NCBI GenBank assembly: GCA_046351515.1
Contig: JAXLYJ010000005.1
Coordinates: forward strand, 242,892-306,891
Origin: Polyangiales bacterium
GTDB taxonomy: Bacteria; Myxococcota_A; Polyangia; Polyangiales; Ga0077539
Direction: 5' to 3'
Length of the DNA: 64,000 bases
The notes beneath the pieces were generated by a model. The model was given only the letters and a program-made list of their open reading frames with translations. It had not been told where the DNA came from and did no database searches. Shown here one piece after another: positions 1 through 64,000 of the stretch (positions are counted from its first letter, which is position 1; every line of letters begins with the position of its first letter). The position numbers and the translations under genes are program-made.

Positions 1-364
1 TGTACGCGTCGCGCAAGAAGATGTTGCGACGCGAGAGGCGCACGGTCGCGCGCGGCATGCGGTCGTAGTCGATCAACTGCAGCACGCGCGGGATGCGGAT
101 CGGTCCTCGCGCAGTGCCGAAGAACGGCTCTCCCTCGCGCGCTCCGACGGATGCCCACGATCGAAAATCGTGGCCCATCCAGTGCTCGTCGAGCGCGCGG
201 GCGACGTCGGTGAAGAGCAACACGAACGCGCGACGTGCGGAGGTGATGTGCACCGCCTGCATCGAGCGATTGACCACGAGTACCTGGGTGCTCTGAGCGC
301 TCTGCATTGCGTGCGACCGTTGACGGGGTGGGGGAGGTTGGAGCGCCGAGCGCTTTGCGTTCGG

Positions 365-1978
365 TCACTCGTCGTGTTCGGGGGCCGAACCGACCCCCGG
401 AGGCGCACCGCGCGCCTCGGACTCGAGACGATGTTGGGTACCGTTGTGTGACTCGCTCAGGGCTCGCGCAAGAGCGCGGCCCACGGTGGGCACGTCGCCG
501 TCACCGAGCGTTCGGGCGTCGAGCCACAGGGCGTCTTCGAAGAGCCGACCGACGACGGGAGGCTCGCATTGGGTGCGCAGCGCGCGCTCGATCGCGACCA
601 CGCGCGAGGGCGGACGGGTCGTGAGGATCGCGGCGAAGCTGGGGATTTCTGCGAGCGGAAGCGTTCCGCCGCCGACGCGGGCGATGGAGGCGCGGGCCTC
701 GATCGTGGTGTCCGCGCTGAGCAACGGAGCGCACTGCGCGACGAGCGCATCGGCCCGCGCACGCACCGCGTCGACGGGCTCTGTGAGCGCGCGCAGCGCA
801 GGAATTTCACGGGTCGCGCGGCCCGCCGCATACCGGGCGAGCGTCGCTTCGAGCGCGGCCATCACGATGCGCCCCGGTCGAAGCGCGCGCATGAGCGGGT
901 GCTTGCGGAGTCGTTCAATGTACGTCGCGCGACCGACGAGGATTCCCGCCTGGGGTCCGCCGAGCAGCTTGTCGCCCGAGAACATCACCACGTCTGCGCC
1001 GCCTTCGATCGCCTCTTGCGCCGTCGGTTCGTGCGGCAACCCGTACCGTTCGAGCGCGATCAACGCGCCCGATCCGAGGTCCTCGAGCAGCGGAACGCCC
1101 TTCGTCCTCGCGAGCTCCGCGAGCTCTCTTCGCGTCGGGCGCTGCGTAAATCCAAGGACGGCGAAGTTGCTCGGGTGCACGCTGAGCAGGGCTCCGGTGC
1201 GCTCGGAGCACGCGCGCTCGAAGTCCGCGACGCGCGTCTTGTTCGTGGTCCCCACGTCGACGAGCGTCGCTCCGCACGAAGCGATCACGTCTGGAATGCG
1301 AAATCCCCCGCCGATCTCGACGAGCTCGCCGCGCGAGACGATCACCTCGCGCCCCGCGCCGAACGCTGTGCACGCGAGCAAGACGGCCGCCGCGCAGTTG
1401 TTCACGACGACGGCGTCCTCTGCGCCGGTGAGCGTCGTGAGCAGCTCTTTTACAACTCGATCGCGGTGGCCGCGCTCGCCCTTCTCGACGTCGTACTCGA
1501 GCGGCGCGTACCCCGCGCACGCCGCGCGAACATCGTCGAGGACCCCTTCGGCGAGCGGCGCTCGGCCGAGGTTGGTGTGCAGAACCACGCCCGTCGCGTT
1601 GAGAATAGGCCGGAGATTGCGGCGCGAAGCGACCCTCGCGCGATCGTGCAGCGCACGGTCGACTCGCTCGGCGAGCGCGTCGCGATCGGGCGCGATGGTT
1701 CCGTCGAGCAGCCCCTCGCGAAGCGACGCGATGATGGTCTTGAGCTCCGCTCGCAGCGCGTCGTCGCCGAGGACCAAGCGAAGCGCCTCGGCTCCCGCGC
1801 CCGCCAACAGCCGCTGCGTCGGAGGAATCGCTCGCAGCTTCGACTCTGCCTCATCGCTCACAGCGGCCGCAGGGTCGCACGCGTGAACCGCGACGCGCCA
1901 ATTTGCGGGGGCGTGCGTTCTCTGTGAGCGGCCGCGGTACACAGAGATCTTCGATCTTCGACGGCGCCCGAGAGGCAC
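365..1978 (-). CDS. selA: L-seryl-tRNA(Sec) selenium transferase (selenocysteine synthase); true start probably ~30-40 codons inside the ORF
   Basis: Translation contains the SelA core (…ILNATGVVLHTNLGRAPL… and PLP-region FSGDKLLGGPQAGILVGRATYIERLRKHPLMRALRPGRI) collinear with E. coli SelA. The N-terminal extension is Arg-rich and looks non-coding. Confidence 0.75.
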   Translation of the reverse strand: MPLGRRRRSKISVYRGRSQRTHAPANWRVAVHACDPAAAVSDEAESKLRAIPPTQRLLAGAGAEALRLVLGDDALRAELKTIIASLREGLLDGTIAPDRDALAERVDRALHDRARVASRRNLRPILNATGVVLHTNLGRAPLAEGVLDDVRAACAGYAPLEYDVEKGERGHRDRVVKELLTTLTGAEDAVVVNNCAAAVLLACTAFGAGREVIVSRGELVEIGGGFRIPDVIASCGATLVDVGTTNKTRVADFERACSERTGALLSVHPSNFAVLGFTQRPTRRELAELARTKGVPLLEDLGSGALIALERYGLPHEPTAQEAIEGGADVVMFSGDKLLGGPQAGILVGRATYIERLRKHPLMRALRPGRIVMAALEATLARYAAGRATREIPALRALTEPVDAVRARADALVAQCAPLLSADTTIEARASIARVGGGTLPLAEIPSFAAILTTRPPSRVVAIERALRTQCEPPVVGRLFEDALWLDARTLGDGDVPTVGRALARALSESHNGTQHRLESEARGAPPGVGSAPEHDE

Positions 1979-2494
1979 GCCAAGACCTTCGGAAGAACTT
2001 GTTTGTGTGCTCTCTTTTCAACGTTGCGCGCGTTGCACAGAGCGACGCGCCGGAGCTCCCCGAGAGCGCGCGCCGCGCGCCAGCCGCTGTTCGGCTCGCT
2101 GACGTTCGCGATGAGAAAGCGGGCGCTCGCCGCGCCGAGCGCTGCCATCGCGCGGTTCGACTGCTCGTAGGGAACAGAAAACTGCTCGAACCAAGGCCAG
2201 ATTTGCGCTGGATCACTCGGGTCGTGCTGCGGCGGAGGCGCGCGACGTGTCATCGCCGCGGACGGCGCTGAGCAGCCGCGCTCCGTCGCACAATCTCGGC
2301 TGGCGAGCGAATACCCCCAGCGAGGATGATTGCCGGGTGGTGACAGCCGCCCGGACCCGTGCTAGGAAGCGCGCCCCTTTCGGACGAACCCTTTGCCTCG
2401 GCATCGGGGGCGTGTGGGAGGGGTTGTCGTTCCTTGCTCGCGGATTTCTCACTGGCACACCGCGGGCCTGAACGTCCAGGAGGCAAGTGCCAAC

Positions 2495-3046
2495 ATGACC
2501 ATCGAAGCAAATATCGACCGGTCTCGAGCCACAGACTACGAGACCATTTTCATCCTTCGCGCGGACATCGACTCGGATGCGTCCGAGAAGGCGATCTCGC
2601 GCGTGCTGACCGCCATCGAGCAGGGCGGCGGCAAGCTCCTCAAGGTCGAGAGCTGGGGCAAGCGTCGCCTCGCCTACGCGATCGGCAAGCAGCGCAAGGG
2701 CTTCTACGTGTACGTTCGTTACCTCGGCTACCGCGGCGTCGTCGCGGAGGTCGAGCGCAACCTGCGCATGCTCGACACCGTTCTCCGTCACCTCACCGTG
2801 GCGCTCCGCAAGAACGTCGACCCCAAGGCCATCACGGTGGACGCGGACGACGTGAAGGTGCGCCGCATCGAGATCGTCGAGGGTGAGGACGACAAGGAAG
2901 AGAACATCGAGAGCTCGCTCGGCCTGTCCGACGACCGCCCGAGCATGGCGCCCCGCGGCGACCGTTACGAAGCCGCTCCCGAGCCGCCCCCCGCGGCTCC
3001 GAGCGAAGAAGCCAAGGCCGAGGGCGAGAAGCCCGCGCAGGGATGA
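2495..3046 (+). CDS. rpsF: 30S ribosomal protein S6 with acidic C-terminal tail
   Basis: MTIEANIDRSRATDYETIFILRADIDSD…KRRLAYAI matches the S6 family. ATG at 2495 is preceded by AGGAGG at 2478-2483. The ORF-track start at 2393 is an upstream in-frame alternative start codon, not ATG. Confidence 0.9.
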   Translation: MTIEANIDRSRATDYETIFILRADIDSDASEKAISRVLTAIEQGGGKLLKVESWGKRRLAYAIGKQRKGFYVYVRYLGYRGVVAEVERNLRMLDTVLRHLTVALRKNVDPKAITVDADDVKVRRIEIVEGEDDKEENIESSLGLSDDRPSMAPRGDRYEAAPEPPPAAPSEEAKAEGEKPAQG

Positions 3047-3058
3047 TCGGAGGCTCAC

Positions 3059-3364
3059 ATGTCGATGCGAGATCGTGGAATGGATCGTGACGAAATCGTC
3101 GAGGCAGGAGAGCACGAGGTCGCCGTTGCGAACCTCGCCGAGCGCCGTCGCGGTGGTCGCAAGAAGATCTGCAAGTTCTGCGCGGAGAAGGCCACCTCGG
3201 TGGACTACAAGGACTCCAACGCGCTTCGTTACTTCCTCACCGAGCGCGGCAAGGTTGTGCCGCGCCGTATCTCGGGCAACTGCGCGTTTCACCAGCGCAT
3301 GGTGAACGAGGCGATCAAGCGCGGCCGCATGATCGCTCTGCTGCCCTTCACTGTCGCGCAGTGA
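3059..3364 (+). CDS. rpsR: 30S ribosomal protein S18
   Basis: [59 protein letters not shown] is the canonical S18 core. It lies 13 bp after rpsF. Confidence 0.9.
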
Positions 3365-3385
3365 TCACCGGAGGAGATTTTCGTC

Positions 3386-3847
3386 ATGGCTCGTTCGGTC
3401 AACGTTGTTTTGCAGAAGGACGTCGAGAAGCTCGGTAAGGGCGGAGACGTCGTGAAGGTTTCTCCGGGCTACGCTCGCAACTACCTCGTTCCCAAGGGGC
3501 TCGCGCTCCCGGCGAGCGACGGCAATGTCGCGCGCTTCGAGCACATCAAGCGCGTCGCTGCGGAGCGCGCCGCCAAGGCCCGCGCCGAGGCGAAGTCGCT
3601 CGCGGACAAGGTCAACGCCGTCGAGATCGCGCTCACCGCGCGCGCCGGCAGCGAAGGCAAGCTCTACGGCTCGATCACGTCGAAGGACATCGAGACGGCG
3701 CTCAAGGCCAAGGGCTTCGACATCGACAAGAAGAAGCTCAAGGTCGACAACATCCGCGCGACCGGCACGTACGAAGTCGCCGTGCACCTCGCGCCCGAGA
3801 TCAACGCGTCGTTCAAGGTCACGGTCACTGCTTCGACCGAAGCCTGA
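3386..3847 (+). CDS. rplI: 50S ribosomal protein L9
   Basis: MARSVNVVLQKDVEKLGKGGDVVKVSPGYARNYLVPKGLA… matches L9 N- and C-domains. AGGAG lies upstream. Confidence 0.9.
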   Translation: MARSVNVVLQKDVEKLGKGGDVVKVSPGYARNYLVPKGLALPASDGNVARFEHIKRVAAERAAKARAEAKSLADKVNAVEIALTARAGSEGKLYGSITSKDIETALKAKGFDIDKKKLKVDNIRATGTYEVAVHLAPEINASFKVTVTASTEA

Positions 3848-3895
3848 TCGCATCGAACGCGCGGTCTCGACCGTGCTCCGAGGGCCTCGCGCTCG

Positions 3896-3925
3896 TCCAA
3901 ACGCTGGACGGCCGAGGCCTTCGGC
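3896..3925 (+). terminator. Weak hairpin (GCCG-AGGCCTT-CGGC) followed by GTTTCT downstream of rplI; possible operon terminator
   Basis: Short self-complementary stem plus T-rich tract seen directly in the sequence. The stem is only 4 bp, so this is tentative. Confidence 0.25.
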
Positions 3926-4056
3926 GTTTCTCCGGCGCGCGAAGCGCTAGCGACGCGCAGAGCCCTCGCGCGGTCGAATGCGCCGAGGACGAGCGATGCG
4001 CGAACGATTCGTCGTGCTCGAATTGCACCGGATCTTTGCTACGTTCGCGCGGCGCA

Positions 4057-5391
4057 ATGACTCGTTCGAACGCATCCGGTTTGCATCGTTGGCTATCGTG
4101 TTCGCTCGCGCTCGCGAGCTTCGCGGGGCTCGCTCTCGCTTCTTCCACTGCGAACGCGCAGGTCGAGCTGCGCTGCCCGCAAGGGTGGACGACGGCGCCG
4201 CCGCTCGCGCAAGGCGCTGAAGGCCAGCGGCCGATGGTGAGCTGCCGCAAGGACCCGATGCTCGTGGGCGGACTGCAGGTGGACGTCCGCGTTCCGCAGG
4301 GCAGCGCTGAAGCACGGCTCGCGTTGCAGTTGTTGATGGAGGCGAACTTTCCTCCGCCCGAGTCCATGCCGCAGCTCCGCGACGAGACGTTCGGGACGCT
4401 CCGTGGTCGCGTGCTCGAGCGCGAAGAGCAAGGCGAGGGGCCGGGAGGGACCACCACGCGAGTGACCGGCGTCGTCGCGTTGATCCCCGTCGGCGAGAGC
4501 ACCGTCGTGCTGCGGGCGATCTCGACCAACGCGCGCAGCCCAGCGATGACCGGGCTTCGCGCGATCATTCCGGCGATCGTCGGGCTCGACGGCGCGCCGC
4601 CGCAGTGGCGCGTGGGGCTTCCGTCGTGCCCGCGCCCGCTCACGCGCGGCGACGCGCGCGGAGCGACGCCGAACGGGCTGCGCCTCGCCGCCACGTGCAT
4701 GGTCGAGAGCGAGGGAAAGTCCGTCGAGGTCCTCGAGTCTCGATTGCCCGCGCGAACGCTGCCCGAGGCGCGCGCGGCGATCGACTTCTATCGTCAGACG
4801 ATGGAGCGTCAGTTCGGTCGTCGCGGCGGGACCGTCTCGATGGACGACCCGACGCCCATCACCGTGCAAGGCGCGCAGGGATTTTACGGCGTGATTCACG
4901 CGACCGTGACCGCGCAAGAGGCGCCCAACGCCCCGCCGCAACAGCTGCGGATCGATCGCGCTGTGACCGTGGTTCCGCTCGACAACGGCGGGCACGCTGA
5001 GCTGCTCGCGACCGTGGCGAACCCGAGCGACGCCAACGCGGTTCGTTCGCTCACCGAAGCGGTGATCGCCGCGGTGAAGCTCGATGGCTCGCAAGTCACA
5101 GGGACGACGACGAGCAGCGCTTCGAGCGGCGACGGCGGCGTGGGCGAGGGCGAGGGCGGCGTGAGCGCGCCCAGCGAGCGACCGCGCGAGCAGCCTCGGT
5201 CCAACTTCGACCCCAACGCGCCGATCCCCGACTGGTCGTCGGCGACCGTCGAGCGACCGCGCGCTGCGCAACCCACGGCGCAGAAGAACGCGTGCGGATG
5301 CACCACGCCAGGAGCGGTCGATCCGATGGGCGCGTGGTGGGCGATGGGCGTGATGGCGGGCGCGCTCGCGAGCCGCAAGCGTCGCGCTTGA
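4057..5391 (+). CDS. Secreted protein with C-terminal MYXO-CTERM-like sorting signal
   Basis: N-terminal signal peptide (MTRSNASGLHRWLSCSLALASFAGLALASSTANA). The C-terminus (…NACGCTTPGAVDPMGAWWAMGVMAGALASRKRRA) is a Cys-Gly-Cys motif followed by a hydrophobic helix and a basic tail. Confidence 0.6.
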   Translation: MTRSNASGLHRWLSCSLALASFAGLALASSTANAQVELRCPQGWTTAPPLAQGAEGQRPMVSCRKDPMLVGGLQVDVRVPQGSAEARLALQLLMEANFPPPESMPQLRDETFGTLRGRVLEREEQGEGPGGTTTRVTGVVALIPVGESTVVLRAISTNARSPAMTGLRAIIPAIVGLDGAPPQWRVGLPSCPRPLTRGDARGATPNGLRLAATCMVESEGKSVEVLESRLPARTLPEARAAIDFYRQTMERQFGRRGGTVSMDDPTPITVQGAQGFYGVIHATVTAQEAPNAPPQQLRIDRAVTVVPLDNGGHAELLATVANPSDANAVRSLTEAVIAAVKLDGSQVTGTTTSSASSGDGGVGEGEGGVSAPSERPREQPRSNFDPNAPIPDWSSATVERPRAAQPTAQKNACGCTTPGAVDPMGAWWAMGVMAGALASRKRRA

Positions 5392-5921
5392 GCGATCGCA
5401 CGGCGCCTCGAGCCTCGCGCGCCTGGGCTTCGAGCGAGCGGTCGCAGCGCGCGTTGTTGGGGGGATTCGGTCGCTACCGCGCGGGTGCGACGCAAGCGGC
5501 GAAGCCGAGTACCTTCGGTCCATCGACCATCGATGTCGCGGTCGGCGCCCAGCCGCGCGCGAGGCGGGCTTCGAGCAGCGCTGCGTCGGTGGGCTCGTTG
5601 TTCCAGACGGCGACCGCCGTCAGCCCGCCCAGTCACGTGGCGTCGTAAACGAGCCAGCGCTCGCCGTCGCGAACGACGACGTCATGCGTGTACTCGTCTT
5701 GCACGACGACGCGGACGATGGACGTTCGACCGTTCGAAGCAACGCAGTTCACCAGCAATTCTTCGAGGGTTTTGAGCGAACCATCGGTGAGCGTGTCGGT
5801 GGCTTTCATCGTCCGTCGTGTGTGATAGCGTCCCCGATCTTCGCGCGCCAGCGACCCTTCGCCGCGGCGCGCGCGCGCGATTCACGATTCACGAATTTTC
5901 CGCAGCAGCGCAGCGCAGGTC

Positions 5922-6629
5922 ATGAGCAAGCACGTTCTCCAGTCGGTCCTCGAACGAATCCACTCGCTCCGCGGGCAGCGCCCGGTCGTGCTGTTCGACC
6001 TCGACGGAACGCTCTACGACAATCGCCCGCGCACGCTGCGCATCCTGCACGCGTTCGCCGCGCAGCTGCCCAAGGAGCAAGCCGCTCACGCCCGCACGCT
6101 CCGCGCGCTCAACGCCGGGGACCTTCTCTACCGCTTGGACGAGACGCTCGGGCCGCGCGGAGTGCCCGCGGAGATCATCGCGCAAGCGCAGGCTGCGTGG
6201 CGCGTGCGGTTCTTCACGGACGCGGCGTGCGCGGACGACGTTCCGCTCGCGGGCTCGGTGGCGTTTGCGCGCGAGTGCTGGGACGCGGGCGCGACGCTCG
6301 TGTACCTCACTGGAAGGGACATCCCGGGAATGCTCCTCGGCACGACGCGGACGCTGCGTGACGACGGCTTTCCCATCGGCGTTCCGAGAGTCGAGCTGGT
6401 GATGAAGCCGACCTTCGAAGAGCCCGACGCGGACTTCAAGAATCGCTTGCTCGCGCCGCTCGGTGACCTCGGTCACGTCGTCGCGTCGTTCGACAACGAG
6501 CCGGGAAACTGCAACCTGTTTCGCGCGCAGTGGCCCGACGCGTTCACGGTGTTCTTGGACACGCAGAAGGCGCCGGGCGCGCCCGAGCTCGTCGAGGGTT
6601 GCCACACCATCGCGCACTTCGTTCACTGA
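5922..6629 (+). CDS. HAD-superfamily hydrolase
   Basis: N-terminal VVLFDLDGTLYD motif (HAD motif I) and C-terminal Asp-containing motifs. Confidence 0.6.
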   Translation: MSKHVLQSVLERIHSLRGQRPVVLFDLDGTLYDNRPRTLRILHAFAAQLPKEQAAHARTLRALNAGDLLYRLDETLGPRGVPAEIIAQAQAAWRVRFFTDAACADDVPLAGSVAFARECWDAGATLVYLTGRDIPGMLLGTTRTLRDDGFPIGVPRVELVMKPTFEEPDADFKNRLLAPLGDLGHVVASFDNEPGNCNLFRAQWPDAFTVFLDTQKAPGAPELVEGCHTIAHFVH

Positions 6630-6632
6630 GCG

Positions 6633-7391
6633 ATGAGCGAAGCGCTGCGCGTAGAGCGGCTCGCCAAACGCTGGCCCAACGGGACGATCGCGCTGCGCGA
6701 GGTCGAGCTTCGCGTCGCGCCGCGAGAGTTCGTCGCGATCCTCGGCGGATCGGGCGCGGGCAAGAGCACGCTGCTCCGCTGCGTCGCGCGCCTGATCGAG
6801 CCGAGCGAAGGCCGCGTGATCGTCGATGGCGTCGACGTCACCGCTGCGAAGGGCGCCGAGCTCACCGAGGCGCGCTCGCGCGTGGGCTTCGTGTTTCAAC
6901 AGTTCAACCTCGTCCCGAAGTACACCGCGCTCGAGAACGTCCTGCTCGCGCGCGTCGCGCGTCGCTCGTTTTGGCAGGGGATGCTCGGTCGATTCTCCGA
7001 CGAAGACCGCGCCGTCGCGCGCAAGGCGCTCGAGCGCGTCGGGCTCGCGGACAAGCTCGACTCGCCCGCGAGAGAGCTCTCGGGCGGTCAGCAGCAGCGC
7101 GTCGCGGTCGCCCGCGCGTTCGCGCAAGAGCCGAGGCTGTTGCTCGCGGATGAGCCGACGGCGTCGCTCGATCCTCGGCTGGCCGAAGTCGTCCTCGAGC
7201 TGCTTCGAGACTACGGTCGAAGCAACAACGTCGCGGTGCTCGTCAACGTGCACGCGATCGAGCACGCGAGAACGTTTGCGACGCGCGTCGTCGGCTTGCA
7301 GAAGGGCGCGGTCGTGTTCGACGGGCCCGCGAGCGCGCTCGATGATCGCGCGATCGAGACGATCTACGGCGCGAAAGACAGCGCGACGTAG
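6633..7391 (+). CDS. ABC transporter ATP-binding protein (PhnC/phosphonate-type-like); no cognate permease seen nearby
   Basis: Walker A GGSGAGKST, ABC signature LSGGQQQRVAVARA, Walker B LLLADEPTASLD, and a PhnC-like C-terminal region. It lies 4 bp after the HAD gene. Confidence 0.65.
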   Translation: MSEALRVERLAKRWPNGTIALREVELRVAPREFVAILGGSGAGKSTLLRCVARLIEPSEGRVIVDGVDVTAAKGAELTEARSRVGFVFQQFNLVPKYTALENVLLARVARRSFWQGMLGRFSDEDRAVARKALERVGLADKLDSPARELSGGQQQRVAVARAFAQEPRLLLADEPTASLDPRLAEVVLELLRDYGRSNNVAVLVNVHAIEHARTFATRVVGLQKGAVVFDGPASALDDRAIETIYGAKDSAT

Positions 7392-7398
7392 CGATCGC

Positions 7399-8244
7399 TC
7401 ACGGAGAGAGCACGGTCGCGAACGTCGTGCAGCCGCGCGCGACGTACACCGGCAGGCGCCGGAGCCGCGATTGATACTCGATGACGAGCTCGATCTTCAC
7501 GGGCGTGGCGGGGGCGTCGAGGTTCGGGATGATCGCGGTCCCTTGCGACCCCGTCGAGTCGACGACGCCGAACAGCGCGCCGTCGACGTCGTACGCGACC
7601 GCGACCGCGCCGCCGGGAGCGCGCGTGACCCGCGCTCCGCGCACGCGCGTGCGCAGCGCGCTCTCGACCTCGACGACGACGTGGGCGAGCGCGGGATCGA
7701 CGGTGATGCCCGTGGGGGCGATGGACTCAGCCACGAGCGAAGCGCTGACCGAGAGCACGGAAACGGGCTCGCTGGTCGAGCGAAAGTGCCCGATCGCGCA
7801 CGGTCCTGGCGAGGCGGGCGTCGCGCGGATCGGGCCGATTCCTTCGGCGTCGATGGTCGTCGCGAGCGAAAACGCGCCGTTCACGTCGGTGCTCGACGGC
7901 ATCATCGCGTTGTCGAGCAGCGAGCGAACCTGCCAGCCCGCCGCGAGCACGGTGTTCTCTGCGCGCGCGCGCGGGAGCACGCGCACCTCGCCGACCGACC
8001 CGCGCACGACCCCGCTGCTCGTGGCGCTGTCGACCGAGGCGCCGTCGCTCACGGCGCTGTCGCTCACGCCCGTGTCGATCGGCCCCGCATCGACCCGCCC
8101 CGGGTCGTTGGGAAACCGCGGCGTCCCCGTCGAGCACGGCTCTGTTGGACACGGCGCGGGCGGCGCCATCACCGGTCCGCAGCCGCTGACGAGCAGCGCT
8201 GCGAGCGTCACCCCACGATGCCAGTTCGAGATCGGTCCCTTCAT
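7399..8244 (-). CDS. Lipoprotein, function unknown
   Basis: Signal peptide plus lipobox (…AALLVSGC) followed by a beta-rich Ser/Val/Gly-rich sequence. The overlapping + strand ORF is Arg-rich junk. Confidence 0.5.
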   Translation of the reverse strand: MKGPISNWHRGVTLAALLVSGCGPVMAPPAPCPTEPCSTGTPRFPNDPGRVDAGPIDTGVSDSAVSDGASVDSATSSGVVRGSVGEVRVLPRARAENTVLAAGWQVRSLLDNAMMPSSTDVNGAFSLATTIDAEGIGPIRATPASPGPCAIGHFRSTSEPVSVLSVSASLVAESIAPTGITVDPALAHVVVEVESALRTRVRGARVTRAPGGAVAVAYDVDGALFGVVDSTGSQGTAIIPNLDAPATPVKIELVIEYQSRLRRLPVYVARGCTTFATVLSP

Positions 8245-8284
8245 CGTGCGAAGCGTATCGTGCGGCTCGCGGGCTCGCGAGCTT

Positions 8285-9133
8285 TCAGACCGCGCGCAGG
8301 TTGTTGTCCGCGTCGAACGCCGCGTCCGATTGAAACAGCGCGATCAGCCCTTCGATCACCGAGACCATCGCGGGGACGCCGGTCCAAAACGTGAGCAAGT
8401 AGATCAATCCCCACACCGGCTTGCCCTGATAAAACTTGTGAAGGCCGATGAATCCCAAGAGAAACGCGAGGATCGCGAACACCGTTCGGTTCGCGTTTCC
8501 CACGCGAACGACGCCCGTCGGCTGTCCGTATCCGTACGGAACCATCGCCGACGACATCGGCATCATCATCGGCATGGCCATCTGCGGCATGGGCTGCTGT
8601 TGCACCACGACCTGCACGACCGGCGCGGGCGCAGGCATCGGGTACTGCGGCTGCGGCATCGGGTATTGCGGCGCGGCGTACGCGTTTGGCATCGGCGGCG
8701 CGTACGGAGCGGGTTGCGCGTGCACGGGCGCGTACGCGGGCTGCGGCGGATAGGCCGGCTGCGCGGGGACGGTCGCGAGCGGGTATTGCGCTTGCGGCGG
8801 TGAGTACGGCTGTGCGTACGGAGAGGGGGGCTGCGCGTAGGGCGCGGGCTGCGGCGCGACGGGCGGCGCGTACGGCGCGGGCTGGCCGTACGCGGGCAGG
8901 GCGTAGACGGGAGTCGGTTGCGGCTGCCGAGGAGGCTCGGCCGCGGGCTGCGCGTACACCGGGGCGCTCGCGTTCGACGGAGACGGCGGAGGCCACACGC
9001 CCACCGTCGCGAGCGCGCTCGTCGTCGCGCTCGGCGTGGGCTGCGCGCTGTTCGTCGATGATGCCCCCGAGTCGATCGGAGCCGATGCATCGGAGCTGTT
9101 CGCTGGCGGTGTCGATCGGTCGTCGTTGTTCAT
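8285..9133 (-). CDS. Pro/Tyr/Ala-rich protein with C-terminal TM2 domain
   Basis: About 200 aa of PxPYAxP low-complexity sequence, then RTVFAILAFLLGFIGLHKFYQGKPVWGLIYLLTFWTGVPAMVSVIEGLIALF, the two-helix TM2 fold with conserved G..H.FY.G. Confidence 0.65.
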   Translation of the reverse strand: MNNDDRSTPPANSSDASAPIDSGASSTNSAQPTPSATTSALATVGVWPPPSPSNASAPVYAQPAAEPPRQPQPTPVYALPAYGQPAPYAPPVAPQPAPYAQPPSPYAQPYSPPQAQYPLATVPAQPAYPPQPAYAPVHAQPAPYAPPMPNAYAAPQYPMPQPQYPMPAPAPVVQVVVQQQPMPQMAMPMMMPMSSAMVPYGYGQPTGVVRVGNANRTVFAILAFLLGFIGLHKFYQGKPVWGLIYLLTFWTGVPAMVSVIEGLIALFQSDAAFDADNNLRAV

Positions 9134-10137
9134 CGTGTCGAAGGCTCCGACGAGTTCGCGGGCAGTTGCGCGGGCGGCGGAGCGAGCTCGCGAAACACGT
9201 ACGTCACCACGCCCACATCCGGGTCGAGTTCGACGTCGACGTAGTGGGAGCGCGCCATGGATTGCAGCGCTTTCTCGGCTTCATCCAAGGTGAGCCCGAG
9301 ACCTTGAGCGGTCGAGGTGACCGTCAAGCGGCCCTTCTTCTGCGTCGCGAGGTCGAGCAAGCGCACCTGCAGTTCGGGGTCGAGGTCGACCTTTCCTCGC
9401 GCGCGTTTTCGCTGGCGAAGGAGCCAGATTCCCAGCCCGCCAGTCACGCCGGAGGCGACCGCGGCGGACGCGAGCACCGCGCCGACAGGCACCACAAAGA
9501 ACGTCACGGTCGCGAGCGCCGTCGCGAGGATCAAGCCGCTCGTCGCCACCGAGAGCGCGCCGACCGATCCAGCGTCGCCCGCGTATCGATCGCGCGCGCT
9601 CGCGCCGTCCGGATCGCGCAGCGCGAGTGACGAATCACCGCTCGGCGCTCCGCCCGGCCCGAGCTGCGGCGCGTTGGGGTGAGTCCATCCGGGCGCATAG
9701 GGAGCGGGCGCCGCGCCCACCGGCAGCACCTGTGCGGGCATCGCTGGCATCGGCTGCGGCGCGGGATAGCCTGGGTATGCGGCCATCGGGTGAGGCGCGG
9801 GCATCATGGGCATCGCGGGCATCGGCGCGGTCGTCACCGTCACGGTGACCGTCGGCTGTGGTGCCGGCATCGCTGGGACGTATCCCATGGGCGGCTGTGG
9901 CGCGTATCCATACGGGACCGCTCCCGATGGCATCACAGGAGCTCCCGCAGGATAGGCCGCCGGTGGATAGATGGCACCCGCGGGCGCTGGTGGAGCTGGC
10001 ACCAACGTTCCGTCAGGGGCGAGCATGTAGCCGGGCGGGATGGCTCCCGGACCCCAATGCGTCATTCGCGAAAGAACCTCGTGTTCGATTCTAGACTCGC
10101 CCACCGCCGAGGGCCACTCCGATGAACCTTCGCTCAC
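9130..10137 (-). CDS. Pro-rich single-pass membrane protein with conserved C-terminal cytoplasmic domain; start uncertain
   Basis: PxxP/PAPY repeats, one TM segment (LILATALATVTFFVVPVGAVLASAAV), RKRARGK stop-transfer, then a structured C-terminal domain. It overlaps the next gene by ATGA, indicating an operon. Confidence 0.45.
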   Translation of the reverse strand: MSEGSSEWPSAVGESRIEHEVLSRMTHWGPGAIPPGYMLAPDGTLVPAPPAPAGAIYPPAAYPAGAPVMPSGAVPYGYAPQPPMGYVPAMPAPQPTVTVTVTTAPMPAMPMMPAPHPMAAYPGYPAPQPMPAMPAQVLPVGAAPAPYAPGWTHPNAPQLGPGGAPSGDSSLALRDPDGASARDRYAGDAGSVGALSVATSGLILATALATVTFFVVPVGAVLASAAVASGVTGGLGIWLLRQRKRARGKVDLDPELQVRLLDLATQKKGRLTVTSTAQGLGLTLDEAEKALQSMARSHYVDVELDPDVGVVTYVFRELAPPPAQLPANSSEPSTR

Positions 10138-12227
10138 AGACCGAGCTCATCTCCGCGTTTCTCGCGCTGTCGATCGTCGCGGGGGTGCTCTTGCGCGAGC
10201 GCAAGCGCCGCCTGCACTGGCTGTTCGCCGCGTTTGGCGGGACCGTCGGAATCTGGTTCGCAGCGCAATTTCTCCGCACGAGATTCCCCTCGACGACGCT
10301 CTGGTCGCACGTCGCGTCGGTCTCGCTGGTGATCCTGCCGCAGTTCGGAGTGCGCTCGCTTCGCGCGTTCTTGAGCGAGTCCGCGCTCAAACCGAGCCGG
10401 CTTCTGGCGTGGGCGACGGGGCTGGGCGTCCCGCTGCTGGTGCTCGCGATCAGCCCGTGGCACGCGCACACCGCGGCGCGCGCGGCGCTCTCGATCTACG
10501 TCGTCGGCTTGTTTGCTGCGCTCGCGTGGGAGTTCTTCGAGAAGGCCCGCGGGGCGCCCTCGCGCGTCGAGCGCGCGCGGGCCGGATATCTCGCGGGCGT
10601 CTCTGCAGCGACGACGGTCGTGTTCTTCACGGACCTGCTCCCGTTCTCGGGCGTCGACGTCGGGCCCGTGGGAACGACGCTCGTGCTGATCGTGCTGTTC
10701 ATGCTCTCGCAGGTGATGGAGCGCTCGCGGCTCGTCGACCTCTACGAGCTCACATCCCGCCTCGTCGTGCTCACCGCGTTGGCCTTCGTGCTCGCGGGGG
10801 TCTACTACCTCCTGGTCGACTGGGCCCGCGGCCAGGCGCCGTACGTGCTCAACGCCATCGTCGCTTCGCTGGTGATCCTGATTCCGCTCGATCCGCTGCG
10901 GGCAAAAACCGAGGCGCAGGTGGCGCGGTTCTTCTTTCGCGAGCGCTTCGACCTCGAGTCTGCGGTCGACGCGCTCAACTCGAAGCTCGCGCACGTGCTC
11001 GAGCTCGACGAGCTCGGTCGCGAGCTGATCGACGGCCTCGCCTCGTCGCGGCGCGTGACGCACGCGGCGCTCTACTTCGCCGACGCTGAGCGCAAGGGGT
11101 TCGATCGATTCGTGCACCTCGGCGCTGAGCCTCCCGAGCGAATGGAGTGGGCTGCGCTGCGGCCAATGCTCGATCGCCTCTCGCGCGACGGCGCCGTGGT
11201 GGCCGAGCAGCTCGAGCGCGACGCGAGCGACGCGCGTGAGCGCGGAGACATCCGAGAAGCGACCGAGCTCACCGAGATCTCTGCGCACGTGCGCAAGCAC
11301 CTGGCGACGGTGGCGATCGCCGTGCGCGACGCGCAGAGCCAGCTCGTCGGCGTCCTCGTGCTCGGCGACGATCGCATCGCCGAGCCGTTCAGCGCGGAAG
11401 AGGTGCAGGTCCTTCGGACGATCGGCGCGCAGATCGCCGTCGTGCTCGAGAACACGCAGGGACACTTGCGGATCAAAGAGCGCGATCGACTCGCGGCGAT
11501 GGGCGAGATGGCCGCCGGGCTCGCGCACGAGATCCGCAATCCGCTCGGCAGCATCAAGGCCGCGGTGCAGCTGATGCAACCGCAGGCGACGAAGGGCACG
11601 ATCGAGGACGAGTACCTGAGCATCATCGCCGAAGAGGTGGATCGACTCGACCGCGTCGTGCGTAACTTTCTCGACTATGCGCGGCCCGGAAAGGGCGCGT
11701 CCGAGCTGGTCGATCCGCGCGAGGCTGTGCAGCGCACGCTGCAGATCATGCAGAGCGATTTGCCGTCGACCGTGAAGGTGCACTTCGATGCGGAGCAGGA
11801 TGTTCCGCCGGTGCGAATGGACCCGGCGCACTTGCGGCAGGTGGTCATGAACCTCGTGCGCAACGCAGTCGAGGCGATGGACTCGAAGGGAAACATCACC
11901 GTGGTCGTGCAGCGAAAGGCGAGCGGTCCGCTGATGGCAGAGATCGTCGTGCGCGACTCGGGGCCCGGGATCGACGCGAAGCTCGTCCCCAAATTGTTCA
12001 CTCCGTTCGTGACGACCAAGGCGCAGGGGACGGGGCTCGGCCTCGCGATCTCGCAGCGGCTCGTGTCCGGCGCGGGCGGCCGCATCGAGCTGCGCACGCA
12101 GAGCGGCCGCGGAACGACCTTCGTCATCGCGATCCCCGCCGCCGTCGAAGGCGCGCGCGAGAGCGCCCGGCCCAGCATCGGCCCGCCCAAATCGAGCGCG
12201 ACGGACAACACCGCTTCGACGGGCTGA
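10122..12227 (+). CDS. Membrane sensor histidine kinase (multi-TM sensor, GAF-like region, HisKA, HATPase_c)
   Basis: About 6 N-terminal TM helices, H-box MGEMAAGLAHEIRNPL, N/G boxes (NLVRNAVEAM, DSGPGI, GTGLGLAI). ATG at 10122 with a purine-rich RBS. Confidence 0.8.
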   Translation: MNLRSQTELISAFLALSIVAGVLLRERKRRLHWLFAAFGGTVGIWFAAQFLRTRFPSTTLWSHVASVSLVILPQFGVRSLRAFLSESALKPSRLLAWATGLGVPLLVLAISPWHAHTAARAALSIYVVGLFAALAWEFFEKARGAPSRVERARAGYLAGVSAATTVVFFTDLLPFSGVDVGPVGTTLVLIVLFMLSQVMERSRLVDLYELTSRLVVLTALAFVLAGVYYLLVDWARGQAPYVLNAIVASLVILIPLDPLRAKTEAQVARFFFRERFDLESAVDALNSKLAHVLELDELGRELIDGLASSRRVTHAALYFADAERKGFDRFVHLGAEPPERMEWAALRPMLDRLSRDGAVVAEQLERDASDARERGDIREATELTEISAHVRKHLATVAIAVRDAQSQLVGVLVLGDDRIAEPFSAEEVQVLRTIGAQIAVVLENTQGHLRIKERDRLAAMGEMAAGLAHEIRNPLGSIKAAVQLMQPQATKGTIEDEYLSIIAEEVDRLDRVVRNFLDYARPGKGASELVDPREAVQRTLQIMQSDLPSTVKVHFDAEQDVPPVRMDPAHLRQVVMNLVRNAVEAMDSKGNITVVVQRKASGPLMAEIVVRDSGPGIDAKLVPKLFTPFVTTKAQGTGLGLAISQRLVSGAGGRIELRTQSGRGTTFVIAIPAAVEGARESARPSIGPPKSSATDNTASTG

Positions 12228-12372
12228 TCATCGCAACGCATTTTCTCTGGAAATGAACGGTGATTTCAGTACCGTCCCGCGCTTCTCACCGGGCGAACTC
12301 GCGCTGCCGCGGCCGTCAGGTCGCGCGCGAGGCGTCTGCACTACCGCGTTCATCACCGGAGCACACACAATC

Positions 12373-12930
12373 ATGATCTCGCTGAAAAACCTCGCCTCGC
12401 TCTCTCTCGTGTTCGTCCTCGGCGCCTGTGGAACGCCGAGCCCGAGCGGCGACGCAGGCTCCGACGCTGCGCGCGGCGACGCGGCGACGAGCAACCCCGA
12501 CTCGAGCACGACCAACCGTGACGCGAGCTCGGGCAGCGACGGCGCGATGAGCAGCGATCGTTGCGCGACGGACATGGCGAGCGCCTCGAGCACCGTCGGC
12601 TGCAACGGCGGCTTCAGGAACGGCACGCCCGCGATGAACACCCCTGGCGGAACGTGCACGGGCGGCGGCATGGCGATGCCCCAGGGCTCGTGCGGCGCCA
12701 ACATGGAGTGCAGCGCGGACATGGGCATGATGGGATTCTGCTTCCAGAACTGCATGCCCGGCGCGACGTACGTCTCGACCGGCGGCTGCCCGACGGGCTC
12801 GCGCTGCTTCGACCTCGGCGGTCCGGGCGCGTGCTTCATCGACTGCGACGCGATGCACCCGTGCCCGAACGGACTGATGTGCGACAACGAAGGCTCCTGC
12901 GTTCCGCCGCAGGCGATGAAGGCGCGCTGA
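12373..12930 (+). CDS. Cys-rich secreted lipoprotein
   Basis: MISLKNLASLSLVFVLGAC lipobox, then a Ser/Asp-rich linker and a ~100-aa domain with 16 or more Cys and Met/Gly-rich runs. ATG at 12373. Confidence 0.5.
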   Translation: MISLKNLASLSLVFVLGACGTPSPSGDAGSDAARGDAATSNPDSSTTNRDASSGSDGAMSSDRCATDMASASSTVGCNGGFRNGTPAMNTPGGTCTGGGMAMPQGSCGANMECSADMGMMGFCFQNCMPGATYVSTGGCPTGSRCFDLGGPGACFIDCDAMHPCPNGLMCDNEGSCVPPQAMKAR

Positions 12931-12934
12931 AGCG

Positions 12935-13516
12935 CTAGCCGCGCTTCTTGCCGGACTTGGGCGCGGGGGGATTGCTCTTTTCGATCGCGGCTTCGATCCC
13001 GTCGCGCAGGGCGAGCTCGACGAGCGACGCAGCGCGGTCGATCACCGACGACAGCTCGGCTTGCTCTTCTTTGCTGAACGGAGAGAGCACGTACGAGTCC
13101 ACCGCGCCGATCGTGGGCCGGCCGATCCCGACGCGGATCCGCGCGAACTCGGGACCGAGCTTCGCGGTGATGTCCCGCAGTCCGTTGTGCCCTGCGTGAC
13201 CGCCGCCGAACTTCGCGCGCACCTGCCCGAACGGAAGCTCGAGTTCGTCGTGAACGACGATGATCTTCGCCGGCGTGAAGCGAAGGTCCGTGGAGGCCTT
13301 CTGCACCGACGTTCCCGAGAGGTTCATAAACGACTGCGGCAGCAGCAACGTCACGGGTTGCCCTGCGAGGACGCCCTTCGCGGTCAGCGAGCTGTACTTC
13401 TCGCGCCACTCCGACGCTCCTGCGAGCGAGTGCAGCCGCTCGAGCACCATGAAGCCGACGTTATGGCGGTGCGAGCGATACGAGGGACCGGGATTTCCGA
13501 GGCCGACGAGCAACAT
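12935..13516 (-). CDS. pth: Peptidyl-tRNA hydrolase
   Basis: MLLVGLGNPGPSYRSHRHNVGFMV…GGHAGHNGLRDI is the canonical Pth family, with full-length collinearity. Confidence 0.9.
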   Translation of the reverse strand: MLLVGLGNPGPSYRSHRHNVGFMVLERLHSLAGASEWREKYSSLTAKGVLAGQPVTLLLPQSFMNLSGTSVQKASTDLRFTPAKIIVVHDELELPFGQVRAKFGGGHAGHNGLRDITAKLGPEFARIRVGIGRPTIGAVDSYVLSPFSKEEQAELSSVIDRAASLVELALRDGIEAAIEKSNPPAPKSGKKRG

Positions 13517-13672
13517 CGGCGGCGGTCATGCACGCGCCTCGCGCGCAGCGCAACTGCGCAGCGAGGTTTCGTGGGTCTTGCGGGCGCGAGCCTGGTCCCC
13601 GTTGGTTTCGGGAGGCATCGCGCGAGTGATCGAAGAACAACCAGTGACGCTGCGGCGAAGCGCCGCGCGCGC

Positions 13673-14359
13673 TCACTTCTTCTTGCCGGCGGGCGCGGCG
13701 GCCTTGGCGTCCTTGGCGGGCGCGGCGGCCTTGGCGTCCTTGCCAGCGGCTGCAGGCGCTGCAGCAGCGGCGCCAGCGGCGGGAGCGGCCTCGCCGCGGT
13801 CCTTCTCGGGCGCAACAACCGAGACGATCGTCTGGTTGGCGTCGAGCATCACGCGCACGCCGTCCGCGAGGACGAGCGCCTTGACGGGGACCGACTGGTG
13901 CAGCTCGACGTTGGTGATGTCGACTTCGAGCTTCGCCGGGATCTTGTCCGGCGTGCAACGCACCGGGAGCTTGCGGAAGATCTGCTGCAGGATTCCACCG
14001 AGCGCGACGCCCTTGGACTTGCCCGTGAGGACCAGCGGAACTTCGACTTCGACGGCGCGGTCGAGCGTCACCGTGTAGAGGTCAGCGTGAAGCAGGTCAC
14101 GCGAGACGGGGTGGTACTCGAAGTTCTTCACCATCGCGAGCTGCGTGGCGCCGTCGATCGAGAGGGTGAACACGGTGTTGCGGCCCATCGGCTGCGACAG
14201 GACGGTCTTGACGTCCTTCGGGTTGATCGCGATCGCCTGCGCGCTCTTGCCCGGACCGTAGACGATCGCGGGGAGCTTGCTGGCGGCGCGGAGGCGACGG
14301 GCAGGGCCCTTTCCGGAGGAGGGGCGCTTCTGGGCTTCGACGGTGATGGTGGTCTGCAT
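13673..14359 (-). CDS. rplY: 50S ribosomal protein L25 / general stress protein Ctc with Ala/Lys-rich C-terminal tail
   Basis: MQTTITVEAQKR…AIVYGPGKSAQAIAIN… matches the L25/Ctc N-domain and beta-barrel. ATG at 14357-14359 (complement) with a GGGGGAG RBS. The conserved rplY-pth arrangement is present. Confidence 0.85.
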   Translation of the reverse strand: MQTTITVEAQKRPSSGKGPARRLRAASKLPAIVYGPGKSAQAIAINPKDVKTVLSQPMGRNTVFTLSIDGATQLAMVKNFEYHPVSRDLLHADLYTVTLDRAVEVEVPLVLTGKSKGVALGGILQQIFRKLPVRCTPDKIPAKLEVDITNVELHQSVPVKALVLADGVRVMLDANQTIVSVVAPEKDRGEAAPAAGAAAAAPAAAGKDAKAAAPAKDAKAAAPAGKKK

Positions 14360-14523
14360 GGTGGTTCTCCCCCATCCGTTCGAGCAGCGAAATCCCTGGT
14401 CATTCAACGTCGCGACCGTTCGCGAGCGCCGCCGGGATCTCTGAGTCAATCGACTGCTTCGCGGCCGTGGGAGGGGGCGGGGGTGTATCTCGCTTGGTTT
14501 CTGCGGTCAACCCGCGTTCGCCG

Positions 14524-17500
14524 TCACGGCACGCCCATCGCACGCTTCACGAGCCCCTCGACGATCCGCCCGAACTTTCGCACGACCAGGTCCGTGTCGG
14601 GCCCATCGCACTCGACGTAGTGCGGAAACAGCACCTCAGGCAACGGCTGCACTGCGATCTGCGCGCAGCACATCTTGTGTCGACGCGTGAGCTCTTGCGC
14701 GAGGTGCTTGAGCGAGGCGGCCGAGCACTCTGTGGGAAGCCCGTCGGAGATCATCACCAGCAATTTCGCCCGTCGACGCGACGCCCGCGCGGCGTTGGCC
14801 GCGTGCCAAAGCGCGCCCGAGTCGTTGTTTCCACCGCCCGCGTCGAGCGCGTGCACCGCAGGGCAACGAGCGTCGCCCGCGTCGTAGATCACGCGATCGG
14901 TGAAGCCGAAGATCCGCACATCGACGCTCGGCATCCCGCGCGCAGCCTCGGCGATCAGCGCGCCGAACAGCCGTGCGCGAGGCATGTTCTCGCCGCTCGA
15001 CATCGAGCCCGAGCAGTCGATCACCACGCCGATGAACAAGTCTGTCTGCACTTGGATCTCGCGCGCGATCAGCACCCGAGGGTCGCCTCGCGTGACGAGC
15101 GCGCGCGTTCGAGGCGCGTCGACGCGGCGCCCGCGCAGCCGCAGTCGCTCGGGCTTGAGGTGCAGGCCGAGCCGCTCGAGATAGCGCCGCAACGTCGCGG
15201 CTGAGCGCCGCACGCGGTTGGCGAGCGCGTGGTGCTTGCTCGCCTCGTAGCGCACGCGAACGACCTCGTGGATCAGGTCGAAGTCCGTTCCGTCGGTGAC
15301 GTTGATCCAACGTTTGCCGCCCGGACGTCCCGCGGACATCCCGTCGTCTTCGCTCTTGCGCGGGTTGACGATGCGGTCGACCTCGCGACGGATCTCTTCG
15401 TCCGAGATTCCCTCCGCTGCGCGATCGGCGTCGCCGGGCTCTCCTTGCCCCACGTCTTCGTGCGTCGCGCACACGCCGAGCAGCCGGCACTCGTCGCCGA
15501 AGATCGCGCGCACCTTGCGGGCGATCTCGAGCAGCTCGCGCATGGTGCTCTTGCGAAACGACGCCCCCGAGAACAGCTCGAGCGCGCGCGAGACCTTCTC
15601 GTCGTTGTGGCGATCGCCCAGGCCCATGCGAAGCGCGCGCACCCAGCGCGCGAAGCTCGAGCCCGATTTCTCGAGCGCTTGCAGCAGACGGCCGTGCTCG
15701 ACCACGACCGACTCTGCGTCGAGCGCGAAGCGCACGGTCGCGCTCGAGAGCACCTCGAGCATCGACCCTCGCAGCACTTCGAAGAGCGTCGTGATCGCGA
15801 TGGGGCGATCCATGTGCTGAAACGCGTACGCGGTGAGCTTCTTGAGTCGGTCGCCGTACTCCGCGTCGAGCGCGCGGAGGTTGCGCTCGAGGTGCTCGTC
15901 CGCGACGAGGTTGAGCAGCGGCCCGATGCCCTCGCGCGCGCCCTCGTCCCACGCCTCTCGCTGCTCGACGCCCCGGTGATACCGGTGGTGTCCAAACTCG
16001 TGCAGGATCAGCCCCTCGACGACGGCGCGGCCGAATTTCTCTCCGCGCAGCATGGGCAGCGCGCTCACGAAGATCCGGTCCTCGTCGAGCCGCGTGTACC
16101 CGAGCGCTTGATCGCGAGCGAGCTGCAGGCTCATCACGCGGCCCGTGAGCCCGATGCCGATCTGCGCTCCCCACGCGAACGTGCGGGCGATCGCGCGCAG
16201 CTTCAGCGCGCGCGCCGTGCGATAGAGCCGCGTTCGATTGAGCTCGTTGATCGCCGCCTGTCGCGTCTCGTTGTGCGCCGCTCCCTGAAGCAGCTCGGAC
16301 CACGCGTGAGCCGCGATCGCTGGATGGAGCGACGGCGTTCGCAGCAGCCCGATCACGACGGTCTCGTCGACCACCGACGGCCCTGCGGCGATCGCTGCGT
16401 CAACCAGGGCGAGAACGTGATCGATGCTCGCGGTGTCGAGCCAGTCCGCGGCGTTGTCCGTGATCGCCTGCTGCGCGAGCACCACGAAGCCCGTGTCGAT
16501 TCCGCGAGCCCAGAGCCAGCGCGCGACGCGTCGGCGGAGGCTCTCGGCGCTGGCGGCGATGCGCAGCAGCGAGTCTTCGACGGTGCGCGTGAGCGTCGCC
16601 CACGCAGACTCGCGCGCGAGCGAGGTGCCCGCGAAGTCCGCGTGGCTCACGACGTAATCGAGCGTCCACTGCGCGGTGGCTTCGCACGTCGCCCCGAGCA
16701 GCGCGAGGCTCGCCTCGAGCTCCCGCCCGCGAAGCGCGCCGAGCAGCGAGGCGAGCGTCGTCTGCTGCGGTGTCGAAGCGTCGGTGCGCGCCCGCTCGAG
16801 CGCCCGATCAACGGCATCGAGCTCGCCAGCGCCCGCGCGCGCGAGCTCGATGAGCACCGCGACGTCGACCGACAGTCGGCCGAGCGCTTCGTCGAGCGCC
16901 TCGCGCAGCGCGCCCGTCCACGACGCGCACAGACGAATGATCGTCGCGCGCGCAGGGGAGGGAGGCTCCATCGCCAGCGCGTGCACGAGCAACGAGCGCT
17001 GCTCGACCGTGCCGGCATCGAGCAGCCGCGCGGCGTCTTCGGCCGTCGCCTGCACACGCAGCGCCTTGACGCTCTCGCGCGTCGCCTTGGCCTCGGCGGA
17101 CAGCTCGACTCGCTTGACGACGCGGGCGTCGAGCCACGGACCGAGTGACGCTGCGCGCGCTGGCGGAAGCTGCGCTCGAACGGCGATCGCCGCAGGTTTG
17201 ACCGCGTCGACGAGCGATCGGCTCTTGTCCGAGCGGCTCAACGCGACGAGCAGCCGCGCGGCGGCGTCGCGCACGAGCGGCAGGTCGTCGCCGGTCATCT
17301 CGTCGACGGCGAGGTCGACGACCGGCTTCCACTCGCTCGGGTCGAACGCGCGATCGTTCGGTCGAGTCGTGCTGATCTCGACCTCGCGCGTCGCCGCGGC
17401 CCACGCGCGCGCCGCGAGCTCTTCTGGCCACGCATCGAGGGTCGAGAGCATCTGCGCGATCGAGCCGTTTCTGCGCGCCGCGTCGACGAAGGCGAACGCG

Positions 17501-19941
17501 TGCCGCTCCCAGCGAAACATCCACGCGTTGGCGAGCAACGAAAGGTCGTCGCGCTGCGCGAAGTGCGTGGCGGCGAGCTCGTCGAGCTGCTGAATCTCGT
17601 CGGCGTTGCTCGGCCAAAACAACCGCAGTACGCGCGCGACGGCGCTCGGCGGATCGTCCGCGCGCAGCAGTGCGGCGCACACGGTCGGGTTGGGCGACGG
17701 GGCTTCGCGGATCTCGAGCGCGGCGGCGACGCCTCGCACCGGCCAACGCAAAAACGGATCGAGCGACGAGTGGAGCGTCTCGTCATCGAGGTACGAGAGG
17801 TCGTCGAGCGCGGCGTCGTCCGGCTTCTGCACGGCGGGACCCGGCGTGGTGCGCGCCTCGACCGCCGTGGTGGGTGGTTCGACGGCCCCGCGCGCATCGT
17901 GGTCGTCGGCGATGTCTGCGGCCGCTGCGCGCGCCAGGGCGAGCGCCGTCCGAATCGACGGGTCTTGTGCGAGGGCATCGAGCGTCGCGAGCGCCTTTCG
18001 CAAGGGCGTTGCGCGGGCGGTGATCACCCTCGCGAGCGCGTCTGCGGGCTGCGCGTCCATCGCTTGCGTGAGCCACGAGACCGCCTGCCGCGGAGGTCGC
18101 TCGTGATCGAGGCACAGCGCGAAGAGCGCGTCGATCGCGGCCGCACCCAATCGCCGCGCGAGCACGATGGCTCCGTCCGTCGACGGGCGCGGCTCTCGGT
18201 CGGTTGAGCCGTTGGCGATCAGCGCTTCGAGCGCGATCTCAGCGCCGACCAGGTCCGCGAGGCGGCTCGACGTCAGGCCGCCGATCGCGAGGACCTTCGT
18301 CGCGAGAACGCGCAGCGACGAGCGGTCGGAGATCTTCGCGACGAGCCTGGCCTGCGCTTCGAACGACGAGGCGGGGTCGCAGAACAAGAGCGCGCCCTGC
18401 TCGGGATGGCGCTCGATGGCGTGGGCGAGTCGATCTTCGCCGACGAGCGCGACGATGCGCTCGTTGGGAGTCACTCCGTCGATGAGCCCGGAGGCCGCGA
18501 GGGTGACGAGCGCGGTGCCGTCGAGCGGGTCGATGCGCCAGCGATTCACGCGGTGGTGCGCGTCGAAGTCGCGAGCGGCGAGCGAGTCGCAGATCATCGC
18601 GCCGTTGGACATCACCGCCGCTTTCAGGGCGCACGAGAGCAAGTGCGTCGAGAGCTCGACGTCCTTGATGGCCGTGGGCGCGAACATGCACACCGCGGCA
18701 AACCCGCCTTCGGACCAATATCCGACGCGCTTGAAGACCGCCCACGCGGCGACCGCGAGCCGCTGTTTGAGGGTCTCGTCATAGGTGCTGGTGAGCAGCT
18801 TCCACCACAAGGTCGACGGGACGTCGTGGAGGTCGATCGGTTCGTTGGACCACTCGAGCTCGAGCAGGCCGTCCGCGATGTCCGCGGAGTGCTCGTCGAC
18901 GGCCGAGAGGGGCGTAGGCGCGGGGCGCGACGGTTGATTCGAGAGCCAATTGGCAAGCCGATCCGAGCCGATGCGCGAGACGTACTCGACCGCCGTGGCT
19001 CGATCGATCCACCGCCTTCGCGCCGCGTCGATCACGAACGGAACTCCGTGCGCCGGCGGATTCGACGCGCCCTTCACCCACGCAGCGAACCGGGCCGCGA
19101 TCGTCGCCCTCCACTCGTCGTGCGCGAGCAGCGGGAGCTCGCACAGCTCAGCGCCGACCGGCGGCGGGCGGCTCGCGGCGAGCGCGCGAACGTCGTCGCG
19201 ACGGTGCACGACGGCGACGAGCCAACGAGACGGCTCGGCGACGCAGAGCAATCGAAGGACGCGCACCGCGGTCTCGCGCACGCCGGGGTCTTCGTCGTCG
19301 AGCGCGAACTCGATCGCGGCGCGAGCGTGCAGCCCCCTGGCGCCGATCAGCGCCTCGAGCGCGGCGGCGCGCACCGAGGGCGATCGCGACGAGCGTACGG
19401 TGTGCGCCACGACGCCGAGCCACGCGAGGCGGCGGCGAAGCGAGCGCGAGGCGAGCTCGTGCAGCGCCGAGACGAGCTCGTCGTCGGGCACGATGTTCGA
19501 GTCGGACTGCAGCGCGCGAAACAGCGCGACGTCGTTGAAGCGGGCGTTGCGTTGGTGCACGGCGGCGTTGCTCGGAGTTGTACCCTTGGAAGCCGCGCAC
19601 CGTCTCAGGCGTATCGCGCGTGGCCGAGCGCGCCCGGAGAAAAGGCAACGCGCGACGCTGAGCGCTTCTGCGCGCTCTGGCGCCGCGGTTGTTCGCGGGT
19701 GGGCTGCGGGGGGCGAAGTGAAGCGGGCGGCGGGGCCCGCGGGTTCAGATGGGAGCGCGAGGCGAAGGTCTATCGAGAGCTCGGTCGAAGAGAAGACGTG
19801 TCGTCCAAAGACGCCCTGAAGGTGGTTGGTCGTGGGCGTCGGATCCCGCGCGCGACTGCTCCCACCAGAGAAGTCGCCGAACTCGCGCGGTCGTCGGGTT
19901 CGCGCGATCGATTCGCTGTTCGCTCGTCGATCGCAACCCAT
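14524..19941 (-). CDS. Very large multidomain protein: N-terminal HEAT/PBS-lyase-type repeats, central helical region, HExxH putative metallopeptidase-like domain, C-terminal von Willebrand A domain. True start probably near 19560
   Basis: Motifs include HEAT-like DEDPGVRETAVRVLRLL, a zinc-binding-like LILHEFGHH, and a vWA domain with MIDAS DCSGSM…ISDG at the C-terminus. The first ~125 codons of the ORF look non-coding. The alternative frames over the same DNA are Arg/Ala-rich artefacts. Confidence 0.55.
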   Translation of the reverse strand: MGCDRRANSESIARTRRPREFGDFSGGSSRARDPTPTTNHLQGVFGRHVFSSTELSIDLRLALPSEPAGPAARFTSPPAAHPRTTAAPERAEALSVARCLFSGRARPRAIRLRRCAASKGTTPSNAAVHQRNARFNDVALFRALQSDSNIVPDDELVSALHELASRSLRRRLAWLGVVAHTVRSSRSPSVRAAALEALIGARGLHARAAIEFALDDEDPGVRETAVRVLRLLCVAEPSRWLVAVVHRRDDVRALAASRPPPVGAELCELPLLAHDEWRATIAARFAAWVKGASNPPAHGVPFVIDAARRRWIDRATAVEYVSRIGSDRLANWLSNQPSRPAPTPLSAVDEHSADIADGLLELEWSNEPIDLHDVPSTLWWKLLTSTYDETLKQRLAVAAWAVFKRVGYWSEGGFAAVCMFAPTAIKDVELSTHLLSCALKAAVMSNGAMICDSLAARDFDAHHRVNRWRIDPLDGTALVTLAASGLIDGVTPNERIVALVGEDRLAHAIERHPEQGALLFCDPASSFEAQARLVAKISDRSSLRVLATKVLAIGGLTSSRLADLVGAEIALEALIANGSTDREPRPSTDGAIVLARRLGAAAIDALFALCLDHERPPRQAVSWLTQAMDAQPADALARVITARATPLRKALATLDALAQDPSIRTALALARAAAADIADDHDARGAVEPPTTAVEARTTPGPAVQKPDDAALDDLSYLDDETLHSSLDPFLRWPVRGVAAALEIREAPSPNPTVCAALLRADDPPSAVARVLRLFWPSNADEIQQLDELAATHFAQRDDLSLLANAWMFRWERHAFAFVDAARRNGSIAQMLSTLDAWPEELAARAWAAATREVEISTTRPNDRAFDPSEWKPVVDLAVDEMTGDDLPLVRDAAARLLVALSRSDKSRSLVDAVKPAAIAVRAQLPPARAASLGPWLDARVVKRVELSAEAKATRESVKALRVQATAEDAARLLDAGTVEQRSLLVHALAMEPPSPARATIIRLCASWTGALREALDEALGRLSVDVAVLIELARAGAGELDAVDRALERARTDASTPQQTTLASLLGALRGRELEASLALLGATCEATAQWTLDYVVSHADFAGTSLARESAWATLTRTVEDSLLRIAASAESLRRRVARWLWARGIDTGFVVLAQQAITDNAADWLDTASIDHVLALVDAAIAAGPSVVDETVVIGLLRTPSLHPAIAAHAWSELLQGAAHNETRQAAINELNRTRLYRTARALKLRAIARTFAWGAQIGIGLTGRVMSLQLARDQALGYTRLDEDRIFVSALPMLRGEKFGRAVVEGLILHEFGHHRYHRGVEQREAWDEGAREGIGPLLNLVADEHLERNLRALDAEYGDRLKKLTAYAFQHMDRPIAITTLFEVLRGSMLEVLSSATVRFALDAESVVVEHGRLLQALEKSGSSFARWVRALRMGLGDRHNDEKVSRALELFSGASFRKSTMRELLEIARKVRAIFGDECRLLGVCATHEDVGQGEPGDADRAAEGISDEEIRREVDRIVNPRKSEDDGMSAGRPGGKRWINVTDGTDFDLIHEVVRVRYEASKHHALANRVRRSAATLRRYLERLGLHLKPERLRLRGRRVDAPRTRALVTRGDPRVLIAREIQVQTDLFIGVVIDCSGSMSSGENMPRARLFGALIAEAARGMPSVDVRIFGFTDRVIYDAGDARCPAVHALDAGGGNNDSGALWHAANAARASRRRAKLLVMISDGLPTECSAASLKHLAQELTRRHKMCCAQIAVQPLPEVLFPHYVECDGPDTDLVVRKFGRIVEGLVKRAMGVP

Positions 19942-20396
19942 GAACTCCGGATCGACTCTCGATCGGGGCGCGCTCGCGAAGAAGCGCGGCGACCTCGAGT
20001 GCGGTGCCAGGAGCGTTGGTTCGTGCTCGTGCGGACCTTTGCTCGCTCAATCCCTCTGCGTCCCGTCGAGAAAGAGATCTCTCGGGGACCGTTCGTGCTG
20101 AGATGCTCCGTCGAAGCTGCGCTCAATCCAAACGCAGCTCAGGAGCCTCGCTCTGACTCATCGCGGGCGGCGCGCGGATGCTCTCCGCTGGCGCGCGAAC
20201 CACTGGCTCGCGCGCTCGCCGCCCACGCTGAGCGTGAAGGCGGATCATCGTTGTTGGTCCTTCGTTGGGAGGGGGTAAAAGATCGGTGCTCGTGCGAAAC
20301 GTGCGCGTTGCGCACACCGCGGCGAGCGGCGACGGACCTGACACTAGCCACCCTCGTCCTTCGCGCAAGGGCGCGAGGTATCGTCGCTGTCACGCA

Positions 20397-21311
20397 ATGT
20401 CCAACGATTCGCCCGAGCCTTCGCGCCCGCCGCGCACGGCGCTGATCCGCCCCGAGAACGTCCGGCGCCTCGGCGTGAAGAAGCAGCTCTTCACGGACCT
20501 GTATCACCACTTGCTGACCATCTCGTGGCCGCGCTTTCTCGTGGTGGTGCTGGCCTCGTACCTCGCGGTCAACGTCTTGTTTGCGGCGCTGTACCTGCTC
20601 GATCGCGACGCGCTCGAGGGCGGCTCGGGCAACCGCGCGCTCGACGCGTTCTTCTTCTCGGTGCAGACGATGGCGACGATCGGCTATGGAAAAATGACGC
20701 CGAAGTCATCGTTCGCCAACGCGCTCGTGACGCTCGAAGCCCTCACCGGGATGCTCTCGATGGCGATGGCGACCGGGCTTCTGTTCGCGAAGTTCTCGCG
20801 GCCCTCGGCGCGCGTGCTCTTCTCGGACACGTGCGTTGTGCAGAAGCGCGACGGCGTCAGCACGCTCGTGTTTCGCATGGTCAACGAGCGAACGACGCAG
20901 ATCGTCGAGGCGCAGGTGAGGGTGGTCTTGCTCACCGACGAGGTGACGCGCGAGGGAGACACGATCCGTCGGCTTCGCGATCTGCAGCTCACGCGATCGA
21001 CGACGCCGGCGTTTTCGCTGAGCTGGATGGTCTTGCACCCGATCACCGAGGACAGCCCGCTCTACAACCTCGACGCGGCGAAGCTCGCCGAGAAGAACGC
21101 GTCGATCTTGGTCTCGTTTATGGGGCTCGACGACTCGTTCAACGCGACGGTGCACGTGAGAAAGTTCTACACGTACGAAGAGCTGAAATTTGGCCGACGG
21201 TTCGTGGATATCCTCACGGACGGACAGGACGCGCGCGTGCTCGACGTGAGCCGAGTGCACCTCACCGAGCCCGAGTCCGAGTCCGTCGATCGCGCGTCGC
21301 CGTATCACTGA
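20397..21311 (+). CDS. Inward-rectifier-type K+ channel (KirBac family)
   Basis: Slide helix, TM1, pore helix with selectivity filter TIGYG, TM2 and a Kir-type cytoplasmic beta-rich C-terminal domain. ATG at 20397. Confidence 0.8.
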   Translation: MSNDSPEPSRPPRTALIRPENVRRLGVKKQLFTDLYHHLLTISWPRFLVVVLASYLAVNVLFAALYLLDRDALEGGSGNRALDAFFFSVQTMATIGYGKMTPKSSFANALVTLEALTGMLSMAMATGLLFAKFSRPSARVLFSDTCVVQKRDGVSTLVFRMVNERTTQIVEAQVRVVLLTDEVTREGDTIRRLRDLQLTRSTTPAFSLSWMVLHPITEDSPLYNLDAAKLAEKNASILVSFMGLDDSFNATVHVRKFYTYEELKFGRRFVDILTDGQDARVLDVSRVHLTEPESESVDRASPYH

Positions 21312-21478
21312 CGCTCTGACATCGGTGGGGCAAGCACTCCTCGAACTTCGACGCGATCCACGCCAGCCGCCACGGTGGTTGGCGCGCCGCGGTCTCGTCG
21401 GTCCGCGGTCGTGCTCTGCACGAAGCTCGAACAACCTGCGGCGCTCGCGGCCTCTTCGACGCCCGTCGACGCAGCGGC

Positions 21479-22969
21479 TCAGAGGACGATGAAGCGCGCG
21501 CACAACGCGCGGAGCTGCTCGGTGAGCTCGGCCCGATCGCGATCGCTCGCGGCCCATGGCTCTCGAACGGCGTCGCACCGCTCGATCAACGCAACGTACC
21601 CCTCGACGAGCGCACGCTCGCACCCCCGCTCGCTCATCCAGCGGCGCGACCACACCGGAACGGCCTCGACCACCAACGCCCCGACCCCCTCTCGCGCGAG
21701 CAGCTCGAGCGCGGTGCGGCGCACGTTCAGCGACGCAAGCCGCTGTTGCACCGCGGCGCTCTTCGCCGCGCGGTGCGCCTCCAGCGCGCGCAGCTCGATC
21801 TGGCACTCGCCGAGCGCGCCGTCGACGTCGAGCGCCTCGATCGCCTCGAGCACCGCCTGGTAGCCCGCAGCGATGATCACCGACGGATCGCCGCGCCCCT
21901 CGTCGTACTCGCGCAGCTCGACCGAGTCGGGCTCGACCGTGTCCGCGCCACGAGGAGCGCGCGCCGCGCGACGAAGGCACCGCGCGCCGCGAAGCACTGC
22001 GCTCAGCCGCTCGCTCGACAGGTCGAGGGCGAGCGCGACGAGCGACCCAGCCGGGCCCTCGCTGAGCGCCGCGGGATGAAAGATCGCCACCGGAAGCTCG
22101 ATGTGCCCGATGCGCGCGATCGAGCGCGCCGCGCGCGAGACCTCCACTCCGCACTCGTCGCACACCGCGCCGGCGTTCGAGCGCCCGGAGAGCGCGCCGC
22201 ACAGGCACACAAAATCAACATCGCTCCCGAAGATCTGCGCTGATCCGAGCCCCTCTCGCGCTGACGGATCGCGCTCGATCGTGCGCACCCTGCCTGTCGA
22301 CCGCGCGCGCCACGCCTCGCTCGACCGCAAGCTCGGCGGCGCGTCTGCGTCCCACCGCGCTGAAAAGAAATCGAGCGCGGGCGCGAGCGCGGCGAGCTGA
22401 CGCGCGATGTCCTCGTCGTCGGCGCGCGTCCACTCGTCCTCGAGCGAGCGAGCTTCGTCGAGGGCGTCGCGCCGTCGAGCGCGTTCGGCGAGGGAATCTG
22501 CGCTGCGTTTGACGATCCACGAGCGGCTCTCGCACGGCTCCATCGACCGCGCCAAGGCGAGCGCGCGCGTCCACGCCTCGCCGGCCTCGTGCTCGTCGCC
22601 GAGCAGCTCGTGCGCGCGGGCGAGGTCCGCCGCTGCCTCTGCGCGAGCCTCGACGGTGCCGCCTCCTTCGTCCTGCCACCGGGACGCTGCGTGCAAGTGC
22701 GCGATCGCGCTGCGCGCGCGGCCCGAGGCGAGCTCGTTTCGCGCGAGGTGCCTCGCGATCGTCGCGGCGTGCTCCCCCGACTCGCCGCCGAGCGTCCGCG
22801 GATCGACGCCCAACGACGCGAGCAACTCGAGCGCCCTCGATCCGCGCTCGACGGGGTCCACGGTCGCGTCGAGCAGCGCAGGGCGCGCGATTTCGTCGGC
22901 CCGCTGCGCGAGCAGGGCGCGCTGCGCCTCGGGCTCTTCGAGCGCTCGTTGTTCGAGCTCGTCGTCCAT
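21479..22969 (-). CDS. Helical/TPR-like protein with embedded RNA-polymerase beta' N-terminal zinc-ribbon-like motif; function unknown
   Basis: IFGSDVDFVCLCGALSGRSNAGAVCDECGVEVSRAARSIARIGHIELPVAIFHP aligns with RpoC [55 protein letters not shown] (all 4 Zn-Cys plus GHIEL). ATG at 22967-22969 overlaps the lipB stop. Confidence 0.55.
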   Translation of the reverse strand: MDDELEQRALEEPEAQRALLAQRADEIARPALLDATVDPVERGSRALELLASLGVDPRTLGGESGEHAATIARHLARNELASGRARSAIAHLHAASRWQDEGGGTVEARAEAAADLARAHELLGDEHEAGEAWTRALALARSMEPCESRSWIVKRSADSLAERARRRDALDEARSLEDEWTRADDEDIARQLAALAPALDFFSARWDADAPPSLRSSEAWRARSTGRVRTIERDPSAREGLGSAQIFGSDVDFVCLCGALSGRSNAGAVCDECGVEVSRAARSIARIGHIELPVAIFHPAALSEGPAGSLVALALDLSSERLSAVLRGARCLRRAARAPRGADTVEPDSVELREYDEGRGDPSVIIAAGYQAVLEAIEALDVDGALGECQIELRALEAHRAAKSAAVQQRLASLNVRRTALELLAREGVGALVVEAVPVWSRRWMSERGCERALVEGYVALIERCDAVREPWAASDRDRAELTEQLRALCARFIVL

Positions 22970-22974
22970 CACGG

Positions 22975-23694
22975 CTATGGCCCGTCCACGCAGCGCGCGG
23001 CGAACACGTCTTCGAAGTGCGAGACCGCGCGTCGCGCGAACCACTGCATGCCCGGCAGGTCTTCGACGCCCAGCGACTCGAGCGAGCACACCGGGTGCTC
23101 TTTGATTCCGCACGGGACGATCATGGCGAAGTCGTCGAGCCGCGTGCGAACGTTGAGCGCGAAGCCGTGCTGCGTGACCCACTTGGAGATCTTCACGCCG
23201 ATCGCGCCGATCTTCGCCGGCCGCTTCGCGAGCTCGTCGCCCGGCCACCGCTCGCGCGGCGCGTCGAGGTCGACCCAGGCGCCGATGAGCGAGCGGTGAG
23301 GCCCCGCTCCGATCGAGAAATCCCAGCACAAACGCGACATCACCTCGACCAGGTCGCGCACATACTTGCGCACGTCGCAGCGGTCGGGGCGCAGGTCGAA
23401 GATCGGATACGCCACGAGCTGGCCGGGGCCGTGGTAGGTGACGTCTCCGCCGCGCGTGGTGCTCACGAGCGCGACGCCGCGCTGCGCGCGCTCATCGTCG
23501 CTGATGATCACGTTGGATCCGTCGGCGCTTCGCCCCAGGGTCAAGACCGGGTCGTGCTCGAGCAAGAGCAGCGTGTCGACGCCTTCGCCGCGCTTGCGTC
23601 GCTCGCACAGCTCGATCTGCATCTCGAGGGCGCGTTCGTAGCCGATGCGTCCAAGCCAACGGGCGGCGAATTTGCGTGCAGGCGCGTCGCTCAT
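22975..23694 (-). CDS. lipB: Octanoyltransferase (lipoyl(octanoyl) transferase)
   Basis: LGRIGYERALEMQ…LLLLEHDPVLTLGR…GGDVTYHGPGQLVAYPIFDL…KIGAIGVKISKWVTQHGFALNV is canonical LipB. ATG at 23692-23694 (complement). Confidence 0.85.
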   Translation of the reverse strand: MSDAPARKFAARWLGRIGYERALEMQIELCERRKRGEGVDTLLLLEHDPVLTLGRSADGSNVIISDDERAQRGVALVSTTRGGDVTYHGPGQLVAYPIFDLRPDRCDVRKYVRDLVEVMSRLCWDFSIGAGPHRSLIGAWVDLDAPRERWPGDELAKRPAKIGAIGVKISKWVTQHGFALNVRTRLDDFAMIVPCGIKEHPVCSLESLGVEDLPGMQWFARRAVSHFEDVFAARCVDGP

Positions 23695-23734
23695 GCGCGC
23701 GGACCATGGCGCACTTCGCGAGCCTCGAAAAGGG

Positions 23735-24319
23735 CTACCGCGCGCGCTCGAAGATCCACTGCTCGCCGAGGACGTCGTGCTCGTCGACGGCGACCTTTCG
23801 CATCCCGACCTTCTCGAGCACGCGCACCGAGGCGCGGTGCCACGGAAAGGTCCGCGCTTGCACCGTGTGAATCGGCGCTTGATCGAGCGCCCACTGCACG
23901 GCGGCGTGCGTCGCCTCCGTCGCATAGCCCATGCGCTGCACGTCCTCGTCGACGCCGTAGCCGACCTCGGCGATCCCGTCCTCGGGAAACCCGTGAAACA
24001 CCACGCTCCCGACGACGCGACGACGATCGCCCTTCACGATCATCAAGCGATCGCCCCACAGTCGCTTCTCGGGCGCGGCGCGAATGCGGTCGAGCGAGGC
24101 GCTGAACGCTCGCTCGACCAGCGCGCGGCCGGGCCACTTTTGCGGCATGTCGGCGTCGATCAAGCGCCGCGCGTCCTCGCGACGATCGAGCATCACGGCC
24201 TCGACGATCGCGAGCGTGATGGGAACGAGCTCGAGTCGCTCGGTCTCGATCAAGGTCGTCGCTGTCACGAGCTCGCGTTGATCGGCGCGCTGCTCGACCG
24301 CTCCGCTCCGCTTCTCCAT
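23735..24319 (-). CDS. GNAT family N-acetyltransferase (RimJ/RimL-like)
   Basis: TERLELVPITLA… and acetyl-CoA motif RRVVGSVVFHG…GYGVDEDVQRMGYATEA. Confidence 0.7.
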   Translation of the reverse strand: MEKRSGAVEQRADQRELVTATTLIETERLELVPITLAIVEAVMLDRREDARRLIDADMPQKWPGRALVERAFSASLDRIRAAPEKRLWGDRLMIVKGDRRRVVGSVVFHGFPEDGIAEVGYGVDEDVQRMGYATEATHAAVQWALDQAPIHTVQARTFPWHRASVRVLEKVGMRKVAVDEHDVLGEQWIFERAR

Positions 24320-24362
24320 GCACTGTGTTCTGAACCTCTTTTCTGCGAGAATCCACCGTGCG

Positions 24363-25070
24363 ATGCGTCACGAAATACTCGACACAGCGCGGCAGGTCCT
24401 CGCGCGCATCACCGCGCTCGCCGTCAGCGTCGCCCTGGTCGCAGCGCCCTCGATGACGCACGCGGACGGACCCGTTCGGTATCCGGGTCGATGGCAACTC
24501 ACGCAGTACTGGATCGCTCGCGAGCGCGCAGGAGAGCGCGACCGTCGCGCTTCACCGCTGTTTTCTCGGGGCGGACACGCGATCACCTACGCGTGCCCGA
24601 CCTTCGTCTCGGACCTCACGATGGAGGGCACCGGGCTCACTTGGGATGATCGACTGCTCAACTGGGACGGTCGCGAACAAGAGCGCGCGTGCTTCGTCGA
24701 GGTGGACCGAGGGAGCTACCCGTACGGCATCGGCGTGCAGGGATATTCGCTCGTCCCGTATCGGTCGCTGGCGGTGGATCGCCGGTTCATTCCGATCGGG
24801 CACACCGTCGAGATGAGCGAGCTCGCAGGGCTGCGACTCCCTGACGGAACCGTGCACGACGGCTGCTTCGTCGCGGTCGATGGCGGTGGAGCGATCGTGG
24901 GGCACCACATCGACCTGTTCGTTCCCAGTCAAGCGGATTGGCAGCGGCTGTCGTCGTCGCGGCAGCTGCCCGCGGCGGTTCGCTCGGTCGTCGTGGACTC
25001 GCCGCGATGTCGTTCTGCCCAGCGATTTGCGTGGATTCCGCTCGCAACAGACCCAGCGCTCGCCCGTTAG
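24363..25070 (+). CDS. Secreted 3D-domain protein (MltA/YuiC-like cell-wall-binding)
   Basis: Signal peptide. C-terminal Asp-rich motifs (VAVDRRFIPIGH…, DGGGAIVGHHIDLF) match the 3D domain. Confidence 0.6.
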   Translation: MRHEILDTARQVLARITALAVSVALVAAPSMTHADGPVRYPGRWQLTQYWIARERAGERDRRASPLFSRGGHAITYACPTFVSDLTMEGTGLTWDDRLLNWDGREQERACFVEVDRGSYPYGIGVQGYSLVPYRSLAVDRRFIPIGHTVEMSELAGLRLPDGTVHDGCFVAVDGGGAIVGHHIDLFVPSQADWQRLSSSRQLPAAVRSVVVDSPRCRSAQRFAWIPLATDPALAR

Positions 25071-25151
25071 CTCGGGCCAATCGCGCGCCGAGTGCTTCGA
25101 GCCGGCGGTTCGTCCTCCCGCTTCGACGGCGGGGACGGTAGAGTCTCTTTC

Positions 25152-26981
25152 ATGCTCACGGATCGCGCGCGCCCCGCGGCGCTGACGGCGAAAAAGTCCT
25201 TCTCGTTCGTTCGACCCTTCGCGTTGATCTCGCTCACGAGCGCGGCCATCGCTGGCTGCGCGCCGATCGCACCGGACGCGAGCGCGCCGATGTCGATGCA
25301 AGTGCGCGTTCCGCAGATCACGCTCGATCGACTCGACGCGCAGTTGCACCTGCGTGTGTTCGAGAAGACCGGCGACCTCGACTGCGATCCCAGCGCCGGC
25401 CGCGTCACCGGCACGATGCCCTACGAGACCATCGCGGGTCGCAACGTCGTCCCCAACGAGCGCTGCGACGCCGCGCGCTGGACACAGCTGCGAATGATGC
25501 TCGGCGAAGCCTCGCCGATCGATACCTGCTTCGATAAGAGCATGCCGATGCAGCCCGTCCGCGTCCCCGGCGGAAAGCGCTACATCGTCCTCATCGAGGG
25601 CTCTGGCAGCGCGCCGGTCCCCGGCGGCGGGACGCGCACGCGCACGCTCGGCTCGGGCTGCGCCGTGGTCAACGCGATGCCTGGGCAAACGGTGAGCGTC
25701 TCGATCCAGATGCAAGAGATCGCCGACGTGGGCGTGTGCGGCGACATGGTCGTCTCGAGCGACGAGGTCTGCGACGAGGGGGCGCCCAGCGCGACGTGCA
25801 ACGCCCGCTGCCGCATCCCCGAGATCACCGCGAGCTCGACCATGGGACCGAAGGGAATCCCGTCGCTCGCGTGGTCGATGTCGAACAACCTGGTGATCGG
25901 CTTCGCGATGGCGGACACGGCGAGCGATCCGCTGCTGCGCGTGTTGAGCCCGCAAGGGACGCTGATCACGAGCCCCGCGATCAACGCGCGCGACAACACC
26001 CTCGACGCGATGGCGCGCAGCGAACAGAGCGTCGTGCGCGTCGCCGCGAGCGCCACCGGCTACGCAGCGGCGTGGCAGACGCTCGAGGTGGTCACCGGCT
26101 ACAACATCAACGGCTTCGGGACGAACAACTTCGACGCTCCGACGCCGCAGCAAATGCTGGTCAACGCCACGACGATGGGCGGAGTGTCCGGCATGATCAA
26201 CCCGTCCGTCGCCATCGGCGGGACGCGCATGTTGTTCGTGTGGGAAGACGCTGATGCGCGCGTGATTCGCACGTCGAACACGATGCTCGCGGCGACGCCC
26301 GCCGCTCCGATGGCAGACGCTCCGCTCGTGGCTGCGGCGATGCCCGGCGGCAGCAACGCATCGACGCCCGTGGTGGCCGCGCTCAACGACGGGACGTTCG
26401 TCGCTGCGTGGGTCGGCGGTGGCGTCGGCTCGAAGGACATCTACGCGGTCAAGCTCAGCGCTGCGGGCGCGGCGATGGGCACGCCGATCACGGTCAACAC
26501 GCAGACGGCCAACGACCAAGATCAGCCCGCGATCGGGACCAACGGCACCGACGTCGTCATCGCGTGGCGCGACGCGAGCCTCGGCGATCCGATGGACATG
26601 AGCGGAACCGCGATTCGCTTCAGGCACTTCAACGGCTCGCTCACGCCGAGCGGAACGGACCACCTCGCGCCCACGACGATCGACGGCGACCAGAGCGCGC
26701 CCACCGTCGCGATGGCTCCGAGCGGGACGTACTTCACCGGCTGGCAGCACGCCGGCGGAACGATCCGCGGCCGTCTCTTTCGCGCGGACGGGACGTTCGT
26801 GGTCAACCGCTTCAGCGCGAGCACCGCGGACTTCGAAGTGAACGCCGCGGCGAACGAAGGCGGCCCTGCGGGCGGCAACCGTCAGGGCCCGTCCGCTGCG
26901 TTTGGCGGCGTCGGACGCTTCGCTGTGGGCTGGCTCGACGGCGCGTCCAATGACATCCGCGTCCGCGTCTTCATCGAGTGA
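25152..26981 (+). CDS. Secreted lipoprotein containing a Myxococcus-type cysteine-rich repeat; beta-propeller-like remainder
   Basis: Lipobox (LISLTSAAIAGC). CGDMVVSSDEVCDEGAPSATCNARCRIP matches the myxobacterial CGDG..E.CDDGN…C repeat. Long Thr/Ala/Gly-rich beta region. Confidence 0.55.
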   Translation: MLTDRARPAALTAKKSFSFVRPFALISLTSAAIAGCAPIAPDASAPMSMQVRVPQITLDRLDAQLHLRVFEKTGDLDCDPSAGRVTGTMPYETIAGRNVVPNERCDAARWTQLRMMLGEASPIDTCFDKSMPMQPVRVPGGKRYIVLIEGSGSAPVPGGGTRTRTLGSGCAVVNAMPGQTVSVSIQMQEIADVGVCGDMVVSSDEVCDEGAPSATCNARCRIPEITASSTMGPKGIPSLAWSMSNNLVIGFAMADTASDPLLRVLSPQGTLITSPAINARDNTLDAMARSEQSVVRVAASATGYAAAWQTLEVVTGYNINGFGTNNFDAPTPQQMLVNATTMGGVSGMINPSVAIGGTRMLFVWEDADARVIRTSNTMLAATPAAPMADAPLVAAAMPGGSNASTPVVAALNDGTFVAAWVGGGVGSKDIYAVKLSAAGAAMGTPITVNTQTANDQDQPAIGTNGTDVVIAWRDASLGDPMDMSGTAIRFRHFNGSLTPSGTDHLAPTTIDGDQSAPTVAMAPSGTYFTGWQHAGGTIRGRLFRADGTFVVNRFSASTADFEVNAAANEGGPAGGNRQGPSAAFGGVGRFAVGWLDGASNDIRVRVFIE

Positions 26982-28969
26982 TGACCGAGCCCGAACGCAA
27001 AGCAGGGACGCTCATCGCGCACCGCTACACGCTCGAGCGACAGCTCGGCGAAGGCGCGTTCGGTGAGGTGTGGACCGCCACGGACTCGAAGGCCTTCGGT
27101 CGCCGCGTGGCCGTGAAGTTCTTGCTGCAACAGCACTTGAACAACGAAGAGGTCGTTCGTCGGTTTCAGCAAGAAGGACAAGCGACCGCAGCGCTCTCGC
27201 ACCCCAACGTCGTCGCGTTGCTCGAGTTCGGAGAGGACGCGCAGCACGTCCCGTATCTGGTCAGCGAGTTCGTCGAGGGCGAGCCGCTGCGAAAGATCCT
27301 CGACCGCAACGTCGAAGAGAAGAAGCTCTTGTCCGTGGACGAGGTGCTCGCGATCTTTCGTCAGGCGTGCGCGGGCGTGCTCGCCGCGCACCAGAAGAAG
27401 ATCGTTCACCGAGACCTCAAGCCCGAGAACATCATGGTTCAGGGGCTCGGGACGCCGGCCGTCGTCGTGAAGGTGCTCGACTTCGGCGTCGCGCGCATCC
27501 TCGGCAAGGACAGCCAGCAATCGCTCGGCAAAACCGAGGTCGGAAAGATCATCGGCTCGCTGCAATACATGTCCCCCGAGCAGGTGCTCGGCGACGTGCG
27601 CAGCATCGATCGACGCACGGACATCTTTGCGATGGGCGCCGTGCTCTTCGAGCTGTTCGCGCAGCGCGCGGCGTTCGACGGCCGCACCTACCAAGAAGTG
27701 ATCGGAAAGATCCTCGACCCCACGCGCCCCAAGCTCGCGACGTATCGCCCCGACGTCGGACCCGCGCTCGACGCGGTGTTCGACAAGGCGTTCGCGATGC
27801 ACCGCGACCAGCGCTACAACGAGATCACCGAGCTGCTCGAGGCCGTCGAGCTCGCGCTCGCCCCGATGGCTCGCCCGCGGCGATCGACGGGCCTCAAGAA
27901 CCCCATCGTTGTGGTCCCGGACTTGAGCGGGCAGTGGGGCGCGTCGCACGACCCTGCCGTCGCGCGGCCGAGCAGGACGAGCTCGCCGGACGCGCCCACG
28001 AAATCAAGTCCGTCGCCCGCCGAGACGACGATGGACGAGGTCGTGCCCGAGAGCGCGAGCCCCGCCCGTCCGTGGTTGATCTTTCTCTCGGTGTTCGTCG
28101 TCGTCGCGGTGGGCGGCTCTCTCGCGGGCACGGCGATCGTCCGCCGGCGCAACGCGCAGGTGGCCAACGCTGACGACGCGGGGGTGGTCGCGGTGGCTGC
28201 TCCTGAGGCGAGCACCCAGCGATTGTCCACGTGGACCGCGCCTCCAGAGGACCCTTCGCAATGGGTGCTCGTCGCCGCGCCTGCGGCGCCCGTGCAGCTC
28301 GGTCGCGAGGGCGGGCCGCCGAGCTCCGATGAGTTCACGTTGGCTGCCGCGGTTCGCTTCGAGGGCCCCTCGTTTCGAATGATGAAGCGCGAGGTCACGT
28401 TCGGCGAGTACGAGCCCTGGAGCGAGGCGAACGGCGAGCATCGATTGCTGATTCCATCGTGGGTTCCGTCGCTCGCAGAGGCGCGCGCGGCGCTTCCGGT
28501 GGTCAACGTCGCGTGGGCGAGCGCGAAGGCGTACTGCGAGGCCATCGGCGGATCGCTTCCGACCGAAGAGCAGTGGGAGTTCGCCGGACGACGCACGTTC
28601 GGCCGCCTCGATCCGTGGAGCGGAACGATGCCCGCCGGAGCGCCCGCCATGGTCGGACGCTCGGGTCGCCTGCAGCCTGCAGGCAGCTTCGCGGGCGATG
28701 CGACGGCCGAGGGAATCCTGGGCCTCGCGACGAACGGCGCCGAATGGACGCTCTCGACCTACCAGCGCGGCAACGGGCTGCGAGAGCCATGGCAGCAGGC
28801 GTATCGCACGGTGCGCGGGCTCTCGCTCTTCGACGAGCTGCCGCGCGGCGAAGCGATGCCCGCGTCGCTCTTGCGTCGCAACGCGGGGTGCGCCACCGGA
28901 GCGTGCACTCCCGCCGAGCGAAGGATGCTCGAAGAAGTGGGCTTTCGCTGCGTCAAACCCGCGACGTGA
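26978..28969 (+). CDS. Ser/Thr protein kinase fused to C-terminal FGE-sulfatase (formylglycine-generating-enzyme-like) domain
   Basis: Kinase subdomains (VAVKFL, HRDLKPENIM, DFG, SPEQ); TM segment (WLIFLSVFVVVAVGG); C-terminal domain with the FGE hallmark …NGAEWTL…GFRCVKP. Confidence 0.8.
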   Translation: MMTEPERKAGTLIAHRYTLERQLGEGAFGEVWTATDSKAFGRRVAVKFLLQQHLNNEEVVRRFQQEGQATAALSHPNVVALLEFGEDAQHVPYLVSEFVEGEPLRKILDRNVEEKKLLSVDEVLAIFRQACAGVLAAHQKKIVHRDLKPENIMVQGLGTPAVVVKVLDFGVARILGKDSQQSLGKTEVGKIIGSLQYMSPEQVLGDVRSIDRRTDIFAMGAVLFELFAQRAAFDGRTYQEVIGKILDPTRPKLATYRPDVGPALDAVFDKAFAMHRDQRYNEITELLEAVELALAPMARPRRSTGLKNPIVVVPDLSGQWGASHDPAVARPSRTSSPDAPTKSSPSPAETTMDEVVPESASPARPWLIFLSVFVVVAVGGSLAGTAIVRRRNAQVANADDAGVVAVAAPEASTQRLSTWTAPPEDPSQWVLVAAPAAPVQLGREGGPPSSDEFTLAAAVRFEGPSFRMMKREVTFGEYEPWSEANGEHRLLIPSWVPSLAEARAALPVVNVAWASAKAYCEAIGGSLPTEEQWEFAGRRTFGRLDPWSGTMPAGAPAMVGRSGRLQPAGSFAGDATAEGILGLATNGAEWTLSTYQRGNGLREPWQQAYRTVRGLSLFDELPRGEAMPASLLRRNAGCATGACTPAERRMLEEVGFRCVKPAT

Positions 28970-28982
28970 GCGCGCGTCGCGC

Positions 28983-30695
28983 TCAGTGAATCGAGTAGCC
29001 GATGGACACGGTGCCTTGCGCGCCGAGGCCCCACGGCGGGCTCGCCGCGACGAGGTTGTTCGTGTGGCCCATGGTCGTCATCGAGGGGACGCTCATGTCG
29101 CGGTTCCACCCGTTGGGGACCTGCGAGACTTCGCTGCGGGCGAGGCTGTCGGCGAGCGTCGGGTTGTTCGGAAGCAAACGAAGCATGAAGAGCCCGTGAA
29201 TATCGATCGCGACGTACAGCCCCGCGACGATGCGGATCGTGGATCGATAGCTGATCTGCGTCGCGAGCGCGCCTGCGCCGAACTCCCACCCGACGCCGAG
29301 GCCGACGCGCCACGCGTGTCGTTCGGTCACGCCTTGTGATCCGACGTCGAGCATCGCGAGGTGCATCGATGGGGTGGTGATGCACCAGCCGTTGTCGGGG
29401 CGCGCGACCCACGCCGTCGTTTGGGTTGGGTCGGGACACGCCGGACCGGCGCCGTTGGTGTTGCTCGCCCACGAGCTTCCAGGCCCCCACGTGTAGATCG
29501 CCGAGAGCGAGAGATCACCGGTCACCAACGTGACGGCGCCGGTCACGATCCCGTTGTTGTACGCGGCAGATCCCGTCGAGTCCGGCAGCGTGTCGACGCG
29601 CGTGCCCGTCGGCGTCGAGACGTTGAACGAGTGGTTCGCCACGTACGCGTTCGGAAAGTAAATGAACTGGTATCCGCCGCCGACCGCGAGCTGCACGCCG
29701 GGGCCCTTTGCCCAGCGAGTGATCCTTCGCTCGTTCTCTTCGCGCGCGAGCTGCTCGCGCCGCAACCGCTCTTCTTCGAGCTGCGCCGCGCGCTCGGCAG
29801 AGATCCTCGCGTCCAGCGCCGGATCGAAGCACCCCCTGTTCGCTTGATAGCGAAAGCCCTCTGGGCACACCACGTCGGCCACGCACCGGTTGCCTTCGGT
29901 GTGCGATCCCTCGGGGCACTGCGCGGCCGCTGCCTGCGCCTGCCTCGCGACGCACTGCCCGGCTTCCGCGCGAAATCCCTCGTTGCACACGCACGATCGG
30001 TGCTCGCCGTCCCAGCGCGAGTTGGCGATGCTCGTGCACACCGAGCGGCACTGTCCGTCGATCCACTGCTCGCCATCCACGCACACGTGATCGGCCACGC
30101 AGTGATCACCGTCGACGTGGTGCATGCTCGGACACACCAACGGCGCGACGCAGCCGCGTCCCTCGACGAAGTTCGTGTTGGGCGGACACGTCGGCGTCGC
30201 GATGCATCCGCCCTCTGGGCGGCGCGTCGTTCCGGCGGGGCAGGTCACGTCTTGCGAGACGCAGCTTCCGTTGGTGAGCACCGTCCCCGTCGGGCACGTC
30301 ACGTCCGAGACGCACCGCGCGCCGTCGAGCCGACTGCCCGCAGGACACGTGATCTGCGAGACGCATTGCCCGTCCCGTCGCTGAGTGCCATCGGGGCACG
30401 CGACGGCGTCGGCGACGCAACGGCTTCCTTCGGGGTGAGATCCCGACGGGCAGACGCGACGGCCGATGCACGCGCGTTGCTGCTCGTTCCACACGGTGCC
30501 GGCGGGGCAGCGCACGGTCGGAGGTGCGACGGCCGCCGGCCCGCAACAGCCGTTGCCGTCGCGAACCTCGCCGACCAGGCACGTGCGTCGACACTCTTGC
30601 GCAGCCGCGTCGACGCTCGTTGTCATCGCCCCCGCGAAGCACAGCGCCGCAACGATGACCGACGAAAAAGCCCTCGAAACATACGTCACGCTCAC
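28983..30695 (-). CDS. Secreted protein with ~9 tandem 18-aa Cys repeats (CP.G…..G.CV….T), a coiled-coil, and a C-terminal beta-rich (outer-membrane-barrel-like) domain
   Basis: Signal peptide. Repeats run CPAGTVWNEQQRACIGRRV / CPSGSHPEGSRCVADAVA / CPDGTQRRDGQCVSQIT / … The C-terminus ends …SIGYSIH. Its start lies 43 bp after the MVP gene stop on the same strand. Confidence 0.55.
   Translation of the reverse strand: MSVTYVSRAFSSVIVAALCFAGAMTTSVDAAAQECRRTCLVGEVRDGNGCCGPAAVAPPTVRCPAGTVWNEQQRACIGRRVCPSGSHPEGSRCVADAVACPDGTQRRDGQCVSQITCPAGSRLDGARCVSDVTCPTGTVLTNGSCVSQDVTCPAGTTRRPEGGCIATPTCPPNTNFVEGRGCVAPLVCPSMHHVDGDHCVADHVCVDGEQWIDGQCRSVCTSIANSRWDGEHRSCVCNEGFRAEAGQCVARQAQAAAAQCPEGSHTEGNRCVADVVCPEGFRYQANRGCFDPALDARISAERAAQLEEERLRREQLAREENERRITRWAKGPGVQLAVGGGYQFIYFPNAYVANHSFNVSTPTGTRVDTLPDSTGSAAYNNGIVTGAVTLVTGDLSLSAIYTWGPGSSWASNTNGAGPACPDPTQTTAWVARPDNGWCITTPSMHLAMLDVGSQGVTERHAWRVGLGVGWEFGAGALATQISYRSTIRIVAGLYVAIDIHGLFMLRLLPNNPTLADSLARSEVSQVPNGWNRDMSVPSMTTMGHTNNLVAASPPWGLGAQGTVSIGYSIH
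30050..30593 (-). repeat. Tandem ~54-bp coding repeats (Cys-repeat array of the 28983-30695 gene)
   Basis: Periodic CPxG…C peptide repeats imply about 9 degenerate 54-bp DNA repeats. Confidence 0.5.
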
Positions 30696-30737
30696 GCGGT
30701 CATCGTCGCAGAAACGCTCCCCCCGCGCTACCGCGCG

Positions 30738-33263
30738 CTACTCCTTCGTCCCGTCGCCGAGCTGCTTGCTCGTCGCGCCGCCGGAGACCTTCGCGAGCAC
30801 CTCCGCCACCGACGTTCCCGCGAGCAGGCGACGCAGCACGTCCGAGACGCTCTCGCCGCCGAGGATCGCGAGCGGCGCCATGCTCTCCGCCATCTTCTCG
30901 GCCAGCGCGCGATCGCCGAACGCCTGCAGCGCCGCGATCAAATCCGGAGAGAACGCCTTGGCCTTCTCGCTCGCCGCGCGCACCTGCGCGTCCAGCTCTC
31001 GAAGGCTCCGCTCGCTCTCGGCGCGGGCCACTTCGTCCTCGAACTGCGCTCGCGCTCGCTCGCGTCCGAGCTGCGCCGCCGCGACCGCGTCGAGCAACTG
31101 CTGCAGGGCGACCTCCGCGCGATGCCGGCTCTCTCTCGTGTCCGTCTCCGCTTTGATCCGCGCGAGATCCACCTCGTGCTTGCGCGTGACCTCGCGGCCC
31201 TCGATCTCGAGCAGCTGAAGCTTCGTCGCCGCTTCGAGCCCGGCGGACTCTTGCCGCGCGGACTCGCGTGCGCGCGTCAGCTCGAGGCGCCTTCGCTCTG
31301 CGGCGACCGCGAGCGCTTGCTGAACGCTCGCGTGCTGCGCCTCGACGAGCAGCTTCGCGATGGTCTCGTCGCCGATCGAGACGCCGAGCACCTCGAGGTC
31401 GTACACGCGCATGCCGTTTTCGCTGAAACGTCGGCCGGGGCGCTTTCCGTCCTCCGCCTGCGCGCCGAGGATGATCTCGCGGATGATGCTCACGGCGTTG
31501 CCGTAGAAGTGCTCGACGCCGTGCTGCTTGACCGCGTGACGCAAGAGCGAGCGCAGGTGATCGGTCAGGAATTTCACGTAGTTTTCGACGCTGAACCACT
31601 GCGTGGGCTCGCCCTCGAAATCGACGCGGTAGCTCAGCCGCATGTGCACTCGAACGAGGTCGCTCGTCTCGGCCTCGACCAGATCGCTGACCTTGTTGTT
31701 CTTCACGCGCAGGTACGCCGTGCGCATGAGCTTGTCGTCGGTCTTGGGCGTGCTCGTCGACAGCTCCATCGCCTGCAGCGTCTCGTCGTACTCGAGCAAG
31801 AAGGTCGTGGGGCCGACCTCGACGCGACGCTTTCCTGAGCGCGATTTCACGAGGACCGCGTAGCCGGTCCACAAGTCGATCGAGACCGCTCCCTCGAAGC
31901 GGTTGTCGAGCACGATCGTCCGCGGCGGCGTGAACGTTTGATTTCGTGTGACCGCGTCGCCCACGTACGCGGCTTCGCTCTTGGCCTTCTCTGCAGCGGC
32001 GTCGGGCTTGCGAGTGGTGGCCTGGCGCGCCTCGTCGTCGATGACGAACTCGTTGCCGGCCTCCGAGCGCTTGAGCGCAGAGAGCCGCGCGTTGTAGTCG
32101 AGCGCCTCTTTGTTGCCGGGAAACAGCAGCTCGACGCTCTTGGGGTCGAGCACCTTGCGGACGATCACCTCGCGGCGCGGGTCCGGAAGAAACACGGTCG
32201 GGCCGCGCTCGAGCCGGATGTTTCCCTGCGTGCGGTCGAGCACGTACCGCGCTTCACCGGCGGGGATCGCCACGCCGTAGTGGATCTCTCGTCCTCCGTA
32301 GCGGATGAGCGCGTGCTCGGGGCGAGGGAAGTAGATCATCTGCTCGCGGCCCGTGATGAAGAGCTCGTCGCCGACCTTGTAGCTGCGGTCGTTCTCTTCG
32401 TACGGCGCGATGACCTTCACGTAGACGCCCGAGATCTCGGTGAGCTCGATCGCGCGAAACTTTCGGCTCCCGTTGCGCTCGATGAAGGTCTCGGTCGGCC
32501 GCGGAAACACCACCGCCGGCCCCTGAATGAACCGCTTGTTGCCGTCTTCATCGAGCAGGATCGTGTACTCGAGCCGCTCGAGCGTGACCGCGTCTCGGAC
32601 GTACTTTCCCTGCTCGTCCGCGACGACTTCGACGCCCGTCGGAGGGATGTAGAAGCTCACGTCCGTCCCGCGGATCACCAGGTGCTTGCCCATCGTGAGC
32701 TCGGGCACGCTCTTGCTCGGATCGAGCACGCCCTGCTCGCTTCCTTCGGCGACGGGATCGGCGCCGGGCGTGGTCTGCCGCTTGATCACGGCCTTGGCCC
32801 AGTTGGTCTTCGCCGCTTCTTCGTCGTACACGCGCACGAGCAAGTACTGGTTCGACCGGAGGCTGTGCCCAGGGACGACCTTCACCATCTGCCCGGGCCA
32901 GAGCGCGTACGAGACCGGACCGGGCGTGTTCACTTTTCGACCGACGTCGAGCTCGGGCAGGTTGTTGAGCGCGCCGGTTCGCGGATGCGACCCGTCCCTG
33001 GCCGGGTTTTTCAGCACGAGGTACCAGCCCTCGGGCGCGACCGCGAGCACGCCGATCGCTTGCTCGAGCGTCACGCGCTTGAAGCGCTTGGTGTCGTAGT
33101 CGAACACCACGGGCTGATCGGTGTTCGCGAGGCTCGTCTTGTGCGGCCCCACGTAGACGTTGATGTTTCCCTTCGTCTCGTCGGAGATGAACGCGAACTC
33201 GTTGGGCGCCAACACCAGATCGCGCTCGCGGACTCGCTCTCGACCCAGATCCCTCTCGTTCAT
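30738..33263 (-). CDS. Major vault protein (MVP) homologue
   Basis: The N-terminal region is made of repeated ~55-aa beta domains resembling MVP repeats (e.g. VGDELFITGREQMIYFPRPEHAL vs MVP [22 protein letters not shown]). The C-terminal region matches the MVP shoulder/cap-helix (VYDLEVLGVSIGDETIAKLLVEAQHASVQQAL…; KAFSPDLIAALQAFGDRALAEKMAESMAPLAILGG… vs MVP [36 protein letters not shown]). At 841 aa it is close to eukaryotic MVP length. ATG at 33263 with a GGAGGAG RBS. Confidence 0.7.
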   Translation of the reverse strand: MNERDLGRERVRERDLVLAPNEFAFISDETKGNINVYVGPHKTSLANTDQPVVFDYDTKRFKRVTLEQAIGVLAVAPEGWYLVLKNPARDGSHPRTGALNNLPELDVGRKVNTPGPVSYALWPGQMVKVVPGHSLRSNQYLLVRVYDEEAAKTNWAKAVIKRQTTPGADPVAEGSEQGVLDPSKSVPELTMGKHLVIRGTDVSFYIPPTGVEVVADEQGKYVRDAVTLERLEYTILLDEDGNKRFIQGPAVVFPRPTETFIERNGSRKFRAIELTEISGVYVKVIAPYEENDRSYKVGDELFITGREQMIYFPRPEHALIRYGGREIHYGVAIPAGEARYVLDRTQGNIRLERGPTVFLPDPRREVIVRKVLDPKSVELLFPGNKEALDYNARLSALKRSEAGNEFVIDDEARQATTRKPDAAAEKAKSEAAYVGDAVTRNQTFTPPRTIVLDNRFEGAVSIDLWTGYAVLVKSRSGKRRVEVGPTTFLLEYDETLQAMELSTSTPKTDDKLMRTAYLRVKNNKVSDLVEAETSDLVRVHMRLSYRVDFEGEPTQWFSVENYVKFLTDHLRSLLRHAVKQHGVEHFYGNAVSIIREIILGAQAEDGKRPGRRFSENGMRVYDLEVLGVSIGDETIAKLLVEAQHASVQQALAVAAERRRLELTRARESARQESAGLEAATKLQLLEIEGREVTRKHEVDLARIKAETDTRESRHRAEVALQQLLDAVAAAQLGRERARAQFEDEVARAESERSLRELDAQVRAASEKAKAFSPDLIAALQAFGDRALAEKMAESMAPLAILGGESVSDVLRRLLAGTSVAEVLAKVSGGATSKQLGDGTKE

Positions 33264-33300
33264 GATCTCGCTCCTCCAGTGCGCCTGCAGCGGCGATCGG

Positions 33301-33326
33301 TACTTAGTTGTAGAGTGTTACTAAGT
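33301..33326. promoter_or_regulatory. AT-rich inverted repeat TACTTAGT-N10-ACTAAGTA about 40 bp upstream of the MVP start; candidate operator/promoter element
   Basis: Perfect 8-bp inverted repeat (TACTTAGT / ACTAAGTA) in a ~30% GC island inside a ~70% GC region, in the MVP/OPT divergent intergenic. Confidence 0.4.
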
Positions 33327-33672
33327 CAAGGAGCGCCGCTTTCGTCCCCACGAAACGCGCGACGAACGGCGAGCTCTGATGCTCTCGTGCCGGGCGTTGG
33401 TTGTCGGCGGCGAAGTTTGCCGGCGAGCGGTCGTGGGCCTCGCCGCACGGCCGACGCTCGTGTCGCGCTGCGTCGCGATCGCGACGAGCGATGGCGGCAG
33501 GCGCTGTTCGCAGACGATGCTCGTCGGCCGTTGAACTCGAGCCCGGTTTGATACGCTCGCCGCCCTCATGCACGTAGAGAGCAGCGGGAGCGCGACAGCC
33601 GCTCCGACGAAGGCGCCCGAGGGCGTCGACCCCGAACTCCACTGGTACAAGACCGTCTATCAAGGAGACACG

Positions 33673-35484
33673 ATGCCGCAGTTCACGCTGCGCTCGTTCT
33701 TGATGGGCTCGGTGATCGGCGTGGTGATGGCCGCGTCGAACTTGTACGTGGGCTTGAAGACCGGCTGGGGATTGGGCGTCGCGATCACCGCGTGCATCTT
33801 GTCGTTCGCCGTCGGTCGCATGCTCCAAGCGGTGGGCGTGTTCAGCACGAACCTCTCGCTGCTCGAGAACAACGCGATGGCGTCGACCGCGTCGTCTGCC
33901 GGCTATTCAACGGGCGGAACGATGGTCTCGGCCATGTGCGCATACCTGCTCGTGAAGGGCTCGCACATGCCGTGGCCGCTGCTCATGGCGTGGACGTTCT
34001 TGCTCGCGGTGCTCGGGACGGTGATGGCGATCCCGATGAAGCGGCAGATGATCAACGTCGAGCAGCTGCAGTTTCCGAGCGGAACGGCCGCGGCAGAGAC
34101 GCTCCGCTCGCTCTACTCAGCGGGCGAAGAGTCCGCGAAGAAAGCGCGCTCGCTCTTCGGCGCGATGGGCCTCGGCGCGGTCGTCGCGTGGCTGCGCGAC
34201 GCGCACGCGGCGAGCGCGACCGGCGTGCTCGCGATCCTGACGAAGCTCTCGAAGATCCCCGCGACCTTCGGGATCCCCAAGCTCACGATCGCGGGGCAAC
34301 CCGCGCTGAGCTGGACGATCGGCTTCGAGGGCTCGCTGATCATGGTGGCCGCCGGCGCGATGATGGGCCTTCGAACGACCGCATCGATGCTCGTCGCTGC
34401 GCTCATCAACTACGGAGTGCTCGCGCCGAAGATCCACGCGATGGGCGGAATCACCCGGATTTCGTACCGCGGGATCGTCTCGTGGTCGCTGTGGCCTGGC
34501 GCGGCGTTGATGGTGACCTCGGGCTTGCTCACGTTCGCGTTTCAATGGCGAACGATCCTCCGCGCGTTCAGCGGCTTCGGCGCAAAGAAGCAGAAGGCAG
34601 GCGAGGGCGCGCCGTACCGCGAAGGCCAAGAAGAGACGGTGCAGGATCAGATGGCCGCCATCGAGGTTCCCAACCGCTGGTTCGCGGCGGGGATGCTCTT
34701 CGCGACGGTGGGGCTCGTCATCGTCGGTTGGTTCGGCTTCGGCATCGCGCCGTGGCTCTCGGTGCTCGCAGTGCTGCTCTCGTTTGTCCTCTCGATCGTG
34801 GCGTGCCGCGCGACGGGCGAGACCGACACGACCCCCGTCGGCGCGATGGGCAAGATCACGCAGCTCACCTACGGCGTGCTCGCGCCGGCCAACGTGACGA
34901 CCAACTTGCTGACGGCGAGCATCACCGCGGGAGCTGCTGGAAGCGCTGCAGATTTGCTCACGGATTTGAAGTCGGGCTACCTGCTCGGCGCCAACCCGCG
35001 CAAGCAGTTCCTCGCGCAGTTCTCGGGGACCTTCGTCGGGACGCTCGTGATCGTCCCGCTGTTCTATGTGCTCGTGCCCACGCCCGCGGCGCTCGGCGGC
35101 GATCGGTTTCCCGCGCCCGCCGCGCAGGTGTGGAAGGGCGTCGCCGAGGCGCTCTCCAACGGCGTTCACTCTCTGCATCCGACGGCGCGCTGGGGCATGC
35201 TCATCGGCGGGGTCATCGGCATCATTCTCCCGCTGCTCGAGCTGATGCTGCCCAAGTACAAGAAGTACCTGCCGAGCGCGATGGGCGTGGGCCTCGCCCT
35301 CGTGATCCCCGCGTGGAACTCGGTCAGCATGTTCATCGGCGCGCTGCTCGCGTACCTCTACGCCCGCGTCAACGAGAAGAACGCCGAGACGTACACGATC
35401 CCCGTCGCCTCTGGGATCATCGCCGGCGAGTCGCTGCTCGGCGTCGTCATCGCGCTCATGAGCGTCGCGCATTGGCTCGAGTAA
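33673..35484 (+). CDS. OPT-family oligopeptide transporter
   Basis: About 16 TM helices. OPT-family N-terminus …LRSFLMGSVIGVVMAASNLYVGLKTGW. ATG at 33673 with an AAGGAGA RBS. Confidence 0.8.
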   Translation: MPQFTLRSFLMGSVIGVVMAASNLYVGLKTGWGLGVAITACILSFAVGRMLQAVGVFSTNLSLLENNAMASTASSAGYSTGGTMVSAMCAYLLVKGSHMPWPLLMAWTFLLAVLGTVMAIPMKRQMINVEQLQFPSGTAAAETLRSLYSAGEESAKKARSLFGAMGLGAVVAWLRDAHAASATGVLAILTKLSKIPATFGIPKLTIAGQPALSWTIGFEGSLIMVAAGAMMGLRTTASMLVAALINYGVLAPKIHAMGGITRISYRGIVSWSLWPGAALMVTSGLLTFAFQWRTILRAFSGFGAKKQKAGEGAPYREGQEETVQDQMAAIEVPNRWFAAGMLFATVGLVIVGWFGFGIAPWLSVLAVLLSFVLSIVACRATGETDTTPVGAMGKITQLTYGVLAPANVTTNLLTASITAGAAGSAADLLTDLKSGYLLGANPRKQFLAQFSGTFVGTLVIVPLFYVLVPTPAALGGDRFPAPAAQVWKGVAEALSNGVHSLHPTARWGMLIGGVIGIILPLLELMLPKYKKYLPSAMGVGLALVIPAWNSVSMFIGALLAYLYARVNEKNAETYTIPVASGIIAGESLLGVVIALMSVAHWLE

Positions 35485-35496
35485 GAGTGCCCACGG

Positions 35497-35669
35497 ATCG
35501 CGCATCCCCGAACCACTGATTCCCGCGACGTCATGGTGGATGCTCACCGCATCAACGCATGCCGCGCCAGTGGTTCGGGGAGCTTCATCGCGCATCCCCG
35601 AACCACTGATTCCCGCGACGTCATGGTTGATGCTCACCGCATCAACGCATGCCGCGCCAGTGGTTCGGG
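35497..35669. repeat. Two tandem copies (period 89 bp) of a ~84-bp palindromic element with 13-bp terminal inverted repeats CCCCGAACCACTG…CAGTGGTTCGGGG
   Basis: Copies at 35497-35580 and 35586-35669 differ at one base (g/t). Nested inner palindromes are TGATGC…GCATCA, GACGTC and GCATGC. Confidence 0.75.
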
Positions 35670-35710
35670 GATGCGGTGGGAGCCCGCGCGTTGCTACGCT
35701 CCGCGCCCTC

Positions 35711-37258
35711 ATGCACAGCATCCCCGCGCTCGTCGGAATCCCGCTCGACTCTCTCACCGCTGAAGCGCCCGCGTACGACGCCCTCGTCGTCGTGAGCGCG
35801 AGCCCCGTGGGCGACTATCTCAGCAAGCTCGCGCTGCCCGGCGCCGCGCGCTCGGTGATCGAGTCCGTGCTCGCCGCCGATCGCTCCTTCGCGCGCGCAG
35901 CGCAGGCGCCCGCGGTGTTTCCTGCGCCCGGAGTGCCGGGTGAGCGCCTCGTGCTCGCCACGTGCAACACGCTCCGCGAGGACGTCGACGACGTTCGTGT
36001 GATCGCAGAAACCGTCACCGCGGCGATCCATCGCGCTGTCTCCGCGGGCGCTCGCAAGCCGCTCGTCACCGTCGCGACGCCGGATGAGCCCAAGTTCGCG
36101 CGCGCGCTCGACGTCGCCGCGCTCGCCGCGCTCGCGTCGCAGTGGCACGCGCTCGAGGCGCGCGAGGCCAACAAGGTCGGCCCGTGCGCGGACACCATCG
36201 CGATCGCTGGCCTCGACGCCCAGCGCGCAACGCGGCTGCGCGCGATCGAGCTCGGCCGCGCGCTCGGCAGAGACATCACGGGCACCGAGCCCGAACGCAT
36301 GGCGCCGATGCGCGCCGCGCAGCTGTGCGAGAGCTCTTTCGCGGGCACGGGCGTGCGCGTGAAGGTGCTCACCGACACGAGCGCGTACCCGCTGCTCAGC
36401 GCCGTCGCGCGCGCCTCCAACGTCGTCGAGCGTCACCGTCCGTGCGTGATCGAGCTCGAGTACGTGCCCGAAGGAGGCCGCTTCGAGCGCACGATCTACC
36501 TCGCCGGAAAGGGCCTCACCTACGACACCGGCGGCGCGGATCTGAAGGTCAACGGCGCGATGGCGGGGATGTCCCGTGACAAGGGCGGCGCCGGCGCGGT
36601 CGCCGCGTTCGTGCGCGCGTGCGCCGCGAGCAAGCTCGAGGGCGTGCGCGTCGTCGCGCTGCTCGGCATGGTGCGCAACTCGATCGGCGAAGAGTCGTTC
36701 GTGAGCGACGAGGTGATCACCTCGCACGCGGGCGTTCGCGTTCGCATCGGAAATACCGACGCAGAAGGTCGCCTCGTCCTCGCGGACCTGCTCTCGGATT
36801 TGCGCACGCGCGCCATCGCCGACGGCGGAGAGAGCGTGATCGCATCGATGGCTACACTGACTGGCCATGTCATCCGCGCCTTCGGTCCGTACGTCGGCGC
36901 GATCGAGAACAAAGCGTCTCGCGACAAGGGCGTGATCGCCGCCCTGGTCGAGTGCGGAGAGCGCTGGGGAGAGCCCTTCGAGTGGACGCGTGTCCGTCGC
37001 GAGGACTACGCGTTTTGCGCGGCAAAATCCAACGCAGAAGATTTGGTGTCCAGTAATCGACTCGCGAGCGTCGACACGATGCGAGGCCACCAGGGGCCGT
37101 TCGCGTTTCTCGACGTGGCGAGCGGGATCAAGGGCAGCGGGCTGCCGTACGTGCACCTCGATATCGGTGGAGCTGCGTTCACTCCCCTCGATTGGCAGTT
37201 CGGTCGTCCGACGAGCGCGCCGAGCGTCGCGATGCTCGCGTGGTGCGCCGGCGAGTGA
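35711..37258 (+). CDS. pepA: Leucyl aminopeptidase (M17 family)
   Basis: M17 signature NTDAEGRLVLADLL, metal ligands in …GKGLTYDTGGADLK…, and full collinearity. ATG at 35711. The upstream part of the 35540 ORF lies inside the repeat and is an artefact. Confidence 0.8.
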   Translation: MHSIPALVGIPLDSLTAEAPAYDALVVVSASPVGDYLSKLALPGAARSVIESVLAADRSFARAAQAPAVFPAPGVPGERLVLATCNTLREDVDDVRVIAETVTAAIHRAVSAGARKPLVTVATPDEPKFARALDVAALAALASQWHALEAREANKVGPCADTIAIAGLDAQRATRLRAIELGRALGRDITGTEPERMAPMRAAQLCESSFAGTGVRVKVLTDTSAYPLLSAVARASNVVERHRPCVIELEYVPEGGRFERTIYLAGKGLTYDTGGADLKVNGAMAGMSRDKGGAGAVAAFVRACAASKLEGVRVVALLGMVRNSIGEESFVSDEVITSHAGVRVRIGNTDAEGRLVLADLLSDLRTRAIADGGESVIASMATLTGHVIRAFGPYVGAIENKASRDKGVIAALVECGERWGEPFEWTRVRREDYAFCAAKSNAEDLVSSNRLASVDTMRGHQGPFAFLDVASGIKGSGLPYVHLDIGGAAFTPLDWQFGRPTSAPSVAMLAWCAGE

Positions 37259-37280
37259 GATCCGCGGTACAGTGAGCGGT

Positions 37281-37994
37281 ATGAAGCTCACAGCAGTCAT
37301 GGTGTTCGTCGCGATGGGGCTGCGCGTCTGCGGACAGTCGCCGCGACAGCCGACGGTCACCGAAGCTCCGCGCACTGAGCAAGTCCCCGCTGGGGCGACG
37401 ATGGGCGTCGCGGTCTCGGCCGCGCTCACCACCAACGTCTCTGCGCAGCCAGACGGAACGCTCATCGCTGAAGTTCGCGACCCTGCGGGCGAGCCCGTTC
37501 GCGCGCACGCGATCACCGTCGAGATCCGTCGCCCCGACGAAGATCCGGTCCCCGTCGTGATGACCTACGACGAGCCGCAGCACCGCTACGTCGGTCACAT
37601 CGCTGGCGTCAACGCGGGCAGCTATCCCGTGCAAGTCACCGTGCAAGCGACGCCCACCGCGCAGCCGGTCGAGATCGTCTCGCCTGCGATCACCGTGGTG
37701 ACGCCCACCGTCGCAGTGGTCGCGCCCACGACGACCGTTGTCGCGCCCACGACGACGGTCGTCGCCCCCACGACCACCGTGGTCGCGCCGCGCGTCGAAG
37801 TCGAGCGGCCTGCGGTGGCGGTCGTCGCGCCGTCCGTTCAAGTGACGGTCCCGTCGGTGGTCGTCACGCCGGTGGTGCCCGGAGTCGTCGTCGTCGGAGA
37901 TGACGATCACCACGATCACGGACGGCACCGCGGACACTGGCGCGGGCACGGTCGCGGTCGCGGTCGCGGCGTGTTCTTCGGCGTATTTCACTGA
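37281..37994 (+). CDS. Secreted repetitive protein with (VVAPTTT)n repeats and His/Arg/Gly-rich C-terminus
   Basis: Signal peptide MKLTAVMVFVAMGLRVCG. Three to four tandem 21-bp repeats at 37717-37790. C-terminal DDHHDHGRHRGHWRGHGRGRGRG. Confidence 0.45.
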   Translation: MKLTAVMVFVAMGLRVCGQSPRQPTVTEAPRTEQVPAGATMGVAVSAALTTNVSAQPDGTLIAEVRDPAGEPVRAHAITVEIRRPDEDPVPVVMTYDEPQHRYVGHIAGVNAGSYPVQVTVQATPTAQPVEIVSPAITVVTPTVAVVAPTTTVVAPTTTVVAPTTTVVAPRVEVERPAVAVVAPSVQVTVPSVVVTPVVPGVVVVGDDDHHDHGRHRGHWRGHGRGRGRGVFFGVFH

Positions 37995-38003
37995 GGAAAT
38001 CTC

Positions 38004-39965
38004 TTGTCCACTGGATCGTCTCCGCCCGATCGTGACGCGCCTACGGTCGCGCCGAGGGCGCTCGCGCCGACGCCCGTGGCGACAGAGCCTGTCGCCGCTG
38101 CGTCTGCGCCACCCGCAGAGCCAGACCCGCTCGTCGGCTCGATCGTCGCGTCGCGCTTTCGGATCGCTCAACGCATCGGCGAGGGCGGAATGGGCGCGGT
38201 CTACCTCGCCGAGCACGTCGCGCTCGGCAAGAAGGTCGCGATCAAGATCCTGCATGCTGAGATGCACTCCAACCCCGAGGTGCGCGCGCGCTTCGAGCGC
38301 GAAGCGATGGCGATGGCGCGGCTCGAGCACGAGAACATCGTCGCGGCGACGGACTTCGGGCAGCTCGAAGACGGAGCGTTCTTTCTCGCGATGGAGTTCA
38401 TCGAGGGGCAGTCGCTTCGCGATCTGCTCGCGACGAGCAGCCGCCTCGCGGTGCTTCGCGCCCTGAAAATCCTGCGACAGATCTCGTCGGCGCTCACGCG
38501 CGCGCACTCGCTGAGCATCGTGCACCGAGACCTCAAGCCCGAGAACATCTTGATCGTTCACCGGCCCGGCTCAGAAGAGGTCGTGAAGATCATCGACTTC
38601 GGCATCGCGCGCTTCACGAGCGGCGACGGCGAGCGGCCGCTCACACAAACCGGCGTGATCTTCGGAACGCCGCACTACATGGCCCCCGAGCAAGCCCTCG
38701 GACGCAGAGTCGACGCCGCGGCCGATCAGTACGCGTTCGGCGTCCTCGCGTTCGAGTTGCTCACCGGCCGCAAGCCCTTCGACCACAAGAACCTCCTCGA
38801 GCTGCTCGACCTTCAGGTGAACGGAGCGATCCCGCGCGCCACCTCCGTCGCCTCGGACCTCCCCCCGTCGATCGACGCCGTGTTCGATCGGCTCTTGGCC
38901 AAGAGCCCGATCGAGCGATTCGCCTCCGTCGCAGAGGCCATGGACGCGATCGACGAGACGCTCGCGCCCATCCTCGCGGGCCCGTCGCAGTTCGGCTTCG
39001 TCGCCACGCAGCCAGCGACCGGCGCGAGCTACGCGCAGACCTCGCACGACAAGACCATGCTCGCGTCGCACGCCGCCCTCGACGCGCCGACGGTCTCGAA
39101 TACTGCTCCCACTATTCAAGATCAGCTCCAGGCCTCCGCTCCTGCCGCGGTCGCGCCGAGCGCGCCTGCGCCGCCGATCCTCGGGCTGCCGATCGTTCGG
39201 CTCGGGCGCTTGGGAGACGTGCCCGTCGCGGTGATCATCCTCGTCTCGCTCACCAGCGTCGTGATGATCGGCGCCTCGATCGCGTCGGGCCCCGCGCGTC
39301 CGCGCCGTCGCTCGTCGCCAAACGCTGCGGTCAGCGAGCGGATCGCTGCGGTGCGCGCGCAGTCCGACGTCCGCTCGGCGCTCGCGCTCGCGGCGCACGG
39401 CGACGTTCAGTCCGCGATCGCCTCGATCCGCGCCAAGCGCGCGGCCAACCCCAACTCTGACGACGACGCGATCCTCGCGATGCAGCTCGGAATGCTGCTC
39501 GCGTCCGACCGCCAGGCGCTCGCCGCGGTCGGCGCCTTCGCCGACGCGACCTCGCGCGATCCTGCGCTGGTCGAGGACGAGTCGCTCGTGCGCACGATGC
39601 TGCGGCTGCTCGATGATCCGTCCGCGCAGAGCAGCGCCGAGACGCTGCTGCGCGCCGGATCGTTCGCGCGATCGCGCGCCGCGGCGCGGCTGCTCGCAGA
39701 AGAAACCGTGTACGGTCGGAGCCAAGAGGCTCGCCGCAGGGCAGGGCGACTGGCTCGTGAGCGGCTCGCGTTGCTCGAGCCCGCGAGCCGCGCCCGCGTG
39801 GTGCTTCGAACGAGCGACCGCTGCGACGAGTTGCAGAGCGTCCTCTCGCAGAGCGCCGCGCTCGCGCAGACGCCCGCGGGCGACGACATCCAGCGACTGC
39901 GCTCGGGGCAGTGCGCGATGCTCTCGCGACGGCAGCTCTGTCAGTGCGTGACAGAACGAAACTGA
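38004..39965 (+). CDS. Ser/Thr protein kinase with TM segment and C-terminal helical (TPR-like) domain
   Basis: Kinase motifs VAIKIL, HRDLKPENIL, DFG, GTPHYMAPEQ. TM segment VPVAVIILVSLTSVVMIGASIA. Confidence 0.8.
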   Translation: MSTGSSPPDRDAPTVAPRALAPTPVATEPVAAASAPPAEPDPLVGSIVASRFRIAQRIGEGGMGAVYLAEHVALGKKVAIKILHAEMHSNPEVRARFEREAMAMARLEHENIVAATDFGQLEDGAFFLAMEFIEGQSLRDLLATSSRLAVLRALKILRQISSALTRAHSLSIVHRDLKPENILIVHRPGSEEVVKIIDFGIARFTSGDGERPLTQTGVIFGTPHYMAPEQALGRRVDAAADQYAFGVLAFELLTGRKPFDHKNLLELLDLQVNGAIPRATSVASDLPPSIDAVFDRLLAKSPIERFASVAEAMDAIDETLAPILAGPSQFGFVATQPATGASYAQTSHDKTMLASHAALDAPTVSNTAPTIQDQLQASAPAAVAPSAPAPPILGLPIVRLGRLGDVPVAVIILVSLTSVVMIGASIASGPARPRRRSSPNAAVSERIAAVRAQSDVRSALALAAHGDVQSAIASIRAKRAANPNSDDDAILAMQLGMLLASDRQALAAVGAFADATSRDPALVEDESLVRTMLRLLDDPSAQSSAETLLRAGSFARSRAAARLLAEETVYGRSQEARRRAGRLARERLALLEPASRARVVLRTSDRCDELQSVLSQSAALAQTPAGDDIQRLRSGQCAMLSRRQLCQCVTERN

Positions 39966-40450
39966 GCTGCCTCGCGCCACGGAGCGAGGTGCATCGGCCC
40001 TTCGCCGTGGCGGTGTCGGTAGAGGTTGCTCGCGAACGAGAACACGATCAGCGCGAGGATGAGCGAGCCCGCGAACTTTCGTGACCGCGCGTCGCTCCAG
40101 AACTCGCTGACGATCGCGCGTCCGGTCACCAGTTGAACGACGTACGCGAGCCCGTGCGCGAGCACGATCGCGAAGGCGAGCGGTGAGCCGAGGTTCGCGC
40201 GCAGCGCATAGGCGAGATCGCCGTGGAGAATCCCTGCAAACGCGCGGGTCATCCCGCACGTCCCGCAAGGGGCCGAGAAGACGAGCCGCGAGGGGCACAG
40301 CGCGGGACCGCTCGTCGCGATCCCCACGTACGCGAGCGCAAATGCAGCGAGGCCGCCCGCGAGGACGACCGCCGCGCGGACGCGGTTCGATCGTGTGCTC
40401 ACTGGGGCGGCCTCGTTCGCGACGCTCATCGCTGAGCGACGGCGTAGCAA
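39941..40450 (-). CDS. DUF2752-family membrane protein
   Basis: CPSRLVFSAPCGTCGMTRAF motif and about 4 TM helices. It is adjacent to a TM2-domain gene, a common pairing. Confidence 0.6.
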   Translation of the reverse strand: MLRRRSAMSVANEAAPVSTRSNRVRAAVVLAGGLAAFALAYVGIATSGPALCPSRLVFSAPCGTCGMTRAFAGILHGDLAYALRANLGSPLAFAIVLAHGLAYVVQLVTGRAIVSEFWSDARSRKFAGSLILALIVFSFASNLYRHRHGEGPMHLAPWREAAQFRSVTH

Positions 40451-40451
40451 A

Positions 40452-41291
40452 TCACTCGGGCAAGAGCGAGTTGCCTTGGGCGTCCTTCATCTTGCCCATG
40501 CCGATCATCACGTAGTCGTAGATGTACCAGAGCCCGCAGCCTCCACCGGTCAAGAGCTTGGCGATGCCGAGCCCGTTCTGGCCGAGGTAGAAGCGATCGA
40601 GCCCGAAGAAGCCGCCGAGCCACGAGAGCAAGAACGCCGTGGACTGGCTGCGCGTCGGCGTTCCGACGATCGGCTCGGTGCGAAGCGGGCGGCCCTGCGC
40701 GTCGCGCATCTTGCCCATCGCGATCATCACGAGGTCATAGATGGCCCAGAGCCCGCAGCCTCCACCGGTCAAGAGCTTGGCGACGCCGAGCCCCGTCTGA
40801 CCGAGGTAGAAGCGGTCCGCGCCCATCGTGCCCAGAAACGCCGCGAGCAAGAACGCGGTGCCCTGGTCCTTATCGCTCACGCCGCCCGGGCTCATCATGC
40901 CCGGAGCGCCGAAGCCGCCGCCCGCAGGAACCATTCCCATGTTTCCCTGCGGAGCGCCGAACCCCGGCTGCGGCGGAGCTCCAAAAGCCCCAGGCGCCGG
41001 AGCGCCGAAGCCACCCTGCGGAGCGCCGAATCCCGGCTGCGCCGGAGGCGGAGCGCCGAACCCTCCACCCGCGGGGGGCGGAGCGCCGAAGCCACCTTGC
41101 GCGGGCGGGGGAGCGCCGAATCCTCCCTGCTGTGGCGGTTGCCCGAAGCCACCCTGCGCGGGCGGCTGTCCGAAGCCGCCCTGCGCCGGAGGTTGTCCAC
41201 CAGGAGGCGGCCATCCACCTTGTCCGCCGCCGCCGCCACCGCCAGGCGGCCAGCCTCCGCCACCCTGACCACCGTTCGGATCGAATCCCAT
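40452..41291 (-). CDS. Gly/Pro-rich low-complexity protein with two C-terminal TM2 domains
   Basis: About 150 aa of (GGFGAPP)n-type repeats, then two DRFYLGQ.GLG.AKLLTGGGCGLW.IYD.VMI modules. ATG at 41289-41291 (complement) with a GGAGGAAG RBS. Confidence 0.7.
   Translation of the reverse strand: MGFDPNGGQGGGGWPPGGGGGGGQGGWPPPGGQPPAQGGFGQPPAQGGFGQPPQQGGFGAPPPAQGGFGAPPPAGGGFGAPPPAQPGFGAPQGGFGAPAPGAFGAPPQPGFGAPQGNMGMVPAGGGFGAPGMMSPGGVSDKDQGTAFLLAAFLGTMGADRFYLGQTGLGVAKLLTGGGCGLWAIYDLVMIAMGKMRDAQGRPLRTEPIVGTPTRSQSTAFLLSWLGGFFGLDRFYLGQNGLGIAKLLTGGGCGLWYIYDYVMIGMGKMKDAQGNSLLPE
40840..41291 (-). repeat. Low-complexity GC-rich coding repeats encoding the Gly/Pro-rich region
   Basis: Reiterated ggagcgccgaa(g/c)cc… units are visible in the sequence. 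Confidence 0.5.
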
Positions 41292-41594
41292 CTCTCGTCT
41301 TCCTCCTGCACACGTGCGCGTGCGATTGCCCGCAAGAGCATCGCACGCATCGTCGATCTGACGCGCATGAATCACGCCGGAGCTCCAGCGTGATTTGCGC
41401 GCAGTCACCGCGCTCTCTCAACGCGGATCGTGAATGGAAGTATTGGTAGCACCTCGCTTCGCCGCCCGTCACCTTCGCGACAGTCATCCACCACCCGCGC
41501 GCAGGACGTTCTCTGTCCGCGCGTCGCTCGCGGGATTGCTCGATGGTCACAGTTGGCGCTGCGCGCGCGGGTCTGCCACGATGCCGCGCCATCT

Positions 41595-43361
41595 ATGACG
41601 GAACGAACCCCAAACGCTCCGCTCGATGGCGCGAGCGACGGCGTCGAGCTCTACATCCGCACGTACTACTCGCTGCTGCGGTCGACCGGTGAAGTCCGCG
41701 TTCGCGCGTTCGAAGAAGCGCACGCGTTCAGCGACTCGACGCTGCACCTCGGCGCGCGCGACACCGTGCCCGACGTGGCTGCGTTCGCGTACGCCGCCGC
41801 GCGGTTGCCCGCGTGCATGCCGCAGATCGAGCGCATCGTGCTCGGGCAGTCGCACGAGCAGTTCGAGCAGATCGGCCTCGAGGTGCGCGACTGGTCCGAG
41901 GTGCGAACGCGCGGTCGACGGCGCCCGTTGCGTCACGACGGCGCCACGATGCTCGCGGTGTTTCTCACGAGCACCAGCGACCTGGACGACCTCATCCCCA
42001 TCGTGACCGCGTATCAGATCGAGTGGAACAAGCTGCACAACCGCCTCGCGCACAGCTCGCTCGGCCGCGCCATCGCGCGCACGCCCGCGGACGAGAGCAT
42101 CGAGATCGATGACGCGGAGCTCTCGGCGCTGCTCGGCCTCGACGCGAGCGGGATCGCCACCATGCGCGCCGCCCTCGGCGAGCACCTCGACCACGGGCTG
42201 CGCGCGATCGTCTCGCGCGAGAGCGACCTGCGCCTGCGGGTGCTCTCGACGACGTACACGGGCTATCAACGCGCGGCGCACCGTTGGTTCTCGGGCATCG
42301 AGCCGGCGTACGTGCGCGAGTCGTACCCCAAGCGCCCGCCGATCTACTTCGTCTCTTCGAACACGCACTCGGTGCTCAACCTCGTCGGCGGCTACGCGCG
42401 CGCGCACCGCGACTCGATCGTCGAGTTCGCGCGCAAGAAGAACCCCGAGCGCCTCGCCGAGGTCGTCGAGCAAGCGCTCGCAGGCGAAGACGAAGACACG
42501 CTCTCCAACCTCTCGTACTACCTCTTGCGCTCGTGGCTGCACGAGACGTCGGACGTCGACGCGAAGAAGCTCTTGCAGCAAGTGCAGGAGTACGACGCAG
42601 AGTCCGGGGTGCGCACCGTTCCGAGCCCCGGAAAGGTCGACGTCAGCGCTCAGCTCATCGACCTCGCGCGGCTGCGGCCCGAGCGCGTGGACCCGCGGCT
42701 TCGCGTTCCGGGCGTCGAGCTGCTCGCGCAGAGCGACGCGGTGGTGCTCAACATCGATTACCCCCTCGGGATGGCCGCGTATCACTTGCTCACGCGGCTC
42801 ACGCAAGGCGCGAGCGAGCTGCTCGGCGTCTACGTCATGGGAAAGGCCGCGACGCTCAACGGTCGCGTCGGCGACGTGATGCTCTCGGACACGGTGTTCG
42901 ATGAGCACTCGGGCAATCGCTATCTCTTTCGCAACGCGTTCAACGCGACGGACCTCGAGCCCTTCATGCGCAGAGGAACGGTCCTCGACGGACAAAAGGC
43001 GCTCACCGTCCGCAGCGCGTTCTTGCAGAACCGCGACTACATGGGCCGCTACTATCGCGACGGATACACCGTCCTCGAAATGGAAGCCGGCCCGTACCTG
43101 AGCGCCGTGTTCGAGATGGCGTTTCCCGATCGCCACCCCGCTGACTCGATCGTGCACCTGTCCAACGCCGTGCCGTTCGAGCTCGGAATCCTGCACTACG
43201 CGTCGGACACGCCGTACTCCCGTAGGCAAGAGCTGCTCTCGAAATCGCTGAGCTACTTCGGCGTCGAGAGCACCTATGGCTGCGCCTCAGCGATCTTGCG
43301 ACGAATCTTCACGCGCGAGGTCGCGAGGATCCGCGCGCGCGAGCAGTCCGCGTCGCGCTGA
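41595..43361 (+). CDS. Nucleoside-phosphorylase-fold (PNP/UDP family, AMP-nucleosidase-like) protein with large N-terminal domain
   Basis: The C-terminal ~250 aa (…AVVLNIDYPLGMAAYHLL…GVYVMGKAATLNGRVGDVMLSD…EMEAGPYLSAV) resembles the PNP_UDP_1 fold. The N-terminal ~330 aa is unrecognised. ATG at 41595. Confidence 0.45.
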   Translation: MTERTPNAPLDGASDGVELYIRTYYSLLRSTGEVRVRAFEEAHAFSDSTLHLGARDTVPDVAAFAYAAARLPACMPQIERIVLGQSHEQFEQIGLEVRDWSEVRTRGRRRPLRHDGATMLAVFLTSTSDLDDLIPIVTAYQIEWNKLHNRLAHSSLGRAIARTPADESIEIDDAELSALLGLDASGIATMRAALGEHLDHGLRAIVSRESDLRLRVLSTTYTGYQRAAHRWFSGIEPAYVRESYPKRPPIYFVSSNTHSVLNLVGGYARAHRDSIVEFARKKNPERLAEVVEQALAGEDEDTLSNLSYYLLRSWLHETSDVDAKKLLQQVQEYDAESGVRTVPSPGKVDVSAQLIDLARLRPERVDPRLRVPGVELLAQSDAVVLNIDYPLGMAAYHLLTRLTQGASELLGVYVMGKAATLNGRVGDVMLSDTVFDEHSGNRYLFRNAFNATDLEPFMRRGTVLDGQKALTVRSAFLQNRDYMGRYYRDGYTVLEMEAGPYLSAVFEMAFPDRHPADSIVHLSNAVPFELGILHYASDTPYSRRQELLSKSLSYFGVESTYGCASAILRRIFTREVARIRAREQSASR

Positions 43362-43376
43362 GCTCGCCGCGCCGTC

Positions 43377-44384
43377 TCAGAATCGAGCGCCGCCGCTCAG
43401 CGCTTGAATCGTGATCCCCGTGCTCGTGTTGAATTCTGGTGCCTGACCGCTGAGCACCACCGCGAGCACGACGCCGGTGGTGATCACCGCGACGCCGCCC
43501 GCGATCGCCGTCCAGAACAGCGGATTGGCGTGCAGCGGTCGCGTCGTGACGACCCGCGTGAGCGATGCGTCCACGCGCAGCGTGCTCTCGGGCGCGAGCG
43601 TGACGCGACGGCGAAACGGCTCGTACCCCACGGCGTTGACGACGATCTCGTGCGAGCCTGCGCCGATGGCGCGCGCGCCCATCACGAACGGCGCTCCGTC
43701 GACGGTGATGTTCGCGCCCTCGACCGTGCAGTGCACCTCGAGCGTCGCGGTCGTGATCGCCTCGAGCTGCACGCGGATCTCGCGCCGCTCGCCGCTCGCC
43801 ACGCGCACGTTGGTCGAGAACGCGCGGTGCCTCGGCGCGCTGACTTCGATCGTGTACGCGCCGGGGTCCACCGGCAGCGCGCGGCTCGCGAGCGAGCCCT
43901 CGACGCGCTGACCGTTCACACGCAGCTCGGCGTCCGCTGGAAGGATGGCGAGGTCCAACGTGGCGACGAGCGCGCGCTCGGACTGCAGCTGGGACTGCGC
44001 GTCGGCGAATCGCGCGCCCTCCGATGCGGCATCGGCGATGCGCAAGTAGCTCTCGTACGCCTCGACCGCTTCGACGTGACGCCCCAAGCGCACGAGCGTC
44101 CCTGCGATGTTGAACGCCGTGCTCGGCCGCGCGACCAACTCGAACGATCGCCGAAACGCCTGCAGCGCCTCGCCCCAGCGCTCGAGCTGCGACAGGCGAA
44201 TGCCCGACTCGAACGCCGAGCGCGCTTCGGCGACGCGCGGATCAACCGGCGCTGCAGCGGTCTGCGCGACCGCCGCGTCGACACCTGCGTCGCTCTGCGC
44301 GAGCGCCGAGCGGCTCGCGAAGAACGTCCCGATCACACAGACGACAAGAGCGTGGCGCAGCGTTCGCCGAGAGCTACCAGACAT
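43377..44384 (-). CDS. Secreted TPR-like plus PEGA-domain protein with C-terminal TM anchor
   Basis: Signal peptide. The helical region carries an LGRHVEAVEAYESYL TPR-like motif. Two PEGA-like beta modules (ILPADAELRVNGQRV…GAYTIEVSAPRH; …NITVDGAPFVMGA…HEIVVNAVGYEP). C-terminal TM segment. Confidence 0.5.
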   Translation of the reverse strand: MSGSSRRTLRHALVVCVIGTFFASRSALAQSDAGVDAAVAQTAAAPVDPRVAEARSAFESGIRLSQLERWGEALQAFRRSFELVARPSTAFNIAGTLVRLGRHVEAVEAYESYLRIADAASEGARFADAQSQLQSERALVATLDLAILPADAELRVNGQRVEGSLASRALPVDPGAYTIEVSAPRHRAFSTNVRVASGERREIRVQLEAITTATLEVHCTVEGANITVDGAPFVMGARAIGAGSHEIVVNAVGYEPFRRRVTLAPESTLRVDASLTRVVTTRPLHANPLFWTAIAGGVAVITTGVVLAVVLSGQAPEFNTSTGITIQALSGGARF

Positions 44385-46011
44385 TGTTCACTTCAGGAGC
44401 ACGTTGCGAACCCGACCCGGTCTGCGTTCGCGTCGCGTTGTTCGAGGTGCCCGTCGGCTGCGCGGCGTTGGTGCTGCCGACGGCGTTCGCGTGACTCGTC
44501 GACGTGGCCGCCGATGCGGTTGTCGCTGCGCCGGCGGTGCTGGTCGTGTTCGCGACCGAAGCGCCCGTCGTGCCCGATCGGACGACGCGCCGAACGCTCG
44601 TCGCTGCGCCGGCGTCCGCGTGCGCGGCGCTCGTCGCCACCGTCGGAGCGACAGCCTGTGGCGCGGAGGGCGCCTGCTGCGTTGTCTGCTGCACCGCGGG
44701 CTCGCGCGGAGCGGCGTGCGCCGCGTTTGCTGCGGCGGTTGGACTCACCGCGCGGGTCGTCTGCCGCTCGATCTCGGGCTCGCGTCGAAGCGTGGCGATG
44801 CCAGCGCCGCCGACGACCACGAACGCCAACGCGGCGCCCAACATCGAGGCGGGCGTGGTGCGCGCCGTGCGCTGCGCGGTCGTCGGAGAGATCGTGCTGT
44901 GATGGCTGCGCGGCCGCTGAATCCCACCGTACGGCGTGCTGTTGCGACCCTCTGCGCCTCCGTTGAGCGAACTGCGCGCGTCTTCGAGCTCTTGCTCGCT
45001 CAGCGTTGGGTTCGCGGGCTCGTGGGCCTTGCCTTTGACGAGCTTTCGCGCGCTGCTGTCGGTGATCGCGCGAAGTCGCTGCGTGCGCGCTCCTTCGCCC
45101 GCGGTCATCCTGTCGCCTGGCTGCGGGAGCTCGACGTGGACCCCGAGGCGCTCTGCTTCTTTCAGCAGCGCGTCGGCGAAGGCGTCGCAGCTCTCCCAGC
45201 GGTCCGACGCGTTGGTGGCGAGCGCTTTCGAGACGATCGCAGAGATGCTCGGGGCGACGTCGGGCGCGACCGAAATCAACGTGGGGACCTGGCCCGTCAC
45301 GAGCTTCGCGAGCACCGCGGCGGGGTTGGTTCCGTCGATCGGACGCTCTCCGGCGAGGCACTCGAACAGCACCACGCCCATCGCGTAGATGTCGAGCTGC
45401 GCTGTGTTTTCGCTGCTACCCAGCGCTTGTTCGGGCGCCATGTACTGCGGCGTGCCGATGATCGTGCCCGTGACCGTCTCGATGCTCTGCTCGGGAGCGT
45501 CGAGCATCTTGGCGATCCCGAAATCGAGCAGGACCGGAAACGAGGACTTCTTGCCCGGGGTCAAGAAGATGTTGTCCGGCTTCAAATCTCGGTGAACGAT
45601 GTTCAACCGGTGCGCGTGCGAGAGCGCCTTGAGCACCGGAACGAGAATCGAGAGCGTCTCGTCGAGCGAGAGCTTGCCCACGCGCGAGAGCAGCTCGCCG
45701 AGCGTCTCGCCTTCGAGCAGCTCGAGGACGAGAAACACCGTGCCGTCGTCGAGCACGTCGACGTCGAGCACATCGACGACGTTCGCGTGGCGAAACGCAG
45801 CGGCCGTGCGCGCCTCGTTGAGGAATCGTCGGACCGCCACAGGGTCGCGCACGTGCTGCGGGTGCAGCACTTTGACCGCCACTGCGCGGCTCGAGAGCGC
45901 GTGATGCCCGGCGAAGACCGTGCCCATCCCTCCACGACCAATCACCGCGTCGAGCACGTACTTGCCCGAGAGCGTTGTTCCGATTCGTTCTTCTTCGGTG
46001 AGGATCGGCAT
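44374..46011 (-). CDS. Ser/Thr protein kinase with TM segment and Thr/Ala-rich extracellular tail
   Basis: GRGGMGTVF, VAVKVL, HRDLKPDNIF, DFGIAK, GTPQYMAPEQ. ATG at 46009-46011 (complement). The upstream part of the ORF is non-coding. Confidence 0.8.
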   Translation of the reverse strand: MPILTEEERIGTTLSGKYVLDAVIGRGGMGTVFAGHHALSSRAVAVKVLHPQHVRDPVAVRRFLNEARTAAAFRHANVVDVLDVDVLDDGTVFLVLELLEGETLGELLSRVGKLSLDETLSILVPVLKALSHAHRLNIVHRDLKPDNIFLTPGKKSSFPVLLDFGIAKMLDAPEQSIETVTGTIIGTPQYMAPEQALGSSENTAQLDIYAMGVVLFECLAGERPIDGTNPAAVLAKLVTGQVPTLISVAPDVAPSISAIVSKALATNASDRWESCDAFADALLKEAERLGVHVELPQPGDRMTAGEGARTQRLRAITDSSARKLVKGKAHEPANPTLSEQELEDARSSLNGGAEGRNSTPYGGIQRPRSHHSTISPTTAQRTARTTPASMLGAALAFVVVGGAGIATLRREPEIERQTTRAVSPTAAANAAHAAPREPAVQQTTQQAPSAPQAVAPTVATSAAHADAGAATSVRRVVRSGTTGASVANTTSTAGAATTASAATSTSHANAVGSTNAAQPTGTSNNATRTQTGSGSQRAPEVNNVW

Positions 46012-46117
46012 GGCAGTGGTTCGGGTGGCGGTCGAGTCCCTCCGAACGAGTTCAACATACAACAACGGCTCGCGCAGTGCCGGGCACTTTCGTATGCTGC
46101 GGGTCGGATCGTAACCG

Positions 46118-48034
46118 GTGATTTCCTCGCGCCCGACCAGCCGCCCGCTCGGATTGTTTGTGCTTGTCGGAATTGCAGCGTTGCCAGCGGCATGCCGCGC
46201 GCCGCGCACGCAGATCGTGGTCGTGGTCGACACGGATTTCGCCGTTCCGTCCCGCGTCGGGGCGCTGCGACTGCGCATCACTGATCCCCGTGACGGAAAC
46301 CCGGTGATTCAACCAATCGTCCTGAAAGGCATTGGGGCCTCGGGCTGCACCGACTCGCCGTCCGCGGCGCGGTTCTGTGTTCCGCTCTCGTTTTTGCTCG
46401 TGCCTGCGGCGAATCGACCTGCGAACGCGCCGGCTGAAGTGACGGTCGAAGCCGTGAGCGGCGACGACCCAGTCGCTGGCGCGACGCTCGTCTCTCGCAG
46501 CGCGCGGCTCGCGTTTGCGCCAGGGCAAACGCTGCGCCTCCCGATGTTCTTGTCGCGCGATTGCGAGGGCGTTGTTTGCCCTTCGGACTTCACGTGCAGC
46601 GAAGGCGCGCGGTGCGTTCCGTTGGATCATCCGCCCGGCGTCGTGCAGCTCGACCCGAACAGCGGTCGCGCGCTCGACGGCGCCGTGTTCGACAGCTCGA
46701 CGCCGGACGCCATCGATCCGCTCGACGCGACGACGCCTCACGACGCGAGCGGCGAGATGGACGTGTCGCGACCCGATGTGGTCGCCTCCGACGTCGCGAC
46801 GGACAGCGCAGACGCGGCTTCGGACAGCGCTGACGTTGCGCTCGCGCCGTTGTGCGCCGCGGCGACCTGTCCCGCGATCGCGTCTCTCGTTTCGGGCCGC
46901 GACTTCTCGTGCGCGCGCTACGCCACCGGCCGGCTCGCGTGCTGGGGATCGAACGAGCACGGGCAGCTCGGCCGTGGAACGACCACCGCTCTCGAACCAG
47001 ACGGCTCGGGCGGGCTCTTCGAGCCGCAGTGGGTCAGCGGAATCGCCGGCGTCGTCTCGTTGGGAGCGGGCGCGATGCACGCGTGCGCGGCGAGCAACAG
47101 CGCGGGTGTTCGTCAGGTGTTTTGCTGGGGTTTCAACCGCGACGGATCGCTTGGAACCGGCGCGGCGGGCTCGGCGGTCTCCACTCCGTCCGTGGTCCCG
47201 TTCTTCACCGCGCGAGCTTCGCCGGACGAGCTCGCGCTCGGACGCGAGGCGAGCTACGCGCGAATCGGTCGAGAGCTGTTTGCCTGGGGGCACAACGGTG
47301 ACGGCGCTCTCGGATTCGGAAGCGGCGCGGTGGTGACGACGCCCGTGCAAGCGGCGGCCACGCAAGTGCGCGCTCTCTCTGCTCGTGAGCGAGGATTGTG
47401 CTTCGTGGACCGGCCCGACACGTTCTGCGCCGGGATCAACAACAGCCAGCGGTTCGGAGCGGTCGCCGCGGCCGGTGCGGTCGTCGCGAGCCCCACCGCC
47501 GTCGACACCGCCCTTCGCAAAGATGTCTTCGCGTTGGGGCGCACGTTTGCCTGCGGAATCACCAGCGGAACGGTGACCTGCTGGGGCGAGAACCGCCGCT
47601 CGGGCGTGCTCGGCGCGATTCCAGCGGTCGGGGCGCCAGATCCCGTGGTTGTCCCGAGAGTGGTCCCGCTCGCGATGGCCAACGCCGTCGAGCTCGCGCT
47701 CGCTGAAGACTTTGTGCTCGCGCGACTCAACGACGGCACCGTGTTCTGCTGGGGATCAAACGCTGAGGGCGCCTGCGCGTTCGGCAGCCAGATGGCGGAC
47801 GGAAGCATCACGCCCGTCGCCACCGCGCCGCGCCCTATCGTCTTTCCGTCGCGCTTCGCCGCGCCCGCGCGCGCCATCACCGCTGGTGACGGCCACGCGT
47901 GCGCGCTCGACTCGGCGCAGGTGCTCTGGTGTTGGGGGCGCAACCGCAACGGACAAGCCGGGCAGAGCGTCACCGCAGACCCGCGCTCGCGCGCGATCAT
48001 CGCTCCATCGCCTGTGATTCTCCCCGCGCCTTGA
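46118..48034 (+). CDS. Secreted RCC1-repeat (beta-propeller) lipoprotein
   Basis: Signal peptide and lipobox. Repeated …CWGSNEHGQLG…, …CWGFNRDGSLG…, …AWGHNGDGALG…, …CWGSNAEGAC…, …CWGRNRNGQAG RCC1 blades. Confidence 0.7.
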   Translation: MISSRPTSRPLGLFVLVGIAALPAACRAPRTQIVVVVDTDFAVPSRVGALRLRITDPRDGNPVIQPIVLKGIGASGCTDSPSAARFCVPLSFLLVPAANRPANAPAEVTVEAVSGDDPVAGATLVSRSARLAFAPGQTLRLPMFLSRDCEGVVCPSDFTCSEGARCVPLDHPPGVVQLDPNSGRALDGAVFDSSTPDAIDPLDATTPHDASGEMDVSRPDVVASDVATDSADAASDSADVALAPLCAAATCPAIASLVSGRDFSCARYATGRLACWGSNEHGQLGRGTTTALEPDGSGGLFEPQWVSGIAGVVSLGAGAMHACAASNSAGVRQVFCWGFNRDGSLGTGAAGSAVSTPSVVPFFTARASPDELALGREASYARIGRELFAWGHNGDGALGFGSGAVVTTPVQAAATQVRALSARERGLCFVDRPDTFCAGINNSQRFGAVAAAGAVVASPTAVDTALRKDVFALGRTFACGITSGTVTCWGENRRSGVLGAIPAVGAPDPVVVPRVVPLAMANAVELALAEDFVLARLNDGTVFCWGSNAEGACAFGSQMADGSITPVATAPRPIVFPSRFAAPARAITAGDGHACALDSAQVLWCWGRNRNGQAGQSVTADPRSRAIIAPSPVILPAP

Positions 48035-48086
48035 ATTGTGCACACCACACAAAGGGCGCACGTCGCGCGCGCCGGCCGGCGCGCAG

Positions 48087-49160
48087 CTACGAGGCGAGCG
48101 GCATGCGAACGAGCACCGTGGTCCCGCGACCCTTTCCGTCGCTCTCGACGTGGATGCTCCCTCCGTGCGCCTCGACGAGGTGACGAGCGAGCGAGAGTCC
48201 GAGGCCCAAGCCGCCGTGCGCGCGGGTGAGCCCTGTTTCTCCCTGCGTAAACCGCTCGAACACCCGCGGGAGCAGCTCGGGCGCGATCCCGATACCCTCG
48301 TCGCGCACCGCGATCGTCGCGGATCCGAGCTCGTCGTCGCGGTCGACCGCCACGCTCACGTGCCCGCCCCGCGCGCTGAACTTCACCGCGTTGCCGAGCA
48401 GGTGAAACGCCACGTGCTCGATGCGCCCCGCGTCTCCGTCGACGAAGCATCCCTCCGTGAGCCGCACGTCGATCTGCACGTCTTTTTGCTCGGCGCTCGC
48501 GCGCACCGCGTCCGTCGCGCGCGAGACAGCCCGCGCCAGATCCACCCGTCGGCGCTCGAGCAACAGCGCGCCCGCGACTACGCGCGCCGCGACCAAGATG
48601 TCGTCGATCAGTCGCAGCTGCGCGCGCGCCGCGCGATCGATGGTCGCCACCGCGCCGTCCACCGTCGCCGCGTCCGGGGTGCGCCCTCTCAACAGCTGCG
48701 TCCAACCCAGGATCGTCGCGAGCGGCGTTCGCAGCTCGTGCGAGAGCGTCGCGAGAAACTGATCCTTCACGGCTTCGGCTTTCGCCGCTCGCGCCGCGTG
48801 ATCGCGCGCCTTCGCGTTGGCTCGCGCCGCGTCGCTCAAGTCCGAGAGCCAGACCACCGCGCTCGCGCTCGCGCCGTCGCGCACCGAGACCGCCCGCAGC
48901 CGCAGCGATCGGACGCTGTCGCCTTCTCCGAACTCGCAGCGCTCATCGACGCTCTCTCCTGCGAACGCGCGCTCGACAGCGTGACGAATTCGCGCGCGCG
49001 CGGCGCTCTTGTCGGACTGCGTGGGCATGTCCAGCGCGACGCCCCAGCCCTCGCTAGCGGCGGTCTTCTCGACGCGCTCGTCGAAGACCGCGAACGCCAC
49101 GCCCGCGTGATCGAGCGCGCGCAGCACGGTCTGAGCATCCATCGTGGATCGATCTGTCAT
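48087..49160 (-). CDS. Cytoplasmic sensor histidine kinase (PAS-like plus HisKA plus HATPase_c)
   Basis: H-box LSHELRTPLATILGW, N box LLGNAVKFS, G boxes DEGIGI / GGLGLGLSL. Confidence 0.75.
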   Translation of the reverse strand: MTDRSTMDAQTVLRALDHAGVAFAVFDERVEKTAASEGWGVALDMPTQSDKSAARARIRHAVERAFAGESVDERCEFGEGDSVRSLRLRAVSVRDGASASAVVWLSDLSDAARANAKARDHAARAAKAEAVKDQFLATLSHELRTPLATILGWTQLLRGRTPDAATVDGAVATIDRAARAQLRLIDDILVAARVVAGALLLERRRVDLARAVSRATDAVRASAEQKDVQIDVRLTEGCFVDGDAGRIEHVAFHLLGNAVKFSARGGHVSVAVDRDDELGSATIAVRDEGIGIAPELLPRVFERFTQGETGLTRAHGGLGLGLSLARHLVEAHGGSIHVESDGKGRGTTVLVRMPLAS

Positions 49161-49419
49161 TCGTTGTCGCTTCCTGCCTCGTGCTCCGCGCCGTGCGAAC
49201 GAGCGGTATCACCCGCAGCGTAGCAGTCGACGCGCACGCCTGCCGAAATTGCCGCAGCCCTGCGGATTGCGCGGCCGAGCGCGGCGCGTCGCGCGCTGTG
49301 CACCGCGCCCGGCGCGACGTCGCTTCGGACAAGGTGACCGCGCCGCGCGCGGCGGGCAACAAATTGTGCGCGAGCACTGCGCAGCGCGCGCCGGTCCGTG
49401 TACCCTCCGCGCCGCTCTC

Positions 49420-49917
49420 ATGGCGCTCGAACAAGCATTCATCGACGACTGTCCCTACGGCCCTGGCGGCTTGCTCATCGACGACGTAGTGGAGGTCGAC
49501 GTCGAACGTGGATACGTGAAGTGCACGATGCCCGCGCACGAAGACCTGCCGCTGACGCGCGAGCAGCGCGTGCACCCCGTGCGGCATCCGAGGCACGTCT
49601 CGGGCGGACTCATGGTGCACATGACCGGGATGGTGGGGTTTGCGCACGCGTACTACGTCCTCGGCCTGCGTCACTGCGACGGTTGGATCGGGTACGGAGC
49701 GAAGATCCACAGCGCGAAGTTTCACAACCTCGCGCGCATGGGCGAGAAGCTCGTGCTCGAAGGCACCACGACGCAGCTGCGAAAGGGGACGCTGCGGACG
49801 TTCGCGCGCTATCAGCTCAAGTTCACGCAAGGCGGAAAGCTCGTGTACGAAGGCGACCAGGCGGCGATGTGGCTGAAGGTTGCGGAGGGGGACACCGCGG
49901 CTGAGTTCACCCTCTGA
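49420..49917 (+). CDS. Hotdog-fold dehydratase-like protein (FabA/FabZ-like)
   Basis: About 165 aa, with a His-containing motif HPRHVSGGLMVHMTGMVGFAHAYY and a central-helix signature. It sits immediately upstream of the MMPL exporter. Confidence 0.45.
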   Translation: MALEQAFIDDCPYGPGGLLIDDVVEVDVERGYVKCTMPAHEDLPLTREQRVHPVRHPRHVSGGLMVHMTGMVGFAHAYYVLGLRHCDGWIGYGAKIHSAKFHNLARMGEKLVLEGTTTQLRKGTLRTFARYQLKFTQGGKLVYEGDQAAMWLKVAEGDTAAEFTL

Positions 49918-49929
49918 GCGACGACCGAG

Positions 49930-52263
49930 ATGCTTGCGCTCTGGGGTCGCTCGATCCACCGATACCGAACACTGGTGCTCGTCCTGAGCGCGATCGTCCT
50001 CGCGCTCTCGGTCTTCGTGCTCTCGCGCGGGGGCGTGCTCGCGCCAGCGAACTTTCCGACGACCGAAGCCGATCGCGGCCAGGCGGTGCTCGAGCGCGAG
50101 CTCGGACGCCCCGGTCCGTCTTCGTTTCTGGTGATCGCGCGAAGCTCTCGCGCGACGGTCGACGACGAAGGCTTTCGCACAGCGCTCGATCGCACGCTCG
50201 CGCCGCTGCGCAACGATCGGCGGATCACGCAAATGGTCCTGCCGTACGACCTGTCTCCGACGGTCGCGGCGATCCTGCGCTCGCGCGACGATCGCGCGCT
50301 CGTCGTTCAGTGCACGGTCCGCGGTGACATCCGTGAGGCGCAGCGCACGTATCGAGAGCTGCGCGCGCGCGTGCGGCCCGAGCCCGGCGTCGAGCTCACG
50401 TACACAGGAAATCTCCCGTACAAAGAGGACCTCGACCGCACGCTCGAGCGCGATCTGCTCAAGGGTGAGCTCGTCTCCGCGCCGCTCGCCCTGCTGGTGT
50501 TGCTGCTCGTGTTCGGCTCGGTCGCCGCTGCTTCGCTGCCCGTCGGCGTCGGAGGGCTCGCCGTCGTCGCCGGAATGGCGGGGGTGTTCCTCACCTCCCG
50601 AACGATGGACGTCACGCAGTACAGCTTGAACGTCACGTCGCTCGTCGGGCTCGGCGTCGCGATCGACTACGCCTTGTTCATCGTCAATCGCTTTCGCGAT
50701 GAGCTCGCCGCGGGACACGCCACAGACGAAGCCCTCTCGCGCACGCTCGCCACCGCGGGCCGCGCCGTTGCGTTCTCGGGCGTCGCTGTCGCCATCGGAA
50801 TGTCGGGGCTGCTCTTCTACCGCGGCACCTTCCTCGCCTCGATGGGCGTCGCCGGCGCCCTGGTCGTCGGGCTCGCCGTGCTCTTCGCCCTCACGTTTCT
50901 GCCGGCGCTGCTCTCGCTGCTCGGCCCGCGCATCAACGCGTTGCAGCTCGTGAAGACCCGCAAGGACTCGAGCGACGCAGGCGGCTTCTGGCGGCGCATC
51001 GCGCGCTGGGTCATGCGACGGCCGATCACCGTGCTCGTTCCGACGCTCGCGTTGACGATCCTCGCGGGCGCGCCGTTTCTTCGAATGCAGATGGCCGCGG
51101 CGAGCGTCACCGTCCTGCCGCCGCGCGTCGAGGCGAGGCGAGGGTACGACACGCTTCAGCGTGATTTTCCTGACTTGGCCGCGAACCGCGTGACCGTCGT
51201 CGTTCGGTTGCCCGAAGGACAGAGCGCGCTCGACCCCGATCGCATCCGCGCGATGCACGCGTACTCGCGCCGCATTGCGCAGATCGCTGGCGTCCGCCGC
51301 GTCGAGAGCTACGTCGACCTCGACCCCACGCTCGACGCCGACGGATACGTCAACGTCTACGGCTTGCCCGAGATGTTTCGCCCGACCTTGCTCGAAGAGG
51401 CGCGCAAGTACATCTCGACCGATCGCGTCATCACGTTCAGCGCGATCACGCACGGCGACTCGCACTCGGACAACGCGCGCGCCGTCGTTCGCGCGCTGCG
51501 CGCGATGCGGCCGTCGGGCCCAGGCGAGGCGTTCGTCACGGGCCCCACCGCGGTCGACGTCGACACCACCGCGTACATCATCGCCAAGAGCCCCGCCGCC
51601 ATCGGCTTCGTGATGGTGATGACCGCGCTCGTCCTGTTCGTCCTGCTCGGCTCCGTCGTCCTTCCGATCAAAGCCGTCTTGATGAACCTGCTCAGCTTGA
51701 GCGCGAGCTTCGGCGCGCTCGTCTGGATCTTCGAGGACGGCCACCTGCGAAACGTCCTGCACTTCGAGCCGCAGCCGGTCGAGCCGGTGCTGCCCGTGGT
51801 CCTCTTCTGCGCGGTCTTCGGGCTCTCGATGGACTACGAGGTGCTGATGCTCACGCGGATGCAAGAGGAGTATCTGCGCACGCGCGACAACACCCGCGCC
51901 GTCGCCGAAGGCCTCGAGCGCTCAGCGCGCCTCGTCACCAGCGCGGCGGCCATCATGGTGGCCGTGTTCAGCGCCTTCGCCCTGGCCGAGGTCGTCATCC
52001 TCAAGGCCGTCGGCGTCGGTATGGCGCTCGCCGTCGCCCTCGACGCCACCATCGTTCGAGTGCTGATCGTCCCGGCGACCATGCGACTGTTCGGCGACTT
52101 GAATTGGTGGGCGCCGGCCCCGCTCGCGAAGCTCTACCACGCGCTCAAGCTCGGACACGCTGAGGTCGAAGCGCCCGCTTCTGCGGTCGACGATCACGAC
52201 GATGACGAGTCGGGACCGCACGCCAGGCCTCCGACCACGCCCGAGCCGCAGCCGTCGAAGTGA
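49930..52263 (+). CDS. MMPL/RND-superfamily membrane exporter
   Basis: Two 6-TM bundles, each followed by a periplasmic domain. Sterol-sensing-like regions match the MMPL family. Confidence 0.8.
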   Translation: MLALWGRSIHRYRTLVLVLSAIVLALSVFVLSRGGVLAPANFPTTEADRGQAVLERELGRPGPSSFLVIARSSRATVDDEGFRTALDRTLAPLRNDRRITQMVLPYDLSPTVAAILRSRDDRALVVQCTVRGDIREAQRTYRELRARVRPEPGVELTYTGNLPYKEDLDRTLERDLLKGELVSAPLALLVLLLVFGSVAAASLPVGVGGLAVVAGMAGVFLTSRTMDVTQYSLNVTSLVGLGVAIDYALFIVNRFRDELAAGHATDEALSRTLATAGRAVAFSGVAVAIGMSGLLFYRGTFLASMGVAGALVVGLAVLFALTFLPALLSLLGPRINALQLVKTRKDSSDAGGFWRRIARWVMRRPITVLVPTLALTILAGAPFLRMQMAAASVTVLPPRVEARRGYDTLQRDFPDLAANRVTVVVRLPEGQSALDPDRIRAMHAYSRRIAQIAGVRRVESYVDLDPTLDADGYVNVYGLPEMFRPTLLEEARKYISTDRVITFSAITHGDSHSDNARAVVRALRAMRPSGPGEAFVTGPTAVDVDTTAYIIAKSPAAIGFVMVMTALVLFVLLGSVVLPIKAVLMNLLSLSASFGALVWIFEDGHLRNVLHFEPQPVEPVLPVVLFCAVFGLSMDYEVLMLTRMQEEYLRTRDNTRAVAEGLERSARLVTSAAAIMVAVFSAFALAEVVILKAVGVGMALAVALDATIVRVLIVPATMRLFGDLNWWAPAPLAKLYHALKLGHAEVEAPASAVDDHDDDESGPHARPPTTPEPQPSK

Positions 52264-52346
52264 CGTTGCACCGCATCCCTGATCCTCTGGCGCGGCACTG
52301 CACCCACAGATCGATGCTTCCTGCGTCGAGCGTGACGTCGCGGGAG

Positions 52347-53831
52347 TCAGAGGAGCAGGGATCCGCTCGAGCGGCCGAGCGCGCGGCCGAGCCTGCGCGC
52401 GGCCTCGCGGAGCTTGCTCGGTGAATTGCCGGCGAACCCGATGCGTACGAACGGGCGATCCCGGCCGTCGAAGCACATCAGCCGCGTGCGTTGAACGAAC
52501 ACCCCCTCGCGCATCGCCGCGTCGCACAGCGCGTCGCAGCCCCTCGCGTCGGTGATCTTCGCCCACAGCGCCATCCCGCCGCGCGTCACGTCGAACTGAA
52601 GCCGATCGCCGGCGTGCGCCTCGAGCGCCGCGGCGAGCGCGTCTCTTCGCTCGAGGTACGCGCTTCGCGCCTTGCGGGCGTGCCGTGCGACGACGCCGTC
52701 CTCGATGAGCTCGGCGAGCGCGGCTTCGACCGCGAGATCTCCCTGGCGATCGACGTACATTCGTCGCGCGGCGAGGTGCTGCACGAGCGCCGCGGGACCG
52801 ACGAGAAAGCCGGTCCGAAGCCCTGGCGCCAGCAGCTTCGAGAGCGTCGCGATGTACACGACGAGCCCGTCGCTGTCCGCGCTCGCGAGCGGGAGCACGG
52901 GGCGCCCCTCGTAGTGAAACTCGTGGTCGTAGTCGTCCTCGATCACCGCGAGCTTGTGCTTCCTCGCGAGCGCGAGCAGCGCCACGCGCCGCGGCGCCGA
53001 GAGCGTGACCGTCGAGGGATATTGGTGGTGCGGAGTCACGTACACCGCTCGCACCATCTGTCGCTCGCACAGCGCTTCGAGCGCGCTGACGTCGATCCCG
53101 TGCGAATCGACGGGGATCGGGACCAGCGTCGCGCCCGCCGCGCGAAACGCGGCCCACGCCGGCGCATATCCCATGCTCTCGACCGCGATCGTGCCGCCGT
53201 CGGAGAACAGCGCTCGGGCGACGAGGTCGAGCGCCTGTTGGCTTCCACGAGTGACGAGGATGTTCTCGGGCTTCGCGGCGAGCCCGCGCAGCGACGAGGT
53301 CATCGCGGCGAGCGCAGTGCGCAGCGAGGGGTGCCCGTACGGCGTCGCGTAGTCGAGCAGCTGAGTGCGCTTCTGTCGCAGCGCCCTGCGATGAGCGCGC
53401 GCGAACGCCTCTACCGGAAACAGCTCGAGCTCGGGCATCCCTCCGTACAGCGCGATCACCTTGTCGGGCGTCGTGCGCTCGATCAGCGGCGGCGCCGCGC
53501 CCAGCGAAAATCCGGGCCGCTCAGGGATCTGCTCGCGCTGCCCCATCTTCGCGAGGCGCTTGGGCGCTTGCTCGGGCATCGCCTTCGCGACCGTGGTCGA
53601 GCGCGCGGACTCGGTCTCGATCCACCCTTCGGCGCGCAGCGCTTCGTACGCCGCGAGCACGGTGTTGCGGTGCACGCCGAGCCGGTCAGCGAGGGTCCTC
53701 GATCCTGGCAGCGCGGCGCCGGGCGCGAGCCTTCCTCGGCGAACGTCGCGCACGATCGCGTCGGCGATGCGCGCAGCGAGCGGCCTCGCGCTGTCCTCAT
53801 CGAGCGCGATCGTCAGGGACCATTTCGTCAT
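52347..53831 (-). CDS. MocR/GntR-family transcriptional regulator with aminotransferase (PLP) domain
   Basis: N-terminal GntR wHTH (LPGSRTLADRLGVHRNTVLAAYEALRAEGWI) plus a C-terminal class-I aminotransferase fold. Confidence 0.8.
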   Translation of the reverse strand: MTKWSLTIALDEDSARPLAARIADAIVRDVRRGRLAPGAALPGSRTLADRLGVHRNTVLAAYEALRAEGWIETESARSTTVAKAMPEQAPKRLAKMGQREQIPERPGFSLGAAPPLIERTTPDKVIALYGGMPELELFPVEAFARAHRRALRQKRTQLLDYATPYGHPSLRTALAAMTSSLRGLAAKPENILVTRGSQQALDLVARALFSDGGTIAVESMGYAPAWAAFRAAGATLVPIPVDSHGIDVSALEALCERQMVRAVYVTPHHQYPSTVTLSAPRRVALLALARKHKLAVIEDDYDHEFHYEGRPVLPLASADSDGLVVYIATLSKLLAPGLRTGFLVGPAALVQHLAARRMYVDRQGDLAVEAALAELIEDGVVARHARKARSAYLERRDALAAALEAHAGDRLQFDVTRGGMALWAKITDARGCDALCDAAMREGVFVQRTRLMCFDGRDRPFVRIGFAGNSPSKLREAARRLGRALGRSSGSLLL

Positions 53832-53930
53832 GTCGTCGATCGTACTGGTCTACGAAGAATGTCGAAACTGGCACTGTCTCGTAGACCATCTCGGAGGCAC
53901 GGTTGAGCGCGAGAGAAGGAGCTACGGTCT

Positions 53931-54995
53931 ATGCGAAGAGAGATGATGCGCGCGACGCGAGAGCAGGCGATCGCGCTGTTGAAGAGCGCGGCGTACGTTC
54001 ACCTCGCGAGCACGACGCCCGAGGGCGAGCCGGTGTTGCGCGCGGTGCACGGGGTGATCCTCGGCGAGGCGCTCTATTTTCACGGCGCACCGGTCGGCGA
54101 AAAGACCTCGCTCGTGGGGCGCGCGACGGTCCTCTCGGTCGAGGAGTTGATCGCTGAGATTCCGAGCTACTGGACCGATCCGGTGATGGCCTGCCCCGCG
54201 ACCTCGCTCTACGTCAGCGTGCAGGTGCACGGGACGCTCGACGCCGTGCGAGACTCGCGCGAGAAGGCCGCGGCGCTGCAGGCGTTGATGGAGCGATTTC
54301 AGCCCGAGGGCGGCCACGAGCCGATTCGCTACGACGACGAGCGCTATCGAAAGCAGGTCGACGGCGTCGCGCTGTGCAAGCTCTCGCTCGAGAAGCTCGA
54401 CGCGAAGTGGAAGCTCGGACAGAACCGAACGCCCGACTACGTTCGCACCGTGGTCGAGCAGCTGTGGAAGCGCGGCGCCGCGGGCGATGATCGCGCGATC
54501 GAGCTCTTGCTCGAGGCCAATGCGCGCGTCGATCGGCCAGCGTTTCTCCTCGGTCCCCACGGCACCACGCTCTCGGTGTGGAGCGACGATCGCGCGCTGT
54601 CCGAAGCGCTCCCGCTCCTTCGCGACGAGTACTGGAACCGCGATCGCTTCGACGACGCTTCCATCGTCCGCGCGCATCGCGCGAGCTCAGCGTGGGTGGT
54701 CGCCCGTGATCCCCACGGCGCGATGATCGCGACGGCGCGCGCGGTCTCGGACGGCGAGAAATACTGCTACCTCGGGGACGTCGCCGTTCGATCCGACTGG
54801 CGAGGACGCGCTGTCGGCGCAGCGGTCGTGCACTTGCTGCTCGATCACCCCGCGGTGCGCCGCGCGCGAAGGGTCGAGCTCGCGACCCGCGACGCGATGC
54901 GCTTCTACCAGCGCTTGGGCTTCGTCACGGTCGCGCAGCACGACAACGGGAGCTTCATCCGAAGCACGATGGAGCTCGTTCGAACTCACGCGTAG
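53931..54995 (+). CDS. Pyridoxamine-5'-phosphate-oxidase-like FMN-binding protein fused to C-terminal GNAT acetyltransferase
   Basis: Split-barrel PNPOx-like N-terminal domain, and a GNAT motif …GDVAVRSDWRGRAVGAAVVHLLLDH…FYQRLGF. It is divergent from the MocR regulator. Confidence 0.55.
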   Translation: MRREMMRATREQAIALLKSAAYVHLASTTPEGEPVLRAVHGVILGEALYFHGAPVGEKTSLVGRATVLSVEELIAEIPSYWTDPVMACPATSLYVSVQVHGTLDAVRDSREKAAALQALMERFQPEGGHEPIRYDDERYRKQVDGVALCKLSLEKLDAKWKLGQNRTPDYVRTVVEQLWKRGAAGDDRAIELLLEANARVDRPAFLLGPHGTTLSVWSDDRALSEALPLLRDEYWNRDRFDDASIVRAHRASSAWVVARDPHGAMIATARAVSDGEKYCYLGDVAVRSDWRGRAVGAAVVHLLLDHPAVRRARRVELATRDAMRFYQRLGFVTVAQHDNGSFIRSTMELVRTHA

Positions 54996-55022
54996 CGCCG
55001 CAGAACAACAGCGACGAAATCG

Positions 55023-55901
55023 CTAGAACGACGTCGCCGCGTACAGAGAGATCACCGGGCCCCCGGTCTGTCGAACGAGCGGTCCTGCGCCGCCCTCGAG
55101 CGTGATCCCGACATCCCATCGCGACGCGACGCGCACGTCGGCCTCGAGCGCGAGGCCCCAATAGCGCGTTCCGTTGCCGATGCCGCTCGGGCTCTCGTGG
55201 CGCGGCGCGCGACCCACCGGAATCGAGAGGTAGCCCGTGTATCGACCGCGGATCCCGACGCGATCGCGCGCGATCCGGCCGCCGGCCTCGAGCTGCACGG
55301 TGCCCGCGGGGTCGAAGTCGTTCGAGCGATACACCGCGCCGAACACTCCGCCGACGTACCAGTGGTCCTTCGCGTACCCCATCGAGAGCGCGAGCGTCAC
55401 GTCTGTGGCTCCGCTGCCGATCTGCAGCCCGCCCACCGCGCGATACTCAGGCCCCATCGACGAGAACACCGTCTGCACGACGCCCGCGCGGGCCACCGGC
55501 GCGCGCACGCTCGCGTCCAGCGCGAACGCCGCTCGGCCGACGCGCGCGAGCTGCAACCGAAGTCCCACCGTCGGGTCGCCCGGCGTCGTGTGCCACTGCA
55601 TCGCGCGCGTCCGCGTGTCTTCGAGGCCGAACGTCTGCACCATCGGCGCGTGCACCCACAACGCGAGCGAATCCGTGAGCCCCACCTCGAAGTACGCGTT
55701 GGCGAAGAGCTCGTGGTAGGCGCCGTAGTCCCAGCGATTTCCCTGGCCGTCGTTGTACCAGAAGCCCGGTAGCCACTTGAGCCAGAGCTTGAGGTAGCCG
55801 TGTCCGGGCGAGGGCACCCACGCGCCTGCGCTCGCGCTGGACGTGCACAGCGTCGTGACGAGCGTCGCGATCACGAAGTGTCGAGCGATCCTTCGGTTCA
55901 C
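55023..55901 (-). CDS. Outer-membrane beta-barrel protein (function unknown)
   Basis: Signal peptide, alternating amphipathic beta strands, and a C-terminal …LYAATSF aromatic terminus. Confidence 0.45.
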   Translation of the reverse strand: MNRRIARHFVIATLVTTLCTSSASAGAWVPSPGHGYLKLWLKWLPGFWYNDGQGNRWDYGAYHELFANAYFEVGLTDSLALWVHAPMVQTFGLEDTRTRAMQWHTTPGDPTVGLRLQLARVGRAAFALDASVRAPVARAGVVQTVFSSMGPEYRAVGGLQIGSGATDVTLALSMGYAKDHWYVGGVFGAVYRSNDFDPAGTVQLEAGGRIARDRVGIRGRYTGYLSIPVGRAPRHESPSGIGNGTRYWGLALEADVRVASRWDVGITLEGGAGPLVRQTGGPVISLYAATSF

Positions 55902-56920
55902 GGCGCGACAGTAGCGCCGCCCGCGCCCGCGTGGGTCACCGCGTCGCCCGGCAGGCAGCCGATCCGACGAAAGACGTACGGCGCGTTCACGTCCCTCCCG
56001 CCGTCGTTGTTGAGCGAGTTGAACTCTTGCCGCTCAGCGTCGATCACGCCCGAGAACTCGTCGGGGTTGTAGCTGAAGCCCGCGAGCCTGCAGTACGCCC
56101 GCGCGACGCGCGCCTCGATCGCCGAGAAGCGCACGCGGTTTCCGTCGCTGAGCATCCCGTTGCCGTCCATCGTCACGAGGTAGTCGAGCGAGCTGGGATC
56201 CTCGAGGCAGCGGCCCGGAGGGCTCGAGAGCTCGGGTCCGAGTCCCCACACTCGCGCGGTGATCCCGCCGTGCAGGCGATTGTCTGGATGCCGCTGAATT
56301 CGCAGGGTAAACATGATCCAGCTTCGGTCGCTCGGGTCGTATTTGTGCGCGCGCCACGTCCCTGCCACCGGGTCACGACAATGCGCGGCGCGAGGGAGCA
56401 TCCCTCGTTGTTCGCCGACGCTACCGGTGCGGCGAACGCTCGCCGCGTTGTGCGCGCTGCTCGTCGTCGAAGGGGCGGTCCTGGGCGCTTGCGTTGGTGT
56501 TGGTGTTTGCGTTGGTGTTGGTGTTGGCGGGCGAGGGGACGGGACGCTCGTCGTGTCCGGCTGAGAGACCGCGTTCGCCGGGGCCAACGTAGGACCACTT
56601 GATTGTGTGGGCGTGCCGGATGACGGAGTGACCGGCGGCGGTGGTGGCGGCGCTTGCACGCTGAACTCGCTCAGCACCGTGGCGCGCGCGTGTCCGTCGT
56701 CGCCGTTCTCGCCGCGCACGAGCGTCGGATCGCGTCGCTCTCTGCCGGCGGTGACGCTGACCGCGAGAAAGCCTGCCCAGTGGATGCACACCGACGCGAG
56801 GACGAGCGCGCTCGCTTCGATCCATCGCTTGCGTCGCGGTTGCTGAGAAGGCGCCATCGTCGACCTCGGAAGGGGCTCTGCGCTCGGGGACTGTCGCGAG
56901 CGAGAGATTCCGACAACCAA
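55898..56920 (-). CDS. Membrane-anchored protein with Pro/Thr-rich linker and conserved C-terminal domain
   Basis: N-terminal TM segment, a PPPPPPVTPSSGTPTQ…PTPTPTQTPTPTQ linker (encoded by a DNA repeat near 56490-56530), and a C-terminal Cys-containing domain. ATGA overlap with the downstream OMP gene. Confidence 0.4.
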   Translation of the reverse strand: MVVGISRSRQSPSAEPLPRSTMAPSQQPRRKRWIEASALVLASVCIHWAGFLAVSVTAGRERRDPTLVRGENGDDGHARATVLSEFSVQAPPPPPPVTPSSGTPTQSSGPTLAPANAVSQPDTTSVPSPRPPTPTPTQTPTPTQAPRTAPSTTSSAHNAASVRRTGSVGEQRGMLPRAAHCRDPVAGTWRAHKYDPSDRSWIMFTLRIQRHPDNRLHGGITARVWGLGPELSSPPGRCLEDPSSLDYLVTMDGNGMLSDGNRVRFSAIEARVARAYCRLAGFSYNPDEFSGVIDAERQEFNSLNNDGGRDVNAPYVFRRIGCLPGDAVTHAGAGGATVAP

Positions 56921-56953
56921 ACGCTACCTTGGTTCGCGTATCGTGTGCGCCGG

Positions 56954-57736
56954 ATGCGGGCCTGGCTCCAATCGCTGCTCACGACCGTGCGAAGACAACC
57001 CGTCACGGCGTTGATCGTCCTCGCGTTGCTGCTCGCGCCGGTGGTGGCGTTCAAGGTTCCTGCGGTGCAGCGCGCGCTGCTCGCGTTGATCGAGACGATG
57101 CGCACGGGCGGAGCGCGCGGGCTCGCGCTGTACTTTCTCGTGTACGGGCTCGGCGGCGCGCTCGCGTTTCCGAAGGCGCCGTTTCATGTGCTCGCGGGGT
57201 TCGTCTACGGGCCCGTGTTCGGCGCGCTCGTGGCCTCGCCGGCAGGGACGCTCGCCGCGACGAGCGCGTTTGTCTTGGGACGCACGGTGCTGCGCAACGT
57301 CGTGCGCCGTCGCGTCGAGGGAAACCCCACGTGGGACGCGCTCGGAGAGCTCCTTCGCGACGACGGTCTGCGCGCGGTGTGGCTCGCGCGAATGACCCCG
57401 GTGATCCCGCAGAACATCTTCTCGTTCGCGGCGGCGACGACGCCCGTTCGCTACTGGCACTTCGCGCTCGGAACGTGGGCGGGGCTGCTCCCGATCACCT
57501 GTTTTCACGCGTATCTCGGCAGCATCGTCGAGAGCGCGACGGCCATCGTGCGCGGCGAGCAGTCGCCGTCGCTCGCGGCGAAGGTGGGCTCGGGGGTGAT
57601 CGTGTTCGCGAGCGCCGCGGGCGTGTATGCGATCACGCGGTTCGCCAAGCGGCGACTCGCGGAGATCATCGCGCAACGCGAGGCGAAGGACGCTCAGACG
57701 CCGCCCCCCGAGGCAGCGATCACCAACGACCGCTGA
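56954..57736 (+). CDS. DedA / TVP38-TMEM64 family membrane protein
   Basis: …YFLVYGLGGALAFPKAPFHVLAGFVYG… matches the DedA core. ATG at 56954. Confidence 0.7.
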   Translation: MRAWLQSLLTTVRRQPVTALIVLALLLAPVVAFKVPAVQRALLALIETMRTGGARGLALYFLVYGLGGALAFPKAPFHVLAGFVYGPVFGALVASPAGTLAATSAFVLGRTVLRNVVRRRVEGNPTWDALGELLRDDGLRAVWLARMTPVIPQNIFSFAAATTPVRYWHFALGTWAGLLPITCFHAYLGSIVESATAIVRGEQSPSLAAKVGSGVIVFASAAGVYAITRFAKRRLAEIIAQREAKDAQTPPPEAAITNDR

Positions 57737-59360
57737 GGTTGATTCCGACGAGGTCCATCGAGGCTTCGTAGCGCGCGGCGTTGACGCTGCACGAGCCCGA
57801 GCGATTGCCGGTCGAACCCGGAGCGCACAGCGGCTCGCCGCGGATCGCCGCCGTCGTAATGATCTCTCGCGCGCCCGTCGGGTCTTCGAGCGGAACGAAG
57901 AACATATGCGCGTACGACAGGTTCGCCGTGAACCACTTGAAGCGCAGCGCCGCGCCGATGTGCGCCGAGAAGCTGTCGTACGTGGGCAAGTGCAGCTGCG
58001 AGAGGCCGGTGCGGCTCGCGCCCGTCTCTGCGCTGAAGCCCATGCGCATCGTGAACATGTCGGGGATGATGTTCCAATCGCCGCCGACGCGGACGCCGAA
58101 GGTGTTGTTGAAGTCCGAGCGAATCACGATCGGCTTCATGGGATTGAACGGGACCATCACGCCGCCCGCGTTGATCGTGCCCGCGAGCGCCACCGACGTG
58201 AGCCCGAGCGAGCTGGTGAACTCGTAGTTGAAGTCCACCTCGAGGTCGAACACGTCGTCGCGCATCGGGTCGTACGTCTCAGCGAGGTTTCGCCCGTTGG
58301 CCACGGTGTTGTTCTGCGCGAGCCTGTGCGCGGACTCCCACGCGTTGAGCCGCCCCGGTCGCGGCAGCGCGAAGCGAACGCCCGCGCGAATGTGCGACGG
58401 AGGCTGCGCGCGCAGCGATTGAATGTCGAAGCGCGAGGTGCGCGCGGCGAGCGTCGCGGCGTTGTTCGAGTAGTACTGGTCGATCGTCGAGCCCGCGCCG
58501 ATGCCCTGCAGATTGAGCTCGGGGACGTACTGCCCTTTGATCCCGATCGTGAAGAACCGCGGAAGAAGGATCTGAATGCCCGCCGCGCCGGCGACGAACA
58601 CGCCGCTGGCCGCGAGGTTGAGCTTGATGTCCGCGTCCGGCGACTGCTCGAAGCTCGACATGTCATTGGGGTTGAGCATCGTGGCGTACTCGAAGCTCGC
58701 GATGCCGACTTGCAGCGTCGCGCCCAAGCGCAGCCACGGAACGGGCGCGAACGCCACGGACAACGACGGGTAGAACAGCAGCAGCCGCTTCTCGAAGAGC
58801 AGGTGACGCGCGGGCGACGGAGCCAGTCCGTTCGCGGTCATCACCGCGTCGGGATAGATCCCCTCGCGGCCCACGGTGTGCGGCGGAACCGCGCTGATCC
58901 CCACCGCCAGGTTCGGCAGGATTCGATAGGTGAACGCGAGGTTCGGCGCGATCGCGAGCGAGGGGTTGTTGCACGTGCGCGGATACGGCGTGCGCATGCC
59001 CGACGCTGCGTACGTGCTCCCTGCGAAGCGCGTCCCGTCGAGCACGATGCCCGTCGCGTCCTCGTTGGCGTAGTTGCCGTAGCGCTGAAAACACTGGCTG
59101 AACGAGCCGAGGTTCGTGCCGAGCGACAGCTGCGCGCCGGCGAGCCCGAGCATGCCCGCTGGGTTGTACGCGACGGCCATCGCGTCGGTGGGACTGGCGA
59201 CGACCGCGCCGCCGCGCCCGAGTCCGAACGCGCCTCCCTCGGGGATCTCCAGCCCGCTCGCGCGCGCTGTGCCCGCGCCGCTCAGCGCGATCAGCGCTGC
59301 GACCGTGGCGATGTTCGCTGTGTTCGACTGCCTGAATGTGCCCCGGACTCCCTGCCTCAT
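57720..59360 (-). CDS. FadL/TodX-like outer-membrane transport protein
   Basis: Signal peptide (…ATVAALIALSGAGTARA), a long beta-barrel with GLE..G N-terminal hatch-like region, similar to OMPP1/FadL. ATG at 59358-59360 (complement). Confidence 0.5.
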   Translation of the reverse strand: MRQGVRGTFRQSNTANIATVAALIALSGAGTARASGLEIPEGGAFGLGRGGAVVASPTDAMAVAYNPAGMLGLAGAQLSLGTNLGSFSQCFQRYGNYANEDATGIVLDGTRFAGSTYAASGMRTPYPRTCNNPSLAIAPNLAFTYRILPNLAVGISAVPPHTVGREGIYPDAVMTANGLAPSPARHLLFEKRLLLFYPSLSVAFAPVPWLRLGATLQVGIASFEYATMLNPNDMSSFEQSPDADIKLNLAASGVFVAGAAGIQILLPRFFTIGIKGQYVPELNLQGIGAGSTIDQYYSNNAATLAARTSRFDIQSLRAQPPSHIRAGVRFALPRPGRLNAWESAHRLAQNNTVANGRNLAETYDPMRDDVFDLEVDFNYEFTSSLGLTSVALAGTINAGGVMVPFNPMKPIVIRSDFNNTFGVRVGGDWNIIPDMFTMRMGFSAETGASRTGLSQLHLPTYDSFSAHIGAALRFKWFTANLSYAHMFFVPLEDPTGAREIITTAAIRGEPLCAPGSTGNRSGSCSVNAARYEASMDLVGINLSGRW

Positions 59361-59452
59361 CGTGCGTGAATGGGGCAACGTCGACGCGCCTTCCGTCAAG
59401 CGCGATTTCCTTCTGTTCGCGCACTCACTACAGTCCCGAGTCACCCACAGCC

Positions 59453-60247
59453 ATGACCGATCACAACTCCCCTACGAGCGCGGACGCACCGCAGCATCGC
59501 GCGCCCGGACTGCCCGACATCGACACCTCTGAGCGCGGCGCGAAGCGCGACGGAGCGCCGCAAATCCTCGACAATCGCCTGTACGTCCAGCTGCAGGTCT
59601 TCACCGTCGAGCGCACGGTCAACGTGCAGTCCGTCACCAGCGCCCTGGTCGAGCGCCTCGTGACCGCGGGCGTCGGCGCCGTCGTGTACGAAGACGTGAG
59701 CGATCCGCGCGGCGTCGGCGTCGTCTCGTGGAGCGAGAACCCCGCGCACTTCGTCAAACGCGTTCGTCCGTTGTTCGACCACGAGCGGCTCCACGCGCTG
59801 ATTCACCGGCCCGAAATGACCATGACGGGCCGCACCTACTCGAACGGTCACGAGCAGAACCTCGAAGACTCGCTCTTGCACCGCCCGAGGCGCGTCATGA
59901 ACGAGCCGACCGCGCACTGGGCCGTGTGGTATCCGCTGCGCCGAACGGGCGCCTTCGCCAAGCTCGATCCCCACGAACAAGCGCAGATCCTCCGCGAGCA
60001 CGCCGCGATCGGAATGGCCTACGGCGCCAAAGAGCTCGCCCACGACGTTCGCCTCGCCTGTCACGGCATGGACCACAACGACAACGAGTTCGTCGTCGGG
60101 CTCTTCGGCCGCGAGCTGCACCCGCTCTCGCACTGCGTTCAGACCATGCGAAAAACCCGACAGACCTCGGAGTTCATCGCGCACATGGGCCCGTTCTTCA
60201 TCGGCCACGCCCTCGCGCGAACGCCCGAGGGGCCCGAGCCGCGCTGA
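59453..60247 (+). CDS. Chlorite-dismutase-family protein (HemQ/coproheme-decarboxylase-like)
   Basis: The C-terminal half aligns with HemQ: …VWYPLRRTG…LDPHEQAQILREHAAIGMAYG…GMDHNDNEFVVGLFGRELHPLSHCVQTMRKTRQTSEFIAHMGPFFIG. ATG at 59453. Confidence 0.6.
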   Translation: MTDHNSPTSADAPQHRAPGLPDIDTSERGAKRDGAPQILDNRLYVQLQVFTVERTVNVQSVTSALVERLVTAGVGAVVYEDVSDPRGVGVVSWSENPAHFVKRVRPLFDHERLHALIHRPEMTMTGRTYSNGHEQNLEDSLLHRPRRVMNEPTAHWAVWYPLRRTGAFAKLDPHEQAQILREHAAIGMAYGAKELAHDVRLACHGMDHNDNEFVVGLFGRELHPLSHCVQTMRKTRQTSEFIAHMGPFFIGHALARTPEGPEPR

Positions 60248-60254
60248 CTCACGG

Positions 60255-60854
60255 TCACCGCTCGAGCGCGAGCGTCATGTTCACGTCGGTGATGCTCACG
60301 CCGCGCACTCGAAACGCGTCGCGCCGCTCGCTCACTTCGACAAAACCGAAGCGTTTGTAGAGCGCCCTCGCGCGCGCGTTCATCGCGAACACCCCGAGGT
60401 CGATCCACGCCAGCGACTCTTGCGCGCGCGCCCAATCGAGCGCGCGTTGAACCATCGCAGTCCCGATGCGCTTTCCGCGGTGCTCGGGCTCGATTCCCAT
60501 CCCGAGCCCCGCGCGGTGCAGCTCGCTCAACAGCCGCCCGCCGTAGAGCGAGAGCGAGCCGAGCACGCGGCGCCCGTGCTCGTTGTGCCGAAGCACCCAC
60601 GTCCGCTGCCAGTGCGGCTCGGTGATCGGCCGCGCAAACGCACGCGCGATCGCCTCGATGCGATCCGGCGTCGCTGGCCGCGCGTCCTCGTCGGGCTCGT
60701 ACGGAGAGAAGAAGAGCCCGTCCTCGCCGTTGTCGAGCACCTCGCGCGTCCAGTGCTCGGTCAACGCGCGAACGTCGTCCTGCGTCGCCAGTGCCAGCGA
60801 ATACTCGGTCGGTACGGGCGCGTCCATCTCTGCGATCGACGCCGAGTGTGCCAC
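60255..60854 (-). CDS. GNAT family N-acetyltransferase
   Basis: Acetyl-CoA motif HRGKRIGTAMVQRALDWA…YKRFGF. Confidence 0.7.
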   Translation of the reverse strand: MAHSASIAEMDAPVPTEYSLALATQDDVRALTEHWTREVLDNGEDGLFFSPYEPDEDARPATPDRIEAIARAFARPITEPHWQRTWVLRHNEHGRRVLGSLSLYGGRLLSELHRAGLGMGIEPEHRGKRIGTAMVQRALDWARAQESLAWIDLGVFAMNARARALYKRFGFVEVSERRDAFRVRGVSITDVNMTLALER

Positions 60855-60865
60855 GCGTCACGCGC

Positions 60866-62602
60866 TCAACGAAACGGTCCCGTCTCGCGTCGACCCTGAA
60901 TCACGCGCGAGGCGCTGGCGACCCGCGAGATCCACGGCTCAGCCGCGTCCGGCGCGCTGATCGCTGGAGTCACCTCGACGATCAGGGCGTCGCTCGTGCA
61001 GCGCCACGCGCCGCCCGCCGCCTCGATCGCGCTCAACGCGCTGGCCCACTCGCTGCGAAGCGTGCTCGCGACGCCCTTGGTCGGCGGCTCGGCGATCGGC
61101 GGGTCGAGCCGCGCCGTGATCGTCGTCTTGGCGGCGACCGCTCCGTTGAATTCGTGTGCGAGCGTCAGCCGCTCGGCCCCGAGCTCGGCGCGCTCGATCG
61201 CGCCGTCGCCCTCGCGCAGCCGCGCTGAGTATCGCGCGGCGAGCGAGCGCCATCCCTCCAGCTGATCGGCGATCAAGCTCGCCGGAGGCACCGCGCTGAT
61301 CCGCTGACGCATCGCGGACGTCATCGCCTGCATCAGCCGAACGAACCGGATCAGCGACTCTTCTCGCGTCGCGAAGTCGGGCTGCGTGATCGTGAGCAGA
61401 TCGTCGTCGATCGTGAGCGACTGCGCCTCGCTGAGGTACTGCAGCGCGTCCGCGCCGAGCGCGAGCAGCGCGCGCACCTGCGACTCTTCTCGCCCGCGCA
61501 CTTGATAGCGCTCGTCGAAGGCGGCGTGCCCGACGATGATCTCGTGCGGAGAGAGCGCGTCGTTCCACCGCGAGGGGCCGACGCGAACGCCGATGCCGAG
61601 ATGGGGCCAGCGCATCTTCGCCTCGGTTCCGCCGAGCGACGATGGGCCGATCTCGAGGCCGATCCCGTCGATGTCGCCGAGCAGTCGCTGCGCGCCCGCG
61701 TCGAAGTGCATCGCGCACTGCCTCGCGACCCGCGCGATCATCTGCTGCCGCCACTGATCGCCGATCAGCGGAAGCTCGACCGGCTGATCCACCCCGTCCG
61801 AGCCCGCGCTCACCAACGTGAGTGGAAACCGCAGCAGCGTTCGCGCTCCGTGCTTCGAGTTGGTCTCGACGTCGAGCTGCCACCGCGTCGAGCCCGCCGG
61901 CCCCTGCACCTGCGCAACGACTCCTTCGGGGATCTTCATCCGAAACGTCTGCGCCTGCCCGTCCACGTGCCGCGTGATGGGCAGGTCGAGCACGAAGTTC
62001 AGCCCGTCGATGTCGCCGAACGCCGTTCGTTCGATGCATCGCAGCCTGAGCTTGACGTGACCGAGGCCTGCTTCTCGCGTGCGAAAGAAGGCCACGTTGC
62101 CCGTCAGCACCGAGCCCGGCGCGAGGATCGTCCGGTCGATGGCGCACTCGACGCGCACGTCGTCGGCGCCTCCGTCGAAGTCGAGCAGCGACGGGCCGCG
62201 CTGCTCGACGTGAACGGGCGCGGCGGTGATCGGGATCGTAAACTCCGCCACGCGGTCGATCCACCAGGGAATATCCACGTGAACGCGCAGAGTGTACTCC
62301 GCGCGCAGCGTCGTTCCGCGATACGAGACCGGCGCGTTCGGAGGCACCGCGAACCGCACGCGCATCTCGTAGCGGCCCACGGGGAGCTGCTTCGGTCGGT
62401 CGGTCGCGACGAGGTCCACCACGCGCTGCGCGAAATTGCTCGCCTCGCCGTAGTACGACTGCGTCTCGCCCCAGAAGCGCGCTTCGATCGCGTCGACCTT
62501 CGTCGATCGCGCGCCCTCGAGCTCGATGATCGCCTCGAACGTGCTGCCCGGCGTGATCACACCAGGCCGAAGTTTTACGGTGACGTTGGGGCGCGATGGC
62601 AT
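60866..62602 (-). CDS. Hypothetical protein with two arrestin/Spo0M-like beta-sandwich domains and a helical C-terminal region
   Basis: Two ~150-aa beta-rich modules (VTVKLRPGVITPGSTFEAIIELEG…; VRVECAIDRTILAPGSVLTGNVAFF…) reminiscent of the Spo0M/arrestin-N fold. ATG at 62600-62602 (complement). Confidence 0.35.
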   Translation of the reverse strand: MPSRPNVTVKLRPGVITPGSTFEAIIELEGARSTKVDAIEARFWGETQSYYGEASNFAQRVVDLVATDRPKQLPVGRYEMRVRFAVPPNAPVSYRGTTLRAEYTLRVHVDIPWWIDRVAEFTIPITAAPVHVEQRGPSLLDFDGGADDVRVECAIDRTILAPGSVLTGNVAFFRTREAGLGHVKLRLRCIERTAFGDIDGLNFVLDLPITRHVDGQAQTFRMKIPEGVVAQVQGPAGSTRWQLDVETNSKHGARTLLRFPLTLVSAGSDGVDQPVELPLIGDQWRQQMIARVARQCAMHFDAGAQRLLGDIDGIGLEIGPSSLGGTEAKMRWPHLGIGVRVGPSRWNDALSPHEIIVGHAAFDERYQVRGREESQVRALLALGADALQYLSEAQSLTIDDDLLTITQPDFATREESLIRFVRLMQAMTSAMRQRISAVPPASLIADQLEGWRSLAARYSARLREGDGAIERAELGAERLTLAHEFNGAVAAKTTITARLDPPIAEPPTKGVASTLRSEWASALSAIEAAGGAWRCTSDALIVEVTPAISAPDAAEPWISRVASASRVIQGRRETGPFR

Positions 62603-62637
62603 CGGAGCGCAGGATAGCTCCGTTGCCCGCGCGCTCG

Positions 62638-63933
62638 TCAGAAGTGTCGAACGTTCGCGAGCGCCTTGGTGAGCTCCGCGCGAAAATCCGGGTGCGCGAT
62701 CGAGATGAGCCGCTCGCCGCGCTCGCGCAGCGTGCATCCATGGAGGTTCACCGCGCCGAACTCGGTCACCACCCAGTGCACGTGTCCGCGCGTCGTCACG
62801 ACGCCCGAGCCCTCCATGAGCGAGAGCGAGATGCGAGACATCGTCCCGTTCTTCGCCGTGGCGGGCAGCGCGATGATGGGCTTTCCTCCCTTCGAGAGCG
62901 CCGCGCCGTGGATGAAGTCCATCTGTCCGCCGATGCCCGAGTAGATTTGATACCCGAGCGAGTCCGCGCAGACCTGACCCGAGAGGTCGATCTGCAGCGC
63001 CGAGTTGATCGCGACCACCGCCGGATTGCGCCGGATGTGCGCCGAGTCATTGGTGCGATCGCAGCCGTGAAACTCGACGAGCGGGTTGTCGTCGACGAAG
63101 TCGTAGAGCGCTCGCGATCCCCACACAAACGAGGTCGTCGTGCGGCCGGCGTGCACTTCTTTGCGTCGGTTGGTGATCACGCCGCCGTCGATCAGCGGCA
63201 GCAGCCCGTCGGAGAACATCTCCGTGTGCACGCCGAGCTCGTGCTTGTTGCCGAGGTTCGCGAGCACCGCGTCCGGGATGGCTCCGATGCCCATTTGCAG
63301 CGTCGAGCCGTCCTCGACGAGGCCCGCGATGATCTCGCCGATGCGCGCCTCGACCGGCCCGATCTCGTTGGGTTCGCTCTCGTACAACGGCCGGTTCGTC
63401 ACTGAAAACGCCGTGAACTTCGAGAGCGGAACGCTCGTGTTTCCGTGCGTCCTCGGCATCTGCTCGTTGATCTCCGCGAGCACGACGGCCGCCGAGTCCA
63501 CCGCCGCGCGCGCCGCGTCGCACGAGGTGCCCAGCGTGCACAACCCGTGGCGATCCGGCGGCGAAACCTGCACCACCGCGACGTCGAGCGGGATGGTCTT
63601 GTGCTTGAACAGCCCCGGGATGTCCGACAGAAACACCGGCACAAAGTCCGCGCGCCCCGCGTTGACCGCCTTGCGCAGCGCCGGCCCCGTGAAGAGCGAA
63701 ACCGAGCGAATTCGCTCGCACGCCGGCGGCTCACAGTACGGAGCGGGCCCTGCCGTGTGCAGGTGATACACGCGCACGCGCTCGAGGTCGGTGCGCGCGG
63801 CCATCGCGACGATGAGCGGCGTCGGCGTCGCGGCCGCGGCGTGCAAAAAGACTTTGTCTCCCGAGCGGATGTGCGAGACGACTTCTTCGTTCGAGACCGC
63901 GCGCGAGCGCCAATTGGGGTCGAGCTGTGTCAT
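62638..63933 (-). CDS. Acetyl-CoA hydrolase/transferase family protein (4-hydroxybutyrate/succinyl-CoA:acetate CoA-transferase-like)
   Basis: Full-length similarity to the family, with catalytic-Glu region …HTEMFSDGLL… and GxGG motif …SGIGGQMDF… ATG at 63931-63933 (complement). Confidence 0.8.
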   Translation of the reverse strand: MTQLDPNWRSRAVSNEEVVSHIRSGDKVFLHAAAATPTPLIVAMAARTDLERVRVYHLHTAGPAPYCEPPACERIRSVSLFTGPALRKAVNAGRADFVPVFLSDIPGLFKHKTIPLDVAVVQVSPPDRHGLCTLGTSCDAARAAVDSAAVVLAEINEQMPRTHGNTSVPLSKFTAFSVTNRPLYESEPNEIGPVEARIGEIIAGLVEDGSTLQMGIGAIPDAVLANLGNKHELGVHTEMFSDGLLPLIDGGVITNRRKEVHAGRTTTSFVWGSRALYDFVDDNPLVEFHGCDRTNDSAHIRRNPAVVAINSALQIDLSGQVCADSLGYQIYSGIGGQMDFIHGAALSKGGKPIIALPATAKNGTMSRISLSLMEGSGVVTTRGHVHWVVTEFGAVNLHGCTLRERGERLISIAHPDFRAELTKALANVRHF

Positions 63934-64000
63934 CGGTGCGTTCTTCCTCTGCAGCGCACCTTCTGCGAATGCGGGCAAAATCGCTAGCGCAATCCCCGCG

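Follow-up and report, generated by a model that had tools for sequence, protein, structure and literature searches.

A TPR-fused homologue of the RNA polymerase β′ N-terminal clamp module in a Polyangiales bacterium

A stretch of 64,000 nucleotides from a Polyangiales bacterium, an uncultured myxobacterium, here called the window, encodes a 496-residue protein, X (TPR-β′N protein). Its C-terminal part is homologous to the N-terminal clamp of RNA polymerase subunit β′, beginning at β′ residue 2 and reaching as far as the clamp helices extend. X retains the four zinc ligands of β′, lacks its catalytic part and evolves under purifying selection. We consider it probable that X is the product of a genuine, expressed gene and a non-catalytic β′ clamp paralogue, which serves as a zinc-stabilised protein-binding module behind a TPR superhelix.

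Homology to β′ and domain organization

The first-pass annotation of this DNA had noticed a look-alike of the β′ zinc ribbon and allowed that its similarity might be insignificant. Profile and sequence searches placed it far beyond chance. A phmmer search of X against PDB chains returned β′ subunits only (best E=3.9e-12), NCBIfam TIGR02386 rpoC matched X with E=7.4e-15, and BLASTP against E. coli RpoC gave E=7e-14. Alignment of the X family with an RpoC alignment in hhalign reached a probability of 99.7% (E=3e-26). The Pfam profile PF04997, which had been proposed as a check, did match X, but with E=0.041 and 13.7 bits it remained below the gathering threshold of 39.7; an unmarked PF04997 match is present in P0019 and P0032, two distant relatives. 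Taken alone, PF04997 is weak for X, yet at the level of sequence the homology is established by the other profile methods.

The zinc ribbon itself, IFGSDVDFVCLCGALSGRSNAGAVCDECGVEVSRAARSIARIGHIELPVAIFHP, is present with its four Cys and the GHIEL motif intact; it had been placed at residues 335-390, but is found at residues 246-299. The remainder of the protein had been taken for an unrelated TPR-like scaffold, which holds only for residues 1-185, whereas everything that follows, starting at about residue 186, corresponds to β′ 2 to ~309. The suggestion of domain capture was borne out, i.e., X is a stand-alone protein with a true homologue of the β′ zinc-binding domain. The captured piece is, as read from the alignments, the whole β′ N-terminal clamp module, beyond the zinc ribbon alone. 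Features in the window are as follows, all on the reverse strand (-):

21479..22969 (-): X, complete CDS, 496 aa plus stop
22415..22969 (-): N-terminal TPR-like superhelix, residues 1-185, 9-10 helices
22235..22414 (-): residues 186-245, equivalent to β′ 2 to ~60 (N-terminal helix/strand, SWSxGEV, zipper region), from BLASTP and hhalign
22073..22234 (-): zinc-binding-domain homologue, residues 246-299, Cys4 and RIGHIEL
22205-22207, 22199-22201, 22160-22162 and 22151-22153 (-): zinc ligands C255, C257, C270 and C273, respectively
21665..22072 (-): clamp-core homologue, residues 300-435, equivalent to β′ ~114-243, from hhalign, hmmsearch and conservation
21866-21982 (-): family-specific segment 330-368 in the clamp core, RCLRR..PRGADT.EPDS.ELR.YDEGRGDP
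21629..21664 (-): lid homologue, residues 436-447, AVPVWSRRW for β′ VLPVLPPDLRP
21482..21628 (-): clamp-helices (coiled-coil) homologue, residues 448-496, from hmmsearch and AF2
21479-21481 (-): X stop codon (TGA/stop)
22970..22974 (-): 5-nt spacer CCGTG between the lipB stop and the X ATG
22975..23694 (-): lipB (octanoyltransferase), 239 aa, upstream gene of the operon, Pfam LplA-B_cat E=3.4e-35
23735..24319 (-): GNAT (Acetyltransf_3) gene, Pfam E=1e-18, position kept in all contexts

The N-terminal part consists of tandem helix-turn-helix repeats that form a superhelix; Pfam TPR_12 scored below its cut-off on X. The BLASTP alignment begins at X186 against β′ residue 2, and hhalign spans X213-474 against β′ 23-285. 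The SWSxGEV motif is represented by W220, S224, G226 and V228. C255, C257, C270 and C273 match E. coli C70, C72, C85 and C88, and RIGHIEL takes the place of β′ RMGHIEL. With hmmsearch, family positions 453-493 aligned with the RpoC clamp helices (258-297), and X terminates where coiled-coil helix 2 of β′ terminates (~residue 309). All elements of the clamp fold, i.e., zinc ribbon, core, lid and coiled-coil, were found in X, which has a pI of 5.1 and a net charge of -21. Residues 188-203 (IARQLAALAPALDFF) were considered as a vestige of the β C-terminus and rejected: hhalign gave 2.4% and aligned only from residue 213, and BLASTP pairs this stretch with β′ residues 2-23. Alignments of the family HMM to β-β′ fusion paralogues begin at positions 215-226.

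X is no complete β′. Its length compares with ~1100-1500 aa in the full-length RpoC architecture, and it scored 53.8 bits against the TIGR02386 equivalog cut-off of 963.5, with a match restricted to residues 237-415 (model positions 34-207). X ends upstream of the equivalent of the Mg-binding NADFDGD motif in the double-psi β-barrel and hence lacks it; Pfam found none of the domains Rpb1_2 to Rpb1_5.

In the AF2 model, X forms one compact particle together with the TPR (pTM 0.88), and helices 451-467 and 476-495 make up a C-terminal hairpin. Since RpoC fragments were part of the alignment behind this confident model, its β′-like fold is partly circular; from family sequences alone the C-terminal half of X was modelled with pLDDT <50.

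Gene context, family and selection

The ORF list confirmed that 21479..22969 (-) encodes 496 residues. The ATG at 22969 is the true start, as the alignment with 11 relatives (491-505 aa) begins at residue 1, and GC3 of X (0.87) is typical for genes in the window. The first-pass annotation had the X ATG overlap the lipB stop. This is wrong in the window, where the spacer follows the lipB TAG at 22977-22975; in five of six relatives' contexts the two genes do overlap, by 4 nt or 1 nt, and the sixth (L001) has a 5-nt gap as here. The co-expression with lipB that had been proposed nevertheless gains support from the directly downstream position on the same strand at this gap or these overlaps. The GNAT gene precedes lipB by 40 nt in the same orientation and is probably the first gene of a GNAT-lipB-X unit, which was co-directional in 7/7 contexts examined. 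X is hence probably co-transcribed with both genes and translationally coupled to lipB. Orthologues do exist among Polyangiales/Myxococcales, and they keep GNAT-lipB-X.

The family is small, with 12 full-length members of 491-505 aa and one architecture, in 12 clusters from independent assemblies of Polyangiales/Myxococcales MAGs. A genome scan found a single locus. A homologue search with a 16-sequence alignment gave the same 6 proteins only; in a metagenome scan with the family alignment, there was only an ordinary actinobacterial rpoBC locus among the matches listed.

Invariant residues are the four zinc ligands, R263, R286, G288, H289, V437, P438 and V439. Invariant columns make up 33% of the zinc-binding domain and 6% of the TPR; the low TPR conservation points to a structural function more than to recognition of a specific ligand. 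Pairwise identity was highest in segment 330-368 (61%), followed by core1 (60%), zinc-binding domain (58%) and TPR (40%), and was lowest in the clamp helices (29%). X diverges 5-6 times faster than its neighbour genes, including LipB. Its dN/dS against close relatives is 0.15-0.23, i.e., purifying selection; an arms-race signature was looked for and rejected, since no segment of X has dN/dS >1.

The first-pass annotation knew of no described family with this arrangement. Neither Pfam, NCBIfam nor PADLOC assigns one, literature searches found no description, and database names of relatives are 'hypothetical' or 'TPR repeat protein'. PADLOC-DB gave no match at E<=0.1 for X or 8 relatives, i.e., none to a known anti-phage defence protein. 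Viral relatives were likewise rejected, as matches in BFVD were confined to large RNAP subunits of viruses and to generic TPR proteins.

Polymerase-type contacts and related proteins

A strongly basic loop between the Cys pairs is a trait of the β′ zinc-binding domain as a nucleic-acid-contacting element, and the family does not show it. The net charge of the zinc loop is +1 in X and +0.7 in the family versus +5 in RpoC, where 19 of 20 fragments have +5 and the other +4; the mean over 97 canonical-like matches is 4.6. For the whole zinc-binding domain, charges are +1.0 in the family versus +5.2 in RpoC, and for lid plus clamp helices +0.7 versus +3.6. Moreover, H-I-W of RpoC has become H-P-A in X. 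The first-pass proposal of a free mimic of the zinc-binding domain, which might compete with the RNAP zinc ribbon for docking factors, is therefore weakened for nucleic-acid-type ligands, because the loop has been neutralised.

In β′, R275, E295 and A302 are needed for binding of sigma region 2.2 (PMC8321222). This docking pattern, together with the basic face R270, R271, R278 and R281, was not found in the family. The R275 column holds R, E, L or a gap, and the positions corresponding to R270, R271, R275, R278 and R281 show no conservation, with a deletion in 4/12 members; the clamp-helix tip is deleted in one clade (4/12 members). With the basic zinc loop and the conserved clamp-helix tip lost, canonical mimicry towards nucleic acid, sigma or NusG is unlikely.

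Among the closest known systems is the β′ clamp module itself (E. coli RpoC ~2-309; RNA_pol_Rpb1_1), with ~290 homologous residues in the same order: N-terminal helix/strand, SWSxGEV, Cys4 zinc ribbon, R.GHIEL, clamp core, lid (PV.P) and two clamp helices. X differs in the missing catalytic domains, the TPR in front, the basic residues lost from zinc loop and clamp helices, the family-specific segment 330-368 and an identity of only 25-31%. The engineered archaeal RNAP clamp in complex with Spt4/5 (PDB 3QQC) also is a clamp module outside the polymerase in one chain, and illustrates that an isolated clamp can be a stable, crystallisable unit in this complex. However, it was stitched artificially from B, A′ and A″ pieces, whereas X is natural, has no β or β′ C-terminal pieces and carries a TPR. 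Split β′ subunits (cyanobacterial/plastid gamma, RpoC1; jumbo-phage RNAPs) are separate polypeptides starting at the β′ N-terminus as well, and NCBIfam gamma-subunit models match X weakly (E=8e-8 and 2.5e-7). These are genuine polymerase subunits of ~620 aa with the catalytic Asp triad, in contrast to the 310 TPR-fused β′ residues of X, which have no active site. X showed no sequence-level membership in the TPR signalling and adaptor proteins (LGN/Pins, PlcR, Rap phosphatases, Sti1/Hop). It also differs from zinc-binding anti-sigma (ZAS) proteins, which have H-x3-C-x2-C and lie beside a sigma gene: the X motif is the β′-type C-x-C...C-x2-C, and the Pfam gene lists of the relatives' contexts contain no sigma-factor family.

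Other β′-N paralogues share the module with X at <36% identity, with different partner domains and neighbourhoods. P0015, P0019, P0032, P0040 and P0090 are further non-catalytic TPR-β′N proteins; P0014, P0020, P0025, P0030 and others are fusions of a β C-terminal piece with β′-N, and P0031 is a full-length inactive β′. The H-P signature occurs in 25/34 scored β′-N paralogues, whose mean zinc-loop charge is +1.9 versus +4.6 in the canonical-like matches. We found no annotation of, or paper on, any non-catalytic β′-N paralogue in the searched databases and literature, and the eLife papers on conflict systems do not describe β′ paralogues. The non-catalytic β′-N paralogues form a wider radiation, apparently an undescribed one.

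Possible roles of X

In the mechanism that we propose, the clamp copy, which begins at β′ residue 2, ends with the clamp helices (~309) and has an intact Cys4 zinc ribbon, sits behind a TPR of ~185 residues. The TPR may pack on the clamp module as a structural cradle, as the pTM of 0.88 suggests, and could thereby replace the polymerase parts normally around it. Zinc ribbon, adjoining core and segment 330-368 would form a zinc-stabilised protein-binding surface. The module probably does not bind DNA/RNA, sigma region 2 or NusG in the β′ manner, because the basic zinc loop and the conserved tip were lost, and its partner would most likely be a protein, possibly one connected to RNA polymerase. 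The clamp-helix hairpin is the C-terminal element in every TPR-β′N class seen, which counts against this picture; its retention hints at a continuing importance, perhaps in contacts with a sigma or NusG paralogue specific to the lineage.

A second explanation, which we regard as unlikely, widens the first-pass idea: X might be a clamp decoy that titrates an RNAP-docking host regulator (sigma/ECF sigma, NusG paralogue, Rho, RbpA/CarD-like factor) or a phage RNAP-binding protein away from the polymerase. X keeps exactly the docking-site part of β′ (zinc-binding domain, zipper, lid, clamp helices), all TPR-β′N classes end precisely at the clamp-helix end, and the 5-6 times faster evolution of X would fit. 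Moreover, the Streptomyces canus relative P0025 (WP_356248101.1) lies amid genes of a kind typically seen in conflict systems (AAA ATPase, VMAP-M2, MoxR-type AAA_5 and TerD). However, basic zinc loop and basic clamp-helix face are lost, and the hairpin tip, the sigma 2.2/NusG contact in β′, is least conserved and deleted in one clade; a sigma/NusG decoy acting via the clamp helices is hence disfavoured. Neither a segment with dN/dS >1 nor a PADLOC match was found, and no sigma, anti-sigma or NusG-paralogue gene occurs among the conserved neighbours in the relatives' contexts and at the distant TPR-β′N loci. Extended to the relatives, this doubtful reading would make all of them mimics of a polymerase part, i.e., soluble non-catalytic clamps used as bait for a clamp-binding protein. 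Such a class might comprise clamps in a TPR cradle as well as β-C-fused ones within NTPase conflict systems as in Streptomyces (P0025). The bait could conceivably be directed at a lineage-specific transcription factor or a phage RNAP inhibitor, X being a decoy regulator or an immune sensor, which we likewise hold to be unlikely.

The β′ N-terminus normally clasps the β C-terminus and flap, and the SWSxGEV strand region adjoins the β C-terminus in RNAP. X might accordingly bind β or RNAP assembly intermediates (free β, α2-β) as an assembly chaperone or inhibitor. The copy does start at β′ residue 2, the SWSxGEV strand region has been retained in it, and the paralogues P0014, P0020, P0025, P0030 and others place a β C-terminal piece directly before β′-N, from which it follows that both pieces are used together. 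In X, however, a vestige of the β C-terminus is undetectable (hhalign 2.4%), the compact AF2 particle with the TPR suggests that the interface is filled internally, and X is unlinked to rpoB or rpoC. We therefore judge this role to be improbable.

It is very improbable that X is an accessory of lipoate/acyl metabolism acting with LipB and the GNAT enzyme, e.g., by presenting a substrate protein. The barrel-sandwich-hybrid fold of lipoyl domains reportedly (Iyer, Koonin and Aravind, 2003/2004) recurs in the β flap, which faces the β′ zinc-binding domain, and lipB coupling was present in 7/7 family contexts, down to 40% X identity. Yet the surrounding block is syntenic over at least 8 genes (an 8-to-12-gene block) in all relatives, which makes the lipB linkage indistinguishable from inherited gene order and thus no independent evidence. 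The more distant TPR-β′N proteins are not adjacent to lipB; they come after infC or a BMC-domain gene, or are solitary. LipB keeps its 239-aa length and 84-89% identity to relatives, and the 5-6 times faster divergence of X is unlike that of a tightly co-adapted partner. A decaying remnant, i.e., a pseudogenised rpoC 5′ duplicate, or a chimeric-contig artefact, to which fast evolution and the sub-threshold Pfam match could point, is effectively refuted by the 491-505-aa architecture in 12 clusters from independent assemblies, intact frames with dN/dS 0.15-0.23, invariant zinc ligands and the confident AF2 model.

We thus favour the non-catalytic clamp paralogue as a protein-binding module. The N-terminal clamp module of β′ is among the most conserved and most targeted surfaces of bacterial transcription, being used by sigma, NusG/RfaH, Rho, antiterminators and inhibitors from phages. 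To our knowledge, and from the searches made, it has elsewhere been described only as part of a polymerase. A natural, independently folding, zinc-containing clamp copy would be an experimental handle on binding to the isolated clamp and on the re-use of enzyme parts. In X, the copy is TPR-fused and kept under selection in a myxobacterial lineage, with many differently built cousins that include β-β′ 'mini-clamps' and catalytically dead full-length β′. Should X be a decoy or sponge, transcription control or anti-phage sensing would gain a new principle. Otherwise, X would still illustrate cleanly how a domain of an essential enzyme is neofunctionalised.

The TPR-β'N protein and its homology to the β' clamp module

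The TPR-β'N protein is encoded directly downstream of lipB:

21479..22969, minus strand, TPR-β'N protein, 496 aa (ORF listing)
22975..23694, minus strand, lipB, 239 aa (Pfam LplA-B_cat, E=3.4e-35)

Eleven relatives (491–505 aa) align with it from the first residues (M..LE.RA), and we hence place its start at ATG 22969. A longer 616-aa reading from GTG 23329, which overlaps lipB and is unconserved, was rejected. The first-pass annotation had the ATG overlapping the lipB stop; this is untrue in the window because five bases, CCGTG, separate the TAG (22977–22975) from the ATG. In the contexts of six relatives, the junction is a 4-nt overlap in four, a 1-nt overlap in one and a 5-nt gap in locus L001. 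The protein is probably expressed with lipB.

The resemblance to the zinc ribbon of the RNA polymerase subunit β' (RpoC) noted earlier is genuine. Compared by phmmer with all PDB chains, the protein matched β' subunits exclusively (best E=3.9e-12, query 210–410 against β' 27–207). NCBIfam TIGR02386 (rpoC) matched residues 237–415 (E=7.4e-15), and the BLASTP alignment with E. coli RpoC (E=7e-14) begins at residue 186, i.e., β' residue 2. An HMM of the 12 full-length members of its family scored 70–86 bits with RpoC N-termini, some aligned from ~217 to 493 against β' ~20–297, and hhalign of the family with an RpoC alignment gave 99.7% probability (E=3e-26; residues 213–474 corresponding to E. 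coli 23–285). Pfam RNA_pol_Rpb1_1 was weak alone, at 13.7 bits (E=0.041) below its threshold of 39.7 bits, whereas all other homology tests were clear. By these sequence comparisons, the resemblance exceeds chance. From the extent of the alignments, we conclude that the homologous piece is the whole N-terminal clamp module (β' ~2–309) and not the zinc ribbon alone. The peptide IFGSDVDF...IFHP is present as annotated, but at residues 246–299 (window 22073..22234) instead of 335–390. The core of the first-pass observation thus stands, three of its details do not, and its interpretation is supported in part. The clamp-module elements follow in order:

N-terminal helix and strand
SWSxGEV motif (W220, S224, G226, V228)
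zinc ribbon (C255, C257, C270, C273, equivalent to E. coli C70, C72, C85, C88)
R.GHIEL motif
clamp core
lid (VPVWS, equivalent to β' VLPVLPP)
two clamp helices

The C-terminus coincides with the end of β' clamp helix 2 (~309), where the chain stops, and nothing of the catalytic part of β' is present. The protein is hence a TPR domain joined to a non-catalytic paralog of the β' clamp module and, with its Cys4 ligands intact, is predicted to bind zinc.

AlphaFold with family sequences alone modeled the N-terminal 195 residues as a confident helical repeat, the remainder having a pLDDT below 50. Once the alignment also contained RpoC fragments, the model reached a pLDDT of 95.8 and a pTM of 0.88 over the entire chain. 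The top 50 Foldseek matches of this model were all β' chains (~300 aligned columns); its β'-like fold is partly a product of the RpoC-containing alignment, and independent proof comes from the sequence comparisons.

Gene neighborhood and evolutionary rate

Word-based searches found six proteins close to the TPR-β'N protein. An exhaustive profile search gave six full-length clusters (50% identity), below which the score falls steeply from 338 to 105 bits, and P0161 and P0162 turned up in a later search. The members with names are all from MAGs of Polyangiales or Myxococcales, under the labels 'hypothetical' or 'TPR repeat protein'. In seven of seven contexts, the gene has GNAT and lipB upstream of it in the same orientation. 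The window and locus L005 share a block of MVP-like, 584-aa protein, kinase-FGE-sulfatase, 614–629-aa protein, 3D, GNAT-lipB-TPR-β'N, a giant ~1700–1800-aa protein, L25, Pth and histidine kinase genes. As this surrounding block is conserved, the constant linkage is inherited with it as a whole.

Several neighbors deserve mention in their own right:

14524–19941, minus strand, giant HEAT-repeat protein, ~1805 aa, downstream of the TPR-β'N gene
20265–21311, plus strand, Kir-type (inward-rectifier-like) potassium channel (IRK_C, E=2.4e-25), convergent with the TPR-β'N gene
25092–26981, plus strand, 629-aa protein, no family match
26978–28969, plus strand, Ser/Thr kinase-FGE-sulfatase-type fusion, 4-nt overlap with the preceding gene
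30738–33317, minus strand, 859-aa homolog of eukaryotic major vault protein (Pfam MVP_shoulder, E=1.8e-26; Vault_3)
41394–43361, plus strand, 655-aa protein, full-length match to DUF6909 (E=2.6e-206)

The giant protein carries, by eye, HEFGHH (HExxH) and DCSGSM (vWA MIDAS-like) motifs near its C-terminus and is conserved in L005 (1693 aa, 55% identity), without family assignment. The channel gene is found in the window, L002 and one relative contig; L003 has a corresponding convergent ORF, and the gene is absent from the L005 clade. It is a lineage-specific insertion between the TPR-β'N and giant genes. The MVP-like gene keeps its position in L005 and one further relative, and the kinase-FGE-sulfatase and 629-aa genes are kept in all relatives' contexts.

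Between the window and L005, identity is 41% for the TPR-β'N protein, compared with 84% for LipB, 83% for GNAT, 78% for 3D, 68% for the kinase and 55% for the giant protein. Pairwise dN/dS in close pairs is 0.15–0.23, versus 0.07–0.09 for lipB and GNAT. No segment reaches 1, and no sign of positive selection was seen by segment. The gene is thus real and evolves under relaxed purifying selection.

Other non-catalytic β'-N paralogs

The family profile's 144 best hits outside the family include 36 that share under 42% identity with the β' N-terminus of E. coli or actinobacteria. Non-polymerase architectures were frequent in these divergent hits (range P0013–P0152; loci L008, L009, L011, L012, L013, L014):

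helical or TPR domain followed by β'-N, ending at the clamp helices: P0015, P0017, P0019, P0032, P0040, P0090, P0129
β'-N followed by other domains: e.g., P0013, with TIGR02996
β C-terminus fused to β'-N ('mini-clamp'), without Asp triad: P0014, P0020, P0025, P0026, P0030, P0042 and others
full-length β' of 1360 aa, GVALDGLE in place of NADFDGD: P0031

An H-P signature follows GHI.L in 25 of 34 scorable divergent hits, whose mean Zn-loop charge is +1.9 versus +4.6 in canonical-like hits. Their contexts vary: P0019 follows infC, P0090 a BMC-domain gene and P0014 an acyltransferase gene, while P0032 and P0031 stand alone. P0025 (Streptomyces canus WP_356248101.1, 1270 aa, L014 6001–9813) joins divergent β C-terminal and β' N-terminal pieces. 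Its gene begins 5 nt past an AAA_16/AAA_22 ATPase gene, with VMAP-M2, AAA_5 (MoxR-like) and TerD genes downstream, a neighborhood typical of NTPase conflict systems. P0027 (483 aa) has Sel1 repeats ahead of an RpoC N-terminus of proteobacterial type, near-canonical apart from scattered substitutions, and is either a recent repeat–β'-N fusion or an assembly chimera. Together, the hits amount to a wide radiation of non-catalytic β' N-terminal paralogs, on which literature searches found no publications.

Conserved surfaces and proposed role

Mean pairwise identity within the family is highest in the family-specific segment 330–368 (RCLRR..PRGADT.EPDS.ELR.YDEGRGDP; 61%), the adjoining core 300–329 (60%) and the zinc ribbon (58%, 33% invariant columns), followed by the TPR (40%) and the clamp helices (29%, with a single invariant column out of 49). 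Between the two Cys pairs, the loop has a charge of +5 in 19 of 20 RpoC fragments and +4 in the other; its mean is +4.6 in 97 canonical-like hits versus +0.7 in the family. The whole zinc-binding domain (ZBD) averages +1.0 in the family versus +5.2 in RpoC, and the TPR-β'N protein as a whole has an acidic pI of 5.1 and a net charge of −21. In contrast to E. coli, where the clamp helices carry R270, R271, R278 and R281, it has V, A, A and E. Sigma 2.2 binding reportedly depends on R275, E295 and A302 of β' (PMC8321222); in the family, the R275 column holds R, E, L or a gap. The hairpin tip is shortened by 10–12 residues in P0009, P0010, P0161 and P0162. With basic residues lost and the hairpin tip variable or deleted, it is unlikely that the conserved function consists in canonical nucleic-acid contacts of the ZBD or in canonical binding of sigma or NusG to the clamp helices.

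We propose, with moderate confidence, that the protein acts as a zinc-stabilized protein-binding module, whose functional surface would comprise ZBD, adjoining core and segment 330–368, the TPR serving as a structural cradle. That the TPR may cradle the clamp module is an idea that comes solely from the high pTM. A decoy for a host or phage factor docking on RNA polymerase would also fit the precise domain limits, the rapid divergence and the surroundings of P0025 in Streptomyces; we consider this improbable, since basic surfaces are lost, the hairpin tip varies and neither defense nor sigma linkage was found. Binding to β or to assembly intermediates is less probable still, and an accessory role for LipB or GNAT, its constant neighbors, would be more surprising again. 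A pseudogene or artefact is effectively refuted.

It is improbable that the protein represents a new principle, a clamp mimic serving as bait. What is new is the architecture: a known domain occurs in a stand-alone, non-catalytic protein.

Follow-up and report, generated by a model that had tools for sequence, protein, structure and literature searches.

The window analysed in this work, by which we mean the whole 64-kb stretch of DNA, contains on its minus strand (30738..33263) an ORF of 841 aa that starts with ATG and encodes a protein of 93.6 kDa with a pI of 6.3, which is referred to below as the major vault protein (MVP) homologue. The assignment of this gene is based upon the ORF call, GC3, Pfam matches and an exact look-up. 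Its codon-position GC (0.68/0.42/0.89) is as in real genes of this window, which has 69% GC, and a Shine-Dalgarno-like GGAGGAG, read from the sequence, is located 7 nt 5' of the ATG (33271..33277, minus strand). By exact look-up, the protein is identical to GenBank MFO0558294.1 from the Polyangiales MAG of an uncultured soil myxobacterium, whose gene is part of a 490-kb bacterial contig. NCBI labels this entry as a 'hypothetical protein', and some members of its 90% cluster have already been named "major vault protein" by JGI. The gene is preceded by a conserved upstream element and followed on the same strand by a gene for a secreted, Cys-rich repeat protein.

No hydrophobic segment was detected in the 841-aa protein, the maximum being 13 hydrophobic residues per 20, and its N-terminus, MNERDLGRERVRERD, is charged and contains neither a signal peptide nor a membrane anchor; the MVP homologue is a soluble protein. 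Searches with PADLOC and PHROGs gave zero matches for both the MVP homologue and the Cys-rich protein, and because of these empty results a reading of the locus as a defence system or a prophage was dropped.

Domain architecture and predicted structure

The protein's N-terminal part (aa 13-520; 31704..33227, minus strand) is comprised of an array of MVP-type beta repeats, of which seven units are detectable in the sequence. The repeat motif G-x3-[VIL]-x-G-P..[FY]-x-P is found at aa 32, 108, 192, 241, 298, 347, and 477, the site at aa 298 being the stretch GDELFITGREQMIYFPRPEH that the sequence-only reading had cited for such repeats, and a profile self-alignment joined the motif sites at exactly the shifts expected (best E=4e-4). 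Units six and seven are separated by a helical/disordered insertion (aa 372-460; 31884..32150, minus strand), recognized from secondary structure and pLDDT, whose conservation is 0.41-0.46 as compared to 0.65-0.74 in the flanking repeats, and across which the offsets of the HMMER alignment with MVP shift from +55 to +4. This insertion may be the positional counterpart of the enlarged R8 in rat MVP. In contrast to the eukaryotic MVPs (rat, human), which contain the nine repeats R1-R9, about seven are detectable in the bacterial homologue, which also differs from them by its long loops, one at aa 163-190 and one at aa 372-460. At the sequence level seven motif-bearing units are counted, and the HMMER offsets suggest about 1-2 fewer N-terminal repeats together with an enlarged R8-like insert. 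The number of repeats is not strictly defining for the MVP family, because the homologues from Asgard archaea carry five.

The repeat array is followed by a shoulder domain of the SPFH/Band-7 fold (aa 521-632; 31368..31703, minus strand), identified by both Pfam and the model, which starts at aa 521 as compared to 520 in eukaryotic MVP. The Pfam profile PF11978 (MVP_shoulder) matches aa 522-632 over profile positions 2-118 of 118 with a score of 93 bits, above the cutoff of 25 (E=1.7e-26), whereas the Vault_3 match is at threshold and the Band_7 score of 20.9 bits lies under its cutoff of 23.6. Beyond the shoulder, the model contains a cap-helix (aa 633-768; 30960..31367, minus strand), which is an unbroken helix of 136 residues, with Ala, Glu, Arg, and Leu being abundant. 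Its positional conservation is low (0.35), and in the profile search it pairs with the cap-helix of rat MVP (chain residues ~650-807). Both the SPFH-like shoulder and the long cap-helix that had been described from the sequence are thus present. The remaining C-terminal region (aa 769-841; 30741..30959, minus strand) consists of a family-conserved motif, SPDLIAALQAFGDRALAEKMAESMAPLAILGG, and a variable tail, with many invariant columns at aa 773-816 among the Myxococcota members. By position, it is the equivalent of the MVP cap-ring. A motif in this region had earlier been matched to MVP; the collinearity of this match stands, as the profile alignment reaches SPDLI versus GPGTI, but the motif alone is not significant, and the C-terminal 86 aa by themselves gave no MVP match in the PDB.

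Homology to the solved MVP structures is visible only with a family profile. A single-sequence phmmer search of the PDB yielded no match at E<=1, whereas the family profile matched the MVP chains of rat and human (4hl8, 4v60, 2qzv, 7pkr, 6bp7) with E=2.6e-23 over aa 463-770, together with a weak stretch in the repeat region that occurs in the same order. Among 52 diverse members of the family examined with Pfam, MVP_shoulder was found in all 52 and Vault_3 in 51, and Vault, Vault_2, and Vault_4 were seen occasionally. An AF2 model built from an alignment of 104 sequences has a mean pLDDT of 82.7 and a pTM of 0.62, with moderate pLDDT (60-85) in the cap-helix and low confidence in the C-terminal region; an earlier AF2 run based upon a shallow alignment (37 sequences of >=61% identity) had a pLDDT of 52.7 and an unusable N-terminal half. 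When the AF2 model was compared with the PDB by Foldseek, the top 12 places were all taken by MVP chains of full length (E from 7e-35 to 1e-27; ~860-950 aligned columns), followed by an independent match to MVP R1-R7 alone from a murine crystal structure (E~5e-16), and SPFH cage proteins reached only ~1e-6. The Pfam shoulder profile, the family profile, the AF2 model and its Foldseek matches all bear out the proposal that a bacterial MVP homologue is encoded here, and it is strongly supported by these sequence and model comparisons that the 841-aa product represents a full-length one. The eukaryotic MVPs (rat, human, rabbit; PDB 4V60, 4HL8, 9BW5, 9Z4W) have the same order of domains, with a C-terminal motif at the end, the same folds, and similarly no membrane anchor. 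The identity in the structural alignments is only 16-19%, and because of this value and of the lack of any PDB MVP in the phmmer search, the interface residues are not demonstrably conserved.

As the shoulder is of the SPFH type, it needs to be considered whether the protein forms a half-cage that caps a patch of the inner membrane, like HflK/C, QmcA, flotillin or prohibitin, rather than a closed, two-halved vault. We regard this as unlikely. N-terminal TM or hairpin segments anchor the half-cages of the canonical SPFH proteins (HflK/C, QmcA, stomatin, prohibitin, flotillin, and erlin), but no transmembrane or amphipathic anchor is present in this protein, in accordance with its maximum of 13 hydrophobic residues in 20, and in the position of the SPFH membrane anchor it carries MVP-type repeats totalling about 500 residues. 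Foldseek also ranks the full-length MVPs more than 20 orders of magnitude above the SPFH proteins. With a Band_7 score below the gathering cutoff and no anchor ahead of the SPFH domain, the protein does not correspond to a canonical SPFH/Band-7 scaffold.

Gene neighbourhood and upstream element

The gene downstream of that for the MVP homologue (28983..30695, minus strand) encodes a Cys-rich repeat protein of 570 aa, as indicated by the gap, the start context and the Cys pattern. Its N-terminus is signal-peptide-like and it contains 33 Cys, in agreement with its earlier description as a secreted Cys-repeat protein, with some 11 repeats of the form C-P-x-G-x(6-10)-C, a stretch of coiled coil and, C-terminally, a region rich in Gly and aromatic residues; no family was found for it in Pfam, NCBIfam, PADLOC or PHROG. 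Its close downstream position was also noted correctly, but the spacing of 43 bp needs to be amended, as the gene begins 42 nt after the stop codon. The sequence-only reading had suggested from this arrangement that the two genes form a dedicated functional module. They are indeed located on the same strand with a gap of 42 nt and no terminator-like site between them on the minus strand, and their adjacency is kept in the four closest loci (L001-L004), down to 77% MVP identity. However, in a comparison of 80 related MVP loci, these four were the only ones with the Cys-rich gene behind MVP, and none of the remaining 76 carries it in its flanks. Because the entire neighbourhood is collinear in L001-L004, including the genes for an OPT transporter, an M17 peptidase and a kinase, the adjacency in these loci is indicative of recent common ancestry and not of selection. 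Additionally, all-against-all clustering of the flanking ORFs yielded no conserved neighbour family around MVP across the 80 loci, and of the two products one is cytoplasmic whereas the other is secreted. A general two-gene module is thus largely refuted, and a dedicated functional pairing of these proteins appears very improbable. It is possible that the Cys-rich gene is co-transcribed with MVP in this locus.

Some of the clusters of flanking ORFs were considered as candidate partners and rejected. The second- to fifth-largest clusters consist of out-of-frame or antisense ORFs within the MVP gene itself (191 of 220 in the largest), a cluster from 12 loci, considered as a downstream partner, of generic histidine kinases whose positions and strands vary, and a cluster from 14 loci, considered as a neighbour family, of generic Ser/Thr kinases. 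The MVP gene stands alone, with different surroundings in different lineages. As no conserved cargo or partner gene is found near it in the 80 loci, its function cannot be inferred from context.

In contrast to the eukaryotic vault, no vPARP, TEP1 or vault RNA was found near the bacterial gene within the window. The earlier observation that TEP1 and vPARP are absent nearby agrees with the lack of PARP or TROVE domains in the ten neighbouring ORFs, and a search of the 64-kb window with Rfam at the gathering threshold gave 0 matches, thus no vault RNA. The 1,805-aa ORF at 14524-19941, previously described as a vWA protein, instead contains HEAT repeats, and its VWA_2 match is sub-threshold (16.7 bits versus a cutoff of 27). 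The complete set of vault ribonucleoprotein components (vPARP/PARP4, TEP1, and vault RNA) is therefore not encoded within the 64-kb window.

The conserved element upstream of the MVP gene, TTGACTTAGTAACACTCTACAACTAAGT, is located at 33302..33329 on the minus strand and contains a -35-like TTGACT that overlaps a 7-bp inverted repeat, ACTTAGT-N11-ACTAAGT. This inverted repeat (TTGACTTAGT-N11-ACTAAGT) is present in a single copy in the 64-kb window, where 0 are expected by chance. The element is kept in L001-L003 amid divergent DNA, and an exact match is present 5' of MVP in L002-L004. The palindromic element that had been reported upstream of this gene is hence found at this position, as the only copy in the window, and the closest relatives have retained it. 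A scan for consensus sigma-70 sites called no promoter at this element, and terminator-like sites were no commoner than in shuffled sequence. The element is probably a promoter/operator, and it is probably via the conserved inverted repeat overlapping the -35-like hexamer that transcription is governed in this Polyangiales subclade.

Relationships and distribution of the family

Bacterial relatives of MVP have been known since 2013 and are fairly widespread. They have been described from P. pacifica SIR-1 (A6FXM1/A6FXE2), Corallococcus, Saprospira, Microscilla, Flexibacter, Herpetosiphon, and E. salina (Daly et al., 2013, PMC3762200; Sokolskyi, 2019, bioRxiv 10.1101/872010). The protein from the locus of Plesiocystis pacifica SIR-1 (L065), one of the strains in Daly et al. 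(2013), is 61% identical to the MVP homologue of the window, and that of Enhygromyxa salina (A0A0C2D5V5; UniRef100_A0A0C2D5V5), which is included in Sokolskyi (2019), is 63% identical over 97-98% of the length. On the basis of its sequence, the gene belongs to the already described 'chemotroph' family of bacterial MVPs. The novelty that had been implied for it was overstated, as orthologues showing 61-63% identity have been published (PMC3762200; bioRxiv 10.1101/872010) and the MVP annotation is already in use at JGI within the 90% cluster of this protein. The described bacterial MVPs have the same Pfam signature (MVP_shoulder, Vault_3, and weak Band_7) and are of the same length class (~820-850 aa). 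Nothing substantive differs between them and the present protein, the features specific for the subclade being the upstream inverted repeat and the Cys-rich downstream gene. The MVP homologues of Asgard archaea (Nat Microbiol 2026, PMC12962969), which are known only by prediction, are also prokaryotic and contain MVP repeats, a shoulder and a cap-helix; they differ in having five repeats, and some of them group with the eukaryotic MVPs.

Carriers of the bacterial family include Riflebacteria, Chloroflexota, Desulfonema, Moduliflexus, and Sericytochromatia. Across phyla, the identity amounts to 58-67%, with most of the conservation located in the repeats and shoulder, a pattern that fits a protein with most of its surface buried in a homo-oligomer. 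In a tree based upon 81 bacterial sequences, the branching was largely in taxonomic order; the Myxococcota and the Riflebacteria each formed a monophyletic clade, and the MVP homologue of the window fell inside the former. Daly et al. (2013, PMC3762200) raised the possibility that bacterial MVPs were transferred from eukaryotes. A recent event of this kind, or a contaminant in the assembly, is highly improbable in the present case, as the codon-position GC of the gene is like that of neighbouring genes, it is located on a 490-kb bacterial contig, it shares just 16-19% identity with the eukaryotic MVPs, and the tree of the bacterial sequences largely tracks bacterial taxonomy. Some cyanobacterial homologues carry the annotation 'colicin uptake protein', but a reading of the present protein as a TolA-like envelope protein, or as a fibrous coiled coil of the envelope, is the least probable of all. 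In its favour, the Ala/Glu/Arg-rich, 136-residue helix is similar in composition to TolA domain II, a resemblance that has been argued (bioRxiv 10.1101/872010), but neither Pfam nor NCBIfam gave a TolA family match with the limit set at E<=1, no N-terminal membrane anchor is present, and 75% of the protein consists of MVP repeats and the shoulder.

Possible assembly and its significance

By analogy with eukaryotic MVP and with all structurally characterised SPFH proteins, monomers of the bacterial MVP homologue may pack side by side via their repeats, shoulder and long helix, and this packing would give rise to a large, homo-oligomeric dome. Two such domes may dimerise via the highly conserved N-terminal repeat to form a closed, vault-like cage in the cytoplasm, which would need no vPARP, TEP1 or vault RNA. 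The rat vault is a hollow, two-halved barrel that is a 78-mer. The bacterial barrel would be shorter, as it would be built from about seven and not nine repeats. Most likely, such a cage would serve the cell by sequestering or encapsulating cargo in the cytoplasm, or by protecting against stress. No published bacterial vault particle was found in the literature searched.

Taken as a whole, the locus is best explained as a bacterial MVP orthologue encoded by a stand-alone gene, forming a presumed vault-like cage and controlled via the inverted repeat, an explanation that we consider probable. More tentatively, and with somewhat less than even confidence, it is suggested that MVPs of this family self-assemble into genuine closed, shorter cages in the cytoplasm of the Myxococcota and of other gliding or filamentous bacteria, and that their expression in this subclade of the Polyangiales is gated by a dedicated repressor acting on ACTTAGT-N11-ACTAAGT.

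The function of vaults has been an open problem for decades. If the bacterial MVPs form cages, the origin of the vault would move into the prokaryotes, making it a prokaryotic invention, and a genetically tractable system would become available for the question of its function. The window itself adds little in this regard, as the family and its members in the Myxococcota have been described in silico from 2013 and 2019 onwards, and the cultured carriers Nannocystis exedens, E. salina, and P. pacifica offer a better experimental entry than a MAG. The results that go modestly beyond the cited papers are the scale of the family, which comprises ~1,345 clusters at 50% identity and extends over at least 253 species of the GTDB, the lack of a conserved genomic partner, and a confident model of the full-length protein, in which there are roughly seven repeats.

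The MVP homologue and its domain structure

The major vault protein (MVP) homologue in the window is encoded on the reverse strand by an ORF (30738-33263) that begins with ATG, specifies a protein of 841 aa and has the ribosome-binding site GGAGGAG 7 nt upstream of its start. The GC content is about 69% across the whole window and the codon-position GC of this ORF (0.68/0.42/0.89) shows the pattern of real genes in it. The repeat motif quoted in the sequence-only reading (G-x3-[VIL]-x-G-P..[FY]-x-P) is present in this protein at residues 32, 108, 192, 241, 298, 347, and 477, the copy at residue 298 being GDELFITGREQMIYFPRPEH. When the first 520 residues were aligned with themselves by profile, off-diagonal matches appeared at shifts of 106, 315, 84, 236, and 445 residues (best E=4e-4), which are exactly those predicted by the motif sites, and the observation is thus confirmed.

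The Pfam search for vault domains, which had been suggested as a check, gave a strong match to MVP_shoulder (PF11978; 93 bits vs. a cutoff of 25, E=1.7e-26, aa 522-632), a score for Vault_3 (PF17795) exactly at its cutoff, and a sub-threshold one for Band_7. A single-sequence phmmer search against PDB gave no match; a profile of 37 relatives matched the rat and human MVP chains (4HL8, 4V60, 2QZV, 7PKR, 6BP7, and others) at E~3e-23. In this alignment, aa 463-770 correspond to MVP 467-807 (viz. the last repeat, shoulder and cap-helix), and a second stretch, which is weak but collinear, pairs aa 220-352 with MVP 275-408. The homology of this protein to MVP is virtually certain, and the core interpretation of a bacterial MVP homologue is correct.

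The architecture that had been claimed (repeats, SPFH-fold shoulder and long cap-helix) was also recovered by structure prediction. A first model from a shallow alignment was poor; the model built on 104 sequences spanning 40-90% identity (mean pLDDT 82.7, pTM 0.62) shows all-beta segments at aa 15-370 and 461-515 on either side of an insert (aa 372-460) that is helical and disordered; the shoulder (aa 523-630) is alpha/beta, aa 633-768 form one helix, and the short C-terminal helices are of low confidence. A giant-virus protein of 802 aa from Harvfovirus sp. (BFVD A0A3G5A4K1), annotated as "prohibitin domain-containing protein", aligned over essentially the whole length of this model (907 columns, E=4.4e-13) and appears to be MVP-like.

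Possible assembly of the protein

Eukaryotic MVP and all SPFH proteins characterised structurally so far pack laterally (summarised in PMC13100048). By analogy with these proteins, lateral packing via the repeats, shoulder and helix would produce a large homo-oligomeric dome, and two such domes could possibly dimerise into a closed cage by way of the N-terminal repeat, which is very conserved; such a cage would need no vPARP, TEP1 or vault RNA. On this analogy we lean, with some reserve, toward cage formation by the window protein. The protein itself is soluble and has the domain order and folds of MVP. An SPFH half-cage that caps a membrane is a less likely alternative. The literature searched contained no account of a bacterial vault particle having been observed; whether bacteria make vaults is a real question, but it is neither new nor best approached from the window.

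Genomic context

Downstream of the MVP gene, on the same strand, an ORF of 570 aa (28983-30695) starts 42 nt past the MVP stop codon. The N-terminus of its product is signal-peptide-like, its 33 Cys form about 11 C-P-x-G-x(6-10)-C units, and it also has a coiled-coil segment and a C-terminal region rich in Gly and aromatic residues; it could not be assigned to any family of Pfam, NCBIfam, PADLOC or PHROG. The two genes had been proposed to form a dedicated module, and it is possible that they are co-transcribed in this lineage. However, by tblastn of 80 related loci the Cys-rich gene adjoins MVP only in the four closest (L001-L004; MVP identity 77-91%), where the genes for the OPT transporter, M17 peptidase and kinase-FGE protein are collinear too; the other 76 loci lack it. 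When the flanking ORFs were clustered all against all, no neighbour of MVP proved to be conserved. The dedicated module is not supported. Large clusters of flanking ORFs were rejected as partners, being out-of-frame ORFs inside MVP, as were the kinase and histidine kinase clusters, which are generic and vary in position. The genomic context gave no clue to function.

An element upstream of MVP, TTGACTTAGTAACACTCTACAACTAAGT (33302-33329, reverse strand), occurs just once in the window, where chance alone would give 0 matches. Within it, a 7-bp inverted repeat (ACTTAGT-N11-ACTAAGT) overlaps a TTGACT hexamer. The element is conserved in five related genomes and lies upstream of MVP in L001-L004 (L002, 7919-7943; L003, 6995-7019; L004, 7834-7858), while the intergenic DNA around it has diverged. 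A consensus sigma-70 scan called no promoter here. This element is a genuine lineage-specific regulatory footprint, and the inverted repeat is probably the operator of some regulator.

No TEP1 or vPARP homologue had been noted next to MVP, and the neighbouring genes indeed encode no PARP or TROVE protein; Rfam detected no RNA families in the window. The neighbours encode an OPT transporter, M17 aminopeptidase, LplA/B, a GNAT acetyltransferase and two Ser/Thr kinases. One kinase (26978-28969, forward) carries a C-terminal formylglycine-generating-enzyme-like (FGE-sulfatase) domain after a predicted transmembrane linker and is kept at the same position in L002-L004. The link of MVP to a vWA protein at 14524-19941 (reverse) is not supported: this 1,805-aa protein contains HEAT repeats, its VWA_2 match (aa 1639-1734) is sub-threshold (E=0.011, 16.7 bits vs. 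27), and its bulk has no family assignment. The window also encodes a DUF6909 protein of 643 aa (41430-43361, forward; very strong full-length match, E=2.5e-206) and, at 25092-26981 (forward), a 629-aa ORF; this ORF and that of the Cys-rich protein are both sizeable and show good coding GC3, yet neither matches anything in Pfam, NCBIfam, PADLOC or PHROGs. An inward-rectifier-type K+ channel of 348 aa (20265-21311, forward; IRK_C E=2.4e-25, plus Ion_trans_2 and IRK) is KirBac-like, a eukaryote-type channel in a myxobacterial genome.

Distribution and evolution of the family

The bacterial MVP family to which the window protein belongs has already been described and is fairly widespread, and this protein is an ordinary member of it. 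Its sequence is identical to GenBank MFO0558294.1, which is labelled "hypothetical protein" and comes from a Polyangiales MAG (490,825-bp contig), and members of its 90% cluster are named "major vault protein" by JGI. Along its full length it shares 63% identity with Enhygromyxa salina A0A0C2D5V5, which was among the proteins analysed by Sokolskyi (2019; bioRxiv 10.1101/872010), and it shares 61% with the locus of Plesiocystis pacifica SIR-1. The two MVP homologues of this strain were listed by Daly et al. (2013; PMC3762200), who predicted that they fold and dock as MVP does. Homologues have since been added from phages (a 2023 preprint) and Asgard archaea (a 2026 paper, PMC12962969).

An exhaustive HMMER search yielded 1,345 clusters at 50% identity (E<=1e-3), 657 of them at E<=1e-30 and nearly all full-length (820-930 aa). 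Among 52 diverse members, Pfam detected MVP_shoulder in all 52, Vault_3 in 51 (best E=4e-13), Band_7 in 29, and Vault, Vault_2, and Vault_4 in a few. A TolA-like protein is a less likely reading. The repeats (0.56-0.74) and shoulder (0.61) are the most conserved regions, the cap-helix (0.35) and loops the least. When GTDB species representatives were scanned with a sequence pattern, homologues turned up in at least 253 genomes. Besides Myxococcota, the carriers include Desulfonema and Desulfococcaceae, Riflebacteria and Ozemobacteraceae, Chloroflexota (Caldilinea, Anaerolineae, Thermoflexales), Moduliflexus, Sericytochromatia and others, with 58-67% identity. Outside the myxobacteria, most carriers with a name among these loci (Desulfonema, Caldilinea and Moduliflexus) are filamentous and/or gliding, which would extend the correlation of MVP with gliding motility noted by Sokolskyi (2019; bioRxiv 10.1101/872010).

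The neighbour-joining tree mostly agrees with taxonomy: Myxococcota and Riflebacteria each form a monophyletic group, and the window MVP clusters with L001-L004. Recent transfer from a eukaryote, or contamination, is less likely for a gene so placed. Chloroflexota and Desulfobacterota sequences interleave (L056/L062, Desulfonema; L049/L077, Caldilineaceae; L033/L043, Desulfobacterales; L047/L015, Chloroflexota; L059/L069, Moduliflexus), which suggests inter-phylum transfer of MVP. In the tree, L005 (JABWBJ010000027, labelled Gemmatimonadaceae) and L057 (Polyangiaceae) have nearly identical MVP genes, although these MAGs are assigned to different phyla, and L066 (Alphaproteobacteria), L015 (Anaerolineae), and L026 (Myxococcaceae) were placed inside other clades; these odd placements probably reflect mis-binning or mislabelling rather than transfer.

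Follow-up and report, generated by a model that had tools for sequence, protein, structure and literature searches.

We found that the major vault protein (MVP) gene in the 64,000-nucleotide stretch of myxobacterial DNA analyzed here (the window) is preceded by an AT-rich inverted repeat, and comparison with related genomes leads us to predict, with fairly good confidence, that this repeat is an operator through which NrtR controls MVP. The MVP gene would then probably be responsive to the ADP-ribose/NAD state of the cell. [quoted passage not shown] The NrtR regulons described there include pncA, pncB, nadV, prs, nadE, nadABC, and nrtR itself. The operator type is known; what is new is MVP as its predicted target, a gene absent from both the regulon table and the text of PMC2330246. 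The phylum is a further difference, as Myxococcota lie outside the groups described in the text of that paper.

At the site, a repeat finder returned one perfect pair of 7-bp arms separated by an 11-nt spacer, 38 nt upstream of the MVP start codon (ATG at 33263, minus strand). Local GC content was 32-35%, compared to 68.6% for the window. The sequence of positions 33300-33329 is gTACTTAGTtgtagagtgtTACTAAGTcaa on the plus strand; read in the direction of MVP, the patch is cTTGACTTAGTAACACTCTACAACTAAGTAcc and contains TTGACT, a 17-bp spacer, TAAGTA, and then GGAGGAG (Table 1). The inner bases TTAGT-N11-ACTAA already give a palindromic symmetry of 21 bp, which the perfect 7-bp arms stretch to 25 bp. 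Each arm, ACT-N-AGT, is also symmetric in itself, so that the two arms form a near-direct repeat with an 18-bp period as well. A first-pass annotation of this DNA had described a perfect inverted repeat here with 8-bp arms and a 10-bp spacer; the repeat is indeed at that place, but its supposed eighth base pair does not exist, since T33301 faces C33327. The same annotation had put the divergent intergenic region at about 400 bp, which we measured as 304 bp (33264-33567), and had named the flanking genes as MVP and an OPT transporter, in agreement with their Pfam matches (Table 1).

Table 1. Coordinates of the features at and around the MVP promoter region, numbered along the window
Feature	Position	Strand	Remarks
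25-bp palindrome (predicted NrtR site)	33302-33326	.	Plus strand ACTTAGT-TGTAGAGTGTT-ACTAAGT; MVP strand ACTTAGT-AACACTCTACA-ACTAAGT
Arm ACTTAGT	33302-33308	.	Promoter-proximal arm on the MVP strand, where it reads ACTAAGT with CA before it; invariant AACTAA.T block in alignment
Arm ACTAAGT	33320-33326	.	Distal arm on the MVP strand, where it reads ACTTAGT, fused to the -35-like hexamer; invariant TTGACTTAG block in alignment
-35-like hexamer TTGACT	33324-33329	-	5/6 match to TTGACA; overlaps distal arm
-10-like hexamer TAAGTA	33301-33306	-	17 nt downstream of TTGACT; overlaps proximal arm; weak, 2/6 match to TATAAT
Shine-Dalgarno-like GGAGGAG	33271-33277	-	7 nt before MVP ATG
Major vault protein homologue, 841 aa	30738-33263	-	Pfam MVP_shoulder 1.7e-26, Vault_3 1.4e-06; downstream of the predicted operator
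Cys-rich protein, 570 aa	28983-30695	-	ORF translation; likely signal peptide; start 42 nt past MVP stop codon
OPT oligopeptide transporter	33568-35484	divergent to MVP	Pfam OPT 1.8e-92

To judge the repeat against its background, we counted perfect 7-bp inverted repeats with spacers of 8-14 nt and found 145 in the window, compared to 46-81 in shuffled sequences. A bare 7-bp inverted repeat is ordinary in this window; the AT-rich sequence itself is beyond chance. The repeat is the sole AT-rich 7-bp inverted repeat of the window, and the shuffles yielded none. ACTWAGT occurred twice in the 64 kb, both times at the site (0.39 expected), and the whole pattern, with up to three mismatches allowed, occurred once in the window (0.18 expected).

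We then followed the element across MVP genes. Our scan, which took one genome per species, comprised 79 MVP loci. The five closest loci with upstream sequence all came from Myxococcota metagenome-assembled genomes (MAGs), with ~90% amino acid identity to the window's MVP for L001-L003, 77% for L004, and 84% over a fragment for L072, and all five carried the element: TTGACTTAGCATCACAGTGCAACTAAGTC in L001, TTGACTTAGTAACATACTGCAACTAAGTC in L002, TTGACTTAGTTTCACTATGCAACTAAGTC in L003 (MAG JAAFIF01; element gTTGACTTAGTTTCACTATGCAACTAAGTc), TTGACTTAGTATAGTCGTGCAACTAAGTA in L004, and TTGACTTAGTAACAATTTGAAACTAACTA in L072. When the MVP upstream sequences of the window and these five loci were aligned, the only contiguous invariant blocks were TTGACTTAG and AACTAA.T; the flanks of the element could not be aligned, and its distance to the ATG ranged from 38 to 130 nt. 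We also scored the 400 nt upstream of 66 MVP genes with a symmetrised 25-nt matrix. L003, L002, L001, L072, and L004 scored from 42 down to 20 bits, the MVP upstream sequence of Saprospira grandis (Bacteroidota) scored 15 bits, and none of the remaining loci exceeded 7.6 bits. By this matrix ~60 of the 66 bacterial MVP upstream sequences are without the site, and the loci of Nannocystaceae, Cytophagales, Rifleibacteria-like, and other bacteria show other upstream signals. The predicted link to MVP is lineage-restricted, to one Myxococcota clade and Saprospira.

The MVP of Saprospira grandis DSM 2844 is 53% identical to that of the window, and its upstream site, ACTTAGTTTAGATATTAAACTAAGT, lies 28 nt before the MVP ATG, directly past the terminator-like hairpin and T-run of the upstream gene. 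Written as ACTTAGTTTA-N5-TAAACTAAGT, this site has arms and spacing identical to those of the window and is palindromic over 10 bp per arm. A rough hand calculation from base composition, for an exact match of 14 bases within ~130 nt at ~60 loci, gave a chance expectation of <1e-3. The TTG that precedes the palindrome in the window is missing from the Saprospira site, which fits the palindrome as the conserved recognition element and TTG as a -35 feature of Myxococcota. Promoter consensus in Bacteroidota differs.

To ask where else the element occurs in the genomes that carry it before MVP, we fetched the NAD genes pncB, pncA, and nrtR of these MAGs by protein homology, without using the motif. 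An element shared by these genes, TTG-ACTTAGTTGCA-N3-TGCAACTAAGT, was found in their upstream regions. In MAG JAAFIF01 (MVP locus L003), gTTGACTTAGTTGCTTTGTGCAACTAAGTa stands before pncB (L122) and cTTGACTTAGTTGCTGTGTGCAACTAACTt before a pncA-nrtR operon (L128). MAG LNEO01 (MVP locus L001) has gTTGACTTAGTTGCTATCTGCAACTAAGAt before pncA-nrtR (L131), and MAG JAUXYJ01 (MVP locus L004) has aTTGACTTAGTTGCATATCGCAACTAAGTAt before pncB (L134). Thus the same motif stands at MVP and NAD genes in three MAGs, namely at MVP, pncB, and pncA-nrtR in JAAFIF01, at MVP and pncA-nrtR in LNEO01, and at MVP and pncB in JAUXYJ01. A further pncB site lies on contig L119 of metagenome assembly LNFM01, which also has an MVP contig whose site is identical to that of L001. 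Other orthologues (L123/L124, L125, L130, and L132) had the same element, and more distant pncA genes without an adjacent nrtR did not. The gene downstream of pncA in L128 (3661-4413, a protein of 250 aa) and L131 encodes a NUDIX domain and a WHD_NrtR winged-helix domain, and this clade regulator matched solved structures of the NrtR family (2fml, 4.9e-37; Shewanella NrtR 3gz5/3gz6, 7.3e-29). The putative regulon was seen in relatives whose MVP is 77-91% identical to that of the window.

The architecture of these sites is that of NrtR operators, most of which are 21-bp palindromes built around a TG-N7-CA core, a GT-N7-AC core also being given in the text (PMC2330246). The NAD-gene sites read ACTTAGT-TG-N7-CA-ACTAAGT and are palindromic over 10-11 bp per arm; their inner part, TTAGT-TG-N7-CA-ACTAA, is a 21-bp palindrome with the full TG-N7-CA core, located like the published boxes at promoters of pncA, pncB, nadA, and nrtR (PMC2330246). 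Published arrangements include '#nrtR-pncA; #pncB' and '#pncB-nrtR-pncA' (PMC2330246). The sites described here differ from the published boxes in their outer arms, ACTTAGT/ACTAAGT, which extend the symmetry to 25 bp, and the window's site differs further in having only half of the core. It reads AA-N7-CA, with the promoter-proximal half of TG-N7-CA kept and the distal TG replaced by AA.

We next built a weight matrix from seven NAD-gene sites obtained through protein homology alone and scored the whole window with it on both strands. The best score, 37.5 bits, fell at 33302-33329 on the minus strand, with 22.6 bits for its mirror reading and 4.0 bits for the next unrelated site, against a background with a mean of -47.5 and a standard deviation of 10.6. 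The NAD-gene sites themselves scored 51-55 bits, ~15 bits above the MVP site of the window. Because AA replaces TG in the distal core and the score is lower, we infer weaker binding and repression at the window's site, and easier derepression. Taken together, these comparisons bear on the view that the repeat is a functionless product of chance. Perfect 7-bp inverted repeats are common enough in the window to invite this view, but six orthologous loci keep the element amid diverged flanks, a matrix made independently of MVP gives it 37.5 bits, and an exact copy stands before MVP in a second phylum. We give it practically no weight; the comparative data have already refuted it.

A scan of metagenomes with the pattern TTGACTTAG-N11-AACTAAGT, which has 17 fixed bases, yielded 42 contigs with an exact match, only one of them an MVP locus. 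The pattern itself fixes a good -35 hexamer. Many of the matches lie in DNA of 58-75% GC, where an AT-rich 17-mer is unexpected by chance, and many are longer palindromes, such as ACTTAGTTGCA-tcg-TGCAACTAAGT in L119. Several adjoin NAD genes or nrtR: a gene for a NUDIX plus NrtR winged-helix protein (nrtR) in L100, nicotinamidase-type pncA followed by nrtR in L104, pncB together with a nadD-like gene and then nrtR in L108, the nicotinate phosphoribosyltransferase gene pncB in L119, and the quinolinate synthase gene nadA in L083/L091. These contigs span 29-72% GC. Five independent NAD/nrtR loci among ~25 bacterial matches point to a strong enrichment, since NAD genes and nrtR account for under one percent of a genome. 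The remaining matches adjoin unrelated genes (MarR/dehydrogenase, Phd-VapC, GH12, HxlR, fumarase, and adenosine and cytidine deaminases) and are most sensibly regarded as chance matches of a promoter-like kind or as sites of other factors; with such genes among the matches, the pattern alone is no proof of NrtR control. Searching for the motif elsewhere was the check that the first-pass annotation had proposed, and the other copies turned out to lie at promoters of a coherent gene set rather than at random sites. An SPFH protein encoded next to nrtR in L100 had no significant BLASTP similarity to MVP, and a full-text search of the literature for the half-site strings returned nothing relevant.

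We considered whether the operator common to MVP, pncB, and pncA-nrtR might be bound by a regulator other than NrtR, with nrtR merely co-regulated. The identity of the binding factor is drawn from guilt by association and from site architecture, and similar palindromes adjoin MarR and HxlR genes in two of the metagenome matches (L088 and L101). However, nrtR is the sole regulator gene that recurs beside the motif, on contigs of 29%, 66%, 68-69%, and 72% GC; the published pattern for NrtR is autoregulation of pncA-nrtR and nrtR operons; the sites show the NrtR-type 21-bp symmetry, with the full TG-N7-CA core at the NAD genes and half of it in the window; and the neighborhood of MVP has no other conserved regulator gene. 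We regard a different regulator as unlikely. The sole link of the Saprospira site to NrtR would be its sequence identity with the NAD-gene sites elsewhere, and no Saprospira protein was among the best 120 NrtR homologues in a profile search.

Returning to NrtR as the predicted regulator, we compared the site with the operators of other systems. The sites of NadR (TGTTTA-N6-TAAACA), NadQ (ttATRCTCannntGAGYATaa), and mycobacterial NrtR (GTTTTCGA-N7-TCGAAAAC) are likewise palindromic and control genes of NAD biosynthesis or salvage; their half-sites and spacings differ, and none matches ACTTAGT-N11-ACTAAGT. In MerR-family promoters (merT, zntA, and copA), a dyad lies between a TTGACT -35 element and the -10 element, which are 19-20 bp apart. 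The MVP promoter resembles them in that a TTGACT is fused to the start of a dyad spanning the spacer, but we rejected a MerR-type operator, as the spacer is 17 bp and not 19-20 bp, the dyad overlaps both hexamers and extends across the -10 element, and no MerR gene lies in the vicinity. The HAIR consensus of HspR is CTTGAGT-N7-ACTCAAG; the window's CTTGACT-N7-ACTCTAC matches it partially, with no conservation of the second half across L001-L004. The CIRCE element of HrcA does not fit in length or arms, and LTTR (T-N11-A) and ECF-sigma readings fail on key positions that are unconserved in the orthologues or on spacing.

The overlap of the palindrome with promoter-like hexamers also raises the question of whether the element is a core promoter only (-35 TTGACT, 17 bp, -10 TAAGTN, for a housekeeping or an alternative sigma factor), with the dyad incidental. 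The TTGACT hexamer matches the -35 consensus at five of six positions and stands at the correct spacing to a hexamer that starts with TA, and TAAGTA serves as a putative -10 element by virtue of its position; a consensus promoter scan called no promoter at the site. TTG was invariant in all Myxococcota sites (MVP, pncB, and pncA-nrtR), an asymmetric conservation that suits a promoter. TTG is not mirrored outside the opposite arm, and Saprospira lacks it; we therefore took it to be a promoter feature and not part of the operator. In addition, many metagenome matches are found just upstream of unrelated genes, 10-60 nt from the start codon. A core promoter by itself would leave unexplained the symmetric conservation outside the sigma-70 hexamers, in the pattern ACTTAGTTGCA / TGCAACTAAGT, and the recurrence of the palindrome without TTG in Saprospira. 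The genes that carry the element form a specific regulon rather than a housekeeping set, and other MVP orthologues have different, ordinary promoters, with TATGCT in Nannocystaceae and TTGATT-N17-TATAAT in Rifleibacteria-like loci. We consider this explanation quite improbable.

A hairpin in the 5' leader of the MVP RNA, for instance with a role in attenuation, RNA stability, or protein binding, seems very improbable to us. In the predicted fold the two arms can form a 7-bp stem closed by an 11-nt loop, and they are flanked by an outer GC-rich imperfect repeat (33289-33298 / 33331-33340). Nevertheless, the folding energy was no better than that of shuffled sequences (z = -0.15), no Rfam match was found, and natural arm variants in two of the orthologous loci (...AGC in L001 and ACTAACT in L072) break the pairing without compensation, which together suggest that the element is a DNA signal and not an RNA hairpin. 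On visual reading, the outer repeat had no counterpart in the orthologous upstream sequences, and the element sits at the expected place of a promoter and carries a -35 box.

Overall, the same palindrome before pncB, pncA-nrtR, and MVP in related genomes has the signature of a regulon operator. This finding, together with the overlap of the palindrome with conserved TTGACT/TAAGTA, supports the first-pass suggestion of a dimeric-repressor operator or promoter element. The accompanying suggestion that the vault module is specifically regulated holds in part: regulation has comparative support, but it would not be specific to the vault, as the operator appears to belong to a known NAD-metabolism regulon that has come to include MVP. 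We propose that the operator lies over the MVP core promoter, with its distal arm fused to TTGACT and its proximal arm on TAAGTA 17 bp away. As it spans the -35 to -10 region, a bound NrtR dimer should block RNA polymerase by exclusion and keep MVP off. When ADP-ribose, a product of NAD+ cleavage, builds up, NrtR would leave the DNA, and MVP would then be transcribed along with pncA, pncB, and nrtR. In this scheme we infer NrtR as the binder, repression, the position of the transcription start, and, from PMC2330246, ADP-ribose as the inducer.

What vaults do has been an open question for decades, and the predicted NrtR link offers a concrete inducing signal and a named candidate regulator. It would also add to the NrtR regulon a gene from outside NAD and pentose metabolism. 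The eukaryotic vPARP/PARP4 consumes NAD. In eukaryotes vPARP is a vault component, and bacterial MVP homologues are known solely through sequence surveys rather than through studies of their function or regulation (bioRxiv 10.1101/872010). MVP would be linked to NAD/ADP-ribose chemistry in both settings; the eukaryotic link is physical, with an ADP-ribosyltransferase riding in the particle, whereas the link proposed here would be transcriptional. The parallel may be coincidental, and we saw no PARP-like gene adjoining MVP. A bolder and decidedly tentative possibility is that bacterial MVP is a true functional member of an ADP-ribose/NAD+ stress response, switched on through NrtR during NAD+ cleavage (for example by NADase-type defence or toxin systems, or in starvation), and that its recruitment in two phyla echoes the eukaryotic vault-vPARP association. 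If true, vault function would be tied to NAD/ADP-ribose metabolism from bacteria to animals; if the link is a local regulatory accident in one clade, the site would be an ordinary operator. Experiments should be possible with Saprospira grandis DSM 2844, a named culture-collection strain with an exact copy of the site, and the predicted Myxococcota NrtR box, TTG-ACTTAGTTGCA-N3-TGCAACTAAGT, is usable for genome scans.

Lastly, we inspected the genes around MVP. No nrtR or NAD gene was found within the 64-kb window, and no DNA-binding regulator gene was present among the Pfam-scanned neighbors from 20 to 46 kb, where the matches were to a K+ channel, GNAT, Ser/Thr kinases, DUF6909, a PEGA/TPR protein, and DUF2752. 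On the divergent side, an M17 aminopeptidase gene follows the OPT gene. The upstream sequence of L072 is unlike that of the other loci, and no divergent OPT start was seen in this unannotated sequence, which suggests that the element travels with MVP and not with OPT; nothing points to control of the divergent OPT gene by the operator. On the MVP side, the product of the gene for the Cys-rich protein had no Pfam match. L003 has MVP followed by the gene for the Cys-rich protein, in the same order as in the window, and this gene is possibly co-transcribed with MVP.

The signals upstream of the MVP gene were not the same throughout. In Nannocystaceae, we found a conserved −10-like element, TATGCT or TATACT, ∼45 nt before the MVP ATG (MVP loci L012-L015, L017, L019-L021, L023, L055, and L074), a signal common to the loci of this family and unlike that of the window's clade. 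Rifleibacteria-like MVP loci (L016, L018, L025-L027, L063, and L067) instead carried a near-consensus promoter, TTGATTGTATAAAA...TCTATAAT. MVP regulation therefore varies by lineage. We also observed two operator-like matches at the MVP locus of a Bacteroidia MAG (L038), namely ACTTAGT-N10-ACTTAGT, ∼480 nt upstream of MVP and within a small membrane-protein ORF, and TTAGT-N10-ACTAA, whose distance to the MVP ATG is 45 nt. Neither match has the correct spacing and both score low with the matrix, so they are probably chance occurrences in AT-rich DNA.

Similar elements also preceded genes outside NAD metabolism. On metagenome contigs of 68-75% GC (L081, L085, L090, and L095), an operator-like TTGACTTAGT-N..-AAAACTAAGTT lies before secreted GH12 glycoside hydrolase genes, which are orthologous and come from two different high-GC organisms. 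Palindromes with the outer arms of the predicted operator, for example ACTTAGTCCATACTATGAACTAAGT (11/12 positions paired), precede two unrelated Phd/YefM-PIN toxin-antitoxin operons (metagenome contigs L110 and L120).

At one nrtR locus (L100, metagenome contig Ga0233416_10016007), the gene divergent from nrtR encodes an SPFH/Band-7 protein (345 aa, Band_7 5.2e-16), and the same palindrome as the predicted MVP operator lies between the two genes. The shoulder domain of MVP is SPFH-like; BLASTP of the L100 protein against MVP gave no significant similarity. In the NrtR of MAG JAAFIF01 (L128:3661-4413), the Nudix box GFVLPRETVEQAAARELEEETGL fits, by eye, the full G-x5-E-x7-REUxEExGU signature, suggesting that this protein may still hydrolyze ADP-ribose besides sensing it.

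The coordinates of the features discussed here are listed in the table. The gene that follows MVP in the window encodes a Cys-rich protein that had no Pfam match. The order of the two genes is also kept in L003, the MVP locus of JAAFIF01, with the counterpart of the Cys-rich protein gene at L003:8558-10258, and so they may be co-transcribed. The OPT transporter and M17 aminopeptidase genes also adjoin MVP in the related Myxococcota loci L001-L004, and MVP may be functionally associated with peptide turnover. Peptide-handling genes were neighbors of MVP in both phyla, Myxococcota and, with Saprospira grandis, Bacteroidota. Elsewhere in the window, several Ser/Thr kinase genes lie near a gene for a K+ channel of eukaryotic type.

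Locations of features in the window and at other loci
Feature	Location	Strand	Remarks
570-aa Cys-rich protein	window 28983-30695	-	42 nt beyond MVP; likely signal peptide, repeated C-P-x-G motifs
OPT oligopeptide transporter and M17 aminopeptidase	window 33568-37258	+	beside MVP
Prolyl oligopeptidase (S9), Saprospira	L048:8764-10692	-	convergent to MVP
Operator-like matches, Bacteroidia MAG	L038:5505-5528 and 5920-5940
Palindrome between SPFH/Band-7 gene and nrtR	L100:1458-1485		motif orientation
Perfect 16-bp GC-rich palindrome CGTCGCGATCGCGACG	window 33471-33486		same intergenic region as the predicted operator, closer to the OPT gene
348-aa protein, eukaryote-type inward-rectifier K+ channel domains	window 20265-21311	+	IRK_C 2.4e-25, Ion_trans_2, IRK
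Ser/Thr kinase fused to FGE-sulfatase domain	window 26978-28969		near K+ channel gene

Follow-up and report, generated by a model that had tools for sequence, protein, structure and literature searches.

Two near-identical palindromic units, W1 and W2, lie head to tail between the genes of an OPT oligopeptide transporter and the leucyl aminopeptidase PepA in the 64-kb stretch of DNA analysed here (the window). On balance we consider it probable that they belong to a family of non-autonomous, REPIN-like mobile hairpins, which are palindromic, non-coding and about 90–100 nt long. The family is previously undescribed, and its hosts are uncultured Polyangiales-type Myxococcota. Its members have in common a covarying hairpin, and the family displays two lineage-specific insertions, recurrent tandem pairs, shared subfamilies and no gene-specific association. 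The original prediction had given first place to a REP/MITE-like mobile miniature element, and this choice is supported by a third copy in the window (W3), by copies in other assemblies and by empty sites in relatives. Of its alternatives, a structured RNA or an attenuator, the latter is disfavoured by the unrelated neighbouring genes and by orthologous sites that lack the element; a more general role at the RNA level is possible.

Copies of the element in the window

The features of the two loci are as follows.

33568–35484, plus strand: OPT oligopeptide transporter gene, upstream of W1 and W2
35497–35678, plus strand: 182-nt block missing from the orthologous OPT–pepA spacer of relatives
35497–35581, plus strand: W1, 85-nt repeated segment; arms 35505–35518 and 35568–35581
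35516–35533 and 35560–35570, plus strand: W1 core boxes, 5′ box CTGATTCCCGCGACGTCA and 3′ box TGCCGCGCCAG
35582–35586, plus strand: linker GCTTC between the tandem copies
35587–35678, plus strand: W2; repeated segment 35587–35671
35591–35608 and 35658–35675, plus strand: complete outer stem of W2, 18 bp
35606–35623 and 35650–35660, plus strand: W2 core boxes
35677–35678, plus strand: 3′ tail GT of W2, end of the inserted block
35711–37258, plus strand: pepA, M17 leucyl aminopeptidase of 515 aa, downstream of W1 and W2
49930–52263, plus strand: MMPL transporter gene, convergent to MocR
52264–52373, minus strand: 110-nt block between the MocR and MMPL stops, standing where the ~90%-identical relative has 9 nt
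52272–52365, minus strand: W3; core boxes 52350–52333 and 52297–52287
52349–52347, minus strand: TGA of the CTGA box in W3, the stop codon of MocR
52347–53831, minus strand: MocR-type GntR/aminotransferase gene; final 7 codons and stop from the W3 insertion

W1 and W2 are direct copies of 85 nt each, identical at 84 of 85 positions, and the sole mismatch is G at 35538 against T at 35628. Their start-to-start period is 90 nt, and the 5-nt linker between them is unrepeated. The original prediction gave the single mismatch correctly, whereas its 84-bp unit and 89-bp period are each one nucleotide too short. It also placed both copies correctly within a 226-bp spacer (35485–35710, with the OPT stop at 35484), and its 13-bp perfect inverted repeats, CCCCGAACCACTG and CAGTGGTTCGGGG, match exactly and are longer still, reaching 14 nt in W1 and 18 nt in W2 (CGCATCCCCGAACCACTG and CAGTGGTTCGGGGATGCG). 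The window holds four exact occurrences of the arm 13-mer, where chance alone predicts 0.03. The long bulged hairpin proposed for each unit was confirmed by folding: a single unit has an energy of −45.2 kcal/mol as RNA (z = −5.0) and a z score of −7 to −8 with DNA parameters, and the fold of the whole spacer has a z score of −8.1.

The start of pepA is assigned to ATG 35711 because the closest homologues are mostly 515 aa in length. The open reading frame 35540–37258 therefore carries a false N-terminal extension of 57 codons through W1 and W2, an artefact that had likewise been foreseen. Directly 5′ of the assigned start, the block CGCGCGTTG(C/A)TAC(G/T)CTC (35683–35710) is near-invariant across the aligned relatives, and the W1/W2 insertion lies directly 5′ of this block, a candidate for the promoter, the leader or the ribosome-binding region of pepA. 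Downstream of pepA, in a hypothetical-gene region, there is an imperfect inverted repeat (37716–37777; 28 nt, 79% complementary, 6 nt apart). On the other side, the neighbour of OPT (30738–33317, minus strand) encodes an 859-aa protein with matches to the Major Vault Protein shoulder (PF11978), Vault_3 and Band_7. A vault-like protein is unusual for a bacterium, and this gene is kept beside OPT in every relative examined.

W3 is a diverged third copy, which lies 17 kb from W1 and W2 between the convergent MMPL and MocR genes. Both nhmmer with a one-unit query and the covariance model R1 locate it at 52267–52371 (minus strand), and R1 scores it at 78 bits. Its outer stem differs from that of W1 and W2 at several positions, with both arms altered in a compensatory manner; the two boxes TCCCGCGACGTCA and TGCCGCGCCAG are kept unchanged, and the apical part contains 9 nt extra. 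In comparison with its 487-aa orthologues, MocR has gained seven C-terminal codons and a new stop from W3 (52347–52373, minus strand).

Empty orthologous sites in relatives

We compared both loci with the orthologous sites of related genomes. The OPT–pepA spacer measures 42 bp in L001, 43 bp in L002 and L003, and 52 bp in L004, in which PepA is 96, 85 and 87% identical, respectively. The convergent MocR and MMPL stops are only 3 bp apart in L054 (MocR 93% identical) and 6 bp apart in L055 (78%). BLAST break points define the inserted blocks as 35497–35678 (182 nt) and 52264–52373 (110 nt replacing 9 nt), the former flanked in the alignment with relatives by CCCACGG and (G)GAGCCCGCGCGTTGC. At the DNA level, L001 and L054 agree with the window at about 90% of positions in the flanks, and gene order round both loci is that of conserved core chromosome in the relatives without the element. 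Since both sites are empty in the ~90%-identical and in more distant relatives, the blocks are insertions in this lineage; gain in the window lineage is the parsimonious reading because the nested outgroups are all empty. The sequence comparison thus indicates that the element entered two tiny intergenic spacers after the split from relatives of ~90% nucleotide identity. The OPT–pepA copy later became, or arrived as, a head-to-tail dimer, and with one difference in 85 positions between W1 and W2 this dimer must be much younger than the species split.

A comparison of filled and empty sites gave no convincing target-site duplication: only GG stands on both sides at OPT–pepA and none is seen at MocR/MMPL, in flanks that are only ~90% identical, so that a short duplication could be blurred. 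A more distant relative (L053, JAEUKI01; PepA 74% identical) has a different 160-bp insert in its OPT–pepA spacer (9841–10000). This insert forms a long hairpin of its own, with the arms CACGCCAGCGTTGAACGTCT... and ...AGACGAGCGTTGGCGTG, and is not recognized by model R1. The OPT–pepA spacer seems to collect hairpin elements repeatedly.

These comparisons also bear on a plainer account of the tandem pair, in which a palindrome that arose by chance was simply duplicated on the spot and means nothing further. Such an event would fit the adjacency and 99% identity of W1 and W2, but we give it practically no credence. The original prediction had reserved this outcome for an element unique to the locus; W3, 17 kb away, and copies in at least five other assemblies refute it. 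In addition, the relatives lack the entire 182-nt block, which is more than one unit. The 5 nt that follow W1 (GCTTC) and W2 (TGCGG) are wholly different, so the pair is not a plain slipped duplication.

Common fold and distribution of the family

Alignment of nine copies (W1, W2, W3 and copies from other assemblies) with RNAalifold gave one common fold, and each copy folded alone gives the same fold. The outer stem, P1, has 14–18 bp and varies in sequence among the copies, although it is always closed by CUG/CAG. A 6-nt 5′ bulge, AYYCCC, follows with no unpaired partner on the 3′ side. In P2, GCG-A-CG-U-CA(Y)G pairs with C(R)UG-C-CG-CGC, leaving a bulged A and a U·C mismatch, and this helix is invariant save for one covarying pair. 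P3 is an apical hairpin of 8–9 bp with a 5-nt loop and variable sequence, whose 3′ side contains an extra 9 nt (TGTGGG) in W3 and L057. The asymmetric core CTGAYYCCCGCGACGTCA ... TGCCGCGCCAG thus hardly varies among the nine copies, whereas the outer and apical stems change by compensation. Pair counts show 91–95% of cells paired, and the paired fraction collapses to 24–46% in slid registers. The covariance check proposed with the original prediction therefore turned out in favour of the hairpin, with double (compensatory) changes at 8 pairs and an observed covariation score that is reached in 0 of 500 shuffles. Both G·U pairs, which would favour the given strand, and A·C mismatches, which would favour the opposite strand, are few and roughly balanced; RNA, single-stranded DNA and a double-stranded DNA palindrome are therefore indistinguishable by this measure.

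The core, with its bulged A and U·C mismatch, is held between freely covarying stems. A tentative reading, which we think rather unlikely as it stands, is that the AYYCCC bulge and the GCGACGUCA/UGCCGC helix form a docking module for a dedicated protein on the folded single strand. If true, this would mean a new pair of hairpin element and enzyme in Polyangia, unlike REP–RAYT and DDE-driven MITEs, or alternatively an RNA motif of a new kind, spread by insertion and active at mRNA 3′ ends.

Altogether the family numbers 11 known copies, spread over 9 loci and 6 assemblies with that of the window among them, and at least five Polyangiales/'Myxococcales' assemblies besides that of the window contain copies. 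Wherever a host is labelled taxonomically, it is a myxobacterium in a broad sense. A strict core-box pattern was run against a genome collection with one genome per species (~185,000 species genomes) and returned 44 stretches (45 pattern matches), of which 40 stretches (41 matches) were rejected as chance matches in G+C-rich coding DNA. Among these, L022 and L029 are from Myxococcus and lie inside coding DNA; no Myxococcus genome fits the core pattern. The strict pattern is present in only two of the ~185,000 species genomes. The 'Myxococcales' metagenome-assembled genome (MAG) JAAFIF01 has a single copy, L037, and a head-to-tail pair, L039 (L039a–b, period 93 nt), whose repeated unit also includes bases from the flanks and the upstream gene's end. 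The deltaproteobacterial MAG LNEO01 has one copy, L024. When three P2 base pairs were relaxed in a metagenome scan, one real locus was recovered, L052, with the same sequence as L024, and covariation in P2 was not found in that scan. The viral, plasmid and phage collections scanned for the element gave no matches, and model R1 found no further copies in the ~250 kb of sequence examined. A 23-bit R1 match, L050, was rejected because its stems are unpaired. The copy at L052 (LNFM01/LNEO01) is situated within a stretch of about 1 kb (26–340 and 500–1500) that has a G+C content of 58–60% compared with ~70% and no convincing gene, and ~500 bp from the copy there is a truncated rve_3 transposase fragment that is not contiguous with the element.

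Two forward frames are always open in the element, at 35486–35710 (plus strand) of the window as in all other family members, and the protein databases were therefore searched with translated-element profiles. Among 1.84 billion protein representatives there were only three real hits. By way of phantom ORFs, the profile searches led to copies at L056 10244–10339 (99.7 bits) and at L057 404–508 (58.5 bits, with the core variant CTGATCCTCGCGACGTCA) and to two loci of the Polyangiales MAG U0269, which are known at the protein level only. Since such core variants exist, the strict pattern undercounts copies; with it, three copies at two loci are seen in all of JAAFIF01, and the 64 kb of the window likewise hold three copies at two loci. 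P1 is almost identical in W3 and L056, down to a C·U mismatch found in both, and W3 and L057 have the 9-nt insert in common. Subfamilies common to different genomes at different loci are as descent from master copies would produce.

The open frames invite a different explanation, in which the unit is a translated, MIRU- or RPE-like in-frame repeat that overlaps the ends of adjacent genes and is accepted or exploited as coding sequence. Periods of 90 and 93 nt in the tandem pairs are multiples of three, as is the length of the 9-nt insert of W3 and L057; the last seven codons and stop of MocR are supplied by W3, the gene upstream of L039 ends in ...RRCE*, the same as the unit, and ORFs that are phantom or extended have been annotated across copies in public records (P0241, P0242, P0243, P0244 and P0246). 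However, open frames are common at 68% G+C, the substitutions obey base pairing and not codon logic, the pepA homologues start at 35711 and the called ORFs have no Pfam domains. We therefore judge this explanation to be quite improbable.

The genes beside the copies are unrelated: OPT and M17 peptidase, MMPL and MocR, a hypothetical gene and GST, a CpxP-like gene and an OmpR regulator, Dus and a metallophosphatase, a hypothetical gene and an IS (rve_3) fragment, and a divergent gene pair (L057). In the four informative co-directional contexts (W1/W2, L039, L037 and L056) the element is co-oriented with the genes in all four, which is suggestive only, but hints at selection at the RNA level; the U0269 copies P0241 and P0246 are apparently antisense to called ORFs. 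No promoter was found in the sigma-70 scan and no terminator in the U-tract scan, there being no T-run after any copy. Rfam 15 returned no family at the gathering threshold and only generic miRNA-hairpin matches far below it. An inspection by eye for hammerhead or other ribozyme cores, for attC boxes and for sigma-54 spacing gave no fit.

These observations weigh on the strongest rival of a mobile hairpin, namely a structured RNA motif with a cellular function, such as a 3′-end or intercistronic stabilizer, a processing site, a terminator without a U-tract or a protein-binding hairpin. Here the invariant core would be a contact surface for a protein or ligand, and the motif would be gained at new loci where it is useful. 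Covariation in P1 and P3 round an invariant asymmetric bulge and P2, the match of orientation with the flanking genes in 4/4 co-directional contexts, the very stable folds (z of −5 to −8) and the position of W3 exactly between two convergent stops, where a bidirectional 3′ hairpin would help, all speak for such a role. On the other hand, the orthologous sites are empty in every relative examined, the neighbour genes are unrelated, L057 lies between divergent genes, P0241 and P0246 are apparently antisense, the G·U and A·C counts have no strand preference, and there is no U-tract, promoter or Rfam family. We regard a cellular RNA function as possible but the less likely reading. The two are not exclusive, and REP-type elements affect mRNA once inserted.

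The genes of the window, among them those for ribosomal proteins, Pth, kinases and transporters, are those of ordinary core chromosome, and one encodes a KirBac-like inward-rectifier potassium channel (20238–21311, plus strand; IRK_C, Ion_trans_2). The window contains no IS, and a Pfam search of the 64-kb window and ~60 kb of copy-bearing loci for a transposase, RAYT/Y1 or integrase returned none, only housekeeping genes and one rve_3 fragment. This setting is relevant to an attC-like site, a folded-single-strand substrate of an integron-type tyrosine recombinase for which the flanking genes would be cassettes. A variable-sequence hairpin whose terminal structure also varies, and which has extrahelical bases and an unpaired bulge, would suit such a site, as would the position just after genes and the GAAC/GTTC in the outer stem of many copies. 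However, GTT/AAC is absent from W3 and L056 and incomplete in L057 (GTT missing), both loci are syntenic core chromosome in relatives without the element, and there is no integrase in the window. An attC-like site is accordingly very improbable.

Relation to known repeats and significance

REPINs are REP doublets that form a hairpin and are mobilized by RAYT Y1 transposases (Bertels & Rainey, 2011; PMC3116915). The REPIN is an extragenic palindromic unit of ~100 nt with two conserved inverted segments and a spacer that is free to vary as long as it pairs; the hairpin shows compensatory changes, and REPIN tandem clusters consist of near-identical units including short flanks with a short unrepeated stretch between them (PMC3116915). 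The present element is similar in being extragenic and palindromic, with ~70–110 nt, a long hairpin, two conserved inverted segments and compensatory changes in the spacer. It likewise has no coding capacity and no obvious target duplication, is present or absent between related genomes, and forms ordered tandems of near-identical units (W1–W2 with period 90; L039a–b with period 93 and repeated flanks). The differences are also distinct. Nunvar et al. reportedly defined the REP in 2010 as a short imperfect palindrome preceded by a conserved GTAG-type tetranucleotide. The halves of our element are not REP palindromes and contain only the 6-bp palindrome GACGTC, and the 5′ flanks of nine copies have no common tetranucleotide and none of GTAG type. 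Conservation is confined to an asymmetric inner part (6-nt bulge, bulged A and U·C mismatch), inside a variable outer stem. REP/REPIN–RAYT systems have tens to hundreds of copies per genome; only a handful are seen here, in counts that come from 64 kb of the window genome and from a pattern that undercounts. A cognate single-copy RAYT flanked by copies, also typical of these systems, was found neither in the window nor in the ~60 kb of copy-bearing loci. The host clade, Polyangiales-type Myxococcota, differs as well.

MITEs such as Correia/NEMIS, ERIC, RUP and Nezha are similarly small, non-coding and intergenic with terminal inverted repeats, and the likeness extends to co-transcription into mRNA hairpins and to insertion polymorphism between relatives. 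The terminal inverted repeats of MITEs are conserved within a family and are the binding sites of the transposase. In contrast, the arms of our element are perfect within a copy and differ between copies by compensatory changes, and there is no convincing target-site duplication beyond a possible GG; we know of no parent IS with matching ends. As in attC sites, the element would work through a folded single strand that has extrahelical bases and a terminal structure that varies, and the sequence is poorly conserved outside small boxes, but the element has no GTTRRRY/RYYYAAC core, cassette array or nearby integrase. It differs from gene-specific cis-regulatory RNAs in that no gene class recurs beside it and orthologous spacers are empty, and from intrinsic terminators in that no U-tract follows the hairpin. 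MIRUs and RPEs are units of 46–150 nt between or within genes, sometimes in tandem, with lengths that fit reading frames and ends that overlap stop or start codons; MIRUs are not long hairpins and RPEs sit inside genes. The element resembles them in size, tandem copies, frame-compatible length and ends that overlap stop or start codons, and differs in showing no evidence of translation. In M. xanthus, Fujitani, Komano and Inouye are said to have described an 87-bp repeat (J Bacteriol, 1991). Literature searches on REPs, MITEs and other repeats of myxobacteria returned nothing about the W1/W2 family. The element is not established as a REP/REPIN, a MITE or an attC site: termini that differ between copies and, less firmly, the lack of a convincing target duplication speak against MITEs, and core boxes and context against attC. 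The element is nearer to REPIN or MITE-type 'junk' repeats, which it resembles more than a gene regulator.

For a mobile hairpin, we propose that an enzyme acting in trans, encoded elsewhere in the genome, would recognize the folded single strand and set copies of the element down at further extragenic positions. Its recognition site would most naturally be the invariant asymmetric core, and the stems would need only to pair and could drift by compensatory change. The enzyme would most likely be an HUH/Y1-type or other transposase that leaves no target duplication, since without such a duplication an HUH-type or similar mechanism fits better than DDE. Tandem pairs may arise by secondary duplication or by insertion beside an existing copy. 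Once transcribed, the element would form a very stable hairpin within or after mRNAs, with possible consequences for mRNA ends or for OPT–pepA coupling as a side effect and not as the reason for the element. Several findings count against mobility: there is no partner transposase, RAYT or integrase in the window or beside the copies examined, neither locus has a convincing target-site duplication, few copies are seen, and orientation follows the genes in 4/4 contexts. The outermost sequence varies round an invariant internal core, the reverse of typical MITEs, which gives the element the look of a structured RNA too.

Much work has been done on small palindromic repeats of Gammaproteobacteria and Cyanobacteria, but hardly any on those in the large genomes of Myxococcota. 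For this clade, in which palindromic intergenic repeats are essentially undescribed, the element adds a new family and an unusual variant of the theme. With two datable insertions and empty sites in sister genomes, the family lends itself well to study. Gene callers are misled by the elements into false N-terminal extensions and phantom ORFs, and one element, W3, has given a real gene, MocR, an altered C-terminus; the elements may also cause transcripts such as OPT–pepA to be uncoupled or stabilized. Finally, the compact invariant core must be recognized by something, and model R1 is ready for mining complete genomes. The partner enzyme, once found, could reveal a new system of single-strand transposition or recombination.
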